From PVC group bacterium (ex Bugula neritina AB1) (lineage in GTDB: Bacteria > GCA-001730085): a stretch of DNA of 64,000 bases. The notes under the pieces were generated by a model. The model ran no database searches. It saw nothing but the letters and a program-made list of their open reading frames with translations, and was not told the origin of the DNA. A program made the position numbers and the translations under genes. This document shows, piece after piece, positions 1 to 64,000 of the stretch (the first letter of the stretch is position 1; every line of letters begins with the position of its first letter). Where the stretch lies: assembly GCA_001730085.1 (NCBI GenBank), contig MDLB01000107.1, forward strand, positions 34,432 to 98,431, in the 5' to 3' direction.

Positions 1-556
1 CAACAACTGTATCTACGATTCTTAACTTATTCGCCCTTAAAGAGCTCCCCGTTTCCGTCAACTCAACAATCGCGTCAACCAAATTAGGCGTTTTAACCTC
101 TGTCGCACCCCAAGAAAATTCCACAAAAGCATTGATTTTTTTTTGTTGCAAATAGGCCTTTGTCGCACCAACAAGCTCGGTAGCTATCGTTTTTCCTTCC
201 AAATCTTCAGGTTTCGTTATAGAAGAATTCTCAGGAACAGCTAAAACCCAACGAACAGCATTAGAGCCTTGCTTTGCATAGACAAGCTCCTCCACTTCTT
301 CAACATCTGCACCATTCTCTACTATCCAATCATGTCCCGTCAATCCAACATCCAAGGCTCCACCTTCAACGTACCTAGCCATTTCTTGCGCCCGTATAAG
401 AGTTATAGACAAAGTAGGGTCGTCAACATGAGGAAAATATGATCTCGAACTAACTGATATTTTAAAACCCGCTCTTCTAAAAAGATCGATCGTTGACTTT
501 TCCAAACTTCCTTTAGGAATACCAAGTTTAACCACGTTATAAAAACCTTTTTGCAT
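1..556 (-). CDS. hisG: ATP phosphoribosyltransferase HisG, 3' end truncated by window edge (not in ORF track because it has no stop in window)
   Basis: Manual translation of minus strand from ATG at 556..554 gives [37 protein letters not shown]...[17 protein letters not shown]...[25 protein letters not shown], the characteristic HisG fold sequence. Open to position 1. Confidence 0.8.
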
Positions 557-590
557 GATATAAAGACAGAACAATAATTGACCGATATGA

Positions 591-666
591 TGGTGGGCAG
601 TACAGGACTCGAACCTGTGACATCATGCTTGTAAGGCATGCGCTCTACCAGCTGAGCTAACCGCCC
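591..666 (-). tRNA. tRNA-Val (anticodon TAC)
   Basis: Reverse complement reads GGGCGGTTAGCTCAGCTGGTAGAGCGCATGCCTTACAAGCATGATGTCACAGGTTCGAGTCCTGTACTGCCCACCA. Cloverleaf-consistent stems, anticodon loop CTTACAA, T-loop GGTTCGAGTCC, 3' CCA encoded. Confidence 0.9.
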
Positions 667-848
667 AAAAACCAGACAACAAGAGATAAGATTGTATCAT
701 AAAAAATAACTTTGTAAATGTTTTTTTTGACTTTCTATCTTTTAGAGAGCATTGTAAAACATCCTAAAATGTTTTTTGGATTTTTTTTTTAACAAAAGCA
801 TCTTATGAAATATAACCTATGGGAAAACATGTTTTTCCATCAAAAAAC

Positions 849-1805
849 TTACGAATTTTCTTTCTGAAAGATATCAAAAGGAGAATCCCCCTCGCCCAAA
901 GCAAATTTAAAAAAAGACTGTTGCGCCTGAACCCATATATTTTCCGAAGACCCCTTATCCTTTAAAGCTTTCTCCCAAAAAAGAGACGTTTCCTTCAGCC
1001 CCCCAGGCCTATGTGTATCAAGCTTAGGCAAGCCCCACTCTTTTGGATCAATAAAGCCTTCAACTTTTTTTTGTCCAATTTTACGGATATACCTTGTCGG
1101 CCTTTTCCAACAAATATCAGATGTCCCTTCTTCCCCAAAAACAAGCGTAACATTCTCTATGCGCCCCTCCATTGCATAAAAATACCTACCTACATAAGGC
1201 TCATGATGCAAAGTCAAAATAGCATGCGTCGCTCCATATGGATTCAAAAGTTTCTCAATCGTATGTAAAAAACTACGAAGACCAACTTCATTGCGCGAAG
1301 AAATAAGTTCTTCATAAAAAGAATACAACTCACATGCATCCCAAAGAACAGGATAATTTTCTAAAGAAAGAGGAATGTTTTGCAAAAAAGGATTTTCAGA
1401 AGAAAAAAGATCCCTTTCTGTTAAACCATATTTAGGACCTATCCCTCGAGCCCCTCCAACAACAACAGGAATACCTGCTTCTTGCAAAAGACCTGCAACT
1501 AACGGAGAAAGGTAAACACTTCTTTTCTTTCCATCAAAAGGACTAGACACAAGCAAACTTCTCGTATTAAAAGGCTTAAAAGGAGAAGGATATGCCTGCT
1601 CCCAAGCATCAAGAAACCCTTTAATTTCATCCTTTGTCGTAGTCTTTCGGCGCATTAACAAAAACAAAGCACCTAAATTTTCTCGAGAAAAGGCCTTCTC
1701 AAAAATCAAAAGACTCATTAAATCAAATGCCTCTTGATATGTATAATCTCTAGATGATCTAGGCCCATTACCTATGATTTTTAAAAATTTAACGGAAGGA
1801 TTCAC
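849..1805 (-). CDS. Glycosyltransferase family 3 (TrpD-like) protein, divergent. The PRPP-binding GTGGD and KHGN motifs are replaced (SSPFD, VGGA). Possibly a TrpD2/YbiB-type non-catalytic homolog.
   Basis: The segment SSPFDGKKRSVYLSPLVAGLLQEAGIPVVVGGARGIGPKYGLTERDL aligns to the TrpD core GTGGDGxxxNISTxxAxxxAxxGVPVAKHGNRSxSSKSGSADxLE. The N-terminal helical region resembles the TrpD N-domain. Only 28 bp downstream of hlyD, so possibly co-transcribed. Confidence 0.45.
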   Translation of the reverse strand: MNPSVKFLKIIGNGPRSSRDYTYQEAFDLMSLLIFEKAFSRENLGALFLLMRRKTTTKDEIKGFLDAWEQAYPSPFKPFNTRSLLVSSPFDGKKRSVYLSPLVAGLLQEAGIPVVVGGARGIGPKYGLTERDLFSSENPFLQNIPLSLENYPVLWDACELYSFYEELISSRNEVGLRSFLHTIEKLLNPYGATHAILTLHHEPYVGRYFYAMEGRIENVTLVFGEEGTSDICWKRPTRYIRKIGQKKVEGFIDPKEWGLPKLDTHRPGGLKETSLFWEKALKDKGSSENIWVQAQQSFFKFALGEGDSPFDIFQKENS

Positions 1806-1833
1806 AAGAAAACATCTAACTCAACGCTCAAAT

Positions 1834-3009
1834 TTATTTTTCCCCACCTGCTTCGGAAAGGGTTTTTCTTATAGGCTTTAGGATAAAGTCAATAACTCGC
1901 CTATTTCCGGTTAAAATGCTAACCTGCGCCGTCATTCCCGGAGAAACCTCTATCGTCCTCCCTATCCTAGTCTCAAAAGGACTTTCTGGCAATTTCACAT
2001 ATACCCGATAATAAGTCTGTTCTCCAAAGCGTGTTTCCTCTTTTAAGGTATCCGCACTCACATAAACAACTTCTCCAGATATACCGCCATAAATAGTATA
2101 GTCATAAGCATCAAAATTAATATTCGCAAACATTCCTGGACGAAGACCAGCAATATCTGCCGGGCGAATATTAACCTCAACAATCAACTCATCATCCAAC
2201 GGAACAATATTCATAAGTTCCTCACCACCCCGTAGCACAGCTCCTGGCGTTGTCAATTTAATATTTCGAACAATTCCCCTAACAGGTGCTTTTAAAATAG
2301 TATCATCTCTTTGCTGAATCCTTTGCTGCCTAATCTGCTCATTTTGACCGATCAAGTCTTCCACTTCAGCAAGCTTTTCATGAATAGATCGAAAATATGC
2401 ATTTCTGCGATTAATAAGCTGAGACCTAGCATTATTCAAAAGACCTTCAACCCTTAACACTTCCAAACGACTGACATCTCCCTTTGATTTCAAAGAGGTG
2501 GTAAGTTTTAACTCCTCTTCAGCCAAAGATACTGCTTTTTCTAAAACCTCCATCTCCTCTTTAAAAGCTTTTGTCCTTTGATTAAAAAGCAACCGCTGAA
2601 AAAGAACAACATCTGGATACTTATCAACTTCCGAAGGGAAAGAAACTGTATTCAAATTATTAATTTCTGACTTTAAGCGTGATTCGTGTGCATATAAAGA
2701 AGCTAGCTTGGCCTCTATCTCATTAACAGCCGAAGAGATTCTCTCCGTTTCCATATGTGCAAGAACTTGGCCAGCCTCGACGGAGTCTCCCTCTTGAACA
2801 AACAATGATTCAAGAACCCCACCATCAACAGACTGTATAACTTGAACACGACTTTTAGCAATAACTTCTCCCGCCCCTCTAACAACCTGCTCAATACTGT
2901 AAGCATAAGTCCAATAAACAAAAACCATAAATGCAAAAAAGATAACCCAAAAAAGAACTGACTTTGTCATCCCAGCTTTTTTTTTATCTACATTTTCATA
3001 CATATTCAT
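1834..3009 (-). CDS. hlyD: Type I secretion membrane fusion protein (HlyD family)
   Basis: N-terminal TM anchor, long coiled-coil region, and a C-terminal beta domain typical of HlyD/EmrA periplasmic adaptor proteins. Adjacent to the ABC exporter. Confidence 0.88.
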   Translation of the reverse strand: MNMYENVDKKKAGMTKSVLFWVIFFAFMVFVYWTYAYSIEQVVRGAGEVIAKSRVQVIQSVDGGVLESLFVQEGDSVEAGQVLAHMETERISSAVNEIEAKLASLYAHESRLKSEINNLNTVSFPSEVDKYPDVVLFQRLLFNQRTKAFKEEMEVLEKAVSLAEEELKLTTSLKSKGDVSRLEVLRVEGLLNNARSQLINRRNAYFRSIHEKLAEVEDLIGQNEQIRQQRIQQRDDTILKAPVRGIVRNIKLTTPGAVLRGGEELMNIVPLDDELIVEVNIRPADIAGLRPGMFANINFDAYDYTIYGGISGEVVYVSADTLKEETRFGEQTYYRVYVKLPESPFETRIGRTIEVSPGMTAQVSILTGNRRVIDFILKPIRKTLSEAGGEK

Positions 3010-3019
3010 CTCTAAGCCT

Positions 3020-5149
3020 CTATTTCTTTACAGATTCTTTCGCGGAAGCGATTTGCCTCAAAACATCTTCCGAATTACCATCAACCACAATTTTTCCGTT
3101 TTTCATAACCATTATCCGGTTAGCCAATTCTATTAATTTCGGCCGGTGCGTAACAACAACTAAAATATCTTTTTCTCTAACATAGTTACGCAATAGAGAT
3201 AAAACCCTTGCCTCTGCTTCATTATCCATAGATGCGGTTGGCTCATCCAATAACCATATATTTGGCATAGACAAGAAAAGCCTAGACACAGCAACAAGTT
3301 GTCGCTGCCCAACAGAAAGACCTACGCCTCCCTCACTAATCTTAACCTCCATCCCTCGAAGATTATCGGCAGCAATTTTATCTAACCCCAAATATTGAAT
3401 AACTGATAAAAATCGCGCATCATCGACCAATCCGGACATCATCATGTTGCTTCGCAAAGTCCCTTTAAAGAGATGAACATCTTGAGGCAAATAACCAATA
3501 GTTTTATTAATAATATGCTGATCGAGCTGCCACATATCTGCATTACCCAAAAGAACTCTTCCCGAAGAAGGAAAAGACAACCCTGCAAGCATCTTAAGAA
3601 GTGTAGACTTCCCTGAACCACTCGAACCCAAAATAGCGACACGGTCACCTTCTTTTAAAGATAAAAATGGAATTTGCAATCTAAGAACAGGCTCTTCTTT
3701 GGAATAAGAAAACTGTATATCCTTTAAAGTCAAAGAGTTCTCAATCTTTTCGGGAGCCAAAGAGTCTGCATTCTCTTCTCTAAAAGGTTCTAAAGACAAC
3801 AATTCATCAAGAGCCGCCATAGAATGCCTAACGTTTTCCCATTGACTCAACCTCTGAACCATTTGAACAACAGGACCTGAAACCCTTCCAGACAAAATAG
3901 TACATGCAATCAATCCACCCATTGTCAACTGACCCGCTTCGATCTCTCCAACCCCAACAAAAACAGTCGTAACATAAGCAATACTAGACATTGCCATACT
4001 GCTATTTTGCGCAATATCTATGACCATCTTATTCCTAAAAGAAGACCTCGACGATGAAGAAGAAATCGCCTTCCAAGCATCACTAAACTTCCAAGATGCT
4101 CCTGAACTAAAAATAGTTTCTGACCCTCGAATCGTATCAACAAGAAGTCCTTGTCTTTCACTGGACCTACTAATAATTTCTTTAGAAAGAGAACTCATCC
4201 GAAAGCGAATCCAAAGCCCTATCAATACAGAGATAAAAAGAAGAACAACCGGAACAAATCCAACACGACCACCTACTGCAAAAATAACCACAATAAAAAA
4301 AGCAACAAAAGGCAGATCCGTGAATGTAAAAATAATAGACGAAGAAAAGAAATTACGCACTGACTCCAACCCATTAACCTGAGAAGTTAAAGTCCCTATA
4401 CTTTGAGGTCTACGGTCGGGTCGAATATTCAACATATGATCATAAACTTTTTGTGAAATTTCACGATCCATATCGCTTGAAACATTATTCAAAATCCACG
4501 TGCGAATGTATTTCAAAAGCCAATCGACAAAAATAATCACCCCTATCGCAAAAGTCAATGTGAGCAAAGTGGCACGCGCGAAAGAAGGAACAACTCTATC
4601 GTAAACCTGAATAGAGTACATCGATATCGCAACTGCCAAAACATTTATAAGAACTGTTGCCAATAAAACCTCTACGAACCATCTTTTAGTTTTAAACATA
4701 GCTTTAAAAACCAACCCCAAAGAAGGACTACTGATAGATATTCCTTTTTTACGCGATTGTAAAACTTTTAAAAGCAAAACCTTTGATTGACCCAAAGACT
4801 CTTCTGAGATCGAAGTTTCAGCAAAATCCTGATCCGTTAAAACAAACTCACTTTCTTCACAAGAGTGAACAACATACCACTTGTCATCATGAGATACAAG
4901 CGCTGGCAAATATCGCTTATCCAGTCGATCCCATGGGATCAAAAGTCCTTGAACATTACGACAGTTAACCTTTTTAAAAACATAGTAAAGTTGCTCTAAT
5001 AAAGGTTTTGCTGCAAGATCTGGATCTTTTTCAATTTCTGAACAAGCCTGTTGCAACTGAGTAGGAGAAACAGCAACGCCCAACTTAGACAATAAAATTC
5101 TAAGTGTATTATGCTCTAAAAAGTTTTCTTTTTTAAGATCTTCTGACAT
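3020..5149 (-). CDS. hlyB: Type I secretion ABC transporter (HlyB-like): N-terminal C39-like domain, 6-TM domain, and C-terminal NBD
   Basis: Walker A GSSGSGKST, ABC signature LSVGQRQ, Walker B LLDEPTASMD. The N-terminal ~130 aa resemble the HlyB C39-like domain (TLRILLSKLGVAVSPTQLQQ ... LPALVSHDDKWYVVHS) without an obvious catalytic Cys motif. Confidence 0.9.
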   Translation of the reverse strand: MSEDLKKENFLEHNTLRILLSKLGVAVSPTQLQQACSEIEKDPDLAAKPLLEQLYYVFKKVNCRNVQGLLIPWDRLDKRYLPALVSHDDKWYVVHSCEESEFVLTDQDFAETSISEESLGQSKVLLLKVLQSRKKGISISSPSLGLVFKAMFKTKRWFVEVLLATVLINVLAVAISMYSIQVYDRVVPSFARATLLTLTFAIGVIIFVDWLLKYIRTWILNNVSSDMDREISQKVYDHMLNIRPDRRPQSIGTLTSQVNGLESVRNFFSSSIIFTFTDLPFVAFFIVVIFAVGGRVGFVPVVLLFISVLIGLWIRFRMSSLSKEIISRSSERQGLLVDTIRGSETIFSSGASWKFSDAWKAISSSSSRSSFRNKMVIDIAQNSSMAMSSIAYVTTVFVGVGEIEAGQLTMGGLIACTILSGRVSGPVVQMVQRLSQWENVRHSMAALDELLSLEPFREENADSLAPEKIENSLTLKDIQFSYSKEEPVLRLQIPFLSLKEGDRVAILGSSGSGKSTLLKMLAGLSFPSSGRVLLGNADMWQLDQHIINKTIGYLPQDVHLFKGTLRSNMMMSGLVDDARFLSVIQYLGLDKIAADNLRGMEVKISEGGVGLSVGQRQLVAVSRLFLSMPNIWLLDEPTASMDNEAEARVLSLLRNYVREKDILVVVTHRPKLIELANRIMVMKNGKIVVDGNSEDVLRQIASAKESVKK

Positions 5150-6422
5150 GCTTCACCCCTGCATATGAATCTAAGTCCCCAATCAAAATAGATATTTGCA
5201 AAATTTTTTGCAATTCTTGTGTCCGCACACCTTCAAGTTGTTGTTGCAGAGAAAACTTTTCTTTCTGAAGGTTCAAAATTTCCAACCAAGACTTATGTCC
5301 TGAGTCAAACTGGCGCAAAAAAGAGGTTTGAGTATCTTTGATCAAGTCCAAAGAGCGCTTCAAATACTCTTGAATTTCTTTTTGGGTCTTGATCTGATAT
5401 ATCAAGTCAAGTAATTTTTCAGCAACATCAACTTTCACATCTTCCACTCTCTGCACAGCAACTTCCATTTGCTGTTTTTTTCTCTTCACATCAGCTATTT
5501 TTTGAAGCCCCATACCTGCCCAATCAGACTCCATAACAAGTCCCGCTCTTGTTTCTTCCTTCACATTGGAAAACATTTGATATTCAAACCGCCCCTTAAA
5601 AGTAGGGAAAAACTCCCTAAAACTCGCCTTCAAAGAATTTTCCATGCGGTCAAAAGCTATCTTTTCAGCTAAAACTTCGACCGAGTTTTCATGCGCTCGA
5701 CGAACCAGTTCAGATGTATCTAAAGAATGAATATTTTTTGAAAAACAATCTTCATCTAAGTAGTTAGTCGAATGCAAGGACTCTAAAGATCCAAGTTTAT
5801 CATCAAAAGTGATAAGCCTCAGCTTCTCCAAAACTTGCTCAACCCTACCTCTAACAGTTGCAAGAGTACTTTCAGCATCAAGAGCTCTAACTTGTGCCAA
5901 TTGAACATCCGCCTTAGGGGCATAGTCTCCTTCAAATCGACTCGTTATAAACTTCACCAAAAGATTATGTTCTTCCAAATTATCCTGAGCAAAAGCGAGC
6001 TGCTTACGCGCACCTATCAGTGCCACATACTGAAAAGCAACTTTTTGCATAACCTCACGACAGGTGGACAAATGTTTAATTTGAGATTCTTCTAAATTGA
6101 TTTTTTGAGATTTGACACGGGTATTGATTTTTCCAAAGTCAAAAACGACTTGATCAATCTGAGCAACAGCCTTACTTTCCTTGTCATCAACACTTCCATA
6201 GCCATTAACAATAAACTTTGGAAAGAAATCAGCCCTTGTCTGTTTCACAGAGAATTCGGCTGAATTAATTTCAGCTAAAGCAACTTTAACTTTCGGATGA
6301 TTTTGAACCGCAGAAATCAGCGCTCTAGAAAGCTGGCCAGCAAAAATTTCATCCCCTCCAACACTACTGAAGAAGAAAAAAAGAACACAGGTTATGCGTA
6401 AGCTTTGCATATAAAGACGCAT
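5133..6422 (-). CDS. tolC: TolC-family outer membrane channel protein (T1SS outer membrane component)
   Basis: Signal peptide, coiled-coil/beta-barrel repeat architecture of TolC/OprM-family proteins. 17-bp overlap with the hlyB start indicates an operon. Confidence 0.75.
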   Translation of the reverse strand: MRLYMQSLRITCVLFFFFSSVGGDEIFAGQLSRALISAVQNHPKVKVALAEINSAEFSVKQTRADFFPKFIVNGYGSVDDKESKAVAQIDQVVFDFGKINTRVKSQKINLEESQIKHLSTCREVMQKVAFQYVALIGARKQLAFAQDNLEEHNLLVKFITSRFEGDYAPKADVQLAQVRALDAESTLATVRGRVEQVLEKLRLITFDDKLGSLESLHSTNYLDEDCFSKNIHSLDTSELVRRAHENSVEVLAEKIAFDRMENSLKASFREFFPTFKGRFEYQMFSNVKEETRAGLVMESDWAGMGLQKIADVKRKKQQMEVAVQRVEDVKVDVAEKLLDLIYQIKTQKEIQEYLKRSLDLIKDTQTSFLRQFDSGHKSWLEILNLQKEKFSLQQQLEGVRTQELQKILQISILIGDLDSYAGVKHVRRS

Positions 6423-6792
6423 TTATATCTCCCTTTAACTATTTTCCCAAAAAACACAGTTCAAAATTGTAACAAGATTTTTTGAAGAAAACAAGAAAAA
6501 AAGAGTTAAGAAGCCTCCTCTCTATATTTGGATTTTTTTCGACAGAGGTATGCAAGCCTGTTGCGAAATATAGAAACTAAAAAAACACTCCAAAAAAACT
6601 CCGAAAAGCCTCTCGGAGAGCCTCTCAAAAGAGCGACAAGCCTTACTGCAAAAGAGTATAAAATATTACTTTAAAAACTTTTTTAAGTTTTTAAAAGTTC
6701 AACCTGTGTTAGGTTAGATTTCTACAACCCAAACATCTTTAAATAATTATTATAAATCTTTGTCAAGATGAAACTATTTGACTTTGTAAAAT

Positions 6793-8067
6793 TTAGCTCG
6801 CACTGTTTAGTTTGTCACAAGCTTGTTTAAGAATATTCAATGTTATTTTATGAGCTGGAGTTGAGGTTTCATCAGAAGCTATACTTGGGAAAAAGCCTCT
6901 TTTCTTAATATCCTCAAGGTTTAAATCTTGTCTTTCCCAAAGACATTTTGGAGAGTTCTTCTGACATAAAAGTTGCAACATATTTTGATCCCCAAGCCCC
7001 AAGTCAACAAACTTATGCTTTACTCCATCTTTGCCTAGTACAAAACCCGTATCTCCTCCCTCTGGAATTTGGGTATAACATCTATCTCCAAAGGCAATCA
7101 CTTCTTCTGCAACTTCAGAAAGAGAAGTATCGTCTCGTCTAGAAATGTCTTCCATAATTCTCTTAACCGCAGATTGTTTATCCGATCTACATATAGCCAA
7201 AGTTTTGTCGTCCCATAGAGAAACTTTAGCATCTGGCTTTTCTTCGTTTTTAAAAAAAAATTCGATTTCTTTACAAAGAATCTCTATTTCTTTTGTTTTA
7301 TCACGCAAAGGAGGATGATCTCCCTTAAATGTAATCTGTATCTGTGATAAACCATTTCTTGCCTCATTTTTAAGATCTTCAGTCTCACTCGTTATCGGAT
7401 TGACAGTCAATTCGTAATCTGTCCATATTTCTTTAATAGCGTCAGTAATCGCCTTGTTAAATTGGATATCTAATTTATCTTGTAAAACATACTTCTTTGA
7501 ATATTCCTTATCTAAACTAAACCTTTTTTTATTAGAGTCAAAAACATATCTTGCAGCACCTTGCAGAGCATATAAGACAAAATTATTGAATAAACAATTC
7601 AAAAGTAACTCTGAATTATTGGACTTTAAAATTCTTTGAACAAGAGGGTCCAAAATACTCCTAAATGCAATCCCTTCATAAGCAGCTGTTACTAAATAAA
7701 CAGACTTCCCGTTCAAAAGAAAGGATATAAAAATATCTAAAAGATCATCAGATACTGGAGTCATTCGAGCATCTTCAGATAAAGTGTCATCCACATCAAA
7801 AACCAAAATTTTTGAATTAACAACAGTCTGCGCAGCCATTTTTACCGTTACATCACGAAATCTTTCGAAATGTAACTTTTGTTCCTCACTAAGTCTTTGA
7901 ATGTCAAAATCTTTCCCAGACATCGTATTAATAATTTCTTCAAGCTTTTGCCTGTATCTTCCCTTGTGGCCATCTTCTTCAATAAGCGAACTAAAAACAG
8001 CAAGTGGAAAAAGGTTAGAAACATATATAAACATTACGAACATCATAAATAATAGTTTTGCTTTCAT
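6793..8067 (-). CDS. Hypothetical exported HAD-superfamily hydrolase-like protein
   Basis: N-terminal hydrophobic signal/anchor (MKAKLLFMMFVMFIYVSNLFPLAVFS). HAD motif I LVFDVDDTL, motif II-like VYLVTAA, possible motif IV AFGDRCYTQIPEGGD. Confidence 0.45.
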   Translation of the reverse strand: MKAKLLFMMFVMFIYVSNLFPLAVFSSLIEEDGHKGRYRQKLEEIINTMSGKDFDIQRLSEEQKLHFERFRDVTVKMAAQTVVNSKILVFDVDDTLSEDARMTPVSDDLLDIFISFLLNGKSVYLVTAAYEGIAFRSILDPLVQRILKSNNSELLLNCLFNNFVLYALQGAARYVFDSNKKRFSLDKEYSKKYVLQDKLDIQFNKAITDAIKEIWTDYELTVNPITSETEDLKNEARNGLSQIQITFKGDHPPLRDKTKEIEILCKEIEFFFKNEEKPDAKVSLWDDKTLAICRSDKQSAVKRIMEDISRRDDTSLSEVAEEVIAFGDRCYTQIPEGGDTGFVLGKDGVKHKFVDLGLGDQNMLQLLCQKNSPKCLWERQDLNLEDIKKRGFFPSIASDETSTPAHKITLNILKQACDKLNSAS

Positions 8068-8261
8068 ATAATCTATTTTTCCTTTAATAAAATTGAAAAA
8101 CTATAACCAGACCTCTGAAAGAATATCATTTTAAGTGCCACGTGTAAAGTTCACTTCGAAGGCTTAGAATACGCTACCTACTCTCCTCTACAGTTTCTTA
8201 GTTTAGCATAAACATTTGACACCTTATTTAAACTCATGCTATTCTTATTAAATAATAGCTT

Positions 8262-9137
8262 ATGAACACAGAAAAACATTTAGATTCATTCGTAGAGCTT
8301 ATTCGATTGGCATCCACTGATTTACCTCACGATGTTGAGGAAAAAATCGTTCAAGGACTTCAAAACGAAGAAAAAGACTCTTCTGCATATAAATCTCTAA
8401 AAGCGATTGTTAATAATATTTCTATTGCAAGAGAACAGTCTCTCCCTATGTGTCAAGACACTGGCACTAATATCTACTTCATAAAAGCGCCATACAGTGT
8501 GAGACATGCTGATCTTGTAAAAACGATAAAAAAAGCTACAACGATCGCAACCGAAAAAGGCTACTTACGCCCTAACACTGTCGATACTTTAACAGGAAAA
8601 AATTTAGAAAAAAATTGGGGAGAAGGTCAACCTTTTTTTCACATAGAACAAGTTGAAGCAGATAAACTTGAAATAAACCTTATACTTAAAGGTGGTGGTT
8701 GCGAAAATGTTGGCGCTCAATACTCTCTCCCCGACGCTAGTATCTCTGCGGGTAGAGACATTTCTGGCATCAAAAAATGTATCCTCGATGCCGCTTTTAA
8801 AGCGCAAGGCAGAGGGTGTGCCCCAGGAATTTTAGGCGTTGGAATTGGAGGAGATCGCGCAACCTCATATTTATTATCAAAAGAGCAATTCACTCGGACT
8901 CTTAACTCTTCAAGTACTAATCCTCTTTTAGCCTCTATGGAAAAAGAGCTTTACGCTAAGTGCAATCAACTAGAAATAGGACCAATGGGTTACGGAGGAA
9001 AAACCACAGTACTAGGGGTTTTAATTGGGTCTCAAACAAGAATACCTGCTTCTTACTTTGTGAGTATTTCCTATATGTGCTGGACTTTTAGAAGAAGGTC
9101 TCTGATCTTTGAAAACAATAGGATTTCCTATGAATAA
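8262..9137 (+). CDS. fumA: Class I fumarate hydratase / L(+)-tartrate dehydratase alpha subunit (Fe-S hydro-lyase)
   Basis: Signature LPMCQDTGT and overall similarity to the FumA N-terminal/TtdA family. Confidence 0.85.
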   Translation: MNTEKHLDSFVELIRLASTDLPHDVEEKIVQGLQNEEKDSSAYKSLKAIVNNISIAREQSLPMCQDTGTNIYFIKAPYSVRHADLVKTIKKATTIATEKGYLRPNTVDTLTGKNLEKNWGEGQPFFHIEQVEADKLEINLILKGGGCENVGAQYSLPDASISAGRDISGIKKCILDAAFKAQGRGCAPGILGVGIGGDRATSYLLSKEQFTRTLNSSSTNPLLASMEKELYAKCNQLEIGPMGYGGKTTVLGVLIGSQTRIPASYFVSISYMCWTFRRRSLIFENNRISYE

Positions 9138-9726
9138 AGGTTTATCAAAAAAAATATCTTTACCTATAGATGACGCGACTATTCGAACATTACGGATCGG
9201 AGACAACCTTGAAGTTAGCGGAACTATTGTAACCGCCAGAGATATGGCTCACAAATTTATGGTTAAAGAGTCTCCTTCTTTCCTAAAGCCATTACTCAAA
9301 AATACATTCATTTATCACTGTGGACCTGTGATCCGAAAAGAAAGCAACGGATACCGCTTTTTAGCCGCAGGCCCTACCACAAGTATTCGAGAAGAACCTT
9401 ACCAAGATAAAGTTATCAAAGATTATCAAGTCAGAGGTGTTATTGGGAAAGGTGGTATGGGTGCTAAAACCTTGAAAGCTCTACAAGAACATGGTGCTGT
9501 TTACCTTCACGCAACAGGTGGCGCCGCCCCTCTTTTAGCTCAACATATCATCTCTGTCAAAGATGTTCACATGCTTGACGAGTTTGGAGTTCCAGAAGCA
9601 ATGTGGGTAATAGAAGTCAAAGATTTTCCCGTATTAGTAACCATGGACACAACAGGTGCAAGCCTCCATGCAGAACTTATTAAATCTTCTTCGGATCTTC
9701 GAGACAAATTGATGGACACGCTGTAA
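9130..9726 (+). CDS. fumB: Class I fumarate hydratase beta subunit (Fe-S hydro-lyase, TtdB/FumA C-terminal domain)
   Basis: Matches the beta-subunit family (GTIVTARDMAHKFM, GPTTSIREEPY, GKGGMG, ATGGAAPLLA). Preferred start is ATG 9130 (MNKGLSKK) rather than the track start 9109. Overlaps the alpha subunit stop. Confidence 0.85.
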   Translation: MNKGLSKKISLPIDDATIRTLRIGDNLEVSGTIVTARDMAHKFMVKESPSFLKPLLKNTFIYHCGPVIRKESNGYRFLAAGPTTSIREEPYQDKVIKDYQVRGVIGKGGMGAKTLKALQEHGAVYLHATGGAAPLLAQHIISVKDVHMLDEFGVPEAMWVIEVKDFPVLVTMDTTGASLHAELIKSSSDLRDKLMDTL

Positions 9727-9805
9727 AATAGCTAAACAATCTCTCTTACGTATTTCTCTTTTTCAAAAATAAAAATTTTAACGAATGATAGACAAGAACG
9801 GACCT

Positions 9806-10483
9806 CTACGTTTCAAAAAGAACACCCTCTGCTAAGCGAAACTGTCTCTTGTTTCTCTTGGCGAAGGATTGGTCATGTGTAACCAAAATCATCGCGACTT
9901 TATGCTCTTCATTGATCTCTTCTATTAAGCTCTGTATAAACAAGCTCGTATGACTATCTAAATTCCCTGTAGGTTCATCCAATAAAATACACATAGGTTC
10001 AGAAGAAAGGGCTCTCGCCAAAGATAGTCTTTGCTGCTCTCCTCCCGAAAGTTCTTTAGGAAAGTGCTGCCCTCTATCTCCCAATCCAACACGATCCAAC
10101 CATTTCAAGGATGTCTCTAAGGCACTACGCTTGCTTTTTCGGCTCATCATCTGAGGAAGCATAATATTTTCTATCGCCGTTAAAGAGCTTAGTAAATGAA
10201 AGAATTGAAAAACAAAACCTATTGAAGAGTTTCGATAGTCGGCTTTTTGAGAAGAAGACATTCTTCTTATGGCATTCTCTTTAAAAAAAAACTCTCCTTC
10301 AAAATGATTATCCAACAAACCTATAATATGCAAAAGAGTGCTCTTTCCTGAACCTGAAGAGCCTTCTATTGAAACAAACTCTCCCTCATGAACCTCTAAA
10401 GAGACATCTTTTAAAACATTGATAGTATTTTTAGAAACATGAAAATCTTTTTTTATATTTTGCAACTCTATGATCTTACTCAT
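9806..10483 (-). CDS. lolD: Lipoprotein-releasing ABC transporter ATP-binding protein LolD-like
   Basis: Walker A GSSGSGKST, signature LSGGEQQR, Walker B LLDEPTGNLD. Downstream of, and overlapping, the FtsX-like permease gene. Confidence 0.8.
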   Translation of the reverse strand: MSKIIELQNIKKDFHVSKNTINVLKDVSLEVHEGEFVSIEGSSGSGKSTLLHIIGLLDNHFEGEFFFKENAIRRMSSSQKADYRNSSIGFVFQFFHLLSSLTAIENIMLPQMMSRKSKRSALETSLKWLDRVGLGDRGQHFPKELSGGEQQRLSLARALSSEPMCILLDEPTGNLDSHTSLFIQSLIEEINEEHKVAMILVTHDQSFAKRNKRQFRLAEGVLFET

Positions 10484-11705
10484 AACGCAGTGCTTTCACT
10501 GGATCAAGTTTTGATGCAAAAAAAGCAGGATACAGCGTCGAAACAAAACATATCAACATAGCTCCCCCCATCATCCAAAAAGTATCTTGAAAGTTAATCT
10601 TAACTGGCAGTTTATTAACGTAGTAAACATCTGTTGGCAAGTTTATCCAGGATGAATCTTTCAATAGAGCACAAAGCCCCAATCCCAATAAAAACCCTAA
10701 AGCTGTTCCCGCAATCCCTATCAAAGACCCCTGTATAGAAAAAATCATAATAATAGATTTTCGTTTAGCTCCCAAAGCTTTTAAAAGACCTATTTCTTTC
10801 GTTTTGTCCATAATAAACATAATCAACATATTAGCAATATTAAAAGCAGAAACAATAATGATCAAAAATAAAATCACGATCATAGCTGTTTTTTCTAATT
10901 TAAGCGCTGATAAAAGATTCTTATTCCGATCATACCATGCGGAAACATACATGAAGGAAGGTAGTATCTTTTGAATTTCCTCACTATCCTTTTCTAATTG
11001 AAAGTTCGGGCGTAAAAGAATATTGATATATTGAAAAACATCGAGATCTTCATTCTCAAACATTTTTTCAAACATATCCAAAGAAATATAAACAAGAGAA
11101 ACATCAAGATCATACATATTCGTCTCAAATATATTGATCACCTGAAACTTTTGAAGATCAGCACCTCTCATCTTTCTTTTCATCAACTTAGTAGGAGAAA
11201 TGATTTCAATAAAGTCTCCTACCTGGACTTTCAAAATTTTTGCCAAATCAAAACCTAAAATAACCTGAGGAGTCCCATCCTCTGCGGTCAAATTTTTAGT
11301 TAAGATTTCTTGCTTAAGAGACTCCACAATTCGAGACGTCTTTTCTTCCATTTCCCAATTGACACCCTTAACAAGAACGCCTCTAGCTTTATGAGAACTT
11401 CGGATAAGCGCCTGCACTGACATTTGAGGAGACATTGACTGAATTTTTGGGTACGAATTTAACTCATCCAGCAAACTCTCAGAGATACTCACTTGGTCTG
11501 GAACATGCACAGTTAAGTGGGCATCCATGCCAATAAACTTTTCCACAAGTTCACTATTGAAACCATTCATAACCGCCATAACAACAATCAAGGAGCAAAC
11601 AGCCATCCCAACTCCAAGTATCGACATGATACTTATAAAAGTTATAAAATTTTGCCGACTCCTAGACCGTAAATACTTCCAAGCTAAAAAAAACTCGTAT
11701 CTCAT
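10476..11705 (-). CDS. lolC: LolC/LolE-family (FtsX-like) lipoprotein-releasing system permease
   Basis: N-terminal TM, a large periplasmic MacB-like domain, and three C-terminal TM helices (FtsX domain). Overlaps lolD. Confidence 0.8.
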   Translation of the reverse strand: MRYEFFLAWKYLRSRSRQNFITFISIMSILGVGMAVCSLIVVMAVMNGFNSELVEKFIGMDAHLTVHVPDQVSISESLLDELNSYPKIQSMSPQMSVQALIRSSHKARGVLVKGVNWEMEEKTSRIVESLKQEILTKNLTAEDGTPQVILGFDLAKILKVQVGDFIEIISPTKLMKRKMRGADLQKFQVINIFETNMYDLDVSLVYISLDMFEKMFENEDLDVFQYINILLRPNFQLEKDSEEIQKILPSFMYVSAWYDRNKNLLSALKLEKTAMIVILFLIIIVSAFNIANMLIMFIMDKTKEIGLLKALGAKRKSIIMIFSIQGSLIGIAGTALGFLLGLGLCALLKDSSWINLPTDVYYVNKLPVKINFQDTFWMMGGAMLICFVSTLYPAFFASKLDPVKALRYE

Positions 11706-13138
11706 GAAGTAGAACCATCTTTCCTCATTTGTGGAAACAAAATAACTTCTCTAATATTAACAACTCCTGTGAGTAGCATTGCAAGTCTGTCAATCCCTAT
11801 CCCCAAACCTCCTGCAGGCGGCATGCCATATTCAAGAGCATTTACAAAGTCCTCATCAATACTATAACCATCTTCTCCCTCTCTAAGGTCTATTTGATCT
11901 TGGAAGCGGCGTTTTTGCTCAACGGGATCATTAAGCTCCGAATAAGCATTAGCGATCTCTTGCCCTCCAATAAAGAGTTCAAACCTTTCCGACAAGGTGG
12001 GATCATGTGGATGTGTTTTACTCAAAGGACAAAGCTCCGTAGGAAAGTCAATAACAAAGGTTGGGTTAATGAGTGTTTTTTCAACTTCTTCTTCAAAAAT
12101 ATGAGCTAACAAACCGGCGCGTGTCATTTTATGTGAATCATCAAACCCATATTTAGCAGAAAGTTCTTTCAAATTAACAGTATCTATATTTACACCTGTA
12201 TGATCTTTAACCGCGTCCTTCATGGACACTCTTTTCCACGGGGTTGAAAAATCCAAGGAATGATCTCCCCATTTCAAAACCATTGAAGGGTCACGCTCTT
12301 GAACAAGATGAACTATTAAATCTTCCGTTATCTTCATCATATCTTCATAGTTACCATAAGCGGCATAAAGCTCTAACATTGTAAACTCTGGGTTATGCCT
12401 AGGAGAAACCCCTTCATTTCGAAAGTTCCGATTGATTTCATAAACTTTTTCGAAACCTCCAACCAACAACCTTTTTAAATAAAGCTCCGGCGCTATCCGC
12501 AAGTAAAGATCGAGATCTAAAGTATTGTGATGTGTAATAAAAGGCTTCGCAGCAGCACCTCCAGCAACATCATGCATCATTGGGGTTTCAACTTCCATAT
12601 AGCCAAGAGACTCAAGGTACTGTCTTGTTTTTTGAATCATTTGACTCCGAAATTTAAATCTTTCTCTCACTTCATCATTCACAATCAAGTCCAAGTATCT
12701 TTGTCTCACACGTAGCTCTTGATTTTTTAATCCATGAAACTTTTCAGGCAAAGGCATCAACGATTTTGACAAAATTTCAAAAGATTCTATAAGAATTGTC
12801 GGCTCTCCTGTTCTTGTTAGAAAAGCTTTACCCTTAACACCAATAATATCTCCAACATCCAACTTTTTAACAAAATCCATATTCTCTGATCCGAGAATAT
12901 CTTTGTGAAAATAAGTTTGAACCTTACCTGTTTCATCCTTAATATCAGCAAATAAAGTTTTACCATGCCCTCTTAAAAGAACCATTCGCCCTGTTAAAGA
13001 AACTTCCAAGTCTTTTTCAAAAACTTTCAAAAAACTTTCAATGGTATGTGTTTTTAAGAATTTTTTGCCGTAGGGGTTCATACCTGCATCCATAAGCTCT
13101 TGTCTTTTCTTTATGCGAACATCCCTAATCTCACTCAC
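11702..13138 (-). CDS. lysS: Lysine--tRNA ligase (class II)
   Basis: N-terminal OB anticodon-binding domain, class II motifs 1-3 (FRNEG, ...GGLGIGIDRL). Typical LysRS length of 478 aa. Confidence 0.95.
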   Translation of the reverse strand: MSEIRDVRIKKRQELMDAGMNPYGKKFLKTHTIESFLKVFEKDLEVSLTGRMVLLRGHGKTLFADIKDETGKVQTYFHKDILGSENMDFVKKLDVGDIIGVKGKAFLTRTGEPTILIESFEILSKSLMPLPEKFHGLKNQELRVRQRYLDLIVNDEVRERFKFRSQMIQKTRQYLESLGYMEVETPMMHDVAGGAAAKPFITHHNTLDLDLYLRIAPELYLKRLLVGGFEKVYEINRNFRNEGVSPRHNPEFTMLELYAAYGNYEDMMKITEDLIVHLVQERDPSMVLKWGDHSLDFSTPWKRVSMKDAVKDHTGVNIDTVNLKELSAKYGFDDSHKMTRAGLLAHIFEEEVEKTLINPTFVIDFPTELCPLSKTHPHDPTLSERFELFIGGQEIANAYSELNDPVEQKRRFQDQIDLREGEDGYSIDEDFVNALEYGMPPAGGLGIGIDRLAMLLTGVVNIREVILFPQMRKDGSTS

Positions 13139-14081
13139 AAAAAAATCCTCCTTTTTCCTTAAGTGATTTTTTCAAATCATCTGGTGTTTTCAAAATAGTT
13201 GTAACGCCAACCTCCAACATTTTTTGTCGAAGAGTCACGTTTTCTTTATTCATAAATGCCCTTGGTTCTATCTTTATCTTCTCTTTCCCAGAAAAACACA
13301 TCAACATATCATCTATCTGGTCACCAATATAGACATACTCTCTATCCTTTAAACCTTTTTTATCAAAAAATGCATCAATCATCCATAAACTTTGCGGATG
13401 AGGCTTTTTCATTTTTTCCCCAACATCTGTTAAGGTTACAATCTTATCAAAAAAAGGAAGAAATCCGAATTTCTGTAAAGAATACAGGGCATCCTGTTTT
13501 TCTCTACCTGTAGCTATCGCCATTCCTGAGCTTTTGTTATTTATTTCTTTTAAAAAATCCGTAGAAAAAATTTTTTTTTCATTATGAATAGTTCCCACCT
13601 CCTTAACGTGAGCAGGTTTCTGTTCATAAGTTTTCTGAAAAAGCTCTTCTCCTAAATAGTATTCTTGAAAAATCCTCTTAACAAGATTTTTAGGATGTAT
13701 CGTTTTGTCAGGAACAGATGTTTTATCAAATAAAACCCAATCAGCGTTCAGTCCTCCGGTAGCATCTAAAATAGCGCCTAATCCTTCACCTGAACACCCT
13801 TTTAAAAACGATTCAATATCAACGTTATCAACATGTTTCGAAGAGGAGCCAAACAAAAAAGATATACAATAAAGGATGCCAGCTGTTACGTCCCAATCGT
13901 CATTAAAAGAGCCTAAATTCTTAAATTTTTGAATACAATCTTTATCTATCCACAAATTATCCACAGATTTTTTTAAAACATTCTCAACATAAAAAAGAAC
14001 TGTTTTGGAAATAGCCTGATAAAAAGAATCCTCAACATCTATAAGAACTCCATCTATGTCAAAGACAACACATAAACTCAT
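13131..14081 (-). CDS. HAD-superfamily hydrolase-like protein
   Basis: Motif I VVFDIDGVLIDVEDSF at the N-terminus and the C-terminal YIGDQIDDM (motif IV-like). Unusually large cap. Confidence 0.55.
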   Translation of the reverse strand: MSLCVVFDIDGVLIDVEDSFYQAISKTVLFYVENVLKKSVDNLWIDKDCIQKFKNLGSFNDDWDVTAGILYCISFLFGSSSKHVDNVDIESFLKGCSGEGLGAILDATGGLNADWVLFDKTSVPDKTIHPKNLVKRIFQEYYLGEELFQKTYEQKPAHVKEVGTIHNEKKIFSTDFLKEINNKSSGMAIATGREKQDALYSLQKFGFLPFFDKIVTLTDVGEKMKKPHPQSLWMIDAFFDKKGLKDREYVYIGDQIDDMLMCFSGKEKIKIEPRAFMNKENVTLRQKMLEVGVTTILKTPDDLKKSLKEKGGFFCE

Positions 14082-14342
14082 TGACTTCCCCTATTAAACA
14101 TAAATCGAATGAACGCATTACAAAAATCTAAAGGCGATTCCTGCATAATATTTTAGACAGTTTCTTGAAAGCCTCCTAAAAGAGGTTACTATTATAAACC
14201 CCTTTTCAATAAAAGCTACGGAAAGATTTTTCTATAATCTCAAAGCTTCTTATCCATTAAAAGTATCGTATATTTGGAAAAGCTTAACTTAATTTAAATA
14301 AAAAAGACCTATAAATTAAAGATAACCTTCTTCGAAACAATT

Positions 14343-15101
14343 TTACCCTTTTAGTGATTTCAAAATTGATTGTCGGTTCGCACGTGCTATATTCGAAACA
14401 GAAATACTTTTAGGACAAGCAGCCTCACACTCATAGGTATTAGAACAATGACCAAAGTTTTCCTCATCTACTTGATCCAACATATCTTCAACCCTTTGCA
14501 AGCTCTCAGGCTGACCTTGTGGCAACAAAGATAACTGAGAAATTTTAGCTCCAACAAAAAGCATCGGAGAAGCATTGGGGCAAGCCGCGACACAGGCGCC
14601 ACAGCCTATGCAAGAAGCTGCATCCATCGCTAAGTCTGCTTTCTCCTTATCTATTAATGTAGCATTGGCATCAGGAGCACTCCCTGTTTTCGCAGAAATA
14701 TATCCCCCAGAAGAGACAATCCTGTCTAAAGCAGACCTATCGACCACCAAGTCTTTCACAACAGGCATCCCCGCTGATCTCCAAGGCTCTACAACCAATG
14801 TATCTTGATCTTTAAAATGACGCATATGAAGCTGACAAAGTGTCGTATCTTTTAATGGTCCATGAGCCTCTCCATTCACCATTGCACCACACATACCACA
14901 TATACCTTCGCGACAGTCATGATCAAAAGCGACAGGCTCCTCATTTTGAGCCACAAGTTTTTCATTAAGAAGATCTAGCGTTTCTAAAAAAGACATGGAG
15001 ACACTTACGTCTTCCAGTTGATATTCTTTAAACTTCCCTTTATCCTCTGGGCTCGATTGTCTCCAAATTTTAAAATTGAGCGTTATTTTTTTTGACATCA
15101 T
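14343..15101 (-). CDS. sdhB: Succinate dehydrogenase / fumarate reductase iron-sulfur subunit
   Basis: 2Fe-2S ([10 protein letters not shown]), 4Fe-4S and 3Fe-4S cysteine clusters ([24 protein letters not shown]). Confidence 0.9.
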
Positions 15102-17011
15102 TCATAACTCCTCTGAGAGAGTTTCACATTTTCAAATAAGAGCTCTTCCTGATGCCTAGAAGGAGCTTGGTTTTTATCTTTGTATTCCCAGACAGATGCG
15201 TGACAAAAATCTTTATCATTTCGTAGCGGGTCCCCTTTATCCGTTTGAAAATCTTCTCTAAAGTGACCTCCACAAGATTCATTACGAGACATCGCGTCTA
15301 AGATCATAAGCTCACCATACTCCAAGAAGTCGGCAACTCTACCAGCTTTTTCCAAGGACTGATTAAGATCTTTCGCAGAGCCAAGAACATTAACCTCTGA
15401 CCAAAAGCGTTCTTTTAACTCTAAAATCAAAGACAACCCCTCTTCTAAACCCTTAGGAGTTCGAGCTATTCCACAATGATTCCACATGATTTGCCCCAGT
15501 TTTTTATGAAAGTAATCAACCGTTTTGTTTCCCTTCACCTTGAGCAGGGTAGATATATGCTGATTAACTTTTTGTTTAGAATCTTCAGCAAGTGTAGAAC
15601 TTTTATCTTTTTGAATAGGGTCGACAGAAGCCAAGTAATCACTCACCGTAGCAGGTGCAACAAAATATCCATCTGCTAAGCCTTGCATTAAAGCACTGGC
15701 TCCCAAACGATTCGCACCATGATCTGAAAAATTCGCTTCTCCAAGAACAAATAGTCCGGGGATTGTACTCATCAAGTTATAGTCAACCCAGAGACCTCCC
15801 ATCGTATAATGCACCGCAGGGTAAATCCTCATAGGAACTTGAAAAGGACTCTCTCCGGTTATCCGGTCATACATGTCAAAGAGATTTCCATATTTTTCAA
15901 AAATCACATTCTTCCCAAATTTATCAATAGCTTTGCCAAAGTCAAGATAAACAGACATTTTATACTCACCCACACCTCGACCTTCATCACATTGTTTTTT
16001 CATGCTCCGAGCAGCTACATCTCTAGGAACAAGGTTCCCAAAACTTGGATAAATTCTTTCTAGAAAATAATCCCTTTCTTCTTCAGGGATTTCAGAAGGG
16101 TTCCTAGTATCTCCTGATCTTTTAGGCACCCAAACACGGCCATCATTCCTTAAACTTTCACTCATCAAAGTCAACTTTGATTGAGTGTCACCTTCGAGAG
16201 GCATACATGTAGGATGAATCTGAACAAAACAAGGATTGGCAAAACAAGCGCCTTTTTTGTAAGCTCTCCAAGCTGCCGTAACATTGCTAGCCATCGCATT
16301 TGTAGAAAGAAAAAAAACATTAGAATAGCCGCCTGTCGCCAAAACAACAGCATCAGCCATATGCGTTTCCAATTCCCCCGAAATAAGATTTCTAACAGTG
16401 ATTCCCTTCACTGCTTCATCCACGATCAAGTCAAGCATTTCTCTGCGAGAAAACAGCTCAATGTTTCCTCTGCCGACTTCTTTCATTAAAGCTCCGTAAG
16501 CCCCCAATAAAAGTTGCTGACCTGTTTGACCTCTAGCATAAAAAGTTCGTGAAACCTGCGCACCTCCAAATGACCTATTGGCTAAATAGCCACTATATTC
16601 ACGTGCAAAAGGAACTCCCTGAGCAACACATTGATCTATAATATTATTGCTAAGCTCAGCTAATCGGTAAACATTCGCTTCCCTAGCACGATAATCCCCA
16701 CCCTTGATTGTGTCATAAAAAAGACGAAAAATACTGTCTCCATCATTGCAATAGTTTTTTGCAGCATTGATACCCCCCTGAGCAGCTATACTATGAGCTC
16801 TACGGGGAGAATCTTGAATACAAAAAGACTTGACGTTATAGCCCATCTCCGATAAAGAAGCAGCAGCAGAGGCTCCTGCCAAGCCCGTTCCAACAACTAA
16901 AACAGTATAGTTTGAACGTCTAGAAGGGCTAACCAACTTAAGATTCATTTTATGATTTGACCACTTTTGTTCAAGAGGGCCAGAAGGGATCCTAGAGTTT
17001 AGATTCATCAA
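15098..17011 (-). CDS. sdhA: Succinate dehydrogenase / fumarate reductase flavoprotein subunit
   Basis: FAD-binding [10 protein letters not shown], a HPT motif, and full-length similarity to the SdhA/FrdA family. Confidence 0.95.
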
Positions 17012-17714
17012 GAACTCCCACTTTTATTACTTGATCGTTACCATAATGATTTAGAAAATATGCATATATCGGAATAGTCACATAAGATAAGGTTATACAT
17101 ATAGAAAAGATACGCGAAAACTTCTTCAAAAAACCACCATATTTTGAAGAGTATATCCCAAAGGTTTGAAAAAAACTTTGAAAACCATGATCCAAATGCA
17201 AGCCGACAGCAACCATAGAAAAAATATACCATAGCGAATGTCTTAAAGATGAAAAAGAGTTAAAGACAAGACCGTAGAGCCCGAGAGATTTTCCATTAAC
17301 TACAGTGGCCTGCCCTTCGTGACTAGAAAAAGTATAATCCAACAAGTGCAAAACAATGTATATAAAAATAATAGGACCCGTTAAGGTCATTAACCTAGAA
17401 GAAAAAGACCTTTGAGCAGAACTTTTTTGGACAGAATATTTAACAGGCCGAACTTTTCTTTTTCTGATTATCAAGAATACGGTTAGGTACATATGAAAAA
17501 TAAAAATAAGAAACAGTACAAACTCAAAAAAGTTAAGAAAAGGTCTCATATTTTGAAGTTTTTTTGCGTACCCATTAAAGACATCTGCGCCAGCAAAAAA
17601 CGTTAAGTTTCCCGCCAAGTGAGCGACAACAAAAAAAATCAAAAATAATCCTGTGACAGCTATGATTTGTTTAATTCTAATCAAAGACTTAGGTACAAGA
17701 AAAGACATTTCCAA
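16992..17714 (-). CDS. sdhC: Succinate dehydrogenase cytochrome b membrane anchor (single-subunit, 5-TM, B. subtilis-type SdhC)
   Basis: Five predicted TM helices with conserved His residues. Located immediately upstream of, and overlapping, sdhA. Confidence 0.75.
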
Positions 17715-17768
17715 CCTCGCTTTTAGAATCTTTTATCAAACTGTCTCTCATCTCTTTATTTCTACTCA

Positions 17769-18038
17769 TTAATCAATATTTTCTTCTACCAAAAGACTAA
17801 CAACATTGGAAGACACGTGAACGATACCCTTTTTTACAGACAAAGAGGTCGTTCCTTCATCAGTCTTCACATCAATGCGGCCATCTCTTAAAGGAGATAA
17901 GAAAGGTGCGTGCCCAAACATTAGTCCAACATCTCCATCAAGAGCAGGAACTAAAAGAAAAGACGCCTTTCCTTCCCATACTTTTTTCTCACGCGAAACA
18001 ATTTTTAAATCTAAAAACTGTTCTTCTTTTTTAGACAT
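17769..18038 (-). CDS. atpC: F1 ATP synthase epsilon subunit
   Basis: Short epsilon-like beta-sandwich sequence directly downstream of atpD. Confidence 0.8.
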   Translation of the reverse strand: MSKKEEQFLDLKIVSREKKVWEGKASFLLVPALDGDVGLMFGHAPFLSPLRDGRIDVKTDEGTTSLSVKKGIVHVSSNVVSLLVEENID

Positions 18039-18054
18039 ATATCCAACCCACTCT

Positions 18055-19461
<1,407 letters not shown>

Positions 19462-19599
19462 TTAAATTAGCTAGTTTCACTCACAGAAACTATTGCAACA
19501 TCTCTCATATTCTTTAGTGGAACATGATTTTAAAATAGTTTGCAATAATCCTTCTCAAACATTTAAGACACACAAAGCAAAAATAATCATATGTACTTT

Positions 19600-20448
19600 T
19601 TAAACATTGACCAAAGCTTCTGAGCCACTTGAAATTTCAATCATCTCTTTTGTTATTGCTGCTTGTCTAACTCGATTATAAATCAAGTTTAACGAAGAAA
19701 TCATTTCTTCTGCATTATGAGTAGCAGAGTCCATCGCTGCCATTCTAGCACTTTCCTCGCTCACAGCTGCTGAAGAAACGGCATAAGTTACTGAAGAAAA
19801 AAGATATTCTTCAACAAGTTGATCAAGAACCTCTTTTTCATCCATCTCGTAAAGGGTTTCTGCTTTTTTCCCTTCACATTCACCTTCACAAACAGGAAAA
19901 ATTTTTTTCAAAGAAACTTTTCTTGTCAAAGTGTTCACAAACTCTGTATATAAGAAAAAAACTCTATCGTAAGAAGCATATCTCTGAAGCACCACCTCAG
20001 AAACTTCTTGAACAAAACTTCCAAAAGAAATAGCCCCTGGATTCTCAAAAAAAAATTCCGAAGATTTTCCTAGGCCCTCAAAAAACATTTGTCCGCGCTT
20101 GCCAATAACTCCAATATCATAATCCGACTTTTTTAAAAGTGCCGTGGCTTCGCGAATAACCGCAGAGTTATAGTTACCACAAAGACCTCTATCCCCTGTA
20201 ATAATAACAACCAAGTCTTTCTGTTTATCCATCTTTGTTTTACGCAAAAAAGGGTTTGCTAAGCCTCTATTCCTCTGAGCCACATCCTCAACAACGTGCG
20301 CCATAACTTTTGCAGAAGGCTTGACCTTCTGAAAAGTCTTATCAAATTTGCGAAACTTAACACTGGAGATCATCTGCATCGCACGCGTCATCTTCTGAGT
20401 CTTTTTTACGCTATCTATACGTTTTTTAATTTTTCTTATTTTAGACAA
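19600..20448 (-). CDS. atpG: F1 ATP synthase gamma subunit
   Basis: Gamma-subunit N- and C-terminal coiled-coil helices (ITKEMIEISSGSEAL...). Confidence 0.9.
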   Translation of the reverse strand: MSKIRKIKKRIDSVKKTQKMTRAMQMISSVKFRKFDKTFQKVKPSAKVMAHVVEDVAQRNRGLANPFLRKTKMDKQKDLVVIITGDRGLCGNYNSAVIREATALLKKSDYDIGVIGKRGQMFFEGLGKSSEFFFENPGAISFGSFVQEVSEVVLQRYASYDRVFFLYTEFVNTLTRKVSLKKIFPVCEGECEGKKAETLYEMDEKEVLDQLVEEYLFSSVTYAVSSAAVSEESARMAAMDSATHNAEEMISSLNLIYNRVRQAAITKEMIEISSGSEALVNV

Positions 20449-20452
20449 TGTA

Positions 20453-21967
20453 TCACCTTAAATAATTTTCTCTCAATGGCTCCAAAATCTTAACCAAAAG
20501 ACTTTCCAAAGCTTCTGATAAAACCTTTTTAGCAAGTAATTTCTCAGCAAAATCTTTGCCTTGTTCTGTCTCAAAAAGAGGGATCAGAGCACCCTTAAAC
20601 TCAGCAATTTTATCAACAGGAACTTCGTCTAAGAATCCCTTTGTCCCGGCATAGACAAGAGCAACCTGCACAGCCAAAGAGTAAGGAGAATATTGAGATT
20701 GCTTCAAAAGCTCTGTCAATCGCTGTCCTCTTGTGATCTGTTTTTGTGTCGCAGGATCTAAATCTGTACCAAATTCAGAAAAAGACTCCACTTCTCGGAA
20801 TTGAGCTAAGTCTAGACGAAGACGACCTGCAACCTTTTTCATAGCCTTGGTCTGAGCACTTCCCCCTACACGAGAAACAGAGAGCCCAACATTAATCGCA
20901 GGACGCAAGCCTGAGTAAAAAAGATCTGCCTCTAAGTAAATCTGTCCATCTGTAATAGAAATCACATTCGTAGGAATATAAGCTGAAATATCTGAAGCTT
21001 GTGTCTCAATAATAGGCAAAGCCGTTAAAGACCCTCCACCTTTCTCTGGGCTCAATTTTGCCGCCCTCTCCAAAAGTCTAGAGTGTGAATAAAAAACATC
21101 CCCTGGATAAGCCTCTCTTCCCGGAGGTCTTCTCAACAAAAGCGAAAGCTGTCTATATGCTACAGCATGTTTAGATAAATCATCATAAACAATAAGAGCA
21201 TGCTCACCCTTATCTCTAAAATACTCTCCCATAGAGGCCCCACTATAGGCAGAGATATACTGCATCGCAACAGAGTCACTCGCTGAAGCAGCAACAATCG
21301 TGGTATATTTCATAGCTCCATGAGCTTCCAATGTGTTCCGGATACGAGCTATCGTTGACTTCTTCTGACCAATTGCAACATAGATACACTTAACATCCTG
21401 ATCAGCTTGATTCAAAATCGTATCAATAGCTATCGCTGTTTTTCCGGTTTTACGATCACCAATAATAAGCTCTCTTTGTCCTCTTCCAATAGGAATCATA
21501 GCATCAACAGAAAGAATACCCGTCTGCAAAGGTTCTTTCACTGGTTGTCTATCAACCACACCCAATGCCTCATTTTCAAGCGGATAAAAGTCAGTAGCAT
21601 TTATTTTTTCTTTACCATCCAAAGGATTCCCAAGAGGGTCAACAACCCGCCCTAACAACTCTTCTCCCACAGGAACTTGAACTGACTTGCCTGTCGCTTT
21701 GACCTCATCTCCTTCTTTCAAGGCTGTTTCATTCGCCAAAATAACAGCTCCAACAACGTCACTTTCAAGATTTAAAACCATCCCGTAAACTTTACTTCTG
21801 GGAAAAAACAAAAGCTCACCAATCATGGCGTTACGGATGCCATACAGTTTAGCTACTCCATCACCAACCTGAACAACCGTCCCTACTTCTGAAATTTCAA
21901 CCTGAGAAACATACTGGTCAATTTGACGACTTATGATCGACGTCAATTCTTCTGCTTTGAAACTCAC
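20453..21967 (-). CDS. atpA: F1 ATP synthase alpha subunit
   Basis: P-loop GDRKTGKT and full-length similarity to the alpha subunit. Confidence 0.97.
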
Positions 21968-21984
21968 TATTTCATCCTCGCTTT

Positions 21985-22533
21985 TTAATGCTCCGCAGAG
22001 CTACTTTTAAGTTTTTGCAACTGACACAGCAAACTTGCATCGTACAAGGTATCTCCTAGTCGAACACGAAATCCAGCCATAAGAGACCCTATCTCCGTCA
22101 CTTTCCAATCAATCTTTTTATCACTCCCTAACTTTTCTCCAAAAAGAGATTTTATATAAGAAAGATCCTCCGAAGAAGTATTAGGAGTTATTTCAATTTC
22201 GCCAGCTAGAATATTATTTTCCTCTCGAAATAAAAGCCTAAAAGCTTCCGCAACAGACTTTAACAAGGAAAATCTTCCATGATCCATCAAGGTCATTACA
22301 GACGCAATAAAGTCTTTCTCAAGTTTTATAGCTGACAAAATTTGCATAAAAACAAGCTTCTTCTCTCGAAAATCAATTTTAGGATGTGTCAGAAAAACAC
22401 TAATAGAAGGATATTCATCCAAAAGACTTTCTAAAAGTTGAAAGTTTTCTAAAAAAAGCTTCACACGAGAAACATCTGAAGAAACTTGCTTTAAAAATGC
22501 CAATGCATATCTACGAGAAAGATCACTACTCAT
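21985..22533 (-). CDS. atpH: F1 ATP synthase delta (OSCP) subunit
   Basis: Operon position and size (182 aa); delta-like N-terminal helical bundle. Confidence 0.75.
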
Positions 22534-23015
22534 AAATGTTTCTCAATATCTTTCGAATAAATTGAAAAGTATTTTTTTCGATCCTGCAAAGACATCTCTC
22601 TCATTAACAGTTTTTCTGACAAAGAAATAGCAATTTGAAAAACTTCATCTTTAAGCTCTTCCTTTGTCTTTTCAACATGCCTCTCAACATCTTCTTGCCC
22701 TCTCTGAACAAGCCTTGCAGCCTCTGTTTTTCCTTTTTCTATCAAAGCATCCTTCTGTTTAGATCCCATTGATCTAGCTTTTTTTCCGATAGAAATAGCC
22801 TCTTCTTTTGCTTGAGAAAGAAAAAGATCTGCCTCTTTAAGTTTTTCTTTAGCCTCAGAATGATACTTATCTGCATCATCCCAGAGTTTCTTAGTCTTAC
22901 TCGATCTATCATCAAGCATCCCAAGAACAGGTCCATAAAAAAACTTTTTCATAAAAGAAACTAAAAGCAAAAAGCCCAATGTCTGCAAGACAATTGTTGG
23001 CCAATTGATATCCAT
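22530..23015 (-). CDS. atpF: Fo ATP synthase b subunit
   Basis: Single N-terminal TM followed by a long charged coiled coil. Overlaps atpH. Confidence 0.8.
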   Translation of the reverse strand: MDINWPTIVLQTLGFLLLVSFMKKFFYGPVLGMLDDRSSKTKKLWDDADKYHSEAKEKLKEADLFLSQAKEEAISIGKKARSMGSKQKDALIEKGKTEAARLVQRGQEDVERHVEKTKEELKDEVFQIAISLSEKLLMREMSLQDRKKYFSIYSKDIEKHL

Positions 23016-23029
23016 AAGAGATAACCTTT

Positions 23030-23347
<318 letters not shown>

Positions 23348-23403
23348 TCAACTTCACTAAAGTTTTTCCTAAATCTAACAAAAGAAATTAAACTCTTACC
23401 TTA

Positions 23404-24177
23404 TCAATCACTCAGTTGCATAGAAATATACGTTGTCGCAAGCATTGCAAAAACAAAAGCTTGAACAAACCCTGCAAAAAGACCAAAAAAGGCATACGCA
23501 ACAAAGTATAAAATAGAAATCACCGGCGCCATCAAAGCATAAAGCGAACCTCCCGCTAAGCCCATCTGAGAAAAAGATTTTTCCACAATATCCGGACCCC
23601 CAACAGATGAAATCACCTTAAACACAACCATAGGAATCATCCCAAAAATAACCCCACCGCCAAACATATTTCCAAACAAACGAAAACAATGAGAAAGTGT
23701 TTGCCCAATCTCTCCTATAACATTAAGCGGCAACATAAAAATAAAGGGTTGCCCATAGCTTTTCAAGTAACCTCCAAGCCCTTTTGTACAAATCCCAGAA
23801 AAATGCGCAACAAAAAAAACAGTCAAAGCCAAAGACAAACAAACATTCAAGTCTTCTGTAGGACTAGACATCCCTGGAATAATCCCAATAATATTAGAAA
23901 CTAAAATAAACAGAAAAACAGTAGCAACAAAAGGAAAGTATTTTCTAGTCCTATCCTTCAACGTTCCCTCTAAAATAGAAAAAAAGCCACCCACAAACAT
24001 CTCAAGCAAAGACTGCTTTTTAGAGGGAAAGAACTTTAACTTGCGCGTAGATAGAAAAGAAAAAACGATCATGATCAAAAGAACAATAAAAATCATTCGC
24101 CATGTAACATCATTAAAAACTATTTCGCCCAATCTAGGAATCTGAATACTGCTTTTATGAACAGCGCCTACATCCAT
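23404..24177 (-). CDS. atpB: Fo ATP synthase a subunit
   Basis: Multi-TM protein with the conserved a-subunit Arg region (LSHCFRLFGNMFGG). Confidence 0.85.
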   Translation of the reverse strand: MDVGAVHKSSIQIPRLGEIVFNDVTWRMIFIVLLIMIVFSFLSTRKLKFFPSKKQSLLEMFVGGFFSILEGTLKDRTRKYFPFVATVFLFILVSNIIGIIPGMSSPTEDLNVCLSLALTVFFVAHFSGICTKGLGGYLKSYGQPFIFMLPLNVIGEIGQTLSHCFRLFGNMFGGGVIFGMIPMVVFKVISSVGGPDIVEKSFSQMGLAGGSLYALMAPVISILYFVAYAFFGLFAGFVQAFVFAMLATTYISMQLSD

Positions 24178-24185
24178 AAAAAAAT

Positions 24186-24449
24186 TTACGCTCCACCTTC
24201 AAAGTAAAGTAATAAAACACCTATAACAAGAGCATAAATACCACTACTGCTCGCAATAGCCATCGCAACAAGCATCACCTTCATAATGCCTGATCTTGTA
24301 TCTTCTCTTTTGGCCATTGCCTGCAACCCTATCGCTCCAACATTACCTGCACCAATCGCAGGACCAATAGCACCCAAACCCATACACATTGCGGCACCTA
24401 AAAAGGAAAAAATTCTTAAAAATTCAAGTTTTTCCATAAAAAAAATCAC
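24186..24449 (-). CDS. ATP synthase c-subunit paralog lacking the essential carboxylate (AIASSSGIYAL instead of AETTGIYAL)
   Basis: Aligns with atpE: [25 protein letters not shown] vs [23 protein letters not shown], and a GIYAL helix 2. 4-nt overlap with the upstream atpI-like gene. Confidence 0.6.
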   Translation of the reverse strand: MIFFMEKLEFLRIFSFLGAAMCMGLGAIGPAIGAGNVGAIGLQAMAKREDTRSGIMKVMLVAMAIASSSGIYALVIGVLLLYFEGGA

Positions 24450-24853
24450 CTTCTTCTACCTACAAATTCTGTCACAATTCGACAAATATTAGCTTCCTTA
24501 AGAAACAAAAACCCAATAAGAAAGCTCCAAAAAAAAGTAAAACCTTTGTGGATCAATAAATACAAAAAGAATCCAACAAGAAAGTAAAATATAATATAGG
24601 CAAAAAAGAAAAAAGTAAAGATTTTTTTAACAACGAAAACCTCTTGCGTCAATGCTTTTCGAACAAAAAGAAAACACGAAAAAAGATTCAACAAAGTTAA
24701 CGAAGTTCCTAAAGCCCAACACCTAAGAGCTTCCTTTCCTCCCATAAAAAAAACAACTAGCATTCCAACTAATAAACAAAAAAAAGAAAACCCAAAACCT
24801 TCTTGAGAGCTCCTAAACATACCTTCTTTAATAAAAGAGTTTTTTTTAAACAT
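24446..24853 (-). CDS. atpI: AtpI-like ATP synthase-associated membrane protein
   Basis: Small 4-TM hydrophobic protein at the head of the atp operon. Overlaps the c-like gene by 4 nt. Confidence 0.45.
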   Translation of the reverse strand: MFKKNSFIKEGMFRSSQEGFGFSFFCLLVGMLVVFFMGGKEALRCWALGTSLTLLNLFSCFLFVRKALTQEVFVVKKIFTFFFFAYIIFYFLVGFFLYLLIHKGFTFFWSFLIGFLFLKEANICRIVTEFVGRRR

Positions 24854-25011
24854 TTTCCATTTTTTCTATATCAAGATTAATCCATACGACAAAATGCTAA
24901 TCCATTTCTTTTGAAACTTCGAGACCCCTAAAAAATCAAAGACAGATTTTCAACTCATTCACTCAAAACCTCTAATTTTCTACCCAATAGCTATCCAAAA
25001 AAACCTAAACT

Positions 25012-25290
25012 TTAACCGTTTTCACCCTCAAACAAAGAATCCTCTTTATCAAAAAAATGTATCAAAACTTTCCGATAAACAGAATAAACACCACAAGCAA
25101 CTCCAGCAAAAAGACCAATACAAAAGCAAAGAGAAACATCTTCCCTTAAAAGCCTATCTAAAAAAAACCCCAAACTCCCTCCCAGCAAAGTAAAAAACAT
25201 CATCCTTAAACATAAAGAGAAAAAAGGAAGCCCTATATTTTTTTGCAACTCACCAAAATGTATTTTTTTTTTAAATTCATGATATTTCAC
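25012..25290 (-). CDS. Small 2-TM membrane protein (possible AtpZ-type ATP synthase-associated protein)
   Basis: 92 aa with two hydrophobic helices. Located between parB and atpI, only 8 bp from the parB stop. Confidence 0.3.
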   Translation of the reverse strand: MKYHEFKKKIHFGELQKNIGLPFFSLCLRMMFFTLLGGSLGFFLDRLLREDVSLCFCIGLFAGVACGVYSVYRKVLIHFFDKEDSLFEGENG

Positions 25291-25297
25291 AAAAAAA

Positions 25298-26164
25298 TCA
25301 CAAACCTTCTTCTTTTATACGACTCACCAATCGCTGCAAATCATCCAAAGAATAAAACTCTACAGAAATCAAACCTTTTTGAGAAGAGTCCGTATATTTA
25401 ACAGAAACTTTTGTTCCCAATGTCTCTGCTAAATCTTCCTCTAAAGCCATAACGTGTAAGTCTTGATTTTTCTCATCCTCTTCTGATTTAGCACCATACT
25501 TAGCCTTTTTGATCCGCTTCGTTAGATCTTTTGTGCTCAGCTTCTCATCGACCAATTCTTTTGCCACTTGCTGTTGCTCATCTTTTGAATCCAAAGACAT
25601 CAGCAATTTCGCACTCGCAAATGTGATTTCTCCAGAAGCTATCTTCGTTCGCACATCCTCAGGCAAAGACAATAACCGCAAAGTATTCGTGACCGAAGTT
25701 CTACTTAAGCCAATTTTTTGCCCCAAGTCTTCCTGTGTCATCTCAAATTTATCCATATAGTTTTTATAAGCAAAAGCTTTCTCAATCCAATTCAAGTCAC
25801 TTCTCTGAAGATTTTCTACCAAAGCTATCTCACAACTATCCAAATCATTAACTTCTTTAACTATCGCAGGAACTGTCATAAGACCTAAGTTCTTACAAGC
25901 ACGAAATCGCCTCTCACCAGCTATGATTTCATAACCATTTTCATCAGCCCCTTTTCGCACCAAAATAGGCTGTAAAACCCCCTTGTCCTTTATCGACTGA
26001 GTTAACTGTAAAAGCGCATCTGAATCAAATTCCAGCCTAGGCTGATTCTGATTAGGAACAATCAAAGCCAATGAAATATCAACAACTTTTGGCCCTTTAC
26101 CGGCTTCTTTTTTATCCGGAATCAATGATCGGAGTCCTCTCCCTAAAACAGCTCTTTCCATCAA
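25298..26164 (-). CDS. parB: Chromosome partitioning protein ParB/Spo0J
   Basis: ParB box (LQPILVR...YEIIAGERRFRA), HTH region (QEDLGQKIGLSRTSVTNTLRLL). Confidence 0.9.
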   Translation of the reverse strand: MMERAVLGRGLRSLIPDKKEAGKGPKVVDISLALIVPNQNQPRLEFDSDALLQLTQSIKDKGVLQPILVRKGADENGYEIIAGERRFRACKNLGLMTVPAIVKEVNDLDSCEIALVENLQRSDLNWIEKAFAYKNYMDKFEMTQEDLGQKIGLSRTSVTNTLRLLSLPEDVRTKIASGEITFASAKLLMSLDSKDEQQQVAKELVDEKLSTKDLTKRIKKAKYGAKSEEDEKNQDLHVMALEEDLAETLGTKVSVKYTDSSQKGLISVEFYSLDDLQRLVSRIKEEGL

Positions 26165-26295
26165 ACTTTCCTTTCATTCAAGTTCATTGATAACATGCCA
26201 ACCCTCCTAGCATAAAAAGGCGCTTTAAAATCTCTCACAAAAAAAACACATCAAAATCACGATATATCTTGTCTCTCATAAACACAACTATCGAA

Positions 26296-27075
26296 TTAAA
26301 CCTCAAGAAGAGAATATCTCCCCAGTAACTCTTGAGCTAATTCAATATAATTTTCGGCACCCACAGATCTCATTTGATACATAGTGACAGGTTTTCCAAA
26401 CCCAGGAGCCTCGCTCAAATAAGGATCCCTCTGAATAACTGAACGAAAAACCTTATCCTTAAAGTGATCACGAACCTCCTTAACAACATGAGTAGCAAGC
26501 TCGTTATCTTTTTCATACATCGTCAACAAAAAACCTTCAATAGCCAAATGCGGATTCAACCCTTCGACACACATATCAATGGTCTTTAAAAGCTGAGACA
26601 AACCTTCCAAGGCATAGTACTGACATTGTACAGGAACAAGAACAGAGTCCGCAGAGGTCAAAGCGTTAACTGTCAAAAGAGTTAGCGAGGGAGGACAGTC
26701 TATAACAATAAAATTATAACTTTCGCCCAAAACCTTCAAACACTTTTTTAAAATAAATTCTCTTCCCTCTCTACCCATCATTTCAATATCTAAACCAAAA
26801 AGATCTGCTTCCGCAGGAAGAACAAAAAGATTCGGAAGCTCTGTTGGAACAATAGCTTCAGCAAACATTTTTTCATACAACATAACATCGTAAAGTGTTT
26901 TTGCAGATTTCTTAGGTTTAACGCCTAAGCCACTAGTCCCATTCGATTGAGGGTCTATATCTATAAACAAAACCTTTTCACCTGCCATCGCAAGCGCAGC
27001 AGAGACATTGATCGCCGAGGTCGTCTTCCCAACACCCCCTTTTTGATTAGCAACAGCCATGATACGTTTTAACAT
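26296..27075 (-). CDS. parA: Chromosome partitioning ATPase ParA/Soj
   Basis: Deviant Walker A KGGVGKTT. The track ORF extends to 27138, but the likely start is M at 27075 (MLKRIMAVANQKGG), which avoids overlap with mnmG. Confidence 0.9.
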   Translation of the reverse strand: MLKRIMAVANQKGGVGKTTSAINVSAALAMAGEKVLFIDIDPQSNGTSGLGVKPKKSAKTLYDVMLYEKMFAEAIVPTELPNLFVLPAEADLFGLDIEMMGREGREFILKKCLKVLGESYNFIVIDCPPSLTLLTVNALTSADSVLVPVQCQYYALEGLSQLLKTIDMCVEGLNPHLAIEGFLLTMYEKDNELATHVVKEVRDHFKDKVFRSVIQRDPYLSEAPGFGKPVTMYQMRSVGAENYIELAQELLGRYSLLEV

Positions 27076-27115
27076 TTTTCCCAACCTTTCTCTCAAAACA
27101 CTACTATTTCGTCTT

Positions 27116-28918
27116 CTAAGATTTCCTATATTTCTCAATATGAATCATCAAAACAGATATATCTGCGGGGCTAACCCCCATAATTCTACTCGCCTGACCA
27201 AGATTCACAGGCAAAACTTGAGCCAATTTCTCTTTCGCTTCTTTTTTTAAACCTTGCAAGTTTTCAAAAGAGAAACCCTTAGGGATTTTTACATTATCCA
27301 AGTGCTTAACCTTTTCCAACCTCTTATTTTGACGCAAGAGATACCCCTCATACTTTATCTCAGACATGACAAGCTCTTTCAAATCATCTGAGATCGTAGG
27401 AAGTTCAGGAGACACCGGATACTGAGAAATATCCTCTCCTCCCCCCTTCAATAAGGCTTTCATCTTAGGGTCACGCACTATTAAGCCCTTCAGTCTTTTC
27501 AATTCCTTACTCAACGTTTTTTTCTTATCAAGAAAGTCGCAATATTGCGCATAAGGGATTAACCCTACCCGATACCCATACTCTGTTAGACGCATATCAG
27601 CATTATCATTCCGAAGATAAAGACGGTTCTCCGCAGCAGAAGTAAACATGCGATAAGGTTCTTCTGTATTCTTAGTAATCAAGTCATCAATAAGAACACC
27701 TATATATGACTCATCCCTTGACAAGGTTAACGGCTTCTCTTTCTTGATCTTCAAAGCTGCATTAATCCCCGCAACCAAACCCTGCGCAGCTGCTTCCTCA
27801 TAACCAGAAGTTCCATTAACTTGCCCTGCCAAATAAAGACCCTCTATGTTTTTCGTCTCTAACGTTGGGTTTAATTGATTCGGGAACAAAAAATCATATT
27901 CTACAGCATAACCATATCTCAGAACTTTAGCCTTTTCCAAACCTTCAATACTATGAATCATCTCCAATTGCACTTCCTTAGATAAGCTCGTCGACAAACC
28001 ATTCACATAAACCTCATTTGTCGAAAGACTCTCTGGCTCTAAAAAAATTTGATGCCTTTCTCTTTCAGGAAAGCGAACGATTTTATCTTCAAAAGAAGGA
28101 CAATAACGAGGACCTATTCCTTTAATTTTTCCTGTAAAAAGAGGAGAACAATCTAAATTATTTTCAACAATCTTATGTGTTTTAAAATTCGAATAAGTCA
28201 CATGGCAAGAAATATGATCCAACCTTTCCTTTGGAGGAAAAAACGAAAATGTTCTCAAAGGAACATCGCTCGGCTGATCTAATAAGCCTTCATAGTTAAT
28301 CGTTTGCATATCAATACGAGCAGGGGTTCCTGTCTTTAGACGTCCCAACCTAAAACCCATCTCTTGCAAAGCATCAGACAAGCCTACAGAAGCATTTTCT
28401 CCATCCCTACCACCATCATACCCCTTTAACCCTCTATGAATATATCCATTCAAAAAAGTTCCAGAAGTAATAACAAGAGCCTTAGAAAAACAATCCTCAC
28501 CATCTTCCAAAGAAACTCCCTTAACCTTATCTCCATCCATAAGCAAATGAGTAACCATGCCATTTTTAACCGTTAAGTTTTCTTGAGAAGCGACAATTCG
28601 TTGCATCCTTTGAGCATACAAATATTTATCAGACTGTACTCGATAAGCACGAACAGCCGAACCTTTTTTAGTATTCAAGACCCGAAACTGAATCGCAGTT
28701 GCATCTGCATTCTTACCCATTTCACCACCCAGAGCATCAACCTCTCTAGCTAACTGACTTTTGGCAAGCCCTCCGATAGAAGGATTGCACGACATTTTTC
28801 CAATAACAGAGGAATCCATGGTTATCATCATTATATTAAGACCCATACGGCTGGCAGCTAAGCTCGCCTCACAACCAGCATGACCACCTCCAACAACTAT
28901 AATATCAAAAATTTCCAT
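27116..28918 (-). CDS. mnmG: tRNA uridine 5-carboxymethylaminomethyl modification enzyme MnmG (GidA)
   Basis: FAD-binding VVGGGHAGCEA at the N-terminus, full-length GidA similarity. Confidence 0.95.
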   Translation of the reverse strand: MEIFDIIVVGGGHAGCEASLAASRMGLNIMMITMDSSVIGKMSCNPSIGGLAKSQLAREVDALGGEMGKNADATAIQFRVLNTKKGSAVRAYRVQSDKYLYAQRMQRIVASQENLTVKNGMVTHLLMDGDKVKGVSLEDGEDCFSKALVITSGTFLNGYIHRGLKGYDGGRDGENASVGLSDALQEMGFRLGRLKTGTPARIDMQTINYEGLLDQPSDVPLRTFSFFPPKERLDHISCHVTYSNFKTHKIVENNLDCSPLFTGKIKGIGPRYCPSFEDKIVRFPERERHQIFLEPESLSTNEVYVNGLSTSLSKEVQLEMIHSIEGLEKAKVLRYGYAVEYDFLFPNQLNPTLETKNIEGLYLAGQVNGTSGYEEAAAQGLVAGINAALKIKKEKPLTLSRDESYIGVLIDDLITKNTEEPYRMFTSAAENRLYLRNDNADMRLTEYGYRVGLIPYAQYCDFLDKKKTLSKELKRLKGLIVRDPKMKALLKGGGEDISQYPVSPELPTISDDLKELVMSEIKYEGYLLRQNKRLEKVKHLDNVKIPKGFSFENLQGLKKEAKEKLAQVLPVNLGQASRIMGVSPADISVLMIHIEKYRKS

Positions 28919-29788
28919 TAAAAACTACACCCTTTATCTCTAAAAAAAAGCCTTAATTATCAAGAAAGTTCTCTAAAAAATCAAAAAGAATATTCTTTAA
29001 AACAATAAAAATACAAAAACATTTCGTTTCAAAAAATAACTAATCTTCGCTTATGTATGTTTTAAAAATAACAAAAAATATAAAAAATCTTACAAAATAT
29101 TTTACTACGGAAACATTATACAAATAAACGAAAAGTGAAATTTTATAAAAATTCATATTTTAAAACGATTATCGTCTCATATTTTATTTTAATTTTCAAG
29201 AAAAGAAGATTTTAAAGAGTAAAGTTTTTTCACAAAAGATCAAAAACGTACAACTCATTCATCAAAAACAATACCCCTACAACTCTCTTCCCATCAAACA
29301 ACGTTCCCAAAGGAACATCACTGAACATTTTTTTCCATATAAGAATTTTAAACCTTCACCTTTAATAAAGAAGAGTAGGGCAGAGAACCTTCAATATCTA
29401 TTAGCTCAAATAAAATTGCTAAGAAAAACAAAATACAAAGTCTCTAAAAAAGTCATACCTTAAAATTGCAAAAAAAATCCTAACACCAAAACCTAAAAGA
29501 TCTTTATCCTCTCTTAAAAGATATTCCTATAAAGCTCTTTCCATCAAACAACGTTCCCAAGGGAACATCACTAAATATTTTTTCCATATAAGAATCCTAA
29601 ACCCTCGCCTTTAATAAAGAAGAGTCGGACAGGGGAGCCTCAACATCTATTAGTTCAAATAAAAATCCTGAGAAAAACAAAACACAAAGTCTCTAAAAAA
29701 GTCATACCTTAAAATTGCAAAAAAATCCTAACACCAAAATCTAAGAGATCTTCATCCTCTCTTAAAAGATATTCCTATAAAGCTCTTT

Positions 29789-30660
29789 CCATCAAACAAC
29801 GTTCCCAAGGGAACATCACGAAATATTTTTTCCATACAAGAATATAAAACCTTCACCTTTAATAAAGGAGAGTAGGACAGAGAAGCTTCAATATCTATTA
29901 GCACGAATAAAAATCCTAACACCAAAACCTAAGAAATCTGCATCCTCCCTTAAAAGATATTCCTATAAAGCTCTTTCCATCAAACAACATTCCCAAGAGA
30001 ACATCACTAAATATTTTTTCCATACAAGAATATAAACCCTTCACCTTTAATAAAGGAAAGTAGGGCAGAGAAGCTTCAATATCTATTAGCACGAATAAAA
30101 ATCCTAACACCAAAACCTACGAGATCTGCATCCTCTCTTAAAAGATATCCCTATAAAGCTCTTTCCATCAAACAACGTTCCCAAGGGAACATCACTGAAT
30201 ATTTTTTCCATATAAGAATTTTAAACATTCACCCTTAATAAAGGAGAGTAGGGCAGAGAAGCTTCAATATCTATTAGCACGAATAAAAATCCTGAGGAAA
30301 ACAAGATACAAAGTCTCTAAAAAAGTCATACCTTAAAATTACAAAAAAATCCTAACACCAAAACCTAAGAGATCTCTATCCTCTCTTAAAAGATATCCCT
30401 ATAAAGCTCTTTCCATCAAACAACGTTCCCAAGGGAACATCACTAAATATTTTTTCCATATAAGAATTTCAAACCTTCACCTTTAATAAAGGAGAGTCGG
30501 ACAGGGGCGCCTCAACATCTATTAGTTCAAATAAAAATCCTGAGAAAAACAAAACACAAAGTCTCTAAAAAAGTCACACCTTAAAATTGCAAAAAAATCC
30601 TAACACCAAAATCTAAGAGATCTTCATCCTCTCTTAAAAGATATTCCTATAAAGCTCTTT
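29789..30660. repeat. Higher-order repeat copy 1 (S-S-L-L, 872 bp)
   Basis: Unit boundaries at 29789, 29977, 30165, 30413 and 30661. The first ~376 bp are near-identical to copy 2. Confidence 0.85.
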
Positions 30661-31530
30661 CCATCAAACAACGTTCCCAAGGGAACATCACGAAATATTT
30701 TTTCCATACAAGAATATAAAACCTTCACCTTTAATAAAGGAGAGTAGGACAGAGAAGCTTCAATATCTATTAGCACGAATAAAAATCCTAACACCAAAAC
30801 CTAAGAAATCTGCATCCTCCCTTAAAAGATATTCCTATAAAGCTCTTTCCATCAAACAACATTCCCAAGAGAACATCACTAAATATTTTTTCCATACAAG
30901 AATATAAACCCTTCACCTTTAATAAAGGAAAGTAGGGCAGAGAAGCTTCAATATCTATTAGCACGAATAAAAATCCTAACACCAAAACCTACGAGATCTG
31001 CATCCTCTCTTAAAAGATATCCCTATAAAGCTCTTTCCATCAAACAACGTTCCCAAAGGAACATCACTGAACATCTTTTCCATATAAGAATTTTAAACCT
31101 TCACCTTTAATAAAGGAGAGTCGGGCAGGGAAGTCTCAATATTTATTAGTTCAAATAAAAACCCTGAGAAAAACAAAACACAAAGCCTCTAAAAAAGTCA
31201 CACCTTAAAATTGCAAAAAAATCCTAACACCAAAATCTAAGAGATCTTCATCCTCTCTTAAAAGATATTCCTATAAAGCTCTTTCCATCAAACAACGTTC
31301 CCAAGGAAACATCCCTGAAATTTTTTTCCATACAAGAATTTAATTCCTTCATTTTTAATAAAGGAGACTACGGCAGGGAAGCCTCAATATTTATTAGTTC
31401 AAATAAAATTGCTAAGAAAAAAAATACAAAGTCTCTAAAAAAGTCATACCTTAAAATTACAAAAAAATCCTAATACCAAAAACTAAGAGATCTGCATCCT
31501 CTCTTAAAAGATATTTCTATAAAGCTCTTT
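30661..31530. repeat. Higher-order repeat copy 2 (S-S-L-L, ~870 bp)
   Basis: Unit boundaries at 30661, 30849, 31037, 31285 and 31531. Confidence 0.85.
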
Positions 31531-31958
31531 CCATCAAACAACGTTCCCAAGGGAACATCACTGAATATTTTTTTCCATACAAGAATTTAATTCCTTCATT
31601 TTTAATAAAGGAGACTAGGACAGGGAAGCGTCAATATCTATTAGCTCAAATAGAATTGCTAAGAAAAACAAAATACAAAATCTCTAAAAAGAGACAAATC
31701 TTAAACTCATAAAAAAAATACAAAAGACAACAGTCTAAACAAACAAAAACTCTAGAAAAAATATCATTAAATATTTTTTTCATATCAATAAATTTCAATT
31801 AAATATAAAAAAAGAGAAGTCGAAGAGCGAAAGATAGCAAAGTAAATATCAGATCAAAAAGAAAGAGGAGAAGTTTCGAAAAAGATAACTAAAAAGGGAA
31901 TATTCAAAAAATAAAAAAACTCATAAGAAAAAAACCGTCAGAAAAAATTTAAGAAAAA

Positions 31959-33350
31959 CTACTTCCCAATACAAAAATTAGCAAAGAATTTTTTCAAAAT
32001 ATCTTTATCGTACTCTTCTCCCAAAAGAGCAGATAAACTCTCAAGAGCCTCCTTTAAAAAAGTCACCAAAATCTCTTGATGGAAATCCAAAGTTAAATCA
32101 AGAGCTTCCCTCAAAGAGGTCAATGCCTCTTTGACAAAATCAATCTGCCTTTGATTCAACATAAAGACATCCTCATCAAAACTTAAATCTTTCCTTAATT
32201 CAAACTTCAATTTTTCTTCTAGTTCAAACAAAGAGTCCCAGTTCAATGCACTAACAAAAAAAGGCTCAAATGGTGCAACCATTTTTTGTATACTTTTAGC
32301 GATATCCTCTTGCAAACAATCCTTCTTATTTACAAGAACAAAAAGCCTTTGCCCAGAAGATTTCTCCGCCAAAGTCTTACCCCAAAGAACTCTATCTTCC
32401 TCTTCAAAAGAACTTCCGCTCAAAACAAAAAAAATCACATCTGCTTTTTTCACTTCTTCTGAGGTTTTTTGAACACCTATTTTTTCAACAGAATCAACGG
32501 TCTCTCTCAAACCTGCTGTATCAACCAATCGAACACATCTATCAGCAAAAACAATTGCAGCATCAACAACATCCCTCGTCGTTCCCGGAACATTACTAAC
32601 AATCGCTCGATTTTTCCTCAAAAAAGCATTAAAAAGACTAGATTTGCCCACATTTGGCTTCCCAGCAAAAACAAGAGTAATATCATTGCTCAAAGATTTA
32701 GATCGCTTAAAAGAGGCCTCAAGAGCTTCTAAATCAGAAATAATCTTACTTAATTTTTCAGAATAAACATTTTGACTCAAAAAATCGATTTGCTCTTGAG
32801 AAAAATCAAGCTCAGCCTCCAAATAAAGCAAAAGACTTTCTAAAGAATCCTTAGCCGATCGAACTCTCAAAGAAAGATCTCCACCAACTTGCCTAACTAA
32901 GCGCTGTGCCGCACTCCGACTTTTAGAGTGAATAAGATCTGCAACAGCCTCCGCCTGCATCAAGTCCTTTTTTCCCAAAAGAAAAGCTCTTTTAGTAAAC
33001 TCTCCCGGCTCAGCCAAAGACGCGCCGAGCTCAACTGTTTTTTCTAAAATAAAATCTACAATAACAGGACTACCATGACAATGAAATTCAACAAGATCCT
33101 CCCCCGTATAACTATTCGGAGCTAAAAACTTCACAACCATCAACTCATCGATCTTTTCTTGTTTTTGACTAGGATCAACCAAATGAGCCAAATGCAAAGT
33201 TCTCGAAGCAGAATTCTTAAGAAGTTTTCCCGAAAAAAGCTGTAACAACTTATCAGAAATAAAAACAGACTGTGACCCTGTCATCCTCAAAACAGCCAAA
33301 GCACTACAAGCAACGGGAGTAGCTGGCGCAATTATCGTTTCGTGAAACAT
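31959..33350 (-). CDS. mnmE: tRNA modification GTPase MnmE (TrmE)
   Basis: G domain (GKPNVGKSSL, DTAG), C-terminal CIGK tetrapeptide. Confidence 0.95.
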   Translation of the reverse strand: MFHETIIAPATPVACSALAVLRMTGSQSVFISDKLLQLFSGKLLKNSASRTLHLAHLVDPSQKQEKIDELMVVKFLAPNSYTGEDLVEFHCHGSPVIVDFILEKTVELGASLAEPGEFTKRAFLLGKKDLMQAEAVADLIHSKSRSAAQRLVRQVGGDLSLRVRSAKDSLESLLLYLEAELDFSQEQIDFLSQNVYSEKLSKIISDLEALEASFKRSKSLSNDITLVFAGKPNVGKSSLFNAFLRKNRAIVSNVPGTTRDVVDAAIVFADRCVRLVDTAGLRETVDSVEKIGVQKTSEEVKKADVIFFVLSGSSFEEEDRVLWGKTLAEKSSGQRLFVLVNKKDCLQEDIAKSIQKMVAPFEPFFVSALNWDSLFELEEKLKFELRKDLSFDEDVFMLNQRQIDFVKEALTSLREALDLTLDFHQEILVTFLKEALESLSALLGEEYDKDILKKFFANFCIGK

Positions 33351-33351
33351 A

Positions 33352-34920
33352 TCAGCGTTTTTGAATAAGCTTTTGATGAATAATAGATAAGATATTATTT
33401 GTTAACCAATACAAGACAAGTCCAGAAGGGAAGTTAACAAAAAGAAAAGTCATTATCAAAGGCAAAAACATCATGATTTTTTTCTGAGAAGGATCTCCCA
33501 CACTAGGGGAAACCAACTGCTGAACAAACATAGAAGCTCCCATAGCGATCGGCAACAAGTATGTCGAATCCTTAGCCGAGAGATCTTTAATCCAAAATAA
33601 AAACGGCTCTCCTCTCAACTCAACAGCAGATTGCAAAAGCCAAAACAAAGCTAAAAAAATAGGCATCTGAGCAATCAAAGGCAAACATCCCCCCATAGGG
33701 TTTACCTTGTTTTGCTTATACAGTTTCATCATTTCAATTTGAGCTTTTTGGGGATTATCCTTATACTTCGCTCGCAAAGCTACAATATGAGGCTGCAAGT
33801 TTTGAAGTTTTTTCATCGACTTAAACCCTTTCTGAGAAATAGGTAAAAGTGCAAGCTTAACAAGCATTGTCAATAAGACAATAGAAATACCATAATTACC
33901 TATAAAACCATAAAGAAAGTTCAAAATAAACAAAAGAAAAAGGCTTATCGAATTAAAATAACCATAAGAAACAGACTTCTCAAATCCACTACCTAATGAT
34001 TTTAAAACTTCACGATTCTTAGGTCCAACATAAACTTCATAATCATCTTGAATCTCTTGACCTTTTTTAAGAATCAATGAAGAAGTTTGAAACATAGCTC
34101 GTGGAGGATATTTACCTTTTTTCAAATGAATAGCAGCCAAAGATTGCTGTGGCTTAACAATAAAAGTGAAATATTTACTCTGAACAGATACCCAAAGAGG
34201 GGTCTTATAAAGCGTTTGATCTTCATCAACTTTTTTATAAAAAGTAGGCTTACTATCTTTTTGATCAAACACTGCAAGCCTTAAAAACCTTTTATCTTTT
34301 TGATCATAGTTCAAAACTCCAACATGATCTGCGAGATGCAAAACATATCCATCTTTCAAAACAAAAGCCGTTTCTCCCACGTATTTTAACTTCACAGAAA
34401 AACTAATACCATATCCATTCTGCAGTCGATATGTCTTCTCACAAAGAACCCCTTCTGCTGTTTGAAAAGAAAGGACAAGATGCTGAGATGATTTTTCTTT
34501 TACCTCAAAAATAACATCTGTAGAAAAATCAAACATATCCGTTTTAAGATATCCACCCGAAAAGTCTTTCTTAGGCAAAATATACTCATCTTTATGAGGA
34601 CCTTCTTTAAAGTCCAAAGAAGTTACAGAAACAATCCCTCCTCCAAATGGACTAATATCCACCTTAATATGTTCATTTTTCAAAATAATATTTTCAACAG
34701 AACTATCTTTTAGAAAGCTTTGATTAGAAACTATCAATCTATCAGAAGAAACAACCTCACCCTTAGAAAGAGAGGTATTTTTCGTTTTTTTCTGAACAGC
34801 CATTTTTGACTGAACTTGACGTTGAGAATAAACCTTAGGAAAAAATTGCTTCTCAATACGAGGCCATAAAAGAAAAATCCCCATAGATAAAAAAAGAGCG
34901 GAAAGAAGTCTAGGATTCAT
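33352..34920 (-). CDS. yidC: Membrane protein insertase YidC/Oxa1
   Basis: Large periplasmic domain followed by the conserved 5-TM Oxa1 core (...NPMGGCLPLIAQMPIFLALF...). Confidence 0.9.
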   Translation of the reverse strand: MNPRLLSALFLSMGIFLLWPRIEKQFFPKVYSQRQVQSKMAVQKKTKNTSLSKGEVVSSDRLIVSNQSFLKDSSVENIILKNEHIKVDISPFGGGIVSVTSLDFKEGPHKDEYILPKKDFSGGYLKTDMFDFSTDVIFEVKEKSSQHLVLSFQTAEGVLCEKTYRLQNGYGISFSVKLKYVGETAFVLKDGYVLHLADHVGVLNYDQKDKRFLRLAVFDQKDSKPTFYKKVDEDQTLYKTPLWVSVQSKYFTFIVKPQQSLAAIHLKKGKYPPRAMFQTSSLILKKGQEIQDDYEVYVGPKNREVLKSLGSGFEKSVSYGYFNSISLFLLFILNFLYGFIGNYGISIVLLTMLVKLALLPISQKGFKSMKKLQNLQPHIVALRAKYKDNPQKAQIEMMKLYKQNKVNPMGGCLPLIAQMPIFLALFWLLQSAVELRGEPFLFWIKDLSAKDSTYLLPIAMGASMFVQQLVSPSVGDPSQKKIMMFLPLIMTFLFVNFPSGLVLYWLTNNILSIIHQKLIQKR

Positions 34921-35186
34921 AGCGTCTTCTTCTTTTCAAGAGGTACAAAGTCGAGACCTCCCGAACTCCAAGGGTGACATCTAAAAAGCCTTCTCAAAGT
35001 TAAAGCGGAAGCTTTAAAAAAAGACAAGGAAGCAAATGCTTCTGAAGCGTATTGCGAGCAAGAAGGGGCAAATCGACAACTCTTAGGCAAGAGAAAATCA
35101 GAAAAAGCTCGATACAAACTAATGAGAAAAATAACACCTTTTCTCAAAAAGTAATCTTTTCTATTTAATTCACGAAGATATTTCAT
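34917..35186 (-). CDS. yidD: Membrane protein insertion efficiency factor YidD
   Basis: CRFAPSCSQY motif of the YidD/haemolytic domain. Overlaps yidC and rnpA. Confidence 0.85.
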   Translation of the reverse strand: MKYLRELNRKDYFLRKGVIFLISLYRAFSDFLLPKSCRFAPSCSQYASEAFASLSFFKASALTLRRLFRCHPWSSGGLDFVPLEKKKTL

Positions 35187-35508
35187 TTAATATTCTCTCT
35201 AAATCTTTCTGCAATTGAAGACCTTCAGCAAAAGAGGCTGATTTCTTTGCACTAATAATCATCTGCAAGCCGGATAAGCCATAAGACTTTCTTACACGAA
35301 AAGCTTCTCGAAGATGCCTTTTAACAAAAGAACGCTTAACAGCATTTCCAACCTTACGAGAAACAGTCAAGCCTATCTTAGGCTCCCCATCTTTAAATAA
35401 ATAATGAACATAAAAGAATCGAGCTTCTCTCTTTAAACCAAGAGAGTAGAGACGGCTAAATTCTTTGCGAGACAAAATACGATTTTTCTTAGAGAAAGAA
35501 AAATCCAT
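35170..35508 (-). CDS. rnpA: Ribonuclease P protein component
   Basis: Basic RnpA-like sequence (ILSRKEFSRLY...GLTVSRKVGNAVKRSFVKRHLRE). Likely ATG at 35508 (the track start at 35511 is TTG). Confidence 0.85.
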   Translation of the reverse strand: MDFSFSKKNRILSRKEFSRLYSLGLKREARFFYVHYLFKDGEPKIGLTVSRKVGNAVKRSFVKRHLREAFRVRKSYGLSGLQMIISAKKSASFAEGLQLQKDLERILNEISS

Positions 35509-35645
35509 CAACCTACGCCTAAAGTTCTTCTTCCTTTTGCTCTTTGAGCTTTTATCGTTGCTCGACCACCGCGTGTTGACATTCTTTTTAAAAATCCGTG
35601 TTTTTTATAACGACGCCTATTAGAAGGCTGATACGTTCTTTTCAT
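35508..35645 (-). CDS. rpmH: 50S ribosomal protein L34 (45 aa; absent from the ORF track because it is under 60 aa)
   Basis: Manual translation gives [45 protein letters not shown]. Stop TGA overlaps the rnpA ATG (ATGA). Confidence 0.85.
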
Positions 35646-35839
35646 AAAATATGTTTTAAAACTCCTATTTTTCTGTCAGGATGTAATGAACGAAATCTCG
35701 ATTGTAGCTTATTTCTAAAAAATTGTCTAGTAAAGATTTTCTCTTTATATAAACAAACAAAAAAACAATCGAACATTCTACATAACCATTAAAAGTTAAA
35801 TCAAAATCATTACTAAATAATACCACCTAAAAAGAACCT

Positions 35840-36307
35840 TTATTTCGAACCTCTACATTTCGGGCACACTCCATAAAGTTCAAGTTTATGATGGTGAGGT
35901 AAAAAATTATACTTCTCAAAAATCTCATTCTGCATTGCTTCAATTTCAGGACGACAAAACTCAATACAGGTCGAACATTCTACACAAATCAAATGATCAT
36001 GGTGGGGATGATTATATAAATGCTCATAACGCGTAACCCCATCATCAAATTTCAATTCAACACACAAGCCACTTTCACATAAAAGTTTAAGCGTTCTATA
36101 AACTGTCGTATAACCTATTGATGAATCTTTTTGCTTTACCAACTGATATATATCTTCAGAGGTCATATGCTCGTGTAAAGAAAGAAAAACATCAACAATC
36201 AAATCTCGTTTGCGACTATTCTTAAATTGTCTTTTCTGTAAAAATCTCTCAAAAATTCTTCGCTCTTCTTTGTGCGTAATCATTTTATCTTCACTTAACA
36301 TATACAC
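35840..36307 (-). CDS. Fur-family metal-responsive transcriptional regulator (Fur/Zur/PerR; type not resolvable)
   Basis: Winged-helix N-domain, HHDH motif, two CxxC pairs (CVEC, CPKC). Confidence 0.8.
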   Translation of the reverse strand: MYMLSEDKMITHKEERRIFERFLQKRQFKNSRKRDLIVDVFLSLHEHMTSEDIYQLVKQKDSSIGYTTVYRTLKLLCESGLCVELKFDDGVTRYEHLYNHPHHDHLICVECSTCIEFCRPEIEAMQNEIFEKYNFLPHHHKLELYGVCPKCRGSK

Positions 36308-36670
36308 CTCTCATATAAAAATAAACAATACCTATAAAGAGCTATCCCAGAACCTCTCCACATTTATCCTTACAAAAAGATAGTTTAAGACTATATATTT
36401 CTTCATGCGAAATAAATTAGATTAACCCGCAATACCTCATAATTTTCCATCAAAAAACATAAAGCATTTTTCAAAGCAATATCAATACCCTAATCTAAAT
36501 AATCGTATCATAAAGTTTTATTTTAACAAGCAATTCAATCTGAGAGATAAATCGGAATAAAATCATAATTTCTCCTTTTGTCAGAAGGCATTTATAAAGA
36601 ACATAAATAGAAATTTTTGATTTTTTAAGAAATATTTGAAAACACCAAGATCAAGAAGGTGAAATAAAAA

Positions 36671-36752
<82 letters not shown>

Positions 36753-37527
36753 ATCTTAGAAAATAATTATAACAAAACACAGATTTCTTGTCAAGTTCAA
36801 ATAATTAAAAAGTTTTTAAACATCGTAAAAATAATTAATCATATTTTTAAAAAAACAATCTCATCTAAAAACTATTTTAATTTAATATTTTTTAAAATTA
36901 TCTGTAAATTTTACAAATAATTATTTTAAATAAATTAATAAAATCCTCCTCCCAATCTATAGAAAGCAAAAAAAAGATATAACAATATCATTATTAAAAT
37001 TTAAATAAAAATAATTTAAAATTTAAAATTAAATAAAAATAAATACATTTACAAAAAACTTCATTTATCGTTTTTAAGAAAATAAAAATAAGATTTTTTT
37101 ATTCCTTTAAATAAAAAAGGTTGCTATTCTCTTGAACTAAAAAAATATCTCAGCTATAATAAATATGATTTTTAGTGCCTTCTGATTTGAAAAGTTTTTA
37201 ACTTTAAAAATAACCTTTCTCATTAAAAAAGTTAAAAAATCTTCCATTTTGCAAGGACTGGAGTAAAAAAATATTATAGGCAACCCATAAATCAAATATA
37301 CATTTCATTAGTCTTAAATATCATTGAATAAAAAAATACTTTTAGAGAGTTTATTTAAGAGAATTTTTATTAAATATTTTTAACTAAGAAATAAAATATA
37401 ATAAAAAAGCTAGAAAAATCTAAATATATTTCAGCTATATCTATTTAAAATGTGGTACTGTAAATTAAAATTAGATTTTTATTCATAAATTTAAAGACTT
37501 AAAGACTAAGGAAAACAAAGTGCACCA

Positions 37528-38961
37528 ATGAAGCCTTTAGAAGAAAAAATTTCAGAAAAGTATAAGTATGGTTTTTATACAGACCTTAGTGTTGATCAAG
37601 CCCCTAAAGGCCTTAATCCAGATATCATTCGGTTGATTTCTTCAAAAAAGAAAGAACCGGACTATATGCTCAAGTTTCGCCTAAAAGCTTACGAAAAATG
37701 GCTAAAAATGACTGATCCTTCTTGGGCAGATATCTCTTTTCCTCCTATCGACTATCAAGATATTTCTTATTATTCCGCGCCCAAGGCTGCAAAAAAAGTT
37801 AAAAGTCTGGATGAGGTAGACAGTGAATTACTTGAAACTTTTGAAAAACTAGGAATACCTTTAAGCGAGCAAAAACGACTCTCTGGGGTAGCCGTAGATG
37901 CTGTTTTTGATAGTGTCTCGGTTGGAACAACTCATCAAGAAACCTTAGAAAAAGAAGGTGTCATATTTTGTCCCATATCCGAGGCTATTCAAAGTCACCC
38001 AGAAATCGTAGAAAAATATTTGGGATCCGTCGTTCCTATAACAGATAATTTTTTTGCCGCTTTAAACTCAGCTGTATTCACAGATGGCTCCTTTTGCTTT
38101 ATACCTAAGGGGGTTCGTTGCCCACTAGATCTTTCAACTTACTTCCGTATAAATGCATCTGAAACAGGTCAATTCGAAAGAACTTTGATCATAGCTGAAG
38201 ACAATAGTTATGTTAATTACTTAGAGGGATGTACAGCACCTTCGAGATCTGAAAATCAACTACATGCAGCCATTGTAGAGCTTGTGGCTATGGATCATGC
38301 CGAAATAAAATATTCAACGGTTCAAAACTGGTACGCTGGAGATGAAGATGGTAATGGTGGTATTTATAATTTTGTAACAAAGAGAGGCCTCTGCGAAGGT
38401 GTTGGATCTAAAATCTCTTGGACACAAGTCGAAGCTGGTGCGGCCATTACCTGGAAGTACCCTAGTTGTATTTTAAAAGGCGATGAATCCAGCGGTAAAT
38501 TTTACTCTGTCGCATTAACAAATCACAAAATGCAAGCGGATACAGGAACAAAGATGATCCACTTGGGAAAAAACACAAAAAGCACAATTATCTCAAAAGG
38601 AATTTCTGCACACGAATCCTCAAATGTCTATCGTGGGTTGGTCAAAGTTTCTCCTTCCGCAAAAGGATCTCGTAATTTTTCACAGTGTGATTCACTTTTA
38701 ATGGGAAGTAAGTCTAGGGCTAACACTGTTCCATATATTGAAGTTAAAAACAAAGATTCTCAAGTTGAACACGAAGCGTCTGTATCAAAAATAAGTGAAG
38801 AACAACTTTTCTATATACAATCTCGCGGTTTAGATGAAGAAGAGGCGATATCATTATTGGTCAATGGCTTCTGCAAAGATGTTTTTAAAGAGCTGCCCTT
38901 AGAATTTTCTGTGGAAGCAGTCCGTTTATTAGAAATGAAACTCGAAAATTCAGTAGGGTAG
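37528..38961 (+). CDS. sufB: Fe-S cluster assembly protein SufB
   Basis: Full-length SufB similarity; followed by sufC, sufD and sufS. Confidence 0.95.
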
Positions 38962-38968
38962 GAAAAAC

Positions 38969-39730
38969 ATGTTATCAATCAAAAATTTAAAAGCTAAAGT
39001 AAAAGACACCGACAAAGAAATTTTAAAAGGCCTTAATTTAGAAATAAAAACAGGAGAGGTTCATGCCATCATGGGCCCTAATGGTTCAGGAAAAAGTACA
39101 CTCTCTAAAGTCCTTGCAGGTCATCCTGATTACGAAGTAACCTCTGGGGAAGTCTCTTACGAAGTCAACCTTAAATCTAAAAATTTACTAGAATTAGAAG
39201 TTAATGAGCGTGCTCAAGCCGGTATCTTTTTAGCTTTTCAGTACCCCTTAGAAATACCTGGTGTCGACAACTTAGCTTTTTTACACGCATCATACAACTC
39301 AATTTCTAAAGCAAATGGGGTGCCTACTGTCGATATTCTTGAATTTCAGAGTATCGTTGAAGAAAAAATGAAAAAACTAAAAATGGATCCTACTTTCTTA
39401 GAAAGACCTGTTAATGTCGATTTTTCAGGAGGAGAGAAGAAAAGAAATGAAATTTTGCAAATGCTTCTTCTGAACCCACGTTTAGCCATTTTAGACGAAA
39501 CAGATTCAGGTCTAGATATAGACTCTTTAAAAATTGTTTCTGATGGCGTCAATCAATTCAGTTCAAAAAATAATTCTGTCATATTGATCACTCATTATCA
39601 AAGACTCCTTGATCATATAAAGCCTGACTTTGTGCACATTTTAGGAAATGGAAAAATCATCGAAAGCGGTACAAGCGAACTTGCTTCCGAAGTCGAATCT
39701 CGTGGATATGACTGGTTGGAGATGGGTTGA
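38969..39730 (+). CDS. sufC: Fe-S cluster assembly ATPase SufC
   Basis: Walker A GPNGSGKST, signature FSGGEKKR, Walker B ILDETDSGLD. Confidence 0.95.
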   Translation: MLSIKNLKAKVKDTDKEILKGLNLEIKTGEVHAIMGPNGSGKSTLSKVLAGHPDYEVTSGEVSYEVNLKSKNLLELEVNERAQAGIFLAFQYPLEIPGVDNLAFLHASYNSISKANGVPTVDILEFQSIVEEKMKKLKMDPTFLERPVNVDFSGGEKKRNEILQMLLLNPRLAILDETDSGLDIDSLKIVSDGVNQFSSKNNSVILITHYQRLLDHIKPDFVHILGNGKIIESGTSELASEVESRGYDWLEMG

Positions 39731-40947
39731 TGGGTTTTTCAAATTCGCTTGAAACACTTTTACATAAAATACACAAATCAAAAGAAGATAAAAATATATT
39801 ATCTCGTTTATTTGAAGAAAATGTTCCACATGTCAAGTCTGAAGATTGGAAATATGCTCCACTAAGACACTTTAGTCAACTTGTCCTTTCTGAAGCTAAT
39901 AAAGGTAACCCCGATATCTCCTCTTATTTAAAAAAAGGTGAACTATCTCTCATTTTTTATAATGGAAAACTTATACATTTTCCAGCAGAACTTCCTTCTG
40001 GAATGACACTAGAAAGGCAAGAACCTTCTTCTCAGCAAAAAAAACAAAAACAGTTTTTTGCATCAATCAATGCTAATCTTCAAAAGGAAGTTTGGACACT
40101 CTCCATAGAGAAGAATATATCCATAGATAAACCTGTGAAAATTTACCATATTTTAGAAGGTGAACCCTCTAAAAACTCTTGGGCAAGTACTTCCTTTCAG
40201 ATTAAAATAGGCGCTAATAGTCAAGCTTCTTTTCGAGAATATTTTATATCACAAAACATTCATTCCTGTTTTTATAACTACAGTGAATATATTCATCTTC
40301 ACCCTTTTAGCAAGATATCTTACTTGTCCAAACAAAACATGAACCTAAACTCTTACTTGATGCATTTAACCCATATGGTTCTTCAAAAAGGTAGTGAAGG
40401 CTTCTCATATGTTCAATCAACCGGTGCACACTACTCTAGGCATACTTTAGATGTTCTTTTGACCGAAAGAAATGCTACCATGAAGTCTTTAGGGACTTAT
40501 GCTTTACATCATGACCAACAATGCGAAAACTACGTCCAAATGGATCATTTAGCGGAAGAAACAACAAGTGAACAGATATATAAAGGCCTTTTGAATGATC
40601 AATCTATTGCAACTTTTCAAACAGGTGTTCATGTTTTTCCTGGTGCAAAACTAAGCTCCTCAAAGCAAATGAACCGTAACGTTTCTTTAAGCTCAAAAAG
40701 TCTTGTTAATGCTAAGCCTCAGTTAAACATTGAGAACGATGATGTCAAATGCTCACATGGCGTTACTGTTGGGCAAATGAACCCCGATGAAATTTTTTAT
40801 CTTGAAAGTCGCGGTATCCTTCCTGAAAAATCTCAATATATGATTCTCGAAGGTTTCATGAAAGACCTTCTTAATCAGCTTCCTCTTGATAAGGAATTTC
40901 AAAAAGCTTGGCTTTACGATTTACTACTATCTTTTAAAGAGAGGTAG
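39727..40947 (+). CDS. sufD: Fe-S cluster assembly protein SufD
   Basis: SufB/SufD beta-helix C-terminal region. Operon position; 4-nt overlap with sufC. Confidence 0.85.
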   Translation: MMGFSNSLETLLHKIHKSKEDKNILSRLFEENVPHVKSEDWKYAPLRHFSQLVLSEANKGNPDISSYLKKGELSLIFYNGKLIHFPAELPSGMTLERQEPSSQQKKQKQFFASINANLQKEVWTLSIEKNISIDKPVKIYHILEGEPSKNSWASTSFQIKIGANSQASFREYFISQNIHSCFYNYSEYIHLHPFSKISYLSKQNMNLNSYLMHLTHMVLQKGSEGFSYVQSTGAHYSRHTLDVLLTERNATMKSLGTYALHHDQQCENYVQMDHLAEETTSEQIYKGLLNDQSIATFQTGVHVFPGAKLSSSKQMNRNVSLSSKSLVNAKPQLNIENDDVKCSHGVTVGQMNPDEIFYLESRGILPEKSQYMILEGFMKDLLNQLPLDKEFQKAWLYDLLLSFKER

Positions 40948-40953
40948 CTTCAA

Positions 40954-42189
40954 ATGTTTAAAAACACTTTTCCCTCAAAGCCTTTATCTGATCATTTCCC
41001 CATCCTTTTAAAAGAAATGAAAAATGGGAATCGACTGACCTACTTGGATAATGCTGCAACAACATTAAAACCTCTCAATATAGTTGAGACGATTCAAAAG
41101 TATTACCTTTTAGAAAATGCAAATGTCCATAGAGGCCTTCATGATCTGAGCGAAGAAGCTTCTAGAAGGTTTGAGGAAGCACGAGTAAAAGCTCAATCAT
41201 ATATAAATGCTAAAAGTGTAAATGAAATCGTTTTTACCAAAGGAGCAACTGATGGGATAAACCTGATCTCTAAAAGTTATGGTGAGAACTTTTTAAAAGA
41301 AGGTGATCATATAGTTATTAGTCAAATGGAGCACCATTCGAATATCATACCATGGCAGATGCTCTGTAAAAAAAAGGGATGTATCCTTGATATTATTCCT
41401 CTAACCCCGAGTGGAGATCTTGACCTAGATACTTTTGACAAACTTTTAACAAAAAAAGTAAAATTACTTTCAATTGTTCATACCTCTAATACTTTAGGAA
41501 CCACAAACCCTATAAAGGAAATGATACAAAAAGCACACTCTTTCGATATTCCAGTTATTGTCGATGGGGCACAAGCTTTATCTCATGGACCTATTGATGT
41601 TCAATCTCTTGACTGTGATTTTTTTGTTTTTTCAGCGCATAAAATGTTTGGCCCTACAGGAGTTGGGGTTTTATATGGTAAAGAAAAATATTTGCAACAA
41701 ATGCCCCCTGTTCAAGGTGGCGGAGATATGGTTTTATCTGTGTCGTTGGAGTCTTCCACTTACCGTAATACTCCTTACAAGTTTGAAGCTGGAACTCCTC
41801 ATATCGCAGGAGTTATTGGCCTTAATGCAACTTTTGACTTCATAAACTCATTAGACTTCGAGGCTATTACTGCTCATGAGAAAGAACTAAAAACTTATGC
41901 ATCAGAAGCTTTAAGCTCAATAGAGGGACTAACCATTGTAGGTAACTCAACATCCAAGGCACCTATTTTCTCATTCACGCTCAAAGGTATCCATCCTCAT
42001 GACATTGGAACCTTAGCTAATGAAAAAGGTGTAGCTATCCGTGTGGGACATCACTGCACGGAACCTATCAGCCAATACTTCAATATCTCAGGAACAGCTC
42101 GTGCATCGATGGCTTTCTACAACACAAAAGAAGATATAGATAAATTGATTGAAGCGATTCACTTTATAAAAAAAACATTTCACATTTAA
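40954..42189 (+). CDS. sufS: Cysteine desulfurase SufS (class II aminotransferase V)
   Basis: PLP-lysine region FSAHKMFGPTGVGVLYG, active-site Cys loop RVGHHCTEP. Confidence 0.9.
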   Translation: MFKNTFPSKPLSDHFPILLKEMKNGNRLTYLDNAATTLKPLNIVETIQKYYLLENANVHRGLHDLSEEASRRFEEARVKAQSYINAKSVNEIVFTKGATDGINLISKSYGENFLKEGDHIVISQMEHHSNIIPWQMLCKKKGCILDIIPLTPSGDLDLDTFDKLLTKKVKLLSIVHTSNTLGTTNPIKEMIQKAHSFDIPVIVDGAQALSHGPIDVQSLDCDFFVFSAHKMFGPTGVGVLYGKEKYLQQMPPVQGGGDMVLSVSLESSTYRNTPYKFEAGTPHIAGVIGLNATFDFINSLDFEAITAHEKELKTYASEALSSIEGLTIVGNSTSKAPIFSFTLKGIHPHDIGTLANEKGVAIRVGHHCTEPISQYFNISGTARASMAFYNTKEDIDKLIEAIHFIKKTFHI

Positions 42190-42205
42190 TATTAAGGATG
42201 AAATC

Positions 42206-42664
42206 ATGAGTCAAAAGAACCATGAACAACTTTATCAACAGGTGATTTTAGATCATCACCGTGCACCAAGAAACTTTCAAGAACTTTCGGACTATACCCA
42301 CACAGCAGAAGGCTTTAATCCTCTTTGTGGAGACCATTACTCTATATACATGATTGTGAATCAAGATAATAAAATTGAAAAAATCAGCTTCACAGGTGAT
42401 GGATGTGCGATATCTAAAGCCTCTTCTTCTATAATGACAACCTTCCTTCAAAATAAAACCACTACAGAGGTTGAAACATCTATTAAAATTTTTGAGAACT
42501 TTATCATGGGGAAAGATACTTTATCTCAAAGCGAAATAAACTGGGGATCTCTCATAGCTTTTTCTGGGATAAAAAATTACCCATCTAGAGTGAAATGTGC
42601 GATATTGTCTTGGAAAACAGTAAAAGGAGCACTTCTAAACCAAAATACTGTGAGTACTGAATAA
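42206..42664 (+). CDS. sufU: SufU/IscU-like sulfur acceptor and scaffold (NifU N-domain family)
   Basis: HHRAPRN, NPLCGD, FTGDGCAIS motifs. Confidence 0.8.
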   Translation: MSQKNHEQLYQQVILDHHRAPRNFQELSDYTHTAEGFNPLCGDHYSIYMIVNQDNKIEKISFTGDGCAISKASSSIMTTFLQNKTTTEVETSIKIFENFIMGKDTLSQSEINWGSLIAFSGIKNYPSRVKCAILSWKTVKGALLNQNTVSTE

Positions 42665-42791
42665 AAATTCAGATTTATTTGAAAAATATCTTTTCCAAAC
42701 TATGATTGATTTGACAAAAATAAAAAAATACAAAAAATGAGACATTTTCGAACCATCTCATTTATAACAAAAAAAAGAAAGGGACTCTGCC

Positions 42792-43355
42792 ATGAATCAT
42801 GACATCATTGTGCAACCAACACCAAATCCAAACGCTTTTAAGTTTATCACACATATCGATGTTATTAGCGAAGGTAAACATACATTTAACTCTATAGAAG
42901 AATGCTCCAATGAACTCTTAGTTCCAATGGTTCGAGCCTTATTTATGCTAGGTTCCATAACAAATATACATCTTTTTGAAAATGTTATAACTGTCACAAA
43001 AACAGATGATCACCCATGGGCAATCATGGAAGAAGCAATCAAAGCAACGGTTTTACAACATATTGAGTCTCACAACCCAAACTTTATAACCACGGTCTCA
43101 GAAAAACCTGTACAAAAAAAACAAAAATCTCCTGAATTACAGGCTATTGATGCTATTCTTGATAAATCTATACGCCCTAGTTTACAAATGGATGGGGGAG
43201 ACCTCACATTAATATCTTTGAAAGATGGAGTTCTAAAACTTAATTATGAAGGGGCTTGTGGCTCATGTCCAAGTGCACAAATGGGAACACTTCAGGCTAT
43301 TCAAAATATTATTCATAGTGAATATGACGAAAATATAATAGTAGAAACCATTTAA
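42792..43355 (+). CDS. Nfu-type Fe-S cluster carrier (Nfu_N domain plus NifU C-terminal CxxC domain)
   Basis: N-terminal VQPTPNPNAFKF, C-terminal LQMDGGDLTL...GACGSCPSAQMGT. Confidence 0.75.
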   Translation: MNHDIIVQPTPNPNAFKFITHIDVISEGKHTFNSIEECSNELLVPMVRALFMLGSITNIHLFENVITVTKTDDHPWAIMEEAIKATVLQHIESHNPNFITTVSEKPVQKKQKSPELQAIDAILDKSIRPSLQMDGGDLTLISLKDGVLKLNYEGACGSCPSAQMGTLQAIQNIIHSEYDENIIVETI

Positions 43356-43360
43356 GTTTT

Positions 43361-44461
43361 ATGTGGAAGCAACTTTATCAGGACGAAAATGCAAGAGTAG
43401 GGGTTATGTCCTTATCTCATGGGGAAGTTGAAACCCCAGTTTTTATGCCTGTGGGAACGCAGGCTACCGTAAAAGGAATGTCTCCCGACAACTTAAAACA
43501 AATAGGTTTTCAAATAATCTTAGCGAATACTTACCACTTAAATCTTCGACCTGGTATGGAAATCATAGGTGAATCTGGTGGCCTACACTCATTCATGAAC
43601 TGGGATCGAAACATTTTAACAGACAGTGGCGGTTTTCAAGTTTTCAGTTTAGCTGCCTTGCGTAAAATTTCAGAAGACGGTGTTTCTTTTAGATCACATA
43701 TTGATGGGTCTCTACACATGCTAACCCCAGAAAATGTAATTGATAAACAGAAAATCATGGGAGTAGACATAGCTATGACCTTAGATGAATGTCCTCCTTA
43801 TCCCTCTTCAAAATCTTATATACAAAAATCCATGGATTTAACAATAAGGTGGGCAAAAAAAAGTCGACAATATCATCCTGTTGGAAGCGATGGACCTAAA
43901 CTTTTTGGTATTGTACAAGGTGGAATGTTCCACGACTTAAGGCAAGAGTGTGCAAATAAAATGATCCCTTTGGATTTTGACGGCTATGCTTTTGGCGGCT
44001 TAAGTGTTGGAGAAGAAAAAAATAAAATGTACGATATAATGTCTGCGGTACATGAAGTCCTTCCAACCAATAAGCCTCGCTATATCATGGGTATAGGCAC
44101 TCCAGAAGACCTTTTAGAGGCCATCGACTGTGGGGTAGATATGTTTGACTGTGTTTTACCTTCAAGGAATGCTCGTAACGGCACTCTCTATACTTGGGAT
44201 GGCAAAATATCTATTAAAAATCGAAAGTGGCAATTGTTCCAAGACCCTATTGATACAAAGTGTCCTTGTTATGCCTGCCAAAACTTTTCCGCAGCTTACC
44301 TACATCACCTCTTTAAAGCACAGGAAATTCTTTCTCTTCAACTTAACACCTACCATAACTTGTGTTTTTTTTATGAACTGATACAGGCTGCAAAGAAAGA
44401 AATCTATGCCAAAAACTTCAAAACATTCAAAAGCAGTTTATTGAAAAAATGGAATAAATAG
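43361..44461 (+). CDS. tgt: Queuine tRNA-ribosyltransferase
   Basis: Motifs ETPVFMPVGT, DSGGFQV, LDEC, and the zinc site CxCxxC...H (CPCYACQNFSAAYLHH). Confidence 0.95.
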   Translation: MWKQLYQDENARVGVMSLSHGEVETPVFMPVGTQATVKGMSPDNLKQIGFQIILANTYHLNLRPGMEIIGESGGLHSFMNWDRNILTDSGGFQVFSLAALRKISEDGVSFRSHIDGSLHMLTPENVIDKQKIMGVDIAMTLDECPPYPSSKSYIQKSMDLTIRWAKKSRQYHPVGSDGPKLFGIVQGGMFHDLRQECANKMIPLDFDGYAFGGLSVGEEKNKMYDIMSAVHEVLPTNKPRYIMGIGTPEDLLEAIDCGVDMFDCVLPSRNARNGTLYTWDGKISIKNRKWQLFQDPIDTKCPCYACQNFSAAYLHHLFKAQEILSLQLNTYHNLCFFYELIQAAKKEIYAKNFKTFKSSLLKKWNK

Positions 44462-44620
44462 TAATAATAATTATTAAAAAAATTCTCCAATCAGCTCTTA
44501 ACTTTATTTATTTTTTTTTTTTATGCTATATTTAGAACGAGATCTTTTAGAACTCTGCCTTTCTGCGTTAGGGTTTTGAAAGATCTCAATATATCTAATC
44601 TTTTATAAGGAGCGATACTT

Positions 44621-45715
44621 ATGGAATTCAATTTAGAGTCTCTTTTAGAAATAGCACATGCAAAAAACGCATCTGATTTACATATTTCCGCAAACATGCC
44701 ACCTGTTTTACGTATCAATGGAGAAATAGAACCCTTAGAATCCTCTATTCTCACCTCAGAGATGTCAAAGAAATTGATTTATGATCTACTCACAGATGAT
44801 CAGTTAAAAAGTTTTCAAAATTTACAAGAACTTGACTTCTCCTTGCAAGTCAAAAACACTCTAAGAGTTAGATGTAATATTTTTCATAAATTAACAGGTG
44901 TTGCTGCTGCTTTCCGTTTAATTTCCAACAAAATAAGATCATTTAAAGAGTTAAATTTACCTCGAGCCATCGAACATCTAACTCAAACCTTAAGTGGTCT
45001 TATTCTAGTGACAGGGAATACGGGAAGTGGAAAAACAACAACACTTGCCACCATTATTGACATGATTAACACATCTAGAAAAGCTCACATAATAACAGTA
45101 GAAGACCCTATCGAGTTTATTTATAAAAGCTCTTCTTCCATTATCAGTCAAAGAGAATTGCATACTCACACACTATCCTTCCCCAATGCCTTGAGAAGTG
45201 CTTTGAGGGAAGATCCTGATATTATTCTAATTGGAGAAATGAGAGACTTAGAGACTATAAAAATGGCAATAACCGCTGCTGAAACTGGACATTTAGTTCT
45301 AGCTACGATTCACTCAAAAGATTCTGCAACAACTGTCGACCGGATCATAGATGCTTTTCCTGGAGAACAACAGTCTCAAATACGTACTCAACTATCAGAC
45401 AACTTAAAAGCTGTTATTTCTCAACGATTATTACCTCATATCAGTAAATCAACAAGGCTTCCTGCTCTAGAGATAATGTTACAAAATTCAGCTATCCGCT
45501 CAATGATTCGTGAAAAAAAAACCCATCAAATTTTATCAACTATCCAAACTAATCGCCAAGCAGGTATGCAATCTATGGATCAATCAATTATGCAACTTTA
45601 CAACGAAAAGCTCATATCTAAAAATACGGCACTTCACAACCTCACGGATGTTAAGCTTTTATTAGATAAACCTGATCACAATAAAAAAAAAAGTGTATTC
45701 ACAAAATACGTTTAA
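44621..45715 (+). CDS. pilT: PilT-family type IV pilus retraction (twitching motility) ATPase
   Basis: Walker A GNTGSGKTT, Asp box, His box ATIHS, and the PilT signature AIRSMIREKKTHQI. Size of 364 aa fits PilT rather than GspE/PilB. Confidence 0.85.
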   Translation: MEFNLESLLEIAHAKNASDLHISANMPPVLRINGEIEPLESSILTSEMSKKLIYDLLTDDQLKSFQNLQELDFSLQVKNTLRVRCNIFHKLTGVAAAFRLISNKIRSFKELNLPRAIEHLTQTLSGLILVTGNTGSGKTTTLATIIDMINTSRKAHIITVEDPIEFIYKSSSSIISQRELHTHTLSFPNALRSALREDPDIILIGEMRDLETIKMAITAAETGHLVLATIHSKDSATTVDRIIDAFPGEQQSQIRTQLSDNLKAVISQRLLPHISKSTRLPALEIMLQNSAIRSMIREKKTHQILSTIQTNRQAGMQSMDQSIMQLYNEKLISKNTALHNLTDVKLLLDKPDHNKKKSVFTKYV

Positions 45716-45914
45716 AAAATCAGATATTTTGTACAAAGGACTCTTTAAATGTTATACTTAGGATCTTGGGATCGTTTCAAAGGGTATTCATAAACTATCT
45801 TTCAATGAAAATCATATGTACGACTTTGTAAGTATCTCATATGCGATTTTTTCTTAACTTTTTCGTTATTCAAATAAGCCTTTGGAACGATTGTTAGCAA
45901 GTTATTTATTAATA

Positions 45915-48014
45915 ATGAATAACTTTAAAAAATCTATTAACACGTGCAAAGTTCTTACTATAGAAGAAAGGTGTGTCGTAAAAGTGTACTGTGGTCATTG
46001 TGGCGCCTATGGAGACAGCAAAAATGTTTTTTGTATTAATTGTGGTCATCAGTTAAGCTCTGAAGCCACGATACAAAACTCTTTAAAAACTCAGCCATAT
46101 AAAGATCCCTCTCTTTCACAAACATCAGACTCATCTAAAAACTCGATCACGAGAACCATTCCGAGTAAAAACTTAAGAACAGATACATCTCTTCCAAGTA
46201 AAAAATATTTTCAAAATGGATTCATTTTCGCTGACCGCTACAGGATCGAAAACTTGTTAGGAAAGGGTGGAATGGGTGAAGTTTATAAGGTTTACGATTT
46301 AAACCTAGGCGAAGTCCGTGCTTTAAAAGTTTTAAACCCATCCTTTCTAAATAACGCCGACTTACTTCAACGCTTTGAAAACGAAGCACAAATGATCCAC
46401 AGGATGAATCATATTAACCTAGTAAAATTTATAAATTATACCCACTTTGAAAATACACCATATATAGTCATGGAGTATGTCAAAGGTATTTCTTTACGAG
46501 AATGGATGAATAAGCATGGGGTAAATGCCCCTTTGAAAGAAACTATAGATATTATTATAAAGGTTTGTCAAGGATTAAAAGAGGTCCATAAATATATAAC
46601 TCATAAAGATATCAAACCTGAAAATATCATAATATCAGAGAGTGGTTCAGTAAAAATCGTAGACTTTGGTATATCTCAACCTCCAGGCTTTTCCATTCTC
46701 TCTAATGATAACTCTTCTATAGGAACAGTTTACTATGCAGCCCCTGAGCAAACAATCTCTCCTTCGAACATTGATCAGCGTGCAGATATTTTTTCTGTTG
46801 GTGTAATCATTTACGAAATGCTTTACGCGAAAGTTCCAATAGGTAGATTCAAAATTTTACCTTCAAAGAAAAAAAATATAACAAAAAAATTAACAGAAAT
46901 AATACAAAAATCTTTAGAATCTGAAGTGGAAGATCGCTACCAATCAATAAACTCTTTGCTTGTAGATTTAACTGACCAATACAATAAGATATCTAATCCA
47001 AAATTTTCACCGGAACAAAAAAAATCTTCGAACAATACTGAAACTATCCCTAAAAAAAATAACAATTTTTCCACATTTTTATCGATTTTAATCATAATAG
47101 CTATTTTTTTCACTATCTCATATATAGCTTATAAGAAAACTTTTGCCTCATTACTCTCTACTCCTCAACTCTTCGCCCCTTCTCAATTTTTAGATACGGA
47201 GAACCTTTCGGAAAAAAAACACCAGATACATCAAAACCCAATGTTTATTGCTTCTAAAAAACTAAGGATCCCTTTTAGCTTCATTGCTGTTAATCATTTT
47301 CAAAGAGGTGATATCTGGGGGGATGGAGAAGTCGATGAAACCCCTGTCAAAAAAATTCATATGGACTCTTTCTATATGAGCCAATACGAAATAACAAATG
47401 GCCAATACAAAGTTTTTATTAATAGTACAAATTATCCTCCCCCTGTTAATGCGTTAGGAGAGGATAGTGACTATACGATTTGGAATAACAACTATATATC
47501 AGAAGAACTTCTAAACTTTCCTGTCGTGAATATCTCATGGGTAGATGCCAACGCTTTTTGTCGCTGGTTATGTGAATATGAAAATGTCCCACTATCAACT
47601 TATAGATTACCGACCGAAGCAGAGTGGGAGTTTGCGGCTACACCTCTTCGAAAGAATAAATACCCCTGGGGTAATGAGTTTCCGGACTATCAAAAAGCTA
47701 ATTTTGGTAAAAAATGGATGGGAGCTTTAACCTTGAAAAAAGTTGGAAGTTATCCTCCTAATAATAACTTTTTATATGATATGGCTGGTAATGTTTGGGA
47801 GTGGTGCCAAGATACCTATGAAAAAGATTTTTATAATAAAGACATTAAGGAAAACCCCATTTCATACTCACAAACTGATAATCGTGTTCTAAGGGGAGGT
47901 GCTTGGAGTAGTTATGGGCATTTACTAAGAACTTCCAACCGCCACTATAATGATAAAAATAGTCGCTATTATGATAATGGTTTTAGGATCGTGAGAACCA
48001 TCGACAATTCATAG
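45915..48014 (+). CDS. Serine/threonine protein kinase with an N-terminal zinc ribbon, one TM helix and a C-terminal FGE-sulfatase (SUMF1-like) domain. Start uncertain: track start is TTG 45882; candidates are ATG 45915 and a GTG just before YCGHCG.
   Basis: CGHCG...CINCGH zinc ribbon; Hanks kinase motifs GKGGMGEVY, ALK, HKDIKPEN, DFG, APE; a TM segment FLSILIIIAIFFTISYIAY; a C-terminal FGE-like domain ending RGGAWSS... Confidence 0.85.
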   Translation: MNNFKKSINTCKVLTIEERCVVKVYCGHCGAYGDSKNVFCINCGHQLSSEATIQNSLKTQPYKDPSLSQTSDSSKNSITRTIPSKNLRTDTSLPSKKYFQNGFIFADRYRIENLLGKGGMGEVYKVYDLNLGEVRALKVLNPSFLNNADLLQRFENEAQMIHRMNHINLVKFINYTHFENTPYIVMEYVKGISLREWMNKHGVNAPLKETIDIIIKVCQGLKEVHKYITHKDIKPENIIISESGSVKIVDFGISQPPGFSILSNDNSSIGTVYYAAPEQTISPSNIDQRADIFSVGVIIYEMLYAKVPIGRFKILPSKKKNITKKLTEIIQKSLESEVEDRYQSINSLLVDLTDQYNKISNPKFSPEQKKSSNNTETIPKKNNNFSTFLSILIIIAIFFTISYIAYKKTFASLLSTPQLFAPSQFLDTENLSEKKHQIHQNPMFIASKKLRIPFSFIAVNHFQRGDIWGDGEVDETPVKKIHMDSFYMSQYEITNGQYKVFINSTNYPPPVNALGEDSDYTIWNNNYISEELLNFPVVNISWVDANAFCRWLCEYENVPLSTYRLPTEAEWEFAATPLRKNKYPWGNEFPDYQKANFGKKWMGALTLKKVGSYPPNNNFLYDMAGNVWEWCQDTYEKDFYNKDIKENPISYSQTDNRVLRGGAWSSYGHLLRTSNRHYNDKNSRYYDNGFRIVRTIDNS

Positions 48015-48036
48015 CCAATCAATTTAAATTCTTGAT

Positions 48037-48555
48037 CTAAGACTTATAGGTTAAGAACTTAAAGCGATAATCGCCCTCTTTATATTCAACAGATTCTTCA
48101 ATTAAATGGTACTTATTTTTATATTCTGGGAAAAATTTATCACAATCAATATCTCTATAGACTTCCGTGATATAGATTTTTGAACACATAGGATGCCCTA
48201 TAGCTTCTTTGTAAACTTTTTCACCTCCCATGACAAAAATTTCATCAATATCTTCCATTAAGGAAGCAGCTTTTAAGGCATGCTCGAAAGATTCAAAAAT
48301 AAGACAGTCTCCCAAATTTTTATAATTTTTAGAGAGAACAATATTTAGACGTGAAGGTAAAGGTCTAACATTTATAGGCAAGGATTCCCATGTTTTCCTG
48401 CCCATGATCAAAGCATTTCTTTTGCCCTTTTCTTTCACAGCCATTGTGATAGTAAAAAAATGTTTCAAATCTTTCTTGATTTTCCATGGAAGAGTATTAT
48501 CGATCCCTATCCCTAAAAAATTTTCATGAGCAACAATGATATTAAAAGTCTTCAT
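48037..48555 (-). CDS. folA: Dihydrofolate reductase
   Basis: [13 protein letters not shown]...[14 protein letters not shown]. Overlaps thyA. Confidence 0.9.
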
Positions 48556-49367
48556 ACCGCAATAGGAAACTTTATAAAAGGTCCATGCTGATAATCATGA
48601 AGAGTGATGTCTTCATAAAGAAGATCAAAAAAAGGTTTTTTAGATATAGTGACTCTAGGTAAAGGCAATATATCTCTTTTTAACTGCTCTTTAAGCCCTT
48701 CGACATGATTAAGATAAATATGCGCATCTCCTATGGTGTGAGTAAAAATACCTGGAGTCAAAGAACATTCTTGTGCAACCATCATTAAGAGCAAAGAGTA
48801 GCTGGCAATATTAAAAGGAACACCTAACGCAACATCTGCCGATCGTTGATAAAGCTGACAGTCTAAACGTTTATCGTTCACATAGAATTGAAAAAAAGAA
48901 TGACAGGGTGGGAGTTTCATCTGGTCCAAATCTGCAACATTCCAAGCACTAACGATCAATCGACGTGAATCAGGAGTCGTCTTTATCAAATCAATAACTT
49001 GCTTTATTTGATCCACATGTTCTTTTTGATATTTTTTAGCATTCTCATCCCAAACAAATTTTTCCCAAAATCGCCATTGATAACCATAAATAGGCCCTAA
49101 GTCTCCGTTCTCATCTGCCCAAGAGTCCCATATAGACGTATATTCACTTAAACCATCATGAATATTTGTTGCTCCTTTTAAAAACCAAAGGAGTTCTCGA
49201 ACAACCGAAGAGAAAAAAACTTTTTTTGTTGTAAGAAGAGGGAAGCCTTCTCGTAAATCATACTTTGTTTGAGTTCCAAATATAGACAAAGTTCCTGTAT
49301 TGGTTCTGTCGTTTTTTTCTTCTCCCTCTGTCAAAACTTTGTTAACCAAATCTAAGTACTTTTTCAT
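48552..49367 (-). CDS. thyA: Thymidylate synthase (ThyA type)
   Basis: Active-site PCH ([12 protein letters not shown]) and a highly conserved ThyA sequence. Confidence 0.95.
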
Positions 49368-49569
49368 AAAAACCCCTCACTTGAGATCAAAGCAAATATT
49401 TACTCACAAGATTACGAGCTTTGAAAAATACCTCATAATCTTGCTTGTCGTTCTTTTTTTTAATTTTGTCATAAAAAAGCCCATCTCTATTACGGACACG
49501 AACTTTTATCGAAATAATAAACTGTTGAAAAGCTTCTTCCAATACAAACTATGTGGTATTTTGACCTAA

Positions 49570-50287
49570 TCTAAAGATTTATATCTTATAATAAAGATTG
49601 TGACAATAATCTCGATACCTTGAAAAAAGGTTAACAGCTAGTGCTTTTTACGGCTAAAAGTAACACTTATAATCTTACTTAAGAAAATTAAAATAAGCTA
49701 TTTTTTTTTTTGACTACCAAAAATCATAAAAAAGATAACCTGTGGATAACATGTGTCTAATTTATGAATACAACTATTTTAAGAAAAAAAATAAATCTTA
49801 TTACCCAAATTCTAACTAGAAAAAAGCAGTAACAGCTGGCTAATTTATAATATTAAAGATTTAGAAAAAAATATATAAAAAAAAGATCCAAAAGAATAGA
49901 TCAATTACATTTATTTTAATTTTATATATTATTATTTAGCATATATATATTTATTTTAAAAGAAATTATAATATTTTTTCTTGATCAAAGAATTTAAAAA
50001 AGAAAACTTATATAAAAAAATCAAACCATATTCATCATTGTGTACATCAAGTTCTCAAGTTATAATACAACATGTGCATAACTTGTGCGTAAGTATTGAT
50101 TTTATAAACAACAAGATCTTTGGACAACATTCTACATCCCCAATAAGGGCATTATGAATGTTTGTACAAAAAGCTTTATACACCTCTGCTCCCCTTTTCT
50201 CACAAGTGATTAGATACTGAGATAAAAAGTAGAAGCTAAATGCTTTCTTTCTGAAGAAGTAAAAAGTATATAGGAAGTTTAGACATA
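49570..50287. promoter_or_regulatory. Candidate oriC left part: DnaA box TGTGGATAA (49741-49749) with an adjacent GATAACC half-site, followed by an extremely AT-rich stretch (about 49880-49990, candidate DNA-unwinding element) upstream of dnaA
   Basis: A perfect reverse-complement TTATCCACA consensus. A 920-bp gene-free AT-rich region immediately upstream of dnaA. Confidence 0.55.
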
Positions 50288-51643
50288 ATGACATTCAATA
50301 ACATAGAAACTTTAAAGGAAGCTCTAAAAGACCTGATTGGAAAAAAATCCTACGAAACTTGGTTTCAAAGTTTGGATATAGAAATGACAGAGCAGGATAG
50401 TTGGACAATATGGACACCTAATCTTTTTTATAAGCAAAGGGTTGAGCAACAGTTTAAAATCCCAATCAAAGAGGTCTCAAAAGCACTCTCCTGTGAGATA
50501 GATATTCATGTTAATCAAAAAAATCATTTATCTAAAAATGTTCCATCTAAAACAGAAGAAGCTTCTGAACAACCTTTTCAAAAAAAAAAAACAACATCTA
50601 CAGATGAGCCTCAAAGTGTCTCTTCTTCGAAGTCACTTTTTAAGTACTCCTTTGATAACTTTATTGTTGGTCCTAATAACCAGTTAGCACATGCAATCGC
50701 CCTTGCCGTTTCCACAAATCCAGGTCAAACATATAATCCTTTTTTTCTATATAGTCCTGTAGGATTAGGGAAAACACATATTATGCAAGCCATCGCAATG
50801 AGTATTCAAAAACATAACCCCGAATATAAAATCAAATACTTATCCACAGAACAGTTCACAAATGAACTGATCGCATCCATCCAAAATAAAACAATTGAAC
50901 AGTTTAGAACGAAATACAGAACTATGGATGTTTTGCTTTTGGATGATATCCAGTTTCTAGAAGGAAAAGAACGAACACAAGAAGAGTTCTTTCACACCTT
51001 TAATCAATTGTATAATGAAAACAAACAAATAATACTTAGTTCTGACCGTTCTCCCACAGATATCCCACGCTTAGAAGATCGCCTTATTTCACGTTTTGAA
51101 TGGGGAATAAAAGCTGATATAGAAGCACCAGACTTTGAAACACGTGTGGCTATTTTGCAAAAAAAATCAGAAAATACACAGGCTCGTATTTCTCCAGATA
51201 TCTTACAGTACATAGCCTCTAACTTCACATCAAATATTCGAGAGCTGGAAGGTGCTTTACTAAAAGTCTTAGCTCTTAGTCAATTCCAATCCACAGAAAT
51301 ATCCCTAGATACTGTTCAGCAACATTTTCAGCCACAAAAGAAAGCTCCAACTGTTCATTTAACACCTGATCGGATCCAAAATATCATATGTGAACACTTT
51401 AATATAAGTATAGAAGACCTTAACTCTTCAAAAAGGAAACGTATGATTGTAATTCCTCGACAAATAGCTATGTACCTCTGTCGAGAGTTAACAGCCTATT
51501 CTTTTCCAGAAATAGGTGCTTTTTTTGGAGGAAAAGACCATACAACTATTATGCATGCGCATGAAAAGTTAAAAAAAAGCTATCAAACGGATCAGGAATT
51601 AAAAATAACTATTGATAAGCTAATAGAAAAAATACGTGGATAA
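50288..51643 (+). CDS. dnaA: Chromosomal replication initiator protein DnaA
   Basis: AAA+ Walker A GPVGLGKTH, a sensor region, and a C-terminal DNA-binding domain (box-binding helix ...IGAFFGGKDHTTIMHA). Confidence 0.97.
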   Translation: MTFNNIETLKEALKDLIGKKSYETWFQSLDIEMTEQDSWTIWTPNLFYKQRVEQQFKIPIKEVSKALSCEIDIHVNQKNHLSKNVPSKTEEASEQPFQKKKTTSTDEPQSVSSSKSLFKYSFDNFIVGPNNQLAHAIALAVSTNPGQTYNPFFLYSPVGLGKTHIMQAIAMSIQKHNPEYKIKYLSTEQFTNELIASIQNKTIEQFRTKYRTMDVLLLDDIQFLEGKERTQEEFFHTFNQLYNENKQIILSSDRSPTDIPRLEDRLISRFEWGIKADIEAPDFETRVAILQKKSENTQARISPDILQYIASNFTSNIRELEGALLKVLALSQFQSTEISLDTVQQHFQPQKKAPTVHLTPDRIQNIICEHFNISIEDLNSSKRKRMIVIPRQIAMYLCRELTAYSFPEIGAFFGGKDHTTIMHAHEKLKKSYQTDQELKITIDKLIEKIRG

Positions 51644-52104
51644 GTTGGTAGATCCTGTGGATAACCTATTGATAAGTGTCATAGATATCCACAGTCAGCT
51701 AAACAATTCCTTGTTGTATTCACAAAAAATATCACTTTTTTCCCAAGGGATCAACAAATAAAACTTTTTGTTCTTCCCGTAATTTAGAGAGTTTTATAGG
51801 TTATCCACAATTTTAATCCACCTATGATAATGATGATGATTTTTATAATCTATAATAAAATAGAAGTATGGCTACAGTGAGACATATCGCTCAATGGATA
51901 ATCAGATATCTTGAGATTCGATATCTAAGAGCTTCTGATAAAGAACTTTTTATCTCTTATCCTAGTTATATTTTTTAGTTTATGAGCTAATTAGTACGGA
52001 ACTTTATCGTAGGCTGATTCAAAATTAGCAAAAAATAGAATAAAGCATAATATTATTAAATATTTTTTAATAAATAAGTCTTTAAGTAAAAAAAACAAAA
52101 AAAT
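51635..52104. promoter_or_regulatory. Candidate oriC right part / dnaA-dnaN intergenic DnaA-box cluster
   Basis: CGTGGATAA (51635-51643, overlapping the dnaA stop), TGTGGATAA (51657-51665), ATATCCACA (51685-51693), TTATCCACA (51801-51809), a weak TTAATCCAC (about 51813-51821), then an AT-rich tract. Confidence 0.6.
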
Positions 52105-52170
52105 ATGTCTGATTTTTTTGTAAAGTCTCGCTATAATAGGATTTACATCCATTTTAGAAAGGTTAATTTT

Positions 52171-53274
52171 ATGTATTTTGAATGTACACCGAAAGATCTT
52201 CTTTTTGCCTTAAATATTGTATCGCATACTGTAAGCGAACATTATACGATCCCTATTTTGTCCTATATGCTCCTAGAAACAGAAGGGAAAGATCACCTTA
52301 TTATTTCTGCAACTGATTTAAAAATAAGTGTAAAAGTTAGAGTTAAAGCTCAGATCCAAATGTCGGGTCAAACAACTTTGCCTGCCAAAATTCTGACACA
52401 AATAACAAAAGAATTACCCAATGAACCGATTTTTTTTAAGCAAAAATCAACTGATTTATTGCAAATAGACTGTGCTTCTAGCTCTTTTAATGTATCAACA
52501 TTACCCAAAGATGAATTTCCTCCGATTGTTTTCTGGGAGGAACACGCTATTTCAGTTTGCCAACAGGATTTAAAAAAAGCTCTGCAACAAACAGTCATAT
52601 CTATTTCTACAGATAATTCAAGACAAACTTCTATGAGTGGTGTCTTTTTTGAGTGCACACATGATAGTATTCTGTTTGTAGCGACGGATGGGAAACGGTT
52701 ATCGCATGTAACGATCCCTGCGAAAACAGGAATTCCAGAAGATTCAAAAAAAACAGGTATTTTGCCTGGAAAAATTTCACAAGAATTATGCAAAAATCTT
52801 GGTAAAGATGATTTTGTGGATATAATTGTGGGTAACAAAGAGATTATTTTTCATATGGGAGAAGTCTCTTATATGTGTCAATTGATCGACGAAAGGTTTC
52901 CTAATTTTTTAGGAGTAATACAGAAGCCTATAAAAAACTCTATAAAATTAAACAGACAAGCTTTTGTAGGAGCATTACGTAGATCATCCGTAATGGTAGA
53001 TGATAAAATTAATCGTATAAAAATTGATATTATTAAAGGCAAAATGGTTATAACTTCTGGAAATGATAACTTTGGAGCCTCGGAAGAGTTCATAGAAATT
53101 GATTATGATGGTGAGTCATTAGCTATTGGTTTTGCACCTGTATATCTCTTAGAGGGTCTTAAAGTTATGACTTCAGAAGAGATTACGTTCGATTTAACGG
53201 AGAGGGAAGAGTCTGCTATTCTTAGAGAAAGTGATGATTTTTTATACCTTGTTATGCCAATGATTCTTACATGA
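52171..53274 (+). CDS. dnaN: DNA polymerase III beta sliding clamp
   Basis: Three-domain beta-clamp similarity. Preferred start is ATG 52171 (MYFECTPKDLL, preceded by AGAAAGG) rather than the track start 52105. Confidence 0.9.
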   Translation: MYFECTPKDLLFALNIVSHTVSEHYTIPILSYMLLETEGKDHLIISATDLKISVKVRVKAQIQMSGQTTLPAKILTQITKELPNEPIFFKQKSTDLLQIDCASSSFNVSTLPKDEFPPIVFWEEHAISVCQQDLKKALQQTVISISTDNSRQTSMSGVFFECTHDSILFVATDGKRLSHVTIPAKTGIPEDSKKTGILPGKISQELCKNLGKDDFVDIIVGNKEIIFHMGEVSYMCQLIDERFPNFLGVIQKPIKNSIKLNRQAFVGALRRSSVMVDDKINRIKIDIIKGKMVITSGNDNFGASEEFIEIDYDGESLAIGFAPVYLLEGLKVMTSEEITFDLTEREESAILRESDDFLYLVMPMILT

Positions 53275-53304
53275 GAATTTTTACAAAAAAGATGAGGTGA
53301 ATTT

Positions 53305-56012
<2,708 letters not shown>

Positions 56013-56266
56013 AATCTGAGAAAATGTTGCCTGTGAGGACAGCAGTATTATAAGGTATCTCAGAAAAATTTTATTAAAAAAATAGAAGTTTTGACTTTAA
56101 AATCTTAAGATATATTTTGGCAGCAGTGGTATGTCGTGAATATCTTTATTTAAAAATGAGACTTATTAACCAAAGAATTTTAGAACTATTCTTTTAAACT
56201 ATAAAAGAGTTCAGCAATAATGAGATGTAGCACAAAACACAATCGAAAAATAAAGATGGGAGTGGT

Positions 56267-58741
56267 ATGAGTGATCTGATTGAAGGGAAGATCATCGACT
56301 GTGATATTGAAGAGGAAATGAAAAACTCTTATACCACATATGCGATGAGCGTTATTATTTCTAGGGCTTTACCAGATACGAGAGATGGTTTAAAACCTTC
56401 CCAGCGACGCATTTTATTTGCTATGAAAGAGTTGGGGTTATCTCCAAATAAAAAACATAGGAAGTGTGCGAAGATTGCTGGTGACACTTCTGGTAACTAT
56501 CACCCTCATGGTGAACAAGTTGTCTATCCCACACTCGTACGGATGGCTCAAAGCTTTAGCATGAGATATATGCTAGTTGATGGACAGGGAAACTTTGGAT
56601 CCGTAGATGGTGATCCTCCTGCAGCGATGAGATATACCGAGGCTCGAATGCAAGAGCCTGCTCGGTTTTTAATGGAAGATATTGATAAAAAAACCGTTGA
56701 TTTTGTTCCTAACTATGATGAAACATTAACGGAGCCATCTGTTCTTCCTGCTAAATTTCCCAATCTTTTGTGCAATGGTTCAACTGGTATTGCTGTAGGG
56801 ATGGCTACCAATATTCCTCCTCACAATATTAGAAATGTTGCCTCTTGTATAAACAAAGTTATTGACGAACCAGATGTTGCTATTCCTGAACTGATTGAAT
56901 TGATGGAGGGCCCAGACTTTCCTACTGGTGGGATTATATGTGGCAAGGCTGGTATTTACTCTGCTTATACGACAGGAAGAGGGGTTATAAAAATAAGAGC
57001 CCGTGTTGAGCAAGAAGATATGAATGGAGGGAAAACGCGCCTTGTTATTACCGAGATCCCTTATCAAATCAATAAAACGAACCTTATCCAGTGCATTGTT
57101 TCTTTGGTCCAAAACAAGGTCATGACCAACATTGCAGACATTAGAGATGAGTCAGATAAAGACGGGATCCGTTTAGTTATAGAGACAAAGCGTGATGAAA
57201 ACCCTGAAATCGTTTTGAATCAACTTTACAAGCACAGCCAATTACAAGTGTCGTATGGTATAAATATGTTAGCACTTGTTGATGCTCGTCCAAAACTTCT
57301 TAACTTGAAAGAGCTTGTTTTGAGCTATGTTAATCATCGTCGAGATATTGTGACGAGAAGGACACAGTTTGAACTTGATAAAGCCGAAAGAAGAGCTCAC
57401 ATCTTAGAAGGTTTGAGGATCGCTCGAGATCATATTGATGAGGTTATTCACTTGATTAGATCTTCTAAAACGTCAGCAGAAGCGAAACTTGGGCTTATTG
57501 AAAAATTTAAAATGACCGAGATACAAGCTCAAGCGGTTTTAGAAATGCAGTTGCAACGTCTAACAGGTTTAGAACGCGACAAACTGGAAGAAGAATATCA
57601 AAAACTCTTGATGCTTATTAATGACTTAAAATCGGTTTTGGCAAGTGATTACAAAATTGATCAGATCATCAAAGATGAGTTGAGTGAAGTTGTTGAGAAA
57701 AATGGGGATAACAGGAGAACAGACCTCACACAGGATTCTTCGGATATCGACATCGAAGACTTGATACCTTCTGAAGATATGGTTGTAACTATCACACATA
57801 CAGGCTACATTAAAGCCCTTCCGACTTCGACTTACCGAAAACAAAATAGAGGAGGTAGAGGAGTTACAGGAATGGGGACGGGCGAAAATGATTTTGTCCA
57901 AGAGATGTTTGTTGCTAACTCTCATGATTATCTTCTATTTTTCACCAACCGTGGTAGGGTGTATTGGCAAAAAGTTTATCAACTTCCTCAGGGGAGTCGT
58001 GTGGCCAAAGGTAAGGCGATTGTTAACTTGCTCAACTTGAGTGAAGATGAAAAAGTTCAAGCGTATATACCTATTAAGACATTTAAGGATGATGAATATC
58101 TGATTTTTGTTTCCAAAAAAGGACTGATAAAAAAGAGTAAACTTGTTGATTACTCTCGACCTAGATCAAGCGGTATTATCGCGTTAACAATAGAAGAAGG
58201 CGATGAGTTGATTGATGTTATCCGAAGTCATGGTGAGCAAGATGTTTTGATATCAACACATGAGGGGATGGCTATCCGTTTCAATGAAACTGATGTTCGC
58301 GTTATGGGGCGTAGTGCGAAAGGTGTTCGTGCGATCAAGTTAAAAAAAGAACATGATTTTGTTGTAGGTGTGGTTATTCTAGATACAGATATGGATATAT
58401 TAACTGTTTCTCAAAATGGCTATTGCAAAAAAACAGGAATGAAACACTACCGCCTTCAACATCGAGGGGGGTCGGGTATAATCAATATAAAAACAACAGA
58501 GAAGACAGGAAAAGTTGTCACGATCAAAGCTGTTCGTAATGACGACGATATCATGGTTATAACAGCGAATAGCATGATTATAAGATACTCGGTGGAATCA
58601 ATTAGAGCTGCTGGAAGAAATACTCAAGGGGTTAAAGCTATCCGTTTAAAGGATAAAGACTTGGTTGCTTCTGTTGCTCATGTGATTAATGCATCGAAAG
58701 AAGAAGAAATCGCGGAAGTTTTTGAGGAGAACCCTTCATGA
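56267..58741 (+). CDS. gyrA: DNA gyrase subunit A
   Basis: Active-site Tyr region ([10 protein letters not shown]), a QRDR-like region, and a C-terminal beta-pinwheel with a GyrA box (QRGGRGV-like NRGGRGVTG). Confidence 0.98.
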
Positions 58742-59196
58742 CAGAAAAGACTTTAGTTATTTTAAAGCCAGATGCTGTAAAGAGAGCATTGACAGGAGAA
58801 ATCATTTCTCGTTTTGAAAAAAAAGGTTTAAAGATTCTTGCTTTAAAAATGACTTCATTGGATGATGATATTTTGAGTAAGCATTATTCTGAACATGTGA
58901 ATAAATTTTTTTATGAAGGCTTATGCCGATTCATGAAAGATGGTCCCGTTCTTTTAATCCTTTTAGAGGGTTATGAAGCTATAAGTGTTGTTCGTAAGAT
59001 GATGGGACAAACCAATGCGTCTAAAGCTGATTCGGGAACTATTCGTGGAGACTTTGCTTTAACACAAGGTTTTAATCTGGTTCATGGGTCTGACTCTAAA
59101 GAAGCTGCGGATAGAGAAATAGCTTTATTTTTTAAAGATCATGATATTCATCATTATCAGTTAGATTCAGAAAAGTGGAACCTTCCGAATGACTAA
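58738..59196 (+). CDS. ndk: Nucleoside diphosphate kinase
   Basis: Active-site NLVHGSDS and full-length NDK similarity. 4-nt overlap with the gyrA stop. Confidence 0.95.
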   Translation: MTEKTLVILKPDAVKRALTGEIISRFEKKGLKILALKMTSLDDDILSKHYSEHVNKFFYEGLCRFMKDGPVLLILLEGYEAISVVRKMMGQTNASKADSGTIRGDFALTQGFNLVHGSDSKEAADREIALFFKDHDIHHYQLDSEKWNLPND

Positions 59197-59247
59197 TCAT
59201 AGTCATTGTAAAGATTTATTTTAATATTAAAGAGAAAGTTTTATTGG

Positions 59248-59640
59248 ATGGAAAAAAAGACCTATCAAAATGCTCAGGGGGATCTTTCCAATCTACAAAC
59301 GCCTGATATTGAAGTTTGGGAAAATCAATATAAAGACAGAGATTATACGGTTTCCTTTGAGCTTGCTGAGTTCACATGTGTTTGTCCTAAAACAGGTTTG
59401 CCTGATTTTGCAACGCTTTACCTTAACTATGTTCCTGAAAAATGGTGCATCGAACTCAAATCTTTTAAAATGTATATTCTTTTTTATAGAGATATTGGAA
59501 TATTTCATGAGCACTTTGTGAACAAAATCTTAGATGATATTGTAAAGGCTTGTTCGCCACGCTCTGCTTCTTTAAAGGCTATTGTGAACACTAGAGGTGG
59601 TATTCTAACCACAGTTGAGTCAATATACCCTTACAAGTAA
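59248..59640 (+). CDS. queF: NADPH-dependent 7-cyano-7-deazaguanine reductase QueF (type I)
   Basis: Active-site Cys motif CPKTGLPD and QueF motif ELKSFKMY. Confidence 0.85.
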   Translation: MEKKTYQNAQGDLSNLQTPDIEVWENQYKDRDYTVSFELAEFTCVCPKTGLPDFATLYLNYVPEKWCIELKSFKMYILFYRDIGIFHEHFVNKILDDIVKACSPRSASLKAIVNTRGGILTTVESIYPYK

Positions 59641-59672
59641 AATCTAGATATCTTCAAAATACGGGATCATTA

Positions 59673-60761
59673 TTGAAAACTTTAGAAATAGAGACATCTC
59701 AAATAGATATGAGAGATGAAGTTGTTTCATCTTTGCTCAAATGGTATCAAGAAAATGCAAGAACGCTTCCTTGGAGAGATTCTCCGTCTCCTTACCGTGT
59801 ATGGATATCAGAAATAATGCTACAGCAAACAACAGTTGCGACCGTTATTCCTTATTTTTCTAGATGGATGATAGATTTTCCAGATATTAAAAGTGTTGCC
59901 GAAGCAAGTTTGGATGAAATCTTAAAGCAATGGCAGGGGCTTGGGTATTATCGTAGGGCTCAAAATATTCATAAAGCAGCCAATATAATGGTTGAGTATT
60001 TTGATGGAGAAGTGCCTGAAGACAAGGAAACTTTAAAAACACTTCCTGGCTTTGGGCCCTATACGACTGCTGCGGTTTTAAGTATTGCTTTTGGACAGAG
60101 AGAGGCGATTGTTGATACAAATGTTAGAAGGTTTATCATGCGACTATTGGGGCGAGAGGGTATCGCTGATTCAAAGCAAGATAAATGGATCCGTGAGTAT
60201 TTAGAGTTTCTTATGCCTTATAAAGAAATGAGAAGTTTCAATCAATCCTTGATGGAAATTGGAGCTTTGATTTGTCCATCTAAAACCCCAAAATGTTTGA
60301 TTTGTCCTGTCCAAAAAAACTGTAAAGCTTTTCATTTAGGGCTTCAAGATGTGATTCCCATTACAAAAAAGAAAAAACTAGAAAAAATAGATGCGGGACT
60401 TGCCGTTATTCATGATAAAAAAAAATTTTATATACAAAAAAGACCTGCCAAAGGTTTGTGGGCTAATATGTGGGAGTTTCCAGGAGGGAAAAGAGAGGAG
60501 CGGGAAACTCTTGAAGAAACGGTTCGAAGAGAAATCAAAGAGGAAGTAGGTATTGAACTTTCGCATGTTGTCTTTTTTTCTAAAATACGTCATTTTTATA
60601 CGCACTTTGATGTTTCTTTGCATGTTTTTATTTGTGAAACAAACGATTTCATTGAAGAGTCTGAGGTTGCGGCTTGGGTATCTCTCGAAGAGATGAAGAA
60701 ATACCCGATGCCATCTGCGAATGGTAAAATTTTAGATCAACTGAGAGAGCATTTTGTATGA
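59673..60761 (+). CDS. mutY: A/G-specific adenine DNA glycosylase MutY (HhH-GPD domain plus C-terminal NUDIX-like domain)
   Basis: LPWR, SEIMLQQT, a 4Fe-4S loop CxxxxxxCxxCxxxxxC (CPSKTPKCLICPVQKNC), and a C-terminal MutT-like domain. Confidence 0.9.
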   Translation: MKTLEIETSQIDMRDEVVSSLLKWYQENARTLPWRDSPSPYRVWISEIMLQQTTVATVIPYFSRWMIDFPDIKSVAEASLDEILKQWQGLGYYRRAQNIHKAANIMVEYFDGEVPEDKETLKTLPGFGPYTTAAVLSIAFGQREAIVDTNVRRFIMRLLGREGIADSKQDKWIREYLEFLMPYKEMRSFNQSLMEIGALICPSKTPKCLICPVQKNCKAFHLGLQDVIPITKKKKLEKIDAGLAVIHDKKKFYIQKRPAKGLWANMWEFPGGKREERETLEETVRREIKEEVGIELSHVVFFSKIRHFYTHFDVSLHVFICETNDFIEESEVAAWVSLEEMKKYPMPSANGKILDQLREHFV

Positions 60762-61120
60762 GCTTCATAATGATTTTCTTGGGCGGAGGGCTAGGGGCTT
60801 TATCTCGATTTCTACTTATAAAACTTATTGATAGTTATGGATTTTCCTCACTTTCTTTAGGTGTTTTGGGAGTCAATATATTGGGGGCCTTAGCTTTGGG
60901 ATTTTTTTTACCATGGTTCAAAGAGGGGGGGAGATATCTACTTTTCACCGTAGGTTTTTTAGGAGCTTTCACAACTTTTTCAACTTATAGCTTTCAAACT
61001 TTTGAGCTTATTAGAAAAAGCTTATACCTATTGGCTTTTATGAATATCCTTTTGAATAATGTGCTTTCTATTTTAGCTATATGTATTGGAAGGGCTTTGT
61101 CTCTCTTTTTTTTCTTTTAA
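60758..61120 (+). CDS. crcB: Fluoride ion channel CrcB/FluC
   Basis: 4-TM protein with GGxGAxxR (GGGLGALSRF) and a TFSTYSFQT motif. Overlaps mutY by 4 nt. Confidence 0.85.
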   Translation: MSFIMIFLGGGLGALSRFLLIKLIDSYGFSSLSLGVLGVNILGALALGFFLPWFKEGGRYLLFTVGFLGAFTTFSTYSFQTFELIRKSLYLLAFMNILLNNVLSILAICIGRALSLFFFF

Positions 61121-61228
61121 CAAAGAGATTTTTTCTGTAGGATACAGTAGCTTTTTGTTTGTAAAGTATTTAAACAGAGTCTTGAAGTATAAGCGAATGC
61201 ATCAAGTTCGATAAGTATATTAGATTTC

Positions 61229-61570
61229 TTATTCTTTTGAAGTACGGTGAGGGCTTTGTGAGTCTAAAATTTTATAAACGACTTCATCTTCTCTAACTAA
61301 TCCTAAATTTTTTCTTGCCAATTTTTCAATATATTCTGGATCATGTTCTAAAAGGTAAATCTGTTCCTTTAAAAGAGCTGTGGATTCCTTTTTTTCGGCA
61401 ATCTCGCGATCAAGCATATCTAACTCTTTCTGAAGTTCTTTTTTTTTTAAAAATGTTGGCGTGAGTTGAACCAAAATAGCTATAAAAGCGATTATTAGAA
61501 AGAAAGAAAAAAGTTTGTTATTCAGAAAAAACTTTTCTATACGGTTTTTGCGGAAACGATTCTTTTTCAA
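61229..61570 (-). CDS. ftsB: FtsB/DivIC-like septum formation initiator
   Basis: N-terminal TM plus a coiled coil, and a C-terminal DPEYIEKLARKNLGLV motif typical of FtsB. Located immediately upstream of eno. Confidence 0.7.
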   Translation of the reverse strand: MKKNRFRKNRIEKFFLNNKLFSFFLIIAFIAILVQLTPTFLKKKELQKELDMLDREIAEKKESTALLKEQIYLLEHDPEYIEKLARKNLGLVREDEVVYKILDSQSPHRTSKE

Positions 61571-61639
61571 GTGTAGCTTTTCCCTTAAGTTAGGAGAGGT
61601 TTTGACCTTTAAGCCAAAGCCTCTCCTGATTTTTTAGAT

Positions 61640-62965
<1,326 letters not shown>

Positions 62966-62999
62966 TCATCTAGAATGTTGATTACGAAGTTCTTATGCT

Positions 63000-64000
63000 T
63001 TAGGTTTGTTGTCCCACTTTACATAAGATATCGTAAGGAAGTGAGGCAGTTGTTTTTGCGATATCATAAACTGTAACGCTATTTTTACCTTGACGTCCCA
63101 TAATGACAACTTCATCACCTACGTTCACTATATCTTGATTTTGTAACTCTATGATGGAAAGTCCCATAGAAACAGCTCCTATAATAGGTCTTTTTTCTCC
63201 ATTGATCAAGACTTTTCCTGCTAAGGAACGCTGGTAGGGAATTCCGCGGGCATAGCCAGCATTAATAATAGCTATTTTAGTTTGTTTAGTTGTGATATAT
63301 CTATGGTCATACCCGACCCCTGTATTGGGAGGGACTGTTTTGATTTGAACGATTTTCGCACTTAAAGACATTACAGGTTTTAGATCTATAGGAGATAAGT
63401 TAGGAGGAAAGGGGAGCGCGCCATAAAGTGCACCACCGATACGTACCATTGTATAATGACTTTGTGGGTAGTGAAGCGCTCCAAAAGTATTGGAGAGGTG
63501 AATCTCTTCAAAAGAGTTTCCAGATTTTTTACAGTTAGTAACTGTATTTAAAAATAATTCATTTTGTGCCTTAAAAGAGGCCAAATCGTTACGATTAGAG
63601 GATGCTAGATGTGAAAAAATCCCCAATACACGAGAAAAGGAGGATTTTTTAAAGATTTCCAGGATTGGCTTTACTTCTAAGGGGAAAGCTCCGCACCGTG
63701 ACATTCCTGTATCAACTTTTATATGAACATTTATATGTTTTTTATATTTTGTAGTAATAGAAATTAGCGCTAAAGCTTCTTCTATTGAAGAGATCGTGAT
63801 CAATATATTTTTATCTAAAAAGAGTTTATATTCTTCTGGCAAAACCGGTTCTAGTATAAGAATATTTCCAGTGCTCTTTAAAGATTGAAGTTCAAAAGCT
63901 TCTTTAGGAGTAGAAACTCCAAAAAAATTAACCCCGAGTTTTTCTAAACATGGAGCGATATTTTTTATACCATGACCGTAGGCATTTGATTTCACCACAG
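63000..64000 (-). CDS. alr: Alanine racemase, N-terminus truncated by window edge
   Basis: VVKSNAYGHG PLP-lysine motif close to the window end. The true start lies beyond 64000; the track's Met at 63998 is internal. Confidence 0.85.
   Translation of the reverse strand, partial: VVKSNAYGHGIKNIAPCLEKLGVNFFGVSTPKEAFELQSLKSTGNILILEPVLPEEYKLFLDKNILITISSIEEALALISITTKYKKHINVHIKVDTGMSRCGAFPLEVKPILEIFKKSSFSRVLGIFSHLASSNRNDLASFKAQNELFLNTVTNCKKSGNSFEEIHLSNTFGALHYPQSHYTMVRIGGALYGALPFPPNLSPIDLKPVMSLSAKIVQIKTVPPNTGVGYDHRYITTKQTKIAIINAGYARGIPYQRSLAGKVLINGEKRPIIGAVSMGLSIIELQNQDIVNVGDEVVIMGRQGKNSVTVYDIAKTTASLPYDILCKVGQQT

Follow-up and report, generated by a model that had tools for sequence, protein, structure and literature searches.

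The LapEBC system of Pseudomonas fluorescens and the LssBD-TolC system of Legionella pneumophila are the closest described counterparts of the type I secretion system (T1SS) analysed here; their type corresponds to NCBIfam TIGR03375, which is the best family model of the present exporter, and to 'LapB' in KEGG. In P. fluorescens the genes follow the order lapE-lapB-lapC, which is the same arrangement of outer-membrane factor (OMF), ABC exporter and membrane fusion protein (MFP) that is found here. Exporters of the LapB/LssB type begin with a non-catalytic C39-like domain (CLD), also present in the exporter of this locus. The hly operon of Escherichia coli shows the reverse pattern of linkage, with hlyA next to the transporter genes and tolC apart, while the present locus includes its OMF gene and would have the substrate encoded elsewhere. 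In the best-studied LssB system, Legionella LssBD is reported to export RtxA, whose gene (lpg0645) does not appear in the gene list given for the lssXYZABD locus (PMC6959600); the substrate is encoded away from its transporter, as would be the case here. In addition, a T1SS-like module of Planctomycetes and Verrucomicrobia is associated with a secondary SecA_DEAD-domain protein encoded in the neighbourhood (Kamneva et al. 2015, PMC4452313).

The window, by which we mean the whole 64 kb stretch of DNA that was analysed, derives from the AB1_div bin, a PVC-group/candidate division NPL-UPA2 bacterium whose host is Bugula neritina and which, unlike the hosts of LapEBC and LssBD, is not a proteobacterium. 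The draft genome amounts to 1.91 Mb with an N50 of 27 kb (PMC5041132), and it is likely that such an assembly has broken up long repetitive genes. Divergence is high across the whole bin, the modal value of identity to nr being 43% (PMC5041132). The assembly consists of 108 contigs. The bacterium is uncultured, comes from a marine bryozoan and is described as host-associated with a reduced genome (PMC5041132).

Operon layout and the ABC exporter

The features of the locus, all of them on the minus strand, are the following:

5133-6422, minus strand: TolC-like OMF, 429 aa, first gene of the operon, with a signal-peptide-like N-terminus
3020-5149, minus strand: ABC exporter, 709 aa (AB834_06845), placed in the LapB/LssB clade
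4760..5149, minus strand: CLD of the ABC exporter, residues ~1-130, predicted to be non-catalytic
1834-3009, minus strand: HlyD-family periplasmic adaptor (MFP), 391 aa
6599..6630, minus strand: terminator-like hairpin followed by a T-run, within the 371 nt that separate the OMF gene from the gene for the 424-aa protein
6793-8067, minus strand: HAD-like protein, 424 aa (AB834_06855), directly upstream of the OMF
849-1805, minus strand: divergent YbiB/TrpD2-like protein, 318 aa, starting 28 nt after the MFP stop codon

Family matches for the three components confirm, at the level of sequence, that all the parts of an OMF-ABC-MFP type I secretion operon are present, as a preliminary description had proposed. 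The OMF matches the two repeats of Pfam OEP (PF02321; E 1e-38, 133 bits against a cutoff of 22); its score with TIGR01844 type_I_sec_TolC (99 bits) lies under the cutoff, as do those of all the TolC-specific NCBIfam models. The adaptor exceeds the cutoff of TIGR01843 type_I_hlyD (288.7 bits against 208.65) and also matches Pfam HlyD_3 and HlyD_D23, and the exporter carries Pfam ABC_membrane (PF00664, E 3e-21) and ABC_tran (PF00005, E 6e-28). The three open reading frames are intact and full length, free of frameshifts and stop codons, and their sizes agree with those of homologues (429 versus 419-420 aa for the OMF, 709 versus 711-736 aa for the ABC exporter and 391 versus 392-393 aa for the MFP). 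The genes had been described as a single overlapping operon; they are indeed tightly packed at the positions given, but an overlap (17 nt) exists only between the OMF and ABC genes, the ABC stop codon and the MFP gene being separated by 10 nt. From its position between AB834_06845 and AB834_06855, the OMF gene probably bears the tag AB834_06850. The hairpin at 6599..6630 weakly suggests that the operon forms its own transcription unit; terminator-like sites in the region number 7 against 5.7 expected from shuffles, and since neither promoter nor terminator counts rise above the shuffle expectation, the operon boundaries are tentative.

The exporter is organized as a C39-like domain followed by a six-helix transmembrane domain and a nucleotide-binding domain. 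Its top three NCBIfam models are all T1SS ABC models, TIGR03375 type_I_sec_LssB being the best (578.9 bits), far ahead of HlyB (335 bits) and PrtD (327 bits), with the bacteriocin-exporter models scoring lower (197-246 bits). As the best score stays below the TIGR03375 cutoff of 693.1, the protein is called here a divergent relative of the LapB/LssB clade and not a certified member. Unlike LapEBC and LssBD, it is only 42-48% identical to any relative and has the signature motif LSVGQ; the nearest database relatives (47-48%) are in many cases named LapB. Among solved structures, the best sequence match is E. coli HlyB (7SGR/8DCK, E 7e-64), the alignment covering the latter half of the CLD and all that follows it, with an identity of ~23%.

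Walker A (GSSGSGKST), Walker B (LLDEP) and the H-loop (THR) are intact, and 128 alignment columns are invariant over 19 clade members, this exporter included. On the other hand, it is the most divergent member of the clade, with 14 private substitutions at columns invariant in the other 18 relatives, each of which has 0-5. One of these changes, G613V, converts the signature motif LSGGQ into LSVGQ. Such divergence could be a sign of relaxed constraint.

The nearest homologue loci keep the OMF-ABC-MFP order, and in those of the uncultured bacteria designated L004-L006 (exporters P0011 and P0003) the spacing of the three genes is also the same as here. The P0011 and P0003 exporters are 47-48% identical to the present one, the L005 MFP is 53% identical over its full length and the L005 OMF 27% over 402 aa. 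A close relative, P0007, is named Acidaminococcaceae.

The N-terminal domain of the exporter

The preliminary description had considered the N-terminal domain to be HlyB-like and non-catalytic, and both structural and sequence comparisons agree with this view. The AF2 model of the exporter (mean pLDDT 82) predicts a C39 fold, with pLDDT >90 over residues 10-130, and the best Foldseek match of this domain in the PDB is 3ZUA, the C39-like domain of HlyB (E 2e-5); next come the peptidase domains of PCAT1 (E 1e-3) and of ComA and LahT (E 3e-3 to 1e-2). The N-terminal nucleophile Cys is absent, as it is in HlyB, since helix 1 (residues 13-22) begins with H-N-T and the first Cys of the protein is residue 36. 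The column of His83, a residue kept in HlyB, is occupied by Trp91, and this Trp is invariant in 58 homologues of the clade. A search of the exporter with Pfam Peptidase_C39 (PF03412) gave no match. The model and these substitutions support the assignment of the domain to the non-catalytic C39-like type (CLD, group 2 T1SS), and the loss of the catalytic Cys implies that leader peptides would not be cleaved.

The PCAT and bacteriocin exporters (PCAT1, ComA, CvaB and LahT) share with this protein the layout of papain-like, transmembrane and nucleotide-binding domains and occupy Foldseek ranks 2-19, but the exporter described here differs from them in lacking the catalytic Cys and His, a Pfam C39 match and a nearby GG-leader gene. 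In the spacer upstream of the OMF, the search for a GG-leader peptide gene returned only open reading frames of 20-48 aa, 6 of the 8 with TTG starts. A catalytic C39 peptidase or bacteriocin exporter is thereby ruled out, as there is no Pfam C39 match, no Cys/His dyad and no leader-peptide open reading frame, and the family models place the ABC protein among T1SS exporters and not in another class.

The search for a linked substrate

It had been noted that no substrate gene adjoins the operon and that no RTX or large repetitive protein is encoded within 10 kb. Both statements hold over a wider range. The GGxGxD motif does not occur in any frame of the entire 64 kb window, in which the longest stop-to-stop segment (836 aa) corresponds to gyrA, and the 10 kb of the source contig to the left of the window contain neither an RTX motif nor an open reading frame >836 aa. 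The earlier view had reached only 1.8 kb beyond hlyD; the 10 kb that follow it on the contig hold hisG, a GHMP kinase gene, spoVG, an NTP-transferase gene, prs, rplY, pth, rpsF, ssb, rpsR and rplI, all of the genes there being housekeeping. Altogether, no substrate-like gene was found within 10 kb on either side of the operon. In contrast to the LapA-type two-step systems, no gene in the 10 kb to either side of the locus encodes LapG (BTLCP protease), LapD (c-di-GMP receptor) or a retention-module adhesin. A SecA domain is likewise absent from the called genes in these flanks, so the locus was rejected as an instance of the SecA_DEAD-linked PVC module, for lack of a SecA_DEAD protein in the T1SS neighbourhood.

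A linked substrate is frequent in the closest relatives. Of the four nearest homologue loci, three (L004, L005 and L006) share a feature: a protein with cadherin and HemolysinCabind (RTX) domains is encoded directly upstream of the OMF, at a distance of 269 nt, whereas here this position is taken by an unrelated HAD-like ORFan. The cadherin and RTX proteins have a pI of 4.05 and one Cys, their final 60 residues are free of Lys and Arg, and the terminal sequence is ...DDFTFIV. An enzyme (TPR-sulfotransferase) is encoded at this place upstream of the OMF in L007 and L008, which shows that a gene cannot be recognized as a substrate by its position only. Among the matches listed, 46 related ABC loci had complete flanks of 10 kb, and in 15 of them no RTX-rich or giant open reading frame lies nearby, a crude statistic that concerns mostly proteobacterial T1SS loci and excludes the source genome. 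Given that about a third of related systems lack a linked substrate and that Legionella RtxA is also unlinked, the absence of a local substrate here is real but ordinary.

The HAD-like neighbour AB834_06855 had been described as a protein with an N-terminal signal that does not resemble a T1SS substrate, and its features bear this out. It starts with a hydrophobic, signal-peptide-like segment, contains HAD motif I as 'FDVDDTL' and matches the ISN1 profile weakly, and its AF2 model reaches a pLDDT of only 49. Its relatives among 1.84 billion representatives are limited to paralogues of the same bacterium and one fragment, defining a lineage-specific family of at least three paralogues, all of which keep the signal-peptide-like segment. 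The protein has a pI of 5.4, seven Cys and a Lys-rich C-terminus, with nine Lys/Arg and three Cys in the last 60 residues, and the other paralogues sit amid housekeeping genes, away from any T1SS.

On the other side of the operon, the flanking gene previously reported as a divergent TrpD-fold protein does match the NCBIfam models PRK07394 (E 2e-31), YbiB (E 5e-24) and TrpD (E 4e-7), all of them under their cutoffs. This gene may be co-transcribed with the T1SS operon, and it is without a functional link to secretion. It was also dismissed as a conserved partner of the system, since it has no similarity to the gene 3' of the MFP in L003 and unrelated genes occupy that position in the other homologue loci.

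The probable cargo and its alternatives

The reading that we favour, with moderate confidence, is that of an intact and probably functional CLD-bearing T1SS of the LapB/LssB clade whose cargo is not encoded at the locus and most likely lies elsewhere in the draft. As unlinked substrates are common, a cargo located elsewhere is far likelier than one of a novel type. By analogy with HlyB- and LapB-type systems, the exporter dimer would bind unfolded cargo, for which the non-catalytic C39-like domain may serve as a cytoplasmic docking or chaperone site. Powered by ATP hydrolysis, the polypeptide would then pass with its C-terminus in front through the MFP and the TolC-like channel of the operon, and would arrive at the cell surface or in the medium with its N-terminus unprocessed. 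Such cargo would most likely be a single protein or a small number of proteins, acidic, poor in Cys and rich in repeats, each with a C-terminal signal. They could be cadherin/RTX adhesin-like, as in the nearest relatives, and the assembly could have interrupted or lost their genes.

A different outcome, which we regard as unlikely, is that the operon is a relic or orphan whose ancestral cadherin/RTX substrate was lost during genome reduction in this host-associated lineage, leaving a transporter devoid of cargo to drift or to be repurposed for other export. The presence of an unrelated lineage-specific gene in the slot that holds an RTX gene in L004-L006 would fit this scenario, and so would the private exporter substitutions at clade-invariant positions, ABC signature motif included. 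LSVGQ is nevertheless naturally present in functional ABCC-type nucleotide-binding domains, the catalytic motifs of the exporter are preserved and the three reading frames have suffered neither frameshifts nor stop codons. The small genome size (1.91 Mb) is also compatible with such a loss, but that a reduced genome has kept 4.6 kb of coding sequence intact speaks for selection, and the divergence extends to the whole bin (PMC5041132).

Ankyrin-repeat and tandem-repeat effectors have been reported as T1SS cargo in Ehrlichia and Orientia, and it is conceivable, if rather improbable, that host-directed effectors of this non-RTX kind are encoded away from the locus. The lack of RTX motifs in the 64 kb and the 10 kb to the left and the long branch of the exporter would agree with it, as would the host association and reduced genome of the organism (PMC5041132). 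Against it, RTX proteins or adhesins are the classical cargo of exporters with a CLD, every one of the nearest relatives that has a linked cargo has an RTX protein, and the locus itself contains nothing that positively points to such an effector.

We consider it very unlikely that the cargo is AB834_06855 or the family of its paralogues, which would make it a new non-RTX substrate, possibly handed over from the periplasm after Sec export. The gene shares strand and slot upstream of the OMF with the cognate substrates of L004-L006, and a family essentially restricted to this bacterium, with at least three paralogues, follows a pattern typical of host-interaction factors. However, the enzyme found in this slot in L007 and L008 weakens the positional argument, and a terminator-like hairpin separates the gene from the operon. 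The signal-like segment of all the paralogues points to Sec export and not to a T1SS, no RTX motif is present, and the pI, Cys content and nine terminal Lys/Arg contrast with the linked substrates (pI 4.05, one Cys, none). The N-terminal signal, the composition and the placement of the other paralogues among housekeeping genes, not near a T1SS, led us to judge this candidate improbable. Equally remote is the broader proposal that the T1SS has switched cargo and now directs to the host either a lineage-specific family of HAD-like phosphatases, comprising AB834_06855 and its paralogues, or different effectors of a non-RTX kind, a member of the HAD-like family having replaced the ancestral RTX gene in the substrate slot.

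Whatever the cargo, a deeply branching, uncultured and animal-associated bacterium of the PVC group with a genome of 1.9 Mb keeps a LapB/LssB-type machine together with its own outer-membrane channel, and the retention of a complete T1SS implies that its way of life depends in some measure on one or more proteins, secreted or at the surface, probably including an adhesin. The significance of the locus is modest. Comparison with its relatives pictures an ancestral linked cadherin/RTX gene replaced by a lineage-specific gene for a secreted HAD-like protein, a scenario that is testable, and if the cargo proved to be non-RTX the locus would offer a useful example from nature of a CLD-type exporter that has changed its substrate. 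At a more practical level, the exporter gene AB834_06845 is labelled only 'hypothetical protein' in GenBank, an annotation that can now be improved.

The secretion operon and its exporter

Genes at the type I secretion (T1SS) locus
1834-3009, minus strand: HlyD-type adaptor (MFP), 391 aa; Pfam HlyD_3/HlyD_D23
3020-5149, minus strand: ABC exporter (AB834_06845), 709 aa; Pfam ABC_membrane and ABC_tran
5133-6422, minus strand: TolC-like outer-membrane factor (OMF), 429 aa; Pfam OEP/TolC, two repeats, E 1e-38
6793-8067: AB834_06855, 424 aa; HAD motif I FDVDDTL and a long hydrophobic N-terminus

The operon is real and no chance pattern, because the three co-oriented ORFs lie exactly where the preliminary description had placed them and are assigned to the corresponding families. 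The adaptor exceeds the curated NCBIfam cutoff of TIGR01843 (type_I_hlyD), and the top three NCBIfam models for the ABC protein are all T1SS exporters (LssB, 579 bits, below its cutoff of 693; HlyB, 335; PrtD, 327). The initial picture of a single overlapping operon holds for the OMF and ABC ORFs, which share 17 nt, but not for the ABC and MFP ORFs, which are 10 nt apart; the operon boundaries are drawn from spacing and weak consensus matches only. A divergent YbiB/TrpD2-like gene (849-1805), matched only by NCBIfam models with every score below cutoff and by no Pfam family model, starts 28 nt past the stop codon of hlyD and may share a transcript with the operon.

The exporter N-terminus (residues 1-153) was modelled with AlphaFold2 from an alignment of 57 homologues, with pLDDT >90 for residues 10-130. 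The top Foldseek match in the PDB is the C39-like domain of HlyB (3ZUA, E 2e-5), and PCAT1, ComA and LahT come next with their peptidase domains, so the modelled domain has a C39 fold. The catalytic dyad is missing: there is no Cys upstream of residue 36, the first helix (residues 13-22) beginning H-N-T, and Trp91 occupies the column of HlyB His83, whether the exporter is aligned with HlyB by phmmer or placed in the multiple alignment. Every clade member examined (58/58) has a Trp there, and Pfam Peptidase_C39 does not match the exporter. The domain is thus a non-catalytic C39-like domain (CLD), as had been proposed, and differs from that of HlyB in having also lost the histidine. By homology to the HlyB and LapB systems, the CLD would dock unfolded cargo, and ATP-driven translocation would then carry it, C-terminus first, from the ABC dimer through the HlyD-type adaptor into the dedicated TolC-like channel.

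The exporter is 100% identical to the NCBI protein AB834_06845 of PVC group bacterium (ex Bugula neritina AB1), whose gene lies on a 102 kb contig. It retains Walker A (GSSGSGKST), Walker B (LLDEP) and the H-loop. In an alignment of 19 clade members, its own sequence included, 128 columns are invariant; it is the most divergent of the 19, with 14 private substitutions at columns invariant in the 18 others (0-5 in any other clade sequence). One of these, G613V, changes the signature LSGGQ, present in 19/19 other aligned sequences (18 clade members and HlyB), to LSVGQ (window 3311-3325, ABC residues 609-613), a signature that also occurs naturally in functional ABCC-type nucleotide-binding domains. 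The divergence probably reflects a long branch and not decay, given that the whole AB1_div bin to which the contig belongs diverges genome-wide, the modal identity of its proteins to nr being as low as 43% (PMC5041132). That the system is a relic without cargo is rather unlikely, and stands first among the alternatives.

Substrate linkage in the window and in related loci

The lack of an adjacent substrate gene noted in the preliminary description extends across the 64 kb window and 10 kb beyond its hlyD side. The window lacks a GGxGxD motif in all frames, and its longest open segment is gyrA (836 aa). The window reaches 1.8 kb past hlyD, and the next 10 kb, read from the same contig in the Logan assembly (L001), carry hisG, a GHMP kinase, SpoVG, an NTP transferase, Prs, L25, Pth, S6, SSB, S18 and L9. 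Upstream of the OMF gene, a spacer of 371 nt contains only short ORFs (20-48 aa), 6/8 of them with TTG starts. A linked substrate is therefore absent on both sides of the operon.

The exporters most similar to this one are 47-48% identical and belong to uncultured bacteria; the OMF-ABC-MFP order is common to all of them, and at locus L005 the MFP is 53% and the OMF 27% identical to those of the window. Directly upstream of OMF on the same strand, L004, L005 and L006 (three of the nearest four loci) have a gene for a cadherin-repeat and HemolysinCabind protein; in L005 and L006 the distance is 269 nt. With a pI of 4.05, one Cys, a C-terminus ending ...HADDFTFIV and no Lys or Arg among the last 60 residues, these proteins have the properties of textbook T1SS cargo. 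The same position in L003 holds nothing notable. A large TPR-sulfotransferase protein takes that position in the most similar pair of loci that derive from genomes (42-43% identity), one in a Myxococcota MAG (metagenome-assembled genome) and one in a Pseudomonadales MAG.

TPR-sulfotransferase genes upstream of OMF-ABC-MFP
L007, 6020-8683: product of 887 aa
L008, 5656-8544: product of 962 aa

The presence of such a gene beside a homologous operon is a conserved association, which resembles RaxST-RaxAB and differs from it in the CLD-type exporter.

Among the matches listed, 46 related ABC loci have full 10 kb flanks; by a crude criterion (an ORF that is 1200 aa or longer or that bears three or more GGxGxD motifs), a candidate substrate lies nearby in 31 and in none of the other 15 (33%). 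An unlinked substrate is unremarkable, since the LssBD system of L. pneumophila is reported to secrete RtxA (lpg0645) via the outer-membrane protein lpg0827, neither of which is among the genes listed for the lssXYZABD locus (PMC6959600).

The cargo and the neighbouring HAD-like protein

The overall interpretation of a complete T1SS whose substrate is not adjacent is supported, and the most probable cargo is a repeat-rich protein with a C-terminal signal encoded elsewhere in the genome. Its gene may be fragmented in the draft, the AB1_div bin of Miller et al. 2016 (1.91 Mb, 108 contigs, N50 27 kb, 34.7% GC, 96% complete), placed in candidate division NPL-UPA2 of the PVC superphylum (PMC5041132). 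Unlinked effectors of a non-RTX kind, which would also be encoded away from the operon, are an unlikely cargo.

AB834_06855 lies directly upstream of OMF, with a terminator-like hairpin (6630-6599) in between, although the overall hairpin scan is not above chance. The protein has weak similarity to ISN1-type IMP-specific 5'-nucleotidases (Pfam E 0.003; PDB profile match 6RMD, E 0.03), and its AlphaFold2 model has a pLDDT of 49. A word-indexed search retrieved the protein itself alone, and of the 1.84 billion representatives scanned in a full HMMER pass, four were related to it: three from the same bacterium (AB834_06325, AB834_01765 and the fragment AB834_06315) and a metagenome fragment of 248 aa.

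Other copies of the AB834_06855 family
L087, 538-1770
L088, 9527-11008
L089, 412-690

Together these sequences make up a lineage-specific family of HAD-like proteins with signal peptides. Despite its position, AB834_06855 is very unlikely to be the cargo: its pI of 5.4, 7 Cys and Lys-rich, Cys-containing C-terminus differ from the cognate substrates of the relatives, all full-length paralogues keep a signal-peptide-like N-terminus (together with the DVDGT motif), and the paralogues sit by housekeeping genes, away from secretion genes. We conclude that it is a predicted Sec-exported, lineage-specific enzyme, placed by happenstance in the ancestral substrate position. The operon is a divergent example of an already known kind of system, of value mainly for annotation, because both AB834_06845 and AB834_06855 are labelled 'hypothetical' in GenBank.

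Chromosomal setting

The remainder of the window is core chromosome, including the ATP synthase operon, parAB, mnmG/mnmE, yidC, fur and suf genes. The replication-origin region (49367-58741) comprises dnaA (50288-51643), dnaN, gyrB and gyrA; a spacer of 0.9 kb precedes dnaA, and the GC skew flips in sign near 52 kb. The T1SS genes lie ~45 kb from this region and are transcribed co-oriented with replication. An ORF-free gap of 3 kb separates mnmG (27116-28918) from mnmE (31959-33350); it is occupied by a non-coding tandem array of ~2.4 kb (29285-31717) whose nested repeat periods are 188, 248 and 436 bp (88-93% matches), in which the only ORFs are repeated ones of 57 and 65 aa with a TTG start, and for which an Rfam search gave no match. 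Finally, a 710-aa fusion (45882-48014) joins a Ser/Thr protein kinase domain to a C-terminal FGE-sulfatase (formylglycine-generating-enzyme-like) domain.

What the first reader, a model, noticed from the sequence alone, without database searches (positions are those of the whole stretch)
24186..24449. Second ATP synthase c-subunit gene lacking the ion-binding carboxylate, inserted between atpI and atpB
The 87-aa product aligns with the canonical c subunit (23030..23332) through the glycine-rich helix 1 ([10 protein letters not shown]) and helix 2 (GIYAL). It has Ser where the essential Glu sits (AIASSSGIYAL vs [11 protein letters not shown]) and the RQPE loop is replaced by KREDTRSG. It is translationally coupled to the AtpI-like gene (4-nt overlap). 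A carboxylate-less c protomer could build a hybrid c-ring that alters the ion-to-ATP ratio (as known for the Acetobacterium woodii c1 subunit), or act as an assembly factor.
Basis: partly seen in the sequence, partly recalled or inferred. Interest (0 to 1): 0.65.

Follow-up and report, generated by a model that had tools for sequence, protein, structure and literature searches.

The report
Extra, site-less ATP synthase c subunit
The ATP synthase operon of this marine symbiont carries a second, strongly conserved copy of the rotor protein (subunit c) that has lost the acidic residue that carries the ion; the same extra gene is found across Omnitrophota-like bacteria and most likely builds a mixed rotor ring with fewer ion sites.

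Summary
On the minus strand, between an AtpI-like gene and atpB, lies a c-subunit paralogue that I call c' (24186-24437). It scores 47 bits against Pfam PF00137 (cut-off 24). It has Ala and Ser where the partner c subunit (23030-23332) has its two ion-binding Glu. The likely start is the ATG at 24437 (83 aa), not the GTG (87 aa).

c' is under strong purifying selection (dN/dS 0.05-0.12) and is the best-conserved Fo protein here. It is not a one-off. About 80 protein clusters, mostly labelled Omnitrophota, form a c' family. In every locus examined the gene order is atpZ-atpI-c'-atpB-atpE, and a canonical two-carboxylate c follows. Some Omnitrophota lack c'.

No member has the helix-1 carboxylate. 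The helix-2 Glu is replaced by Ser, Gly or Ala in about three quarters of members, apparently several times independently. The neighbouring Ser/Thr-Thr-x-x-Tyr half-site is retained, as in the site-less hairpin of Acetobacterium woodii c1.

Best reading (about 0.5): c' is a minor, unfused, site-less protomer of a heteromeric c-ring. Rival readings are an AtpI-linked assembly factor or an accessory subunit. I found no published description. I rate it a new variant of a known kind.

The parts
24186..24437 (-). c' gene: an 83-aa single-hairpin paralogue of ATP synthase subunit c that lacks both ion-binding carboxylates (GAG in place of GEG; AIASSSGIY in place of MAETTGIY). The mechanical ORF extends to a GTG at 24449.
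   Evidence: PF00137 at 47.4 bits. 100% identical to OED34343.1, 'hypothetical protein AB834_06945'. Orthologues are 83 aa. dN/dS 0.05-0.12. AlphaFold2 helical hairpin, pLDDT 82.7. Foldseek top hits are c-ring subunits.
24446..24452 (-). Shine-Dalgarno-like AAGGTGA for c'. It overlaps the TGA stop of the AtpI-like gene and lies 8 nt upstream of the ATG at 24437.
   Evidence: Sequence read. Duplex energy with the anti-SD sequence is -11.0 kcal/mol.
24446..24853 (-). AtpI-like membrane protein (135 aa), immediately upstream of c'.
   Evidence: Weak PF03899 hit, E=0.034. The positional orthologues in L089 and L093 hit PF03899. It evolves fast: 30% aa identity to the L001 orthologue.
25012..25290 (-). 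AtpZ-like protein (ATPase_gene1 family). It is the first gene of the operon, downstream of parB.
   Evidence: PF09527 at 31.3 bits, cut-off 26.6.
23404..24177 (-). atpB (Fo subunit a), directly downstream of c'. The conserved stator Arg motif (CFRLFGN) is present.
   Evidence: PF00119 at 165 bits. Alignment.
23030..23332 (-). atpE, the canonical c subunit (100 aa), with a two-carboxylate Na+-type motif (GLGEG ... AETTGIY).
   Evidence: PF00137 at 72.6 bits. Motif compared with the F. nucleatum ring (Glu32/Glu65/Ser66/Thr67/Tyr70) in PMC3692424.
22530..23015 (-). atpF (subunit b).
   Evidence: PF00430.
21985..22533 (-). atpH (subunit delta/OSCP).
   Evidence: PF00213.
20453..21967 (-). atpA (alpha).
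   Evidence: ORF. The orthologue in L001 carries PF00006, PF02874 and PF00306.
19600..20448 (-). atpG (gamma).
   Evidence: PF00231 at 257 bits.
18055..19452 (-). atpD (beta).
   Evidence: PF00006 and PF02874.
17769..18038 (-). atpC (epsilon), 89 aa. Only the beta-sandwich domain is present; there is no C-terminal helical domain.
   Evidence: PF02823 over residues 9-86 is the only hit.

Best explanation
c' is a functional, diverged paralogue of Fo subunit c. It most likely assembles, in sub-stoichiometric amounts, into the same membrane rotor ring as the canonical Na+-type c subunit encoded two genes downstream.

c' has no carboxylate on either helix, so the ion site it would head is dead. It keeps Ser/Thr66, Thr/Ser67 and Tyr70. 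These are the residues that a c subunit contributes to the Na+ site of its neighbour, so the adjacent canonical site stays intact.

The result would be a heteromeric c(n)c'(m) ring with the circumference of n+m hairpins but only n ion carriers. That means a lower ion/ATP ratio, the same principle as the A. woodii c1/c2,3 hybrid ring and V-type proteolipids, but reached with an unfused hairpin.

Shown here: homology, hairpin fold, loss of the carboxylates, retained half-site, strong purifying selection, fixed operon position, and constant co-occurrence with a canonical c.

Inferred: incorporation into the ring, low copy number, and the effect on ion/ATP ratio and on the direction of operation.
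For: (1) c' is a true c-subunit homologue: PF00137 at 47 bits and an AlphaFold2 hairpin (H3-43, H45-79; pLDDT 82.7) whose best PDB matches are ring c subunits at TM about 0.8. The best sequence hits in the PDB are A. woodii c1 (4BEM_J) and c2 (4BEM_A).

(2) Ring-packing glycines are invariant across 82 family members: the G-x-G-x-x-G-x-x-G-x-G run on helix 1 is 98-100% Gly.

(3) Positions 66, 67 and 70 are 94% S/T, 93% S/T and 93% Tyr although position 65 is no longer Glu. In the F. nucleatum ring, Ser66 and Val63 of the adjacent subunit complete the Na+ site (PMC3692424). The in-ring site-less hairpin of A. woodii c1 shows the same pattern, AVAQTTGIYAL.

(4) A canonical two-carboxylate c gene follows atpB in every c'-bearing locus long enough to show it: the window, L001, L009-L012, L091-L093 and the P0289 locus.

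(5) Selection is strong. dN/dS is 0.078, against 0.097 for c and 0.22 for a. Amino-acid identity to the L001 orthologue is 83%, the highest of the Fo proteins.

(6) The helix-2 Glu was lost repeatedly. E-retaining and S/G/A forms are interleaved in the tree. Ser is encoded by both AGY and TCA, with Gly (GGT) and Ala (GCA) forms also present. This fits a protomer whose own site is dispensable while its scaffold is not.

(7) The Shine-Dalgarno pairing of c' is weaker than that of the canonical c in four of the five loci where the c start codon is secure (in L010 the called TTG start of c is doubtful), which is compatible with a minor component.

(8) There is a precedent that a ring with one site-less hairpin works: A. 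woodii, with 9 c2/3 to 1 c1 (PMC9171764).
Against: No proteomic, structural or stoichiometric data exist for any member; these organisms are uncultured.

The cytoplasmic-loop motif R-Q/N-P is not kept in c'. The Arg is 95% conserved in canonical c, and from established E. coli work I recall that this loop contacts gamma/epsilon. In the window clade the loop reads KRE(D/E)TRS, and in most Omnitrophota it reads E/I-N-P-K.

The gene sits next to atpI, a gene linked to c-ring assembly, rather than next to atpE.

About a quarter of family members still have the helix-2 Glu. 'Site-less' is therefore not the defining property of the family, and its primary role may be something other than lowering the ion/ATP ratio.

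In engineered Bacillus PS3 c10 rings even one weakened site (cE56D) slows the enzyme (bioRxiv 10.1101/2021.03.25.436961).

The Shine-Dalgarno argument is a weak proxy. In the window itself c' has the stronger SD.
Confidence: 0.5

Rival explanations
1. c' is an assembly factor, not a stoichiometric subunit. Together with AtpI it would act as a c-like template or nucleus on which canonical c subunits oligomerise, or would cap an open ring intermediate, and it would be released or left out of the mature rotor.
For: The gene immediately follows atpI and is often translationally coupled to it, with 4-17 nt overlaps in L091, L093 and the P0289 locus. AtpI is required for functional production of the A. 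woodii enzyme in E. coli (title of reference 55 cited in PMC9171764). The ion-binding Glu is dispensable and the F1-contacting loop motif is not conserved, as expected for a protein that never has to carry ions or bind gamma/epsilon. Some Omnitrophota do without c' (L017).
Against: AtpI and AtpZ evolve fast here (24-30% identity, dN/dS 0.37-0.76), whereas c' is as constrained as alpha and c. That pattern is more typical of a core structural subunit than of a chaperone. The retained mid-membrane S/T66, T67 and Y70 half-site has no obvious use in a transient template.
Confidence: 0.2
2. c' is a permanent accessory subunit outside the rotating ring. It could be a hairpin docked against subunit a or b in the stator, or one that sits in the lumen of the c-ring as a plug.
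For: There is no need for a carboxylate or for the RQP loop. Subunit a in c'-bearing operons tends to have a longer helix-5/6 loop than in c'-less Omnitrophota, and carries a ~26-residue insertion in the window clade. This could provide a docking surface.
Against: The loop-length correlation is weak: c'-less Bipolaricaulota have a similar loop length. The invariant helix-1 glycine motif and the half-site residues are features of lateral c-c packing. No precedent for a c-like stator hairpin in a bacterial F-type enzyme was found in the PDB searches; all hits are ring protomers.
Confidence: 0.1
3. c' makes up a large share of the ring, for example alternating 1:1 with c. This would be an unfused equivalent of a V-type double-hairpin proteolipid. 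It would halve the number of ion sites and make the enzyme essentially an ATP-driven Na+ pump.
For: This is the same logic as for ring membership. In addition, epsilon lacks the C-terminal domain, which from my own knowledge is the part that inhibits ATP hydrolysis in many bacteria. Many fused multi-hairpin c proteins with mostly site-less hairpins exist in other anaerobes, so strongly site-depleted rings appear to be viable.
Against: SD pairing is weaker for c' than for c in most loci. Succinate dehydrogenase/fumarate reductase genes lie directly downstream, which suggests some respiratory capacity and therefore ATP synthesis.
Confidence: 0.12
4. c' is a decaying or neutral duplicate of atpE with no function.
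For: It has lost the residue regarded as essential for c-subunit function.
Against: dN/dS is 0.05-0.12 with saturated synonymous sites. The ORF is intact in every relative. The operon position is conserved across a deep family of about 80 clusters.
Confidence: 0.02

Closest known systems
Acetobacterium woodii Na+ F1Fo ATP synthase hybrid c-ring (c1 plus c2/c3; PDB 4BEM)
   Same: It is an F-type operon with more than one kind of c gene. One hairpin lacks the ion-binding carboxylate (AVAQTTGIYAL in c1 hairpin 2) but keeps the T-T-G-I-Y half-site. The partner c is Na+-type (AETTGIY). These are the best PDB sequence matches to c'. The ring has 9 single-hairpin c subunits and 1 c1 (PMC9171764).
   Different: A. 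woodii c1 is a fused double hairpin (182 aa) that still has one working site. c' is a free 83-aa single hairpin with no site at all. c' carries Ser/Gly/Ala rather than Gln at the Glu position and is encoded before atpB, directly after atpI. By per-hairpin score c' is no closer to c1 than to c2, so this looks like convergence rather than orthology.
V-type/A-type proteolipids (double or multiple hairpins with fewer carboxylates than hairpins), and the fused multi-hairpin F-type c proteins seen here in Desulfobacterota, Brocadiia and others
   Same: The principle is the same: hairpins without a carboxylate sit in the ring and reduce the number of ion sites per ring circumference (PMC9171764; fused examples).
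   Different: In those proteins the hairpins are covalently fused, which fixes the stoichiometry. c' is unfused, so its stoichiometry would have to be set by expression and assembly.
AtpR of N-type ATPases (Pfam PF12966), by position
   Same: From memory of the N-ATPase operon description (not checked here), AtpR is a small membrane protein encoded between an AtpI-like gene (atpQ) and atpB.
   Different: c' gives no PF12966 hit at E<=1 and is a clear PF00137 member. This operon has a delta subunit and the normal F-type gene order.
AtpI/UncI and AtpZ, the small accessory membrane proteins of atp operons
   Same: They are encoded at the 5' end of the operon, next to c'. AtpI is implicated in c-ring assembly (reference 55 of PMC9171764; abstract of PMC9806626).
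   Different: There is no sequence relationship: c' hits neither PF03899 nor PF09527. c' is far more conserved than either.
Fusobacterium nucleatum two-carboxylate Na+ c-ring (PDB 3ZK1)
   Same: The canonical partner c in this operon has the same Glu32 + Glu65 + Ser/Thr66 + Thr67 + Tyr70 motif. 3ZK1 is the third-best PDB sequence hit to c'.
   Different: The F. nucleatum ring is homomeric. c' lacks both carboxylates.

Membership tests
ATP synthase subunit c / proteolipid (Pfam PF00137) | Significant match to the family profile over the whole hairpin | tested here: met
   47.4 bits against a gathering cut-off of 24, residues 17-80 on profile positions 1-60 of 60.
ATP synthase subunit c / proteolipid (Pfam PF00137) | Two-helix hairpin fold | tested here: met
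   The AlphaFold2 model has helices 3-43 and 45-79, pLDDT 82.7. Foldseek top hits are c subunits, TM 0.8 to 4BEM_A and 6TQJ_A.
ATP synthase subunit c / proteolipid (Pfam PF00137) | Glycine-rich packing motif on helix 1 (GxGxGxG type) | tested here: met
   The window has GLGAIGPAIGAG. The Gly columns are 98-100% conserved in 82 c' sequences.
ATP synthase subunit c / proteolipid (Pfam PF00137) | Essential ion-binding carboxylate (Glu/Asp) in the middle of helix 2 | tested here: not met
   Ser in the window. Across the family: Ser 63%, Gly 8%, Ala about 4%, Glu 24%. No NCBIfam subunit-c equivalog cut-off is reached; the best is NF009999 at 68 bits against 124.
ATP synthase subunit c / proteolipid (Pfam PF00137) | Conserved polar loop R-(Q/N)-P | tested here: not met
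   The window has K-R-E-D. The Arg column is 95% Arg in canonical c but E/I/K in c'.
A. woodii c1-type (V-like) hybrid-rotor subunit | Fused double hairpin of about 16-18 kDa with one functional and one site-less hairpin | tested here: not met
   c' is 83 aa with one hairpin and no site. 4BEM_J is 182 aa with two matched stretches.
A. woodii c1-type (V-like) hybrid-rotor subunit | Physically incorporated with single-hairpin c subunits into one ring | not testable with these tools
   This needs MS or cryo-EM of the purified ring. No multimer prediction is available here.
N-ATPase AtpR (PF12966) | Match to the AtpR profile | tested here: not met
   No PF12966 hit at E<=1.
N-ATPase AtpR (PF12966) | N-ATPase operon lacking the delta subunit | tested here: not met
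   The delta subunit is present (PF00213).
c' family as defined here (extra single-hairpin c between atpI and atpB) | About 80-86 aa, non-carboxylate residue at the helix-1 site, encoded atpZ-atpI-c'-atpB with a canonical c after atpB | tested here: met
   The window and loci L001-L012 and L089-L093. Family profile.

The most novel reading that the evidence does not exclude
c' is a naturally unfused, ion-site-less rotor protomer. Omnitrophota-like bacteria would build heteromeric F-type c-rings from two separately encoded hairpins and tune the Na+/ATP ratio through the c:c' ratio. The family would also capture, in living lineages, the 'duplicate, lose the site, then fuse' path proposed for the origin of V-type proteolipids. 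Some members still keep the Glu, others have lost it by at least two mutational routes, and fused multi-hairpin versions exist in other phyla.
Probability: 0.4. Interest if true: 0.75.

Novelty: new variant of a known kind. Interest (0 to 1): 0.6.

Why it matters
Hybrid F-type rotor rings are established experimentally only for Acetobacterium woodii and its relatives. There the site-less hairpin is covalently fused to a working one.

A separately encoded site-less hairpin, conserved across a phylum-level group, would be a second and simpler way to change the gearing (ions per ATP) of a rotary ATPase. In principle that gearing could be adjusted through expression.

It would also let the long-standing idea be tested that V-type proteolipids arose by duplication followed by loss of the site. 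Closely related c' genes with and without the Glu exist and could be swapped in a heterologous system.

The practical point is smaller. These genes are currently annotated as 'hypothetical protein' or plain 'ATP synthase F0 subunit C'. Genome-based estimates of c-ring composition and bioenergetics for Omnitrophota and this Bugula symbiont therefore miss them.

Tried and rejected
1. GTG start with a 4-nt overlap. Rejected in favour of the ATG at 24437, because all close orthologues are 83 aa, stop codons lie just upstream in L001, and an SD sits 8 nt upstream.

2. 'Only four relatives exist'. This was the first impression from the single-sequence word-indexed search and it was wrong. The genome scan, the exhaustive representative search and a profile search revealed a large family.

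3. My first regex scan of the loci missed c' in L010-L012 because they carry GFG instead of GLG. I replaced it with an HMM scan.

4. AtpR, AtpI or AtpZ identity for c'. There are no profile hits.

5. The weak DUF5714 hit (E=0.13). I discarded it as noise.

6. A special relationship to the site-less hairpin of A. woodii c1. It is not supported: the per-hairpin scores (38 and 37.5 bits) are below the score to c2 (47.5 bits).

7. A subunit-a feature diagnostic of c'-bearing operons. I found only a weak, non-exclusive difference in loop length.

8. Literature. Full-text searches for Omnitrophota/Omnitrophica with ATP synthase c subunit, for hybrid rotor, and for two c subunits found no description of this gene. 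The main Omnitrophota genomics paper contains neither 'c subunit' nor 'c-ring'. The A. woodii ring paper (PMC4228694) is not held.

9. Multimer modelling was not possible, because only natural single sequences can be submitted.

10. I did not quantify what fraction of Omnitrophota species carry c'. The genome scan keeps only the 80 best loci.

Full report
**What is there**

The window comes from the 'PVC group bacterium (ex Bugula neritina AB1)'. The 83-aa product of the finding is 100% identical to OED34343.1, 'hypothetical protein AB834_06945'. This organism is the AB1_div bin of Miller et al. 2016, whose 16S rRNA is related to candidate division NPL-UPA2 (PMC5041132).

A complete F-type atp operon lies on the minus strand, downstream of mnmG-parA-parB:
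- atpZ-like, 25012-25290 (PF09527)
- atpI-like, 24446-24853 (weak PF03899)
- the finding, 24186-24449
- atpB, 23404-24177
- atpE, 23030-23332
- atpF, atpH, atpA, atpG and atpD
- a short atpC, 17769-18038

These assignments rest.

**Check of the observation**

It scores 47.4 bits (E=2.4e-12) against PF00137, whose cut-off is 24 bits, and the match covers the whole profile. It is 38% identical to the canonical c encoded two genes downstream. In an HMM alignment it has Ala where the canonical c has its helix-1 Glu (GAG vs GEG). It has Ser where the canonical c has the essential helix-2 Glu (AIASSSGIY vs MAETTGIY).

One correction is needed. All close orthologues are 83 aa and begin MEK/MEQ/MTG. 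In L001 the ATG is preceded by stop codons. In the window an AAGGTGA Shine-Dalgarno sequence overlaps the atpI stop codon, 8 nt before the ATG at 24437. The gene is therefore 24186-24437. The '4-nt overlap' belongs to a less likely GTG start. Close coupling to atpI is nevertheless a family trait: related loci show overlaps of 4-17 nt.

**Is it a live gene?**

I compared the window with the orthologous operon of GCA_964565945.1 (L001). Synonymous sites are saturated (pS 0.65) but pN is 0.108, giving dN/dS of 0.078. The values for the other genes are:

| Gene | dN/dS |
|---|---|
| c' | 0.078 |
| canonical c | 0.097 |
| alpha | 0.065 |
| subunit a | 0.22 |
| atpI | 0.37 |
| atpZ | 0.76 |

At 83% amino-acid identity, c' is the best-conserved Fo protein. 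All six pairwise comparisons among the four orthologues give 0.05-0.12. Decay or chance is excluded.

**Distribution**

A single-sequence search of 5.8 billion proteins found only four carboxylate-less relatives (72-100% identity). Every other top hit (111 with the G-x-Y motif plus five with A/S in place of that Gly) carries the helix-2 Glu. That picture was incomplete.
- A scan of GTDB species genomes found the same extra gene upstream of atpB in an Omnitrophota chromosome (L010) and in two further MAGs (L011, L012).
- An exhaustive profile search of 1.8 billion representatives added P0206 and P0231. Both lie in atpZ-atpI-c'-atpB contexts.
- A profile search with nine members then returned about 80 single-hairpin clusters of roughly 79-86 aa. 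Those that carry a name are labelled Omnitrophota or Omnitrophica.

I looked up contexts for each subtype. All show atpZ-atpI-c'-atpB, followed by a canonical ~100-aa c, then atpF-atpH-atpA-atpG-atpD. The gene is not universal in the phylum. In L017 atpI abuts atpB directly, and several other Omnitrophota loci have only the canonical c.

**Anatomy of the family (82 sequences)**

- The helix-1 glycine run is 98-100% conserved.
- The helix-1 ion-site position is Ile 80%, Thr 12% or Ala 4%. It is never Glu or Gln. In the 155 two-carboxylate c subunits collected as the comparison set, Glu at both sites was the selection criterion.
- The helix-2 site is Ser 63%, Glu 24%, Gly 8% or Ala about 4%.
- The next two residues are S/T in 94% and 93% of sequences, and the Tyr one turn later is 93% conserved.
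- The loop Arg of the R-Q/N-P motif is 95% conserved in canonical c. In c' it is replaced by Glu, Ile or Lys.

A rough neighbour-joining tree separates c' from the canonical c subunits. Within c' it interleaves Glu-retaining and Ser/Gly/Ala forms in at least three places. The Ser is encoded by AGY in the window clade, in L010/L011, in L089 and in L092, with a GGT-Gly form (L007) beside the window clade. It is encoded by TCA in L090, with a GCA-Ala form in L093. AGY and TCN cannot be interconverted in a single step. The Glu therefore appears to have been lost more than once, by Glu to Gly to Ser and by Glu to Ala to Ser.

**Structure**

With the family alignment, AlphaFold2 gives a helical hairpin (helices 3-43 and 45-79, pLDDT 82.7). 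Its best matches in the PDB are c-ring protomers: 4BEM_A, 6TQJ_A and 2WIE_A at TM 0.8. By sequence, the best solved relatives are the A. woodii c1 and c2 subunits of the F/V-hybrid ring 4BEM, followed by the F. nucleatum and I. tartaricus Na+ rings.

**Mechanism**

The canonical c here has Glu32, Glu65, Thr66, Thr67 and Tyr70. This is the two-carboxylate Na+ motif of F. nucleatum. In that ring the ion is bound by Glu32 and Glu65, and also by Ser66 and the Val63 carbonyl of the adjacent subunit (PMC3692424).

c' has lost what a subunit gives to its own site, namely both carboxylates. It has kept what a subunit gives to its neighbour's site, namely S/T66, T/S67 and Tyr70, and it has kept the ring-packing glycines. 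The site-less hairpin of A. woodii c1 shows the same pattern (AVAQTTGIYAL), and that hairpin is known to sit in the ring (9 c2/3: 1 c1; PMC9171764).

Four further observations fit this reading:
- the strong constraint on c'
- the obligatory co-occurrence with a canonical c
- the repeated, tolerated loss of c's own Glu
- the generally weaker SD of c'

Taken together, the most economical reading is that c' is a minor protomer of a heteromeric c-ring that removes one or a few ion sites. I put this at about 0.5.

The consequence would be a lower Na+/ATP ratio. The epsilon subunit lacks its C-terminal helical domain. From my own knowledge, that domain mediates inhibition of ATP hydrolysis in many bacteria, so its absence is compatible with frequent operation as a pump. 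Against that, succinate dehydrogenase/fumarate reductase genes lie directly downstream. The direction of operation is therefore open.

**Rivals**

- An AtpI-linked assembly template (0.2). It fits the gene's position and the unconserved F1-contact loop. It does not fit well with constraint at the level of a core subunit, given that AtpI and AtpZ themselves evolve fast.
- A stator or lumen accessory subunit (0.1). It has only a weak correlate, the loop length of subunit a.
- A major, alternating ring component (0.12). This is a variant of the main idea.
- A dead duplicate. This is excluded by the selection analysis.

**Comparison with what is known, and novelty**

The principle of site-less hairpins in a rotor ring is known from A. 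woodii c1 and from V/A-type proteolipids. The fused multi-hairpin c proteins I encountered in Desulfobacterota, Brocadiia and many metagenomes follow the same principle.

What differs here is that the site-less hairpin is a separate gene product. It is encoded before atpB, next to atpI, and it forms its own conserved family in which the Glu is still present in some lineages.

c' fails two defining features of a functional c subunit: the carboxylate and the RQP loop. It reaches no NCBIfam equivalog cut-off. It is not AtpR, AtpI or AtpZ.

I found no description of it in the searchable literature. The main Omnitrophota genomics paper discusses F-type ATPases but never mentions the c subunit. Databases call it 'hypothetical protein' or simply 'ATP synthase F0 subunit C'.

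I therefore rate it a new variant of a known kind, with interest 0.6. It is a clear, conserved and testable oddity in a very well-studied machine, but its role is still inferred.

Noticed in passing
window 29285-31717: A non-coding tandem-repeat array of about 2.4 kb (TRF periods 188/248/436, 68-93% matches) fills the gap between mnmG (27116-28918) and mnmE (31959-33350). The repeated 57- and 65-aa ORFs inside it are probably spurious.
   Followed up: no
window 17769-18038 (-): The epsilon subunit is only 89 aa. It has the beta-sandwich domain (PF02823) and no C-terminal helical domain. The same is true in L001 (90 aa) and in Omnitrophota loci (76-86 aa).
   Followed up: partly
window 23030-23332 (-): The canonical c subunit has a Glu on helix 1 (GLGEG) as well as on helix 2 (AETTGIY). 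This is the two-carboxylate Na+-type motif described for Fusobacterium nucleatum. 113 of the 120 closest database c subunits share the helix-1 Glu.
   Followed up: partly
L036 3926-4906; L039 4151-4879; L059 4162-4899; L065 4162-4935; L066 4156-4917; L073 2027-3001; L080 3946-4923; L081 4161-4907: Desulfobacterota, a Brocadiia MAG and other MAGs encode fused c proteins of 3-4 hairpins directly after atpB and before a normal single-hairpin c. In some of the hairpins Gln, Ser, Gly or Thr replaces the Glu. The representative search shows many more such proteins, with up to 5 hairpins and a single carboxylate hairpin (for example P0123). This is far more diverse than the A. woodii c1 case.
   Followed up: partly
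L010 4065-4310; L017 3415-3645; L090 5195-5440; L092 6164-6403; L093 6159-6419: In Omnitrophota loci the short epsilon gene sits upstream of atpZ, at the head of the operon and after pyrimidine-biosynthesis genes. In the window and in L001 it follows atpD at the end of the operon.
   Followed up: no
window ~23512-23610 (-), subunit a residues ~190-222: Subunit a of the window and of L001 has an insertion of about 26 residues (GGPDIVEKSFSQMGLAGGSLYALMAP...) in the loop before the last helix, relative to all other a subunits aligned.
   Followed up: partly
window 24186-24200 (-): The last codons of c' (…E-G-G-A, GAAGGTGGAGCGTAA) also form the Shine-Dalgarno sequence for atpB. The same arrangement occurs in L001 (GAAGGAGGCGCGTAA). 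This may explain the conserved EGGA C-terminus in this clade.
   Followed up: no
window 14343-17714 (-): A succinate dehydrogenase/fumarate reductase-like gene set lies directly downstream of the atp operon. I checked only the cytochrome-b-type membrane subunit at 16992-17714 (PF01127). The neighbouring 637-aa and 252-aa ORFs are unchecked.
   Followed up: partly
window ~36000-52000: GC skew changes sign, from strongly negative to positive, across this stretch. It lies near tRNA-Met (36671-36747) and coincides with a switch of gene orientation, so it may be a replication origin or terminus.
   Followed up: no

What the first reader, a model, noticed from the sequence alone, without database searches (positions are those of the whole stretch)
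29270..31730. Large satellite-like higher-order tandem repeat array between mnmG and mnmE
About 2.5 kb of non-coding DNA consists of 11 tandem units in two size classes (S ~188 bp, L ~248 bp), arranged L L [S S L L] [S S L L] L. This is an 872-bp higher-order repeat duplicated with about 376 bp of near-perfect identity, implying very recent expansion. Arrays of 200-bp-scale units with higher-order structure are typical of eukaryotic satellites and are rare in bacterial chromosomes. It is not CRISPR: there are no unique spacers and whole-unit identity is about 90%. The array splits mnmG and mnmE, which are normally adjacent, and lies 3 kb from parAB and about 20 kb from the dnaA oriC. Each unit carries an inverted repeat, an A/T-rich tract and an AGGAG-like element. 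Possible roles are a protein-binding array (partition, nucleoid or origin-proximal organising site), a tandem sRNA locus, or a copy-number-variable contingency locus.
Basis: seen in the sequence. Interest (0 to 1): 0.85.

Follow-up and report, generated by a model that had tools for sequence, protein, structure and literature searches.

The report
Intergenic long-period tandem repeat array
A 2.5-kb stretch of non-coding DNA between two housekeeping genes of an uncultured bryozoan-associated bacterium is made of 11-12 head-to-tail copies of a 188/248-bp unit; it is real, found nowhere else, shows no convincing sign of coding for a protein or RNA or of being a protein-binding site, and most resembles the variable tandem repeats known from other host-associated bacteria.

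Summary
The array is real: 11 units (L L S S L L S S L L L; 248 and 188 bp) at 29222-31710, plus a decayed partial twelfth unit at 31760-31823. It fills most of the largest non-coding gap in the window, between mnmG and mnmE. The window comes from the short-read SPAdes MAG AB1_div (a PVC-group bacterium from Bugula neritina). Two independent k=31 assemblies confirm both junctions and break inside the array. Copy number is therefore a minimum. The "recent" exact duplication (479 bp) is also what one graph node crossed twice would give.

S units are L units minus 60 bp, deleted between two AAAAATCCT repeats. The unit has no match in Rfam, Pfam, NCBIfam, plasmids, phages, genome, metagenome or viral collections, or 5.8 billion proteins. 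It is also absent from the nearest relatives, which carry a transporter gene at this position.

The small minus-strand ORF is interrupted and shows no purifying selection. Folding and covariation are no better than controls. There is no parS, DnaA box, promoter or terminator in the units.

Best reading: a lineage-specific non-coding VNTR made by slippage or unequal recombination, as in Wolbachia and Ehrlichia. A weak minus-strand RNA signal keeps an sRNA array possible. Interest is low to moderate.

The parts
29222..31710 (.). Tandem array of 11 units, in the order L L S S L L S S L L L. Unit starts: 29222, 29471, 29719, 29907, 30095, 30343, 30591, 30779, 30967, 31215, 31462.
29222..29470 (.). 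Unit 1 (L, 249 bp), the edge unit next to mnmG. Its last ~50 nt on the minus strand are unrelated to the other units. It shows 39-50 mismatches to the other cores.
   Evidence: The Logan contig L001 reads AAAAGA instead of A7 at 29338-29345.
29719..30094 (.). Units 3 and 4 (S, 188 bp each). They are identical to units 7 and 8 (30591-30966).
   Evidence: 0 mismatches
29706..30184 (.). Exact 479-bp block, repeated at 30578-31056. It is either the latest unequal-crossover duplication or one assembly-graph node traversed twice.
30578..31056 (.). Second copy of the exact 479-bp block.
30285..30344 (.). Example of the 60-bp L-specific segment. In L units it lies between two AAAAATCCT direct repeats (30285 and 30345). 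S units keep one copy of the repeat, so S equals L with a deletion between these short direct repeats.
29553..29566 (.). Example of the per-unit inverted repeat GTTCCC-AA-GGGAAC (hairpin B). It is perfect in 5 of 9 distinct units. All variants are C>T on the minus strand.
31760..31823 (.). Degenerate partial twelfth unit at the mnmE-side edge. It overlaps the only sigma-70-like hexamer pairs near the array (31798-31760, minus strand).
   Evidence: local alignment score 46; shuffles 26.9 +/- 3.4, maximum 41.
31711..31958 (.). Unique AT-rich spacer between the mnmE stop codon and the array.
   Evidence: Identical in the independent contig L010.
28919..29221 (.). Unique AT-rich spacer (22-25% GC) between the array and the mnmG start. 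It carries promoter-like sites and short 24/31-bp repeats.
   Evidence: Identical in the independent contig L001.
27116..28918 (-). mnmG (gidA), the flanking gene downstream of the array on the minus strand.
31959..33350 (-). mnmE (trmE), the flanking gene upstream of the array on the minus strand.

Best explanation
The region is a lineage-specific, non-coding, long-period tandem repeat (a minisatellite or VNTR-type locus). It sits in the spacer between the mnmE and mnmG transcription units of the uncultured PVC-group bacterium AB1_div.

Shown:
- There are 11-12 head-to-tail units.
- The short class derives from the long class by a 60-bp deletion between two 9-bp direct repeats.
- The edge units are decayed.
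- One block of at least 479 bp is duplicated exactly.
- No homologue exists anywhere else that could be searched.

Inferred:
- The array arose and keeps changing by replication slippage and/or unequal homologous recombination between units. The unit-internal hairpins may favour mispairing, and partial homogenisation keeps the units about 90% alike.
- It has no sequence-specific product. At most it acts as a spacer, or as part of a read-through leader ahead of mnmG.
- Its copy number probably varies between cells or strains.
For: - Array anatomy.
- S units equal L units minus the 60 bp between AAAAATCCT repeats.
- Edge decay of unit 1 and a degenerate twelfth unit.
- The unit lengths of 188 and 248 bp are not multiples of 3.
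- The small minus-strand ORF carries TGC, TGA, TAA or TAG at codon 28 and is frameshifted in units 1 and 11. Distinct synonymous to non-synonymous changes are 4:8, and variable sites per codon position are 3/3/6.
- No protein family matches. The only hit among 5.8 billion proteins is the same contig's own hypothetical protein.
- No Rfam family matches, even at E<=10.
- Folding z-scores are mostly unremarkable: whole units -1.4 and +0.6 (minus strand), -3.0 and -0.1 (plus strand); four 117-nt minus-strand segments -0.5 to +0.6. The minimum-free-energy folds differ between units.
- Hairpin pairing does not beat shuffled controls.
- No promoter or terminator consensus lies inside the units.
- No parS or DnaA boxes.
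- The unit is absent from the rest of the window and from the relatives' loci.
- It is absent from the genome, metagenome, viral, plasmid and phage collections.
- The relatives carry an SDF transporter gene at this position, followed in L008 by a repeat-free spacer before mnmG.
- GC skew and GC content match the flanking chromosome.
- Precedent: Wolbachia VNTR-141 and VNTR-105 have full and internally deleted periods with hairpins. E. ruminantium has long-period non-coding repeats (PMC3287509, PMC10710844).
Against: - Variable sites are not spread evenly. There is a 26-column invariant run (permutation P=0.014), and the 3' two-thirds of the unit is better conserved than the 5' third.
- In the three hairpin stems, 9 variant types keep pairing as G-U on the minus strand, 2 would do so on the plus strand, and 1 on neither. 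My one-sided binomial estimate is about 0.03. This hints at selection on a minus-strand transcript.
- Copy-number variation, the hallmark of a VNTR, could not be tested.
- Only one genome carries the array, so lack of conservation is uninformative about function within that lineage.
Confidence: 0.55

Rival explanations
1. The region is a tandem array of small RNA genes, or one long non-coding RNA made of repeated modules. It would be transcribed from the minus strand, the same direction as mnmE, mnmG and replication, like the 12 tandem NsiR1 copies of Nostoc.
For: - Hairpin-stem variants favour G-U pairing on the minus strand 9:2.
- Paired cells are 94.8% on the minus strand against 89.7% on the plus strand.
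- The 3' part of the unit is better conserved than the 5' part.
- Units end in a U-run on the minus strand.
- Promoter-like hexamers lie just upstream of the array on the minus strand.
- Precedent for multi-copy tandem sRNA genes: PMC9045159.
Against: - No promoter-like or terminator-like site lies inside any unit.
- Minus-strand folds are no more stable than dinucleotide shuffles, and the minimum-free-energy folds differ between units.
- No pair shows real compensatory change, and the shuffled controls reach the observed values in about 105 of 500 trials.
- No Rfam match.
- GGA motifs are not enriched, so a CsrA-sponge reading is unsupported.
Confidence: 0.17
2. The region is a tandem array of micro-protein genes. 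Each unit would encode a 27-35-aa peptide (MEKIFSDVPLGTLFDGKSFIGISFKRG[CRSLRFWC]) on the minus strand, as in multicopy peptide or type I toxin loci.
For: - An ATG-initiated ORF of at least 27 codons is present in 9 of 11 units.
- The GenBank record annotates a 64-aa hypothetical protein, AB834_06980, in a short unit.
- A gene caller called a 35-aa ORF in unit 1 of the independent contig.
Against: - Codon 28 is TGC, TGA, TAA or TAG in different units, and units 1 and 11 are frameshifted.
- Synonymous to non-synonymous changes are 4:8, about the neutral ratio, with no significant third-position excess.
- The nearest purine-rich motif ends 14 nt before the ATG.
- The peptide has no transmembrane-length hydrophobic stretch.
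- No Pfam or NCBIfam match and no homologue in 5.8 billion proteins.
- An open frame of this length is roughly what chance gives in this composition (my own estimate).
Confidence: 0.07
3. The region is an origin-proximal protein-binding array, acting as a centromere-like, nucleoid-organising or regulator-titrating site. The per-unit palindrome GTTCCC-AA-GGGAAC would be the binding site.
For: - One 14-bp inverted repeat per unit, regularly spaced.
- The array lies 2-3 kb from parAB and about 19 kb from the dnaA/DnaA-box cluster.
Against: - The palindrome is imperfect at the DNA level in 4 of 9 distinct units.
- It matches canonical parS at only 8 of 14 core positions (my comparison), and no parS-like site lies in the array.
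- There are no DnaA boxes between 25757 and 42232.
- The relatives have no counterpart at this locus.
- Unit lengths of 188 and 248 bp are far longer than known centromere iterons (from general knowledge).
Confidence: 0.06
4. The architecture is largely an assembly product. The locus does hold this repeat, but the true number and order of units differ from the window. The exact duplication might also merge two array alleles present in the sampled population.
For: - The source is a short-read SPAdes metagenome bin at about 21x k-mer coverage (PMC5041132).
- Independent k=31 assemblies stop inside the edge units, and one joins the unit-1 tail to unit-9-type sequence.
- At k=77 three unitigs are reused, and a second traversal with the same multiplicities exists. 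Extra cycles, or a two-allele mixture, would give the same graph.
Against: - Both outer junctions are confirmed base for base.
- At k=77 only 2 traversals are possible, and at k=127 only 1.
- Nine distinct unit variants exist, so at least nine units (or that many variants across alleles) must be present.
Confidence: 0.15

Closest known systems
Wolbachia intergenic VNTR-141 and VNTR-105 loci (PMC3287509)
   Same: - Intergenic and non-coding, with head-to-tail periods of 100 bp or more.
- Full-length periods are mixed with internally deleted ones, giving two size classes.
- Each period contains hairpin-forming palindromes and short internal direct repeats.
- Arrays exceed 1 kb in a small, AT-rich, host-associated genome.
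- They are explained by slipped-strand mispairing plus concerted evolution.
   Different: - Units here are longer (188 and 248 bp, against 105 and 141 bp) and the array is longer (2.5 kb, 11-12 units).
- Units are more diverged (88-93% alike, against 98-99%).
- There is no sequence similarity.
- Copy-number polymorphism between strains, shown for Wolbachia, could not be tested here.
Ehrlichia ruminantium long-period non-coding tandem repeats (PMC10710844; Table 4 of PMC3287509)
   Same: Long periods (up to 471 bp) in non-coding DNA between housekeeping genes, producing unusually long intergenic regions that expand and contract.
   Different: In E. ruminantium this is genome-wide (201 loci, 6.3% of the genome). 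Here only one such locus is seen in 64 kb, and the rest of the genome could not be examined.
NsiR1 tandem sRNA array of Nostoc sp. PCC 7120 (PMC9045159)
   Same: About a dozen tandem direct repeats in an intergenic region upstream of a gene. Central copies are identical and edge copies diverged.
   Different: Each NsiR1 repeat has its own defined promoter and yields a ~60-nt sRNA. Here no promoter or terminator is detectable in the units and there is no structural support. Expression is unknown.
Eukaryotic satellite DNA with higher-order repeats
   Same: Unit length is in the 170-250-bp range, and a multi-unit block is duplicated.
   Different: - Only one block is duplicated, and only 479 of its 872 bp are identical.
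- The total is 2.5 kb rather than kilobases to megabases.
- The array sits in a bacterial chromosome, with both junctions confirmed.
- Its strand composition matches the flanking bacterial DNA.

Membership tests
Long-period intergenic tandem repeat / VNTR of bacteria | Head-to-tail direct repeats lying in non-coding DNA between genes | tested here: met
   The unit lengths of 188 and 248 bp are not multiples of 3, and no ORF runs through the array.
Long-period intergenic tandem repeat / VNTR of bacteria | Signs of slippage or unequal recombination: size classes differing by a deletion between short direct repeats, duplicated multi-unit blocks, decayed edge units | tested here: met
   - The 60-bp segment is flanked by AAAAATCCT repeats.
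- A 479-bp exact block is duplicated.
- Unit 1 and the partial twelfth unit are decayed.
Long-period intergenic tandem repeat / VNTR of bacteria | Copy number varies between strains or within a population | not testable with these tools
   Only one assembly spans the array, and no reads or other isolates are available. The two assemblies disagree inside unit 1, which does not settle the point.
CRISPR array | Short (about 24-48 bp) repeats separated by unique spacers of similar length | tested here: not met
   Whole 188/248-bp units repeat at 88-93% identity, with no unique spacers.
Tandem sRNA gene array (NsiR1-like) | Each repeat carries its own promoter and terminator and yields a discrete transcript | tested here: not met
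   No sigma-70-like promoter or intrinsic-terminator-like site lies inside the units. Caveats: promoters of this phylum may differ, and transcription could not be measured.
Tandem sRNA gene array (NsiR1-like) | A conserved RNA secondary structure supported by stability or covariation | tested here: inconclusive
   - Minus-strand z-scores range from -1.4 to +0.6.
- Pairing is no better than shuffles.
- Stem variants do favour minus-strand G-U pairing 9:2.
Chromosomal or plasmid centromere (parS / iteron array) | Repeated copies of the ParB-binding palindrome (TGTTNCACGTGAAACA type) or short iterons | tested here: not met
   No parS-like match lies in the array at up to 3 mismatches. The unit palindrome is imperfect in 4 of 9 distinct units.
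DnaA-box cluster (oriC, datA or DARS type) | Clustered TTATCCACA-like boxes | tested here: not met
   No box with up to 1 mismatch lies between 25757 and 42232. The boxes cluster around dnaA-dnaN instead.
Multicopy small-protein or type I toxin loci (LDR, Ibs/Sib type) | An intact, conserved small ORF in each repeat, usually a hydrophobic peptide, under purifying selection | tested here: not met
   - There are stop codons at codon 28 in 5 units and frameshifts in 2 units.
- Synonymous to non-synonymous changes are 4:8.
- There are no homologues.
Satellite DNA with higher-order repeat structure | Multi-unit blocks much more alike than the units within a block, across several block copies | tested here: inconclusive
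   There are two blocks only. They are identical over 479 bp, and the other 393 bp differ at 70 positions. The identity may reflect the assembly path.

The most novel reading that the evidence does not exclude
The array is a functional, origin-proximal battery of at least 11 co-oriented RNA (or micro-peptide) modules. They would be expressed from the leading strand between mnmE and mnmG, forming a new multicopy regulatory RNA family private to a deep-branching PVC/NPL-UPA2 lineage. Copy number would set the dosage. The minus-strand-specific G-U bias in the hairpin stems and the unevenly conserved unit core are the only hints.
Probability: 0.15. Interest if true: 0.55.

Novelty: new member of a known kind. 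Interest (0 to 1): 0.25.

Why it matters
If the array is simply a VNTR, it matters in three practical ways.
- It marks a repeat that breaks short-read assemblies of this MAG.
- It is a potential strain-typing locus for an uncultured bryozoan associate.
- It extends long-period intergenic repeats from Anaplasmataceae to a deep PVC-group lineage, supporting the idea that such repeats accumulate in small, AT-rich, host-associated genomes.

It would matter more if the existing RNA-seq data from the same sample showed unit-length transcripts. That would make it one of the largest tandem sRNA arrays known in bacteria.

Tried and rejected
- Homologues elsewhere: two conserved unit segments were scanned against genome contigs, metagenome contigs and (the first only) viral contigs, with no hit. 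blastn against plasmids and phages found nothing. A unit profile run with nhmmer against the window and all fetched loci hit only the array.
- Known RNA families: none at Rfam gathering thresholds. At E<=10 there are only chance-level PsrR1 hits.
- CsrA/Rsm-sponge idea: there are six conserved GGA motifs per unit on the minus strand, but GGA is not enriched over dinucleotide shuffles (P=0.16-0.38). No csrA lies in the window.
- Peptide families: Pfam and NCBIfam gave nothing. The protein database returned only the contig's own hypothetical protein. Exact look-ups of the ORF products found no other contigs.
- Unit derived from the mnmG 5' end or leader (MEIFD... against MEKIFSD...): the local alignment is not above shuffles (score 26 against 23.2 +/- 2.7).
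- Unit derived from the transporter gene that relatives carry here: tblastn found no remnant.
- Integron attC or MITE origin: the unit has no inverse-core/core pair and no terminal inverted repeats at unit boundaries (by inspection).
- Chimeric host DNA: rejected, because both junctions are reproduced in independent assemblies and the composition and skew match the flanks.
- One paper look-up failed because the paper is not held.
Full report
**1. The observation**

Tandem Repeats Finder reports periods of 188 bp (91-93% matches) and 248 bp (88-91%) over 29285-31717. The repeat finder gives start-to-start spacings of 249, 248, 188, 188, 248, 248, 188, 188, 248 and about 247. A 31-nt core occurs 11 times with at most 2 mismatches, only here, against 0 expected in shuffles. 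A profile of the units finds 11 full matches and nothing else in the 64-kb window.

It fills most of a 3,040-bp gene-free gap, the largest in the window. The flanking genes are as stated:
- parB at 25298-26164
- parA at 26296-27138
- mnmG at 27116-28918
- mnmE at 31959-33350
- then yidC, yidD and rnpA, all on the minus strand

dnaA lies at 50288-51643, with DnaA boxes clustered around it.

**2. Source and reliability**

MnmE is 100% identical to the protein of 'PVC group bacterium (ex Bugula neritina AB1)', on a 102-kb contig. This is the AB1_div bin of Miller et al. 2016. It is a SPAdes short-read metagenome assembly with 108 contigs, 1.91 Mb, 34.7% GC, about 21x k-mer coverage and a longest contig of 102 kb. 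The authors assigned it to candidate division NPL-UPA2 (PMC5041132).

Two independent k=31 assemblies of the project's runs reach the array from either side and stop inside the edge units.
- L001 (SRR4020084) matches the window from mnmG through the spacer into unit 1.
- L010 (SRR4020083) is identical from mnmE to 31590, inside unit 11.

The locus and both junctions are therefore real and are not a chimera with host DNA. The interior rests on one assembler.

At k=77 the array reduces to 7 unitigs, three of which are reused (105 bp three times, 450 bp twice, 91 bp twice). The window is one of two traversals with those multiplicities. Additional cycles, or a mixture of array alleles, would give the same graph.

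The two '872-bp' blocks share an exact 479-bp stretch (29706-30184 = 30578-31056). The remaining 393 bp differ at 70 positions. Exact identity is what a node crossed twice must give. 'Very recent expansion' is therefore possible but not demonstrated, and the copy number is a minimum. L001 also joins the unit-1 tail to unit-9-type sequence (AAAAGA instead of A7 at 29338-29345), which shows that details inside the array depend on the assembly.

**3. Anatomy**

- There are nine distinct unit sequences: units 3 and 7 are identical, as are units 4 and 8. Cores otherwise differ at 10-26 of 192 columns. Unit 1 differs at 39-50 because its mnmG-side tail is unrelated sequence.
- A degenerate partial twelfth unit lies at 31760-31823 (score 46 against shuffles 26.9 +/- 3.4, maximum 41). 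Both edges of the array are thus decayed, as expected for tandem arrays.
- L units carry two AAAAATCCT repeats 60 bp apart and S units carry one. The S class is therefore an L unit with a deletion between short direct repeats.
- Each unit has three short inverted repeats, given here on the minus strand: CCTTT-ATT-AAAGG, GTTCC-CTTG-GGAAC and TAAGAGA-N9-TCTCTTA.
- GC content (30-35%) and the strongly negative GC skew continue those of the flanking minus-strand genes. This fits resident chromosomal DNA on the leading strand left of oriC.

**4. Relatives**

The nearest MnmE homologues are only 54%, 46%, 44% and 43% identical.

In the loci recovered, mnmE is followed by an opposite-strand SDF-family transporter gene. 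In L008 a 0.9-kb repeat-free spacer then precedes mnmG-parA-parB-atp, the same order as in the window. In L002 other genes follow and mnmG is not in the locus. No remnant of that transporter is detectable in the window, and no relative's locus matches the unit.

mnmE and mnmG are thus already separate units in this clade. The array is specific to AB1_div as far as can be seen.

**5. Is it coding?**

On the minus strand, 9 of 11 units hold an ATG ORF, MEKIFSDVPLGTLFDGKSFIGISFKRG(CRSLRFWC).

Against a coding role:
- Codon 28 is TGC, TGA, TAA or TAG in different units, and units 1 and 11 are frameshifted by an A6/A7 run.
- Distinct changes are 4 synonymous to 8 non-synonymous, with 3/3/6 variable sites at codon positions 1/2/3. 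This is close to neutral.
- The nearest purine-rich motif ends 14 nt before the ATG.
- Pfam and NCBIfam find nothing.
- A search of 5.8 billion proteins returns only the contig's own 64-aa 'hypothetical protein AB834_06980'.

The plus strand has no ORF of 20 codons or more in the units.

**6. Is it a structured or discrete RNA?**

- There is no Rfam family at gathering thresholds, and only chance-level hits at E<=10.
- Whole-unit folds give z = -1.4 and +0.6 on the minus strand, and -3.0 and -0.1 on the plus strand.
- A putative 117-nt minus-strand segment gives z = -0.5 to +0.6, with different minimum-free-energy folds in different units.
- For the three hairpins, 94.8% of cells pair on the minus strand and 89.7% on the plus strand. 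Shuffled controls reach these values in 105 and 108 of 500 trials, and there are no genuine compensatory changes.
- No sigma-70-like promoter or intrinsic-terminator-like site lies inside the units. The only promoter-like hexamers lie at 31798-31760 (minus strand), in the decayed twelfth unit.
- GGA motifs are not enriched over dinucleotide shuffles.

Two weak signals remain. Stem variants are 9 G-U-type on the minus strand, 2 A-C-type and 1 other (my one-sided binomial estimate is about 0.03). Variable sites also avoid a 26-column run (P=0.014).

**7. Is it a DNA-binding array?**

No parS-like site lies in the array. There are no DnaA boxes between 25757 and 42232. The 14-bp palindrome is imperfect in 4 of 9 distinct units. 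There is no similarity to plasmids or phages.

**8. Conclusion and comparison**

The best-supported reading (about 0.55) is a lineage-specific, non-coding, long-period tandem repeat. It would be generated and remodelled by slippage or unequal recombination and have no sequence-specific product.

The closest known cases are:
- The Wolbachia VNTR-141 and VNTR-105 loci. These are intergenic, have 141- and 105-bp periods containing hairpins, mix full and internally deleted periods, and reach up to about 7 copies. They are explained by slipped-strand mispairing and concerted evolution (PMC3287509).
- The genome-wide long-period repeats of Ehrlichia ruminantium: 201 loci, 6.3% of the genome, periods up to 471 bp (PMC3287509 Table 4; PMC10710844).

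The present array is longer and its units are more diverged. The defining VNTR property, copy-number polymorphism, could not be tested.

A tandem sRNA array like NsiR1 (PMC9045159) stays possible (about 0.17) on the strength of the weak minus-strand signal. The other rivals are a micro-protein array (about 0.07), a protein-binding array (about 0.06) and a substantially mis-assembled architecture (about 0.15).

I rate it a new member of a known kind, with low to moderate interest. The public reads and RNA-seq from the same BioProject could settle both copy number and transcription.

Noticed in passing
window 29338-29345 (unit 1) against L001:35-45: The independent Logan contig reads GGAAAAGATG where the window has GGAAAAAAATG. 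With the Logan version the unit-1 ORF is an intact 35-aa frame (MEKMFSDVPLGTLFDGKRVVGVLFLMNELYVFDLL), which was called as a gene. In the window it is frameshifted. This may be a homopolymer or path difference between assemblies, or real heterogeneity.
   Followed up: partly
window 27116-27138; 28919-31958; L008:4050-6208; L002:11410-13864: The nearest relatives carry a 411-aa SDF-family transporter gene on the opposite strand directly after mnmE. The window has none, and no remnant of it. No rsmG lies between mnmG and parA, and the listed parA ORF (upstream-most TTG start) overlaps the mnmG 3' end by 23 nt.
   Followed up: partly
window 23030-25290 (minus strand): The F-type ATP synthase operon downstream of parB has two c-subunit genes (PF00137): 24186-24449 and 23030-23332. 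They flank the a-subunit gene (23404-24177). Upstream of them lie an ATPase_gene1-like ORF (25012-25290) and a 135-aa ORF with no family (24446-24853). Relative L008 has the same layout.
   Followed up: no
window 49741-53773: Exact or near-exact DnaA boxes cluster between dnaA and dnaN (51635-51809), upstream of dnaA (49741, 50073) and just after dnaN (53753-53773). The likely oriC is in the dnaA-dnaN spacer, about 20 kb from the array.
   Followed up: partly
window 17985-18000: A palindromic parS-like sequence, TGTTTCGCGTGAGAAA, has 3 mismatches to the consensus. It is the best candidate in the window, but the number of such matches is at chance level.
   Followed up: no
window 36308-37527: This is the second-largest non-coding gap (1.2 kb), between fur and sufB. 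It holds tRNA-Met (36671-36747) and a short AT-rich 22-bp repeat (36994-37036). The rest was not examined.
   Followed up: no
window 28962-29039: Short AT-rich tandem repeats (periods 24 and 31, about 2 copies each) lie in the 22-25% GC spacer directly upstream of mnmG, next to promoter-like hexamers (28984-28956 and 29215-29186, minus strand).
   Followed up: no
window 29916-30110 and 30788-30982 (minus strand): The GenBank record annotates a 64-aa 'hypothetical protein AB834_06980' inside a short unit of the array. It has no homologue outside this contig and is probably a spurious call.
   Followed up: yes

What the first reader, a model, noticed from the sequence alone, without database searches (positions are those of the whole stretch)
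45882..48014. Zn-ribbon / Hanks kinase / TM / FGE-sulfatase-domain fusion protein (Pkn1-like architecture)
The protein fuses an N-terminal CxxC...CxxC zinc ribbon and an active-looking Ser/Thr kinase (HKDIKPEN, DFG, APE) to a membrane helix and an extracytoplasmic formylglycine-generating-enzyme-like domain. The FGE fold is used for Cys oxidation/sulfoxide chemistry or as a binding module. Here it is probably the sensor of a transmembrane eukaryote-like kinase. To my recollection a kinase-FGE fusion is also the architecture of chlamydial Pkn1-type kinases. Start codon is ambiguous (TTG 45882, ATG 45915, or GTG before YCGHCG).
Basis: partly seen in the sequence, partly recalled or inferred. Interest (0 to 1): 0.55.

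Follow-up and report, generated by a model that had tools for sequence, protein, structure and literature searches.

The report
Membrane Ser/Thr kinase with FGE-like sensor
This gene encodes an ordinary bacterial receptor-type serine/threonine kinase whose outside-facing domain has the fold of the formylglycine-generating enzyme but lacks its catalytic cysteines; this domain combination is already common and named in databases, and here it occurs in an uncultured marine PVC bacterium.

Summary
One intact gene, most likely 45984..48014 (676 aa, GTG start), encodes four parts:
- an N-terminal CxxC-x10-CxxC zinc ribbon;
- a complete Hanks-type kinase (Pfam E 2e-44);
- one transmembrane helix;
- a C-terminal FGE-sulfatase fold (Pfam E 4e-52; AF2 pLDDT 88; TM-score 0.71 to solved FGEs).

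The window matches, at 100% identity, a deposited "hypothetical protein" of the PVC bacterium AB1_div from the bryozoan Bugula neritina.

Both copper-binding catalytic cysteines of FGE are missing, in this protein and in its three 45-51% identical orthologues. There is no DinB-type iron domain either. The outer domain is therefore best read as a binding or sensor module, not an enzyme.

Kinase-FGE fusions are abundant: 45 of 57 sampled have the same transmembrane layout, and NCBI already has a name for them.

This protein is not a Pkn1 family member, however. Identity is 24-32%, Pkn1 has no membrane helix or zinc ribbon, its catalytic loop is different (atypical), and the trees show no supported sister relationship.

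The ligand and the substrates are unknown.

Verdict: a new member of a known kind, of low to moderate interest.

The parts
45984..48014 (+). Most likely coding sequence (GTG start, TAG stop; 676 aa) of the zinc-ribbon / Hanks kinase / TM / FGE-like protein
   Evidence: ORF. The identical 676-aa NCBI protein P0001. The start is supported by orthologue comparison. Start and stop codons were checked.
45882..45983 (+). In-frame upstream extension (TTG 45882, ATG 45915), probably untranslated 5' leader
   Evidence: Not conserved in the orthologues. L001 has an in-frame stop in the equivalent position. No Shine-Dalgarno-like sequence is visible before either codon.
45990..46043 (+). N-terminal zinc ribbon, CGHC-x10-CINC (C37, C40, C51, C54 in ORF numbering; C3, C6, C17, C20 of the 676-aa protein)
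   Evidence: Weak Pfam Zn_Ribbon_1/DZR matches. All four Cys are conserved in P0002-4, P0015 and P0032. AF2 pLDDT is 72-77.
46062..46202 (+). Disordered Ser/Thr/Pro-rich linker (45% S+T+P) between the zinc ribbon and the kinase
   Evidence: pLDDT <50 for residues 27-73 of the 676-aa model. Composition. A role as an autophosphorylation or docking region is an inference.
46239..46958 (+). Hanks-type Ser/Thr protein kinase domain with a complete catalytic set (G-loop, K149, E168, HKD D243, N248, DFG, APE)
   Evidence: Pfam PF00069 E 1.9e-44. PDB StkP/PknB hits at E 1e-35 to 3e-39. Invariant columns. AF2 pLDDT mostly >90.
47067..47135 (+). Single transmembrane helix (FSTFLSILIIIAIFFTISYIAYK)
   Evidence: Kyte-Doolittle maximum of 2.46. 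An equivalent segment is present in P0002-4 and in 45 of 57 sampled kinase-FGE fusions. Modelled as a helix at 361-391 in AF2.
47298..47996 (+). Extracytoplasmic FGE-sulfatase-fold domain lacking both catalytic cysteines (the Cys-pair region reads GGAWSSYGHLLRTSNR, 47886-47951 region)
   Evidence: Pfam PF03781 E 3.6e-52. AF2 ectodomain model with pLDDT 88. Foldseek TM-score 0.71 to FGE 2q17/6muj and 0.73-0.81 to PvdO 5hha. Alignments to the S. coelicolor FGE motif 'GGSYLCHDSYC'.
45730..45758 (+). Candidate own promoter (TGTACA-17 nt-TATACT with TG upstream of the -10)
   Evidence: Consensus scan (the scan as a whole is not above chance). A 'TCATGATATACT' element is identical upstream of the orthologues in L001 and L004. 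Inference only.

Best explanation
The gene encodes a bitopic (N-in, C-out) receptor-type Hanks serine/threonine kinase.

Layout. The cytoplasmic part consists of a small zinc ribbon, a disordered Ser/Thr-rich linker and a catalytically competent kinase domain. A single helix crosses the inner membrane. The periplasmic part is a domain with the formylglycine-generating-enzyme (C-type-lectin-like) fold. It has lost the two copper-binding cysteines and therefore acts as a ligand- or protein-binding sensor, not as an oxidase.

Proposed mechanism, by analogy with PknB/StkP-type receptor kinases. Occupancy of the outer domain changes the oligomeric state or localisation of the protein. This controls autophosphorylation (in the activation loop and/or the S/T-rich linker) and phosphorylation of cytoplasmic substrates.

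Shown: domain identities, catalytic residues, the membrane helix, loss of the FGE cysteines, and vertical conservation in the lineage.

Inferred: topology, the signalling mechanism, and the sensor role.

Unknown: ligand and substrates.
For: - Domain matches and motifs.
- AF2 models: kinase and FGE domains at pLDDT >90, joined by one long helix, with a low pTM of 0.49. This is consistent with independent domains on either side of a membrane.
- The fold search puts the ectodomain with FGE, pFGE, PvdO, PorK, CarF and TvpA. These include several non-FGE binding or structural proteins.
- The Cys pair is absent. HMMER aligns 'GGAW---SSYGHLLR' to 'GGSYlchDSYCNRYR' of copper-bound FGE 6muj. The same loss is seen in all three orthologues.
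- Only about 35 residues lie between the helix and the FGE fold, so there is no room for the DinB-type iron domain of EgtB/OvoA. The EgtB, SenA and OvoA models match only their C-terminal FGE-like parts, far below cut-off.
- 45 of 57 sampled kinase-FGE fusions have a membrane helix between the domains.
- FGE-sulfatase is described as a C-terminal domain of a bacterial STK family (bioRxiv 10.1101/2025.01.12.632604) and as a sensor domain of STAND NTPases (PMC13581612).
- The orthologues are 45-51% identical and keep the kinase / folA / thyA arrangement. The genome is only 1.9 Mb (PMC5041132). This suggests a retained core signalling gene.
Against: - No experimental datum exists for this protein or its close clade.
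- The positive-inside rule does not discriminate the orientation (2 Lys on each flank). Topology therefore rests on the kinase needing cytoplasmic ATP.
- The catalytic loop is HKD, not HRD. The orthologues have HRD, so regulation by activation-loop phosphorylation may differ.
- Loss of the cysteines excludes FGE chemistry but does not by itself prove that the domain is non-enzymatic. NCBIfam names PvdO, which shares the fold, a dihydropyoverdine dehydrogenase.
- No partner (FHA protein, PP2C phosphatase) is encoded in the 64-kb window.
Confidence: 0.8

Rival explanations
1. Functional counterpart of chlamydial Pkn1. On this reading the protein is a membrane-anchored kinase-FGE regulator of FtsZ-independent, peptidoglycan-dependent cell division, and its periplasmic domain reads out the state of the envelope or peptidoglycan. 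This is a specific sub-case of the best explanation.
For: - The two domains occur in the same order as in Pkn1.
- Pkn1 localises to the septum, depends on MreB, and its knockdown blocks division and lowers peptidoglycan (bioRxiv 10.64898/2026.09.24.754023).
- AB1_div was reported to lack FtsZ but to have the peptidoglycan synthesis genes (PMC5041132).
- The chlamydial FGE-like domains are among the nearest to this one (ranks 5, 6 and 9 of 49). They also lack both cysteines and share the motif 'LR.S.RH.N'.
Against: - The kinase domains are the most distant of all those sampled (ranks 44-49 of 49; exclusive sister in 0 of 200 bootstraps). The FGE domains are exclusive sisters in only 14 of 200.
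- Pkn1 has no membrane helix, so its FGE-like domain is cytoplasmic.
- The Pkn1 catalytic loop is atypical.
- No division or cell-wall gene is adjacent here.
Confidence: 0.15
2. Truly bifunctional protein, as the NCBI family names suggest ('bifunctional serine/threonine-protein kinase/formylglycine-generating enzyme', 'SUMF1/EgtB/PvdO family nonheme iron enzyme'). On this reading the outer domain is an oxidase that modifies a periplasmic protein or metabolite.
For: - Strong FGE-sulfatase profile and fold match.
- Relatives carry those names.
- NCBIfam names PvdO, which has the same fold, a dihydropyoverdine dehydrogenase; the match to that model is 75 bits against a cut-off of 500.
Against: - Both FGE cysteines, which are the Cu(I) ligands, are absent.
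- There is no DinB/His-triad domain of the kind used by EgtB/OvoA (established structural knowledge of EgtB, PDB 4x8b).
- Every NCBIfam enzyme model scores far below its cut-off.
- No sulfatase or siderophore genes are in the window.
Confidence: 0.05
3. Regulator of the type IV pilus machinery through the adjacent PilT/PilU-family retraction ATPase.
For: - The upstream same-strand gene is a PilT/PilU-family ATPase (TIGR01420, 441.9 bits against a cut-off of 319).
- The pilT-kinase adjacency recurs in the P0004 loci L001-L003.
Against: - The P0003 locus has a divergent ABC transporter upstream instead.
- The intergenic gap is 268 nt to GTG 45984, and a candidate promoter conserved in the orthologues lies in it. 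This argues for separate transcription.
- No other pilus genes are nearby.
Confidence: 0.08
4. Anti-phage defence kinase (PD-T4-6 / MADS6 / PglW-like) that uses the FGE fold as a sensor of foreign proteins.
For: - PADLOC PD-T4-6 models hit at E 4e-64, and mad6 at 1e-51.
- FGE-sulfatase domains serve as sensors in defence-associated STAND proteins.
Against: - The PADLOC and NCBIfam hits cover only the generic kinase domain (residues ~80-378) and fall far below the equivalog cut-offs.
- The sensor domain lies outside the cytoplasm.
- The gene sits among housekeeping genes 2-4 kb from dnaA, with conserved synteny across 45-51% identical orthologues. It is not in a defence island.
Confidence: 0.03

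Closest known systems
Bacterial kinase-FGE fusion proteins (NCBI name 'bifunctional serine/threonine-protein kinase/formylglycine-generating enzyme family protein'; FGE-sulfatase listed as one of three C-terminal organisations of the 'Proteo1' family in the Atlas of bacterial STKs)
   Same: - N-terminal Hanks kinase, a single membrane helix and a C-terminal PF03781 domain; 45 of 57 sampled members have this layout.
- Some members also carry the N-terminal zinc ribbon (P0005, P0015, P0032, P0115).
- None of the sampled members keeps the first FGE cysteine.
   Different: - The window protein and its three orthologues form their own clade (194/200 and 200/200 bootstraps).
- Identity to all other fusions is only 24-33% overall, up to about 38% within single domains.
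- The clade has also lost the second cysteine, which about half of the other fusions keep.
- It has a clade-specific version of the long insert before the 'PVxxVSW' motif.
- In the sample, all four parts together were seen only in this clade and in P0115.
Chlamydial Pkn1 (C. trachomatis CT145 family)
   Same: - Kinase followed by an SUMF1/FGE-like domain.
- The FGE-like domain lacks both catalytic cysteines and is 32% identical over 237 residues.
- Both organisms belong to the PVC superphylum and are reported to lack FtsZ.
   Different: - Pkn1 has no membrane helix or zinc ribbon and is cytoplasmic and septal.
- Its catalytic loop is AHR[G/S]LKLNN or AHFGIKLNN, against HKDIKPEN here.
- It has a long insertion in the activation segment, and the kinase domains are only 24% identical.
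- The trees show no supported sister relationship.
PASTA-domain receptor kinases PknB / StkP / Stk1
   Same: - They are the best solved-structure and NCBIfam matches for the kinase domain (StkP E 2.9e-39, PknB 6.6e-36; NF033483 235 bits).
- The topology is the same: cytoplasmic kinase, one helix, extracytoplasmic sensor.
   Different: - The sensor is an FGE fold, not PASTA repeats.
- The NF033483 score of 235 is well below the cut-off of 450, and the match covers only the kinase part.
Formylglycine-generating enzyme (SUMF1; S. coelicolor and T. curvata FGE)
   Same: Whole-domain fold match (Foldseek E ~1e-20, TM-score 0.67-0.72, 25-27% identity). The conserved motifs RLPTEAEWE and GNVWEW are shared.
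   Different: Both catalytic, Cu(I)-binding cysteines are missing. The domain is fused to a kinase and anchored to the membrane.
Proteins with the FGE fold that are not formylglycine-generating enzymes: PorK/GldK (T9SS ring), pFGE/SUMF2, PvdO, T. denticola TvpA, CarF
   Same: - PorK is the best sequence match to the ectodomain in the PDB (E 2.4e-25).
- All of them share the fold.
- In the aligned region PorK also has no cysteine at the FGE active-site positions ('GGSWKDVARFIRSATR').
   Different: - None of these is fused to a kinase.
- The GldK model scores 131 bits against a cut-off of 350.
- PorK has a large extra insertion (TM-score normalised to the target is only 0.43-0.45).

Membership tests
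Hanks-type (eukaryote-like) Ser/Thr protein kinases | Pkinase profile match above the curated threshold | tested here: met
   PF00069 scores 152.5 bits against a cut-off of 31.7, E 1.9e-44.
Hanks-type (eukaryote-like) Ser/Thr protein kinases | Catalytic residues: G-loop, VAIK Lys, alphaC Glu, HxD catalytic Asp, Asn, DFG, APE | tested here: met
   GKGGMG127-132, K149, E168, D243, N248, DFG261-263 and APE287-289. The Arg of HRD is Lys here (HKD).
Hanks-type (eukaryote-like) Ser/Thr protein kinases | Phosphotransfer activity | not testable with these tools
   Needs an in vitro kinase assay.
Formylglycine-generating enzyme (catalytic FGE/SUMF1) | FGE-sulfatase fold | tested here: met
   PF03781 scores 178 bits. 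The AF2 model has TM-score 0.71 to 2q17/6muj.
Formylglycine-generating enzyme (catalytic FGE/SUMF1) | Active-site cysteine pair that binds Cu(I) (human C336/C341; 'LCHDSYC' in S. coelicolor) | tested here: not met
   The region reads GGAWSSYGHLLR. There is no Cys at either position in the HMMER alignment or the MAFFT alignment. The same holds in orthologues P0002-4.
EgtB/OvoA/SenA sulfoxide or selenoxide synthases | N-terminal DinB-like domain carrying the iron-binding His triad, followed by the FGE-like domain | tested here: not met
   The models match only their C-terminal FGE-like parts (for example EgtB positions 273-412 of 413, 69.7 bits against a cut-off of 360). Only about 35 residues lie between the membrane helix and the FGE fold.
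Chlamydial Pkn1 orthologous family | Kinase domain followed by an SUMF1/FGE-like domain | tested here: met
Chlamydial Pkn1 orthologous family | Soluble cytoplasmic protein without a transmembrane segment | tested here: not met
   The literature states this for Pkn1. Pkn1-family proteins L015 and L025 have a maximum Kyte-Doolittle value of 0.46 and 1.36 in the linker, against 2.46 here.
Chlamydial Pkn1 orthologous family | Sequence similarity and phylogenetic grouping with the family | tested here: not met
   Identity within the family is 52-75%. Window against P0203 gives 24% (kinase) and 32% (FGE domain). Exclusive sister grouping occurs in 0 of 200 and 14 of 200 bootstraps. C. trachomatis Pkn1 itself could not be retrieved.
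Chlamydial Pkn1 orthologous family | Family-typical catalytic loop AHR[G/S]LKLNN | tested here: not met
   The window has the canonical HKDIKPEN.
Stk1/PknB PASTA kinases (NF033483) | Whole-protein score above the equivalog cut-off, and extracellular PASTA repeats | tested here: not met
   235.5 bits against a cut-off of 450, with the match on the kinase part only (residues 114-395). There is no PASTA hit in Pfam.
PorK/GldK T9SS lipoprotein (TIGR03525) | Whole-protein score above the equivalog cut-off | tested here: not met
   131.2 bits against a cut-off of 350.
PD-T4-6 / MADS6 defence kinases | Match beyond the generic kinase domain, and a defence-island context | tested here: not met
   The PADLOC hits span residues ~80-378 only. 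NF047741 scores 164.5 bits against a cut-off of 460. The neighbours are housekeeping genes.

The most novel reading that the evidence does not exclude
The clade represented by this gene is the membrane-anchored equivalent, possibly an ancestral-like form, of chlamydial Pkn1 in a free-standing PVC lineage that also divides without FtsZ. On this reading, its cysteine-less periplasmic FGE fold senses a peptidoglycan- or envelope-derived cue and couples that cue to the division machinery. That would give the first clue to what the enigmatic SUMF1-like domain of Pkn1-type kinases recognises.
Probability: 0.1. Interest if true: 0.6.

Novelty: new member of a known kind. Interest (0 to 1): 0.25.

Why it matters
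The practical gain is modest. A deposited 'hypothetical protein' of a poorly known PVC lineage (candidate division NPL-UPA2, bin AB1_div) can now be annotated with:
- a resolved start codon;
- a domain map;
- the explicit statement that its FGE-like domain cannot be a formylglycine-generating enzyme.

This corrects the misleading 'bifunctional ... formylglycine-generating enzyme' and 'nonheme iron enzyme' names that relatives carry.

More broadly, kinase-FGE fusions are numerous but functionally uncharacterised. The exception is chlamydial Pkn1, which was very recently tied to cell division. A conserved, single, membrane-anchored representative in a 1.9-Mb FtsZ-less genome is a reasonable comparison point for asking what the FGE fold senses.

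Tried and rejected
1. Orthology with chlamydial Pkn1. I retrieved chlamydial kinase-FGE loci (L015, L025) and confirmed that they belong to the family that sources name Pkn1. Direct BLASTP and neighbour-joining trees of each domain with 200 bootstraps were then run. Rejected as membership. A weak FGE-domain affinity remains unresolved.
2. C. trachomatis Pkn1 itself could not be obtained. Verma & Maurelli 2003 is not held and the afdb50 fold library is unavailable.
3. Catalytic FGE, EgtB or PvdO role. Rejected on the missing cysteines and the missing DinB domain.
4. Defence kinase. The PADLOC hits are kinase-domain-only. Rejected on context.
5. Promoter and terminator scan around the gene. Counts were not above the shuffled expectation (19 against 17.1; 2 against 2.1), so it is uninformative apart from one -10-like element that recurs upstream of the orthologues.
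6. The first tree script timed out and was re-run with faster code.
It returned neither AB1_div itself nor its close relatives, so the taxonomic range of the close clade in GTDB genomes was not established.
8. Literature searches for a demonstrated ligand of any kinase-linked FGE-sulfatase domain found none.
Full report
**What is in the sequence**

The ORF 45882..48014 on the + strand is real and uninterrupted. Its product is 100% identical to a deposited 676-aa protein. That record is 'hypothetical protein AB834_07060' of 'PVC group bacterium (ex Bugula neritina AB1)'.

The organism is the metagenomic bin AB1_div from ovicells of the bryozoan Bugula neritina. It has a 1.91-Mb genome at 34.7% GC and is assigned to candidate division NPL-UPA2 within the PVC superphylum. 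It was reported to lack FtsZ but to encode peptidoglycan synthesis (PMC5041132).

The window is the replication-origin region of that chromosome. Its gene content is mnmG-parAB, the atp and sdh operons, mnmE-yidC, fur, the suf operon, tgt, pilT, the kinase, folA-thyA (convergent), then dnaA-dnaN-gyrB-gyrA. The GC-skew minimum lies near 50-52 kb.

**Domain anatomy (ORF numbering; subtract 34 for the 676-aa protein)**

| Part | Residues | Evidence |
|---|---|---|
| Zinc ribbon | 36-58 | Pfam Zn_Ribbon_1 weak, E 1.6e-3, below threshold |
| Disordered linker | about 61-107 | pLDDT <50; 45% Ser/Thr/Pro |
| Kinase | 120-359 | Pfam Pkinase E 1.9e-44 |
| Membrane helix | 396-418 | mean Kyte-Doolittle 2.46 |
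| FGE-like domain | 473-705 | Pfam FGE-sulfatase E 3.6e-52 |

- The four zinc-ribbon cysteines, C37/C40/C51/C54, are conserved in every close orthologue and in distant zinc-ribbon-kinase-FGE proteins.
- All canonical kinase residues are present: GKGGMG, K149, E168, HKD-D243, N248, DFG, APE, D302 and R352.
- The one departure is Lys for Arg in the HRD motif. The orthologues have HRD.
- The full-length AlphaFold2 model has mean pLDDT 81.8. It shows a moderately confident ribbon, the disordered linker, a high-confidence kinase, one long helix at the hydrophobic segment, a short disordered tether and a high-confidence C-terminal domain.

**Start codon**

- In the orthologous locus L001 an in-frame TGA lies 27 nt upstream of the ATG that immediately precedes YCGKCG.
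- In L004 the corresponding GTG has an AGGGG Shine-Dalgarno sequence 6 nt upstream.
- Sequence upstream of 'YCG' is not conserved among the orthologues.
- GenBank uses the same start.

**Is the C-terminal domain an enzyme?**

The ectodomain model (pLDDT 88) superposes on solved FGEs at TM-score about 0.71. It superposes equally well on fold relatives that are not FGEs: PvdO, pFGE, PorK, TvpA and CarF.

In the HMMER alignment to copper-bound S. coelicolor FGE (6muj), the active-site stretch 'GGSYlchDSYCNRYR' aligns with 'GGAW---SSYGHLLR'. In gapless MAFFT register the two cysteine positions are Ser and Leu. Either way both Cu(I)-ligand cysteines are gone, as they are in all three orthologues.

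Across 50 kinase-FGE fusions, none keeps the first cysteine and about half keep the second.

The sulfoxide-synthase type of chemistry (EgtB/OvoA/SenA) needs an N-terminal DinB-like iron domain. That domain is absent, and those NCBIfam models match only their FGE-like tails, far below cut-off.

The domain is therefore best read as a binding or sensor module. This is the role the fold plays in STAND immune sensors (PMC13581612) and, by established knowledge, in DGR variable proteins such as TvpA.

**How common is the architecture?**

It is very common. The first homology search returned dozens of Pkinase plus FGE-sulfatase proteins. They came from Planctomycetota, Acidobacteriota, Bacteroidota-like gut metagenomes and other sources. 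Several are named 'bifunctional serine/threonine-protein kinase/formylglycine-generating enzyme family protein'.

Of 57 two-domain proteins I compiled, 45 have a membrane helix between the domains. Ten have an N-terminal CxxC...CxxC motif; two of the ten are the window protein and its identical database copy.

A preprint atlas of bacterial STKs lists FGE-sulfatase as a C-terminal domain of one STK family.

**The close clade**

Three metagenomic proteins (P0002-4) are 45-51% identical over the full length. They share the zinc ribbon, the membrane helix, the loss of both cysteines, and a clade-specific form of the insert before 'PVxNVSW'.

Their loci keep the kinase convergent with folA-thyA. 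Two of the three lineages (the window and the P0004 loci) also keep a PilT/PilU-family ATPase immediately upstream.

This looks like a vertically inherited core gene of the lineage, not a mobile or defence gene. A 'TCATGATATACT' element is identical upstream of the two orthologue genes whose upstream DNA I read (L001, L004). A similar extended -10 occurs in the window (45753-45758). This hints at an own promoter.

**Comparison with chlamydial Pkn1**

C. trachomatis Pkn1 has an N-terminal kinase and a C-terminal SUMF1-related domain (bioRxiv 10.64898/2026.09.24.754023).

The same paper, and a 2016 review, state that Pkn1 has no transmembrane domain and is cytoplasmic. Pkn1 localises to the septum in an MreB-dependent way and is needed for division and for normal peptidoglycan levels.

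I recovered chlamydial kinase-FGE genes (L015, L025). L015 belongs to a tight family (52-75% identity) with members named Pkn1.

Against a named member (P0203) the window protein is 32% identical in the FGE-like domain and 24% in the kinase.

In domain-wise neighbour-joining trees both clades are well supported, but they are exclusive sisters in 0 of 200 replicates (kinase) and 14 of 200 (FGE domain).

Pkn1-family proteins lack the helix and the zinc ribbon. Their catalytic loop is AHR[G/S]LKLNN.

So the two proteins resemble each other in domain order, and perhaps in the subtype of FGE-like domain. This protein is not a Pkn1 family member.

**Mechanism proposed**

- The protein is a bitopic receptor kinase: kinase inside, FGE-fold sensor in the periplasm.
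- Ligand- or partner-dependent clustering drives autophosphorylation and substrate phosphorylation, as in PknB/StkP.
- PknB and StkP are the best structural and sequence matches of the kinase domain.
- The step from anatomy to mechanism is inference.
- The ligand, the substrates and the role of the zinc ribbon are unknown.

Four alternatives were considered: a Pkn1-like division role, a true oxidase, PilT regulation and anti-phage defence. They are weighed in the rival explanations. The PADLOC PD-T4-6 hits are generic kinase-domain matches.

**Verdict**

This is a new member of a well-populated, already named architecture, with an uncharacterised sensor. Interest is low to moderate.

Noticed in passing
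window 29222-31717: A non-coding tandem array of about 2.5 kb lies between mnmG/gidA and mnmE. It has about 10 units of alternating 188 and 248 nt, giving a higher-order period of 872 nt, at 60-96% identity. It contains only short repeated TTG ORFs (57 and 65 aa) and has no Rfam match at gathering threshold.
   Followed up: partly
L015 2789-4798; L025 405-2432; proteins P0158, P0203, P0234: Environmental chlamydial Pkn1-family proteins have AHRGLKLNN, AHRSLKLNN or AHFGIKLNN where Hanks kinases have HRDxKPxN. The catalytic-base Asp is therefore replaced by Gly or Ser, although C. trachomatis Pkn1 is reported to be an active kinase. Whether C. trachomatis shares this loop could not be checked.
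   Followed up: partly
window 49368-52104: This is probably the oriC region. The cumulative GC skew reaches its minimum at about 50-52 kb. The thyA|dnaA (49368-50287) and dnaA|dnaN (51644-52104) intergenic regions are long and AT-rich. DnaA boxes were not searched.
   Followed up: no
window 45749-45759; L001 ~6160-6171; L004 ~2781-2792: An identical 12-mer, TCATGATATACT, lies upstream of the kinase orthologues in two genomes whose proteins are only about 50% identical. The window has a similar AATGTTATACT. It looks like a conserved extended -10 promoter element.
   Followed up: partly
window 6793-8067 (-), 849-1805 (-), 53305-53619 (+): These ORFs of 424, 318 and 104 aa have no Pfam match at E <= 1e-5. 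The first two flank a TolC/HlyD/ABC export cluster, and the 104-aa ORF lies between dnaN and gyrB.
   Followed up: no
PDB entries 7spq and 5nxl: Stand-alone FGE-fold proteins are deposited under the names 'Serine/threonine kinase ToxD' and 'Non-specific serine/threonine protein kinase' (T. curvata FGE). This is apparently annotation carried over from kinase-FGE fusions, and it shows how misleading the names in this family are.
   Followed up: no
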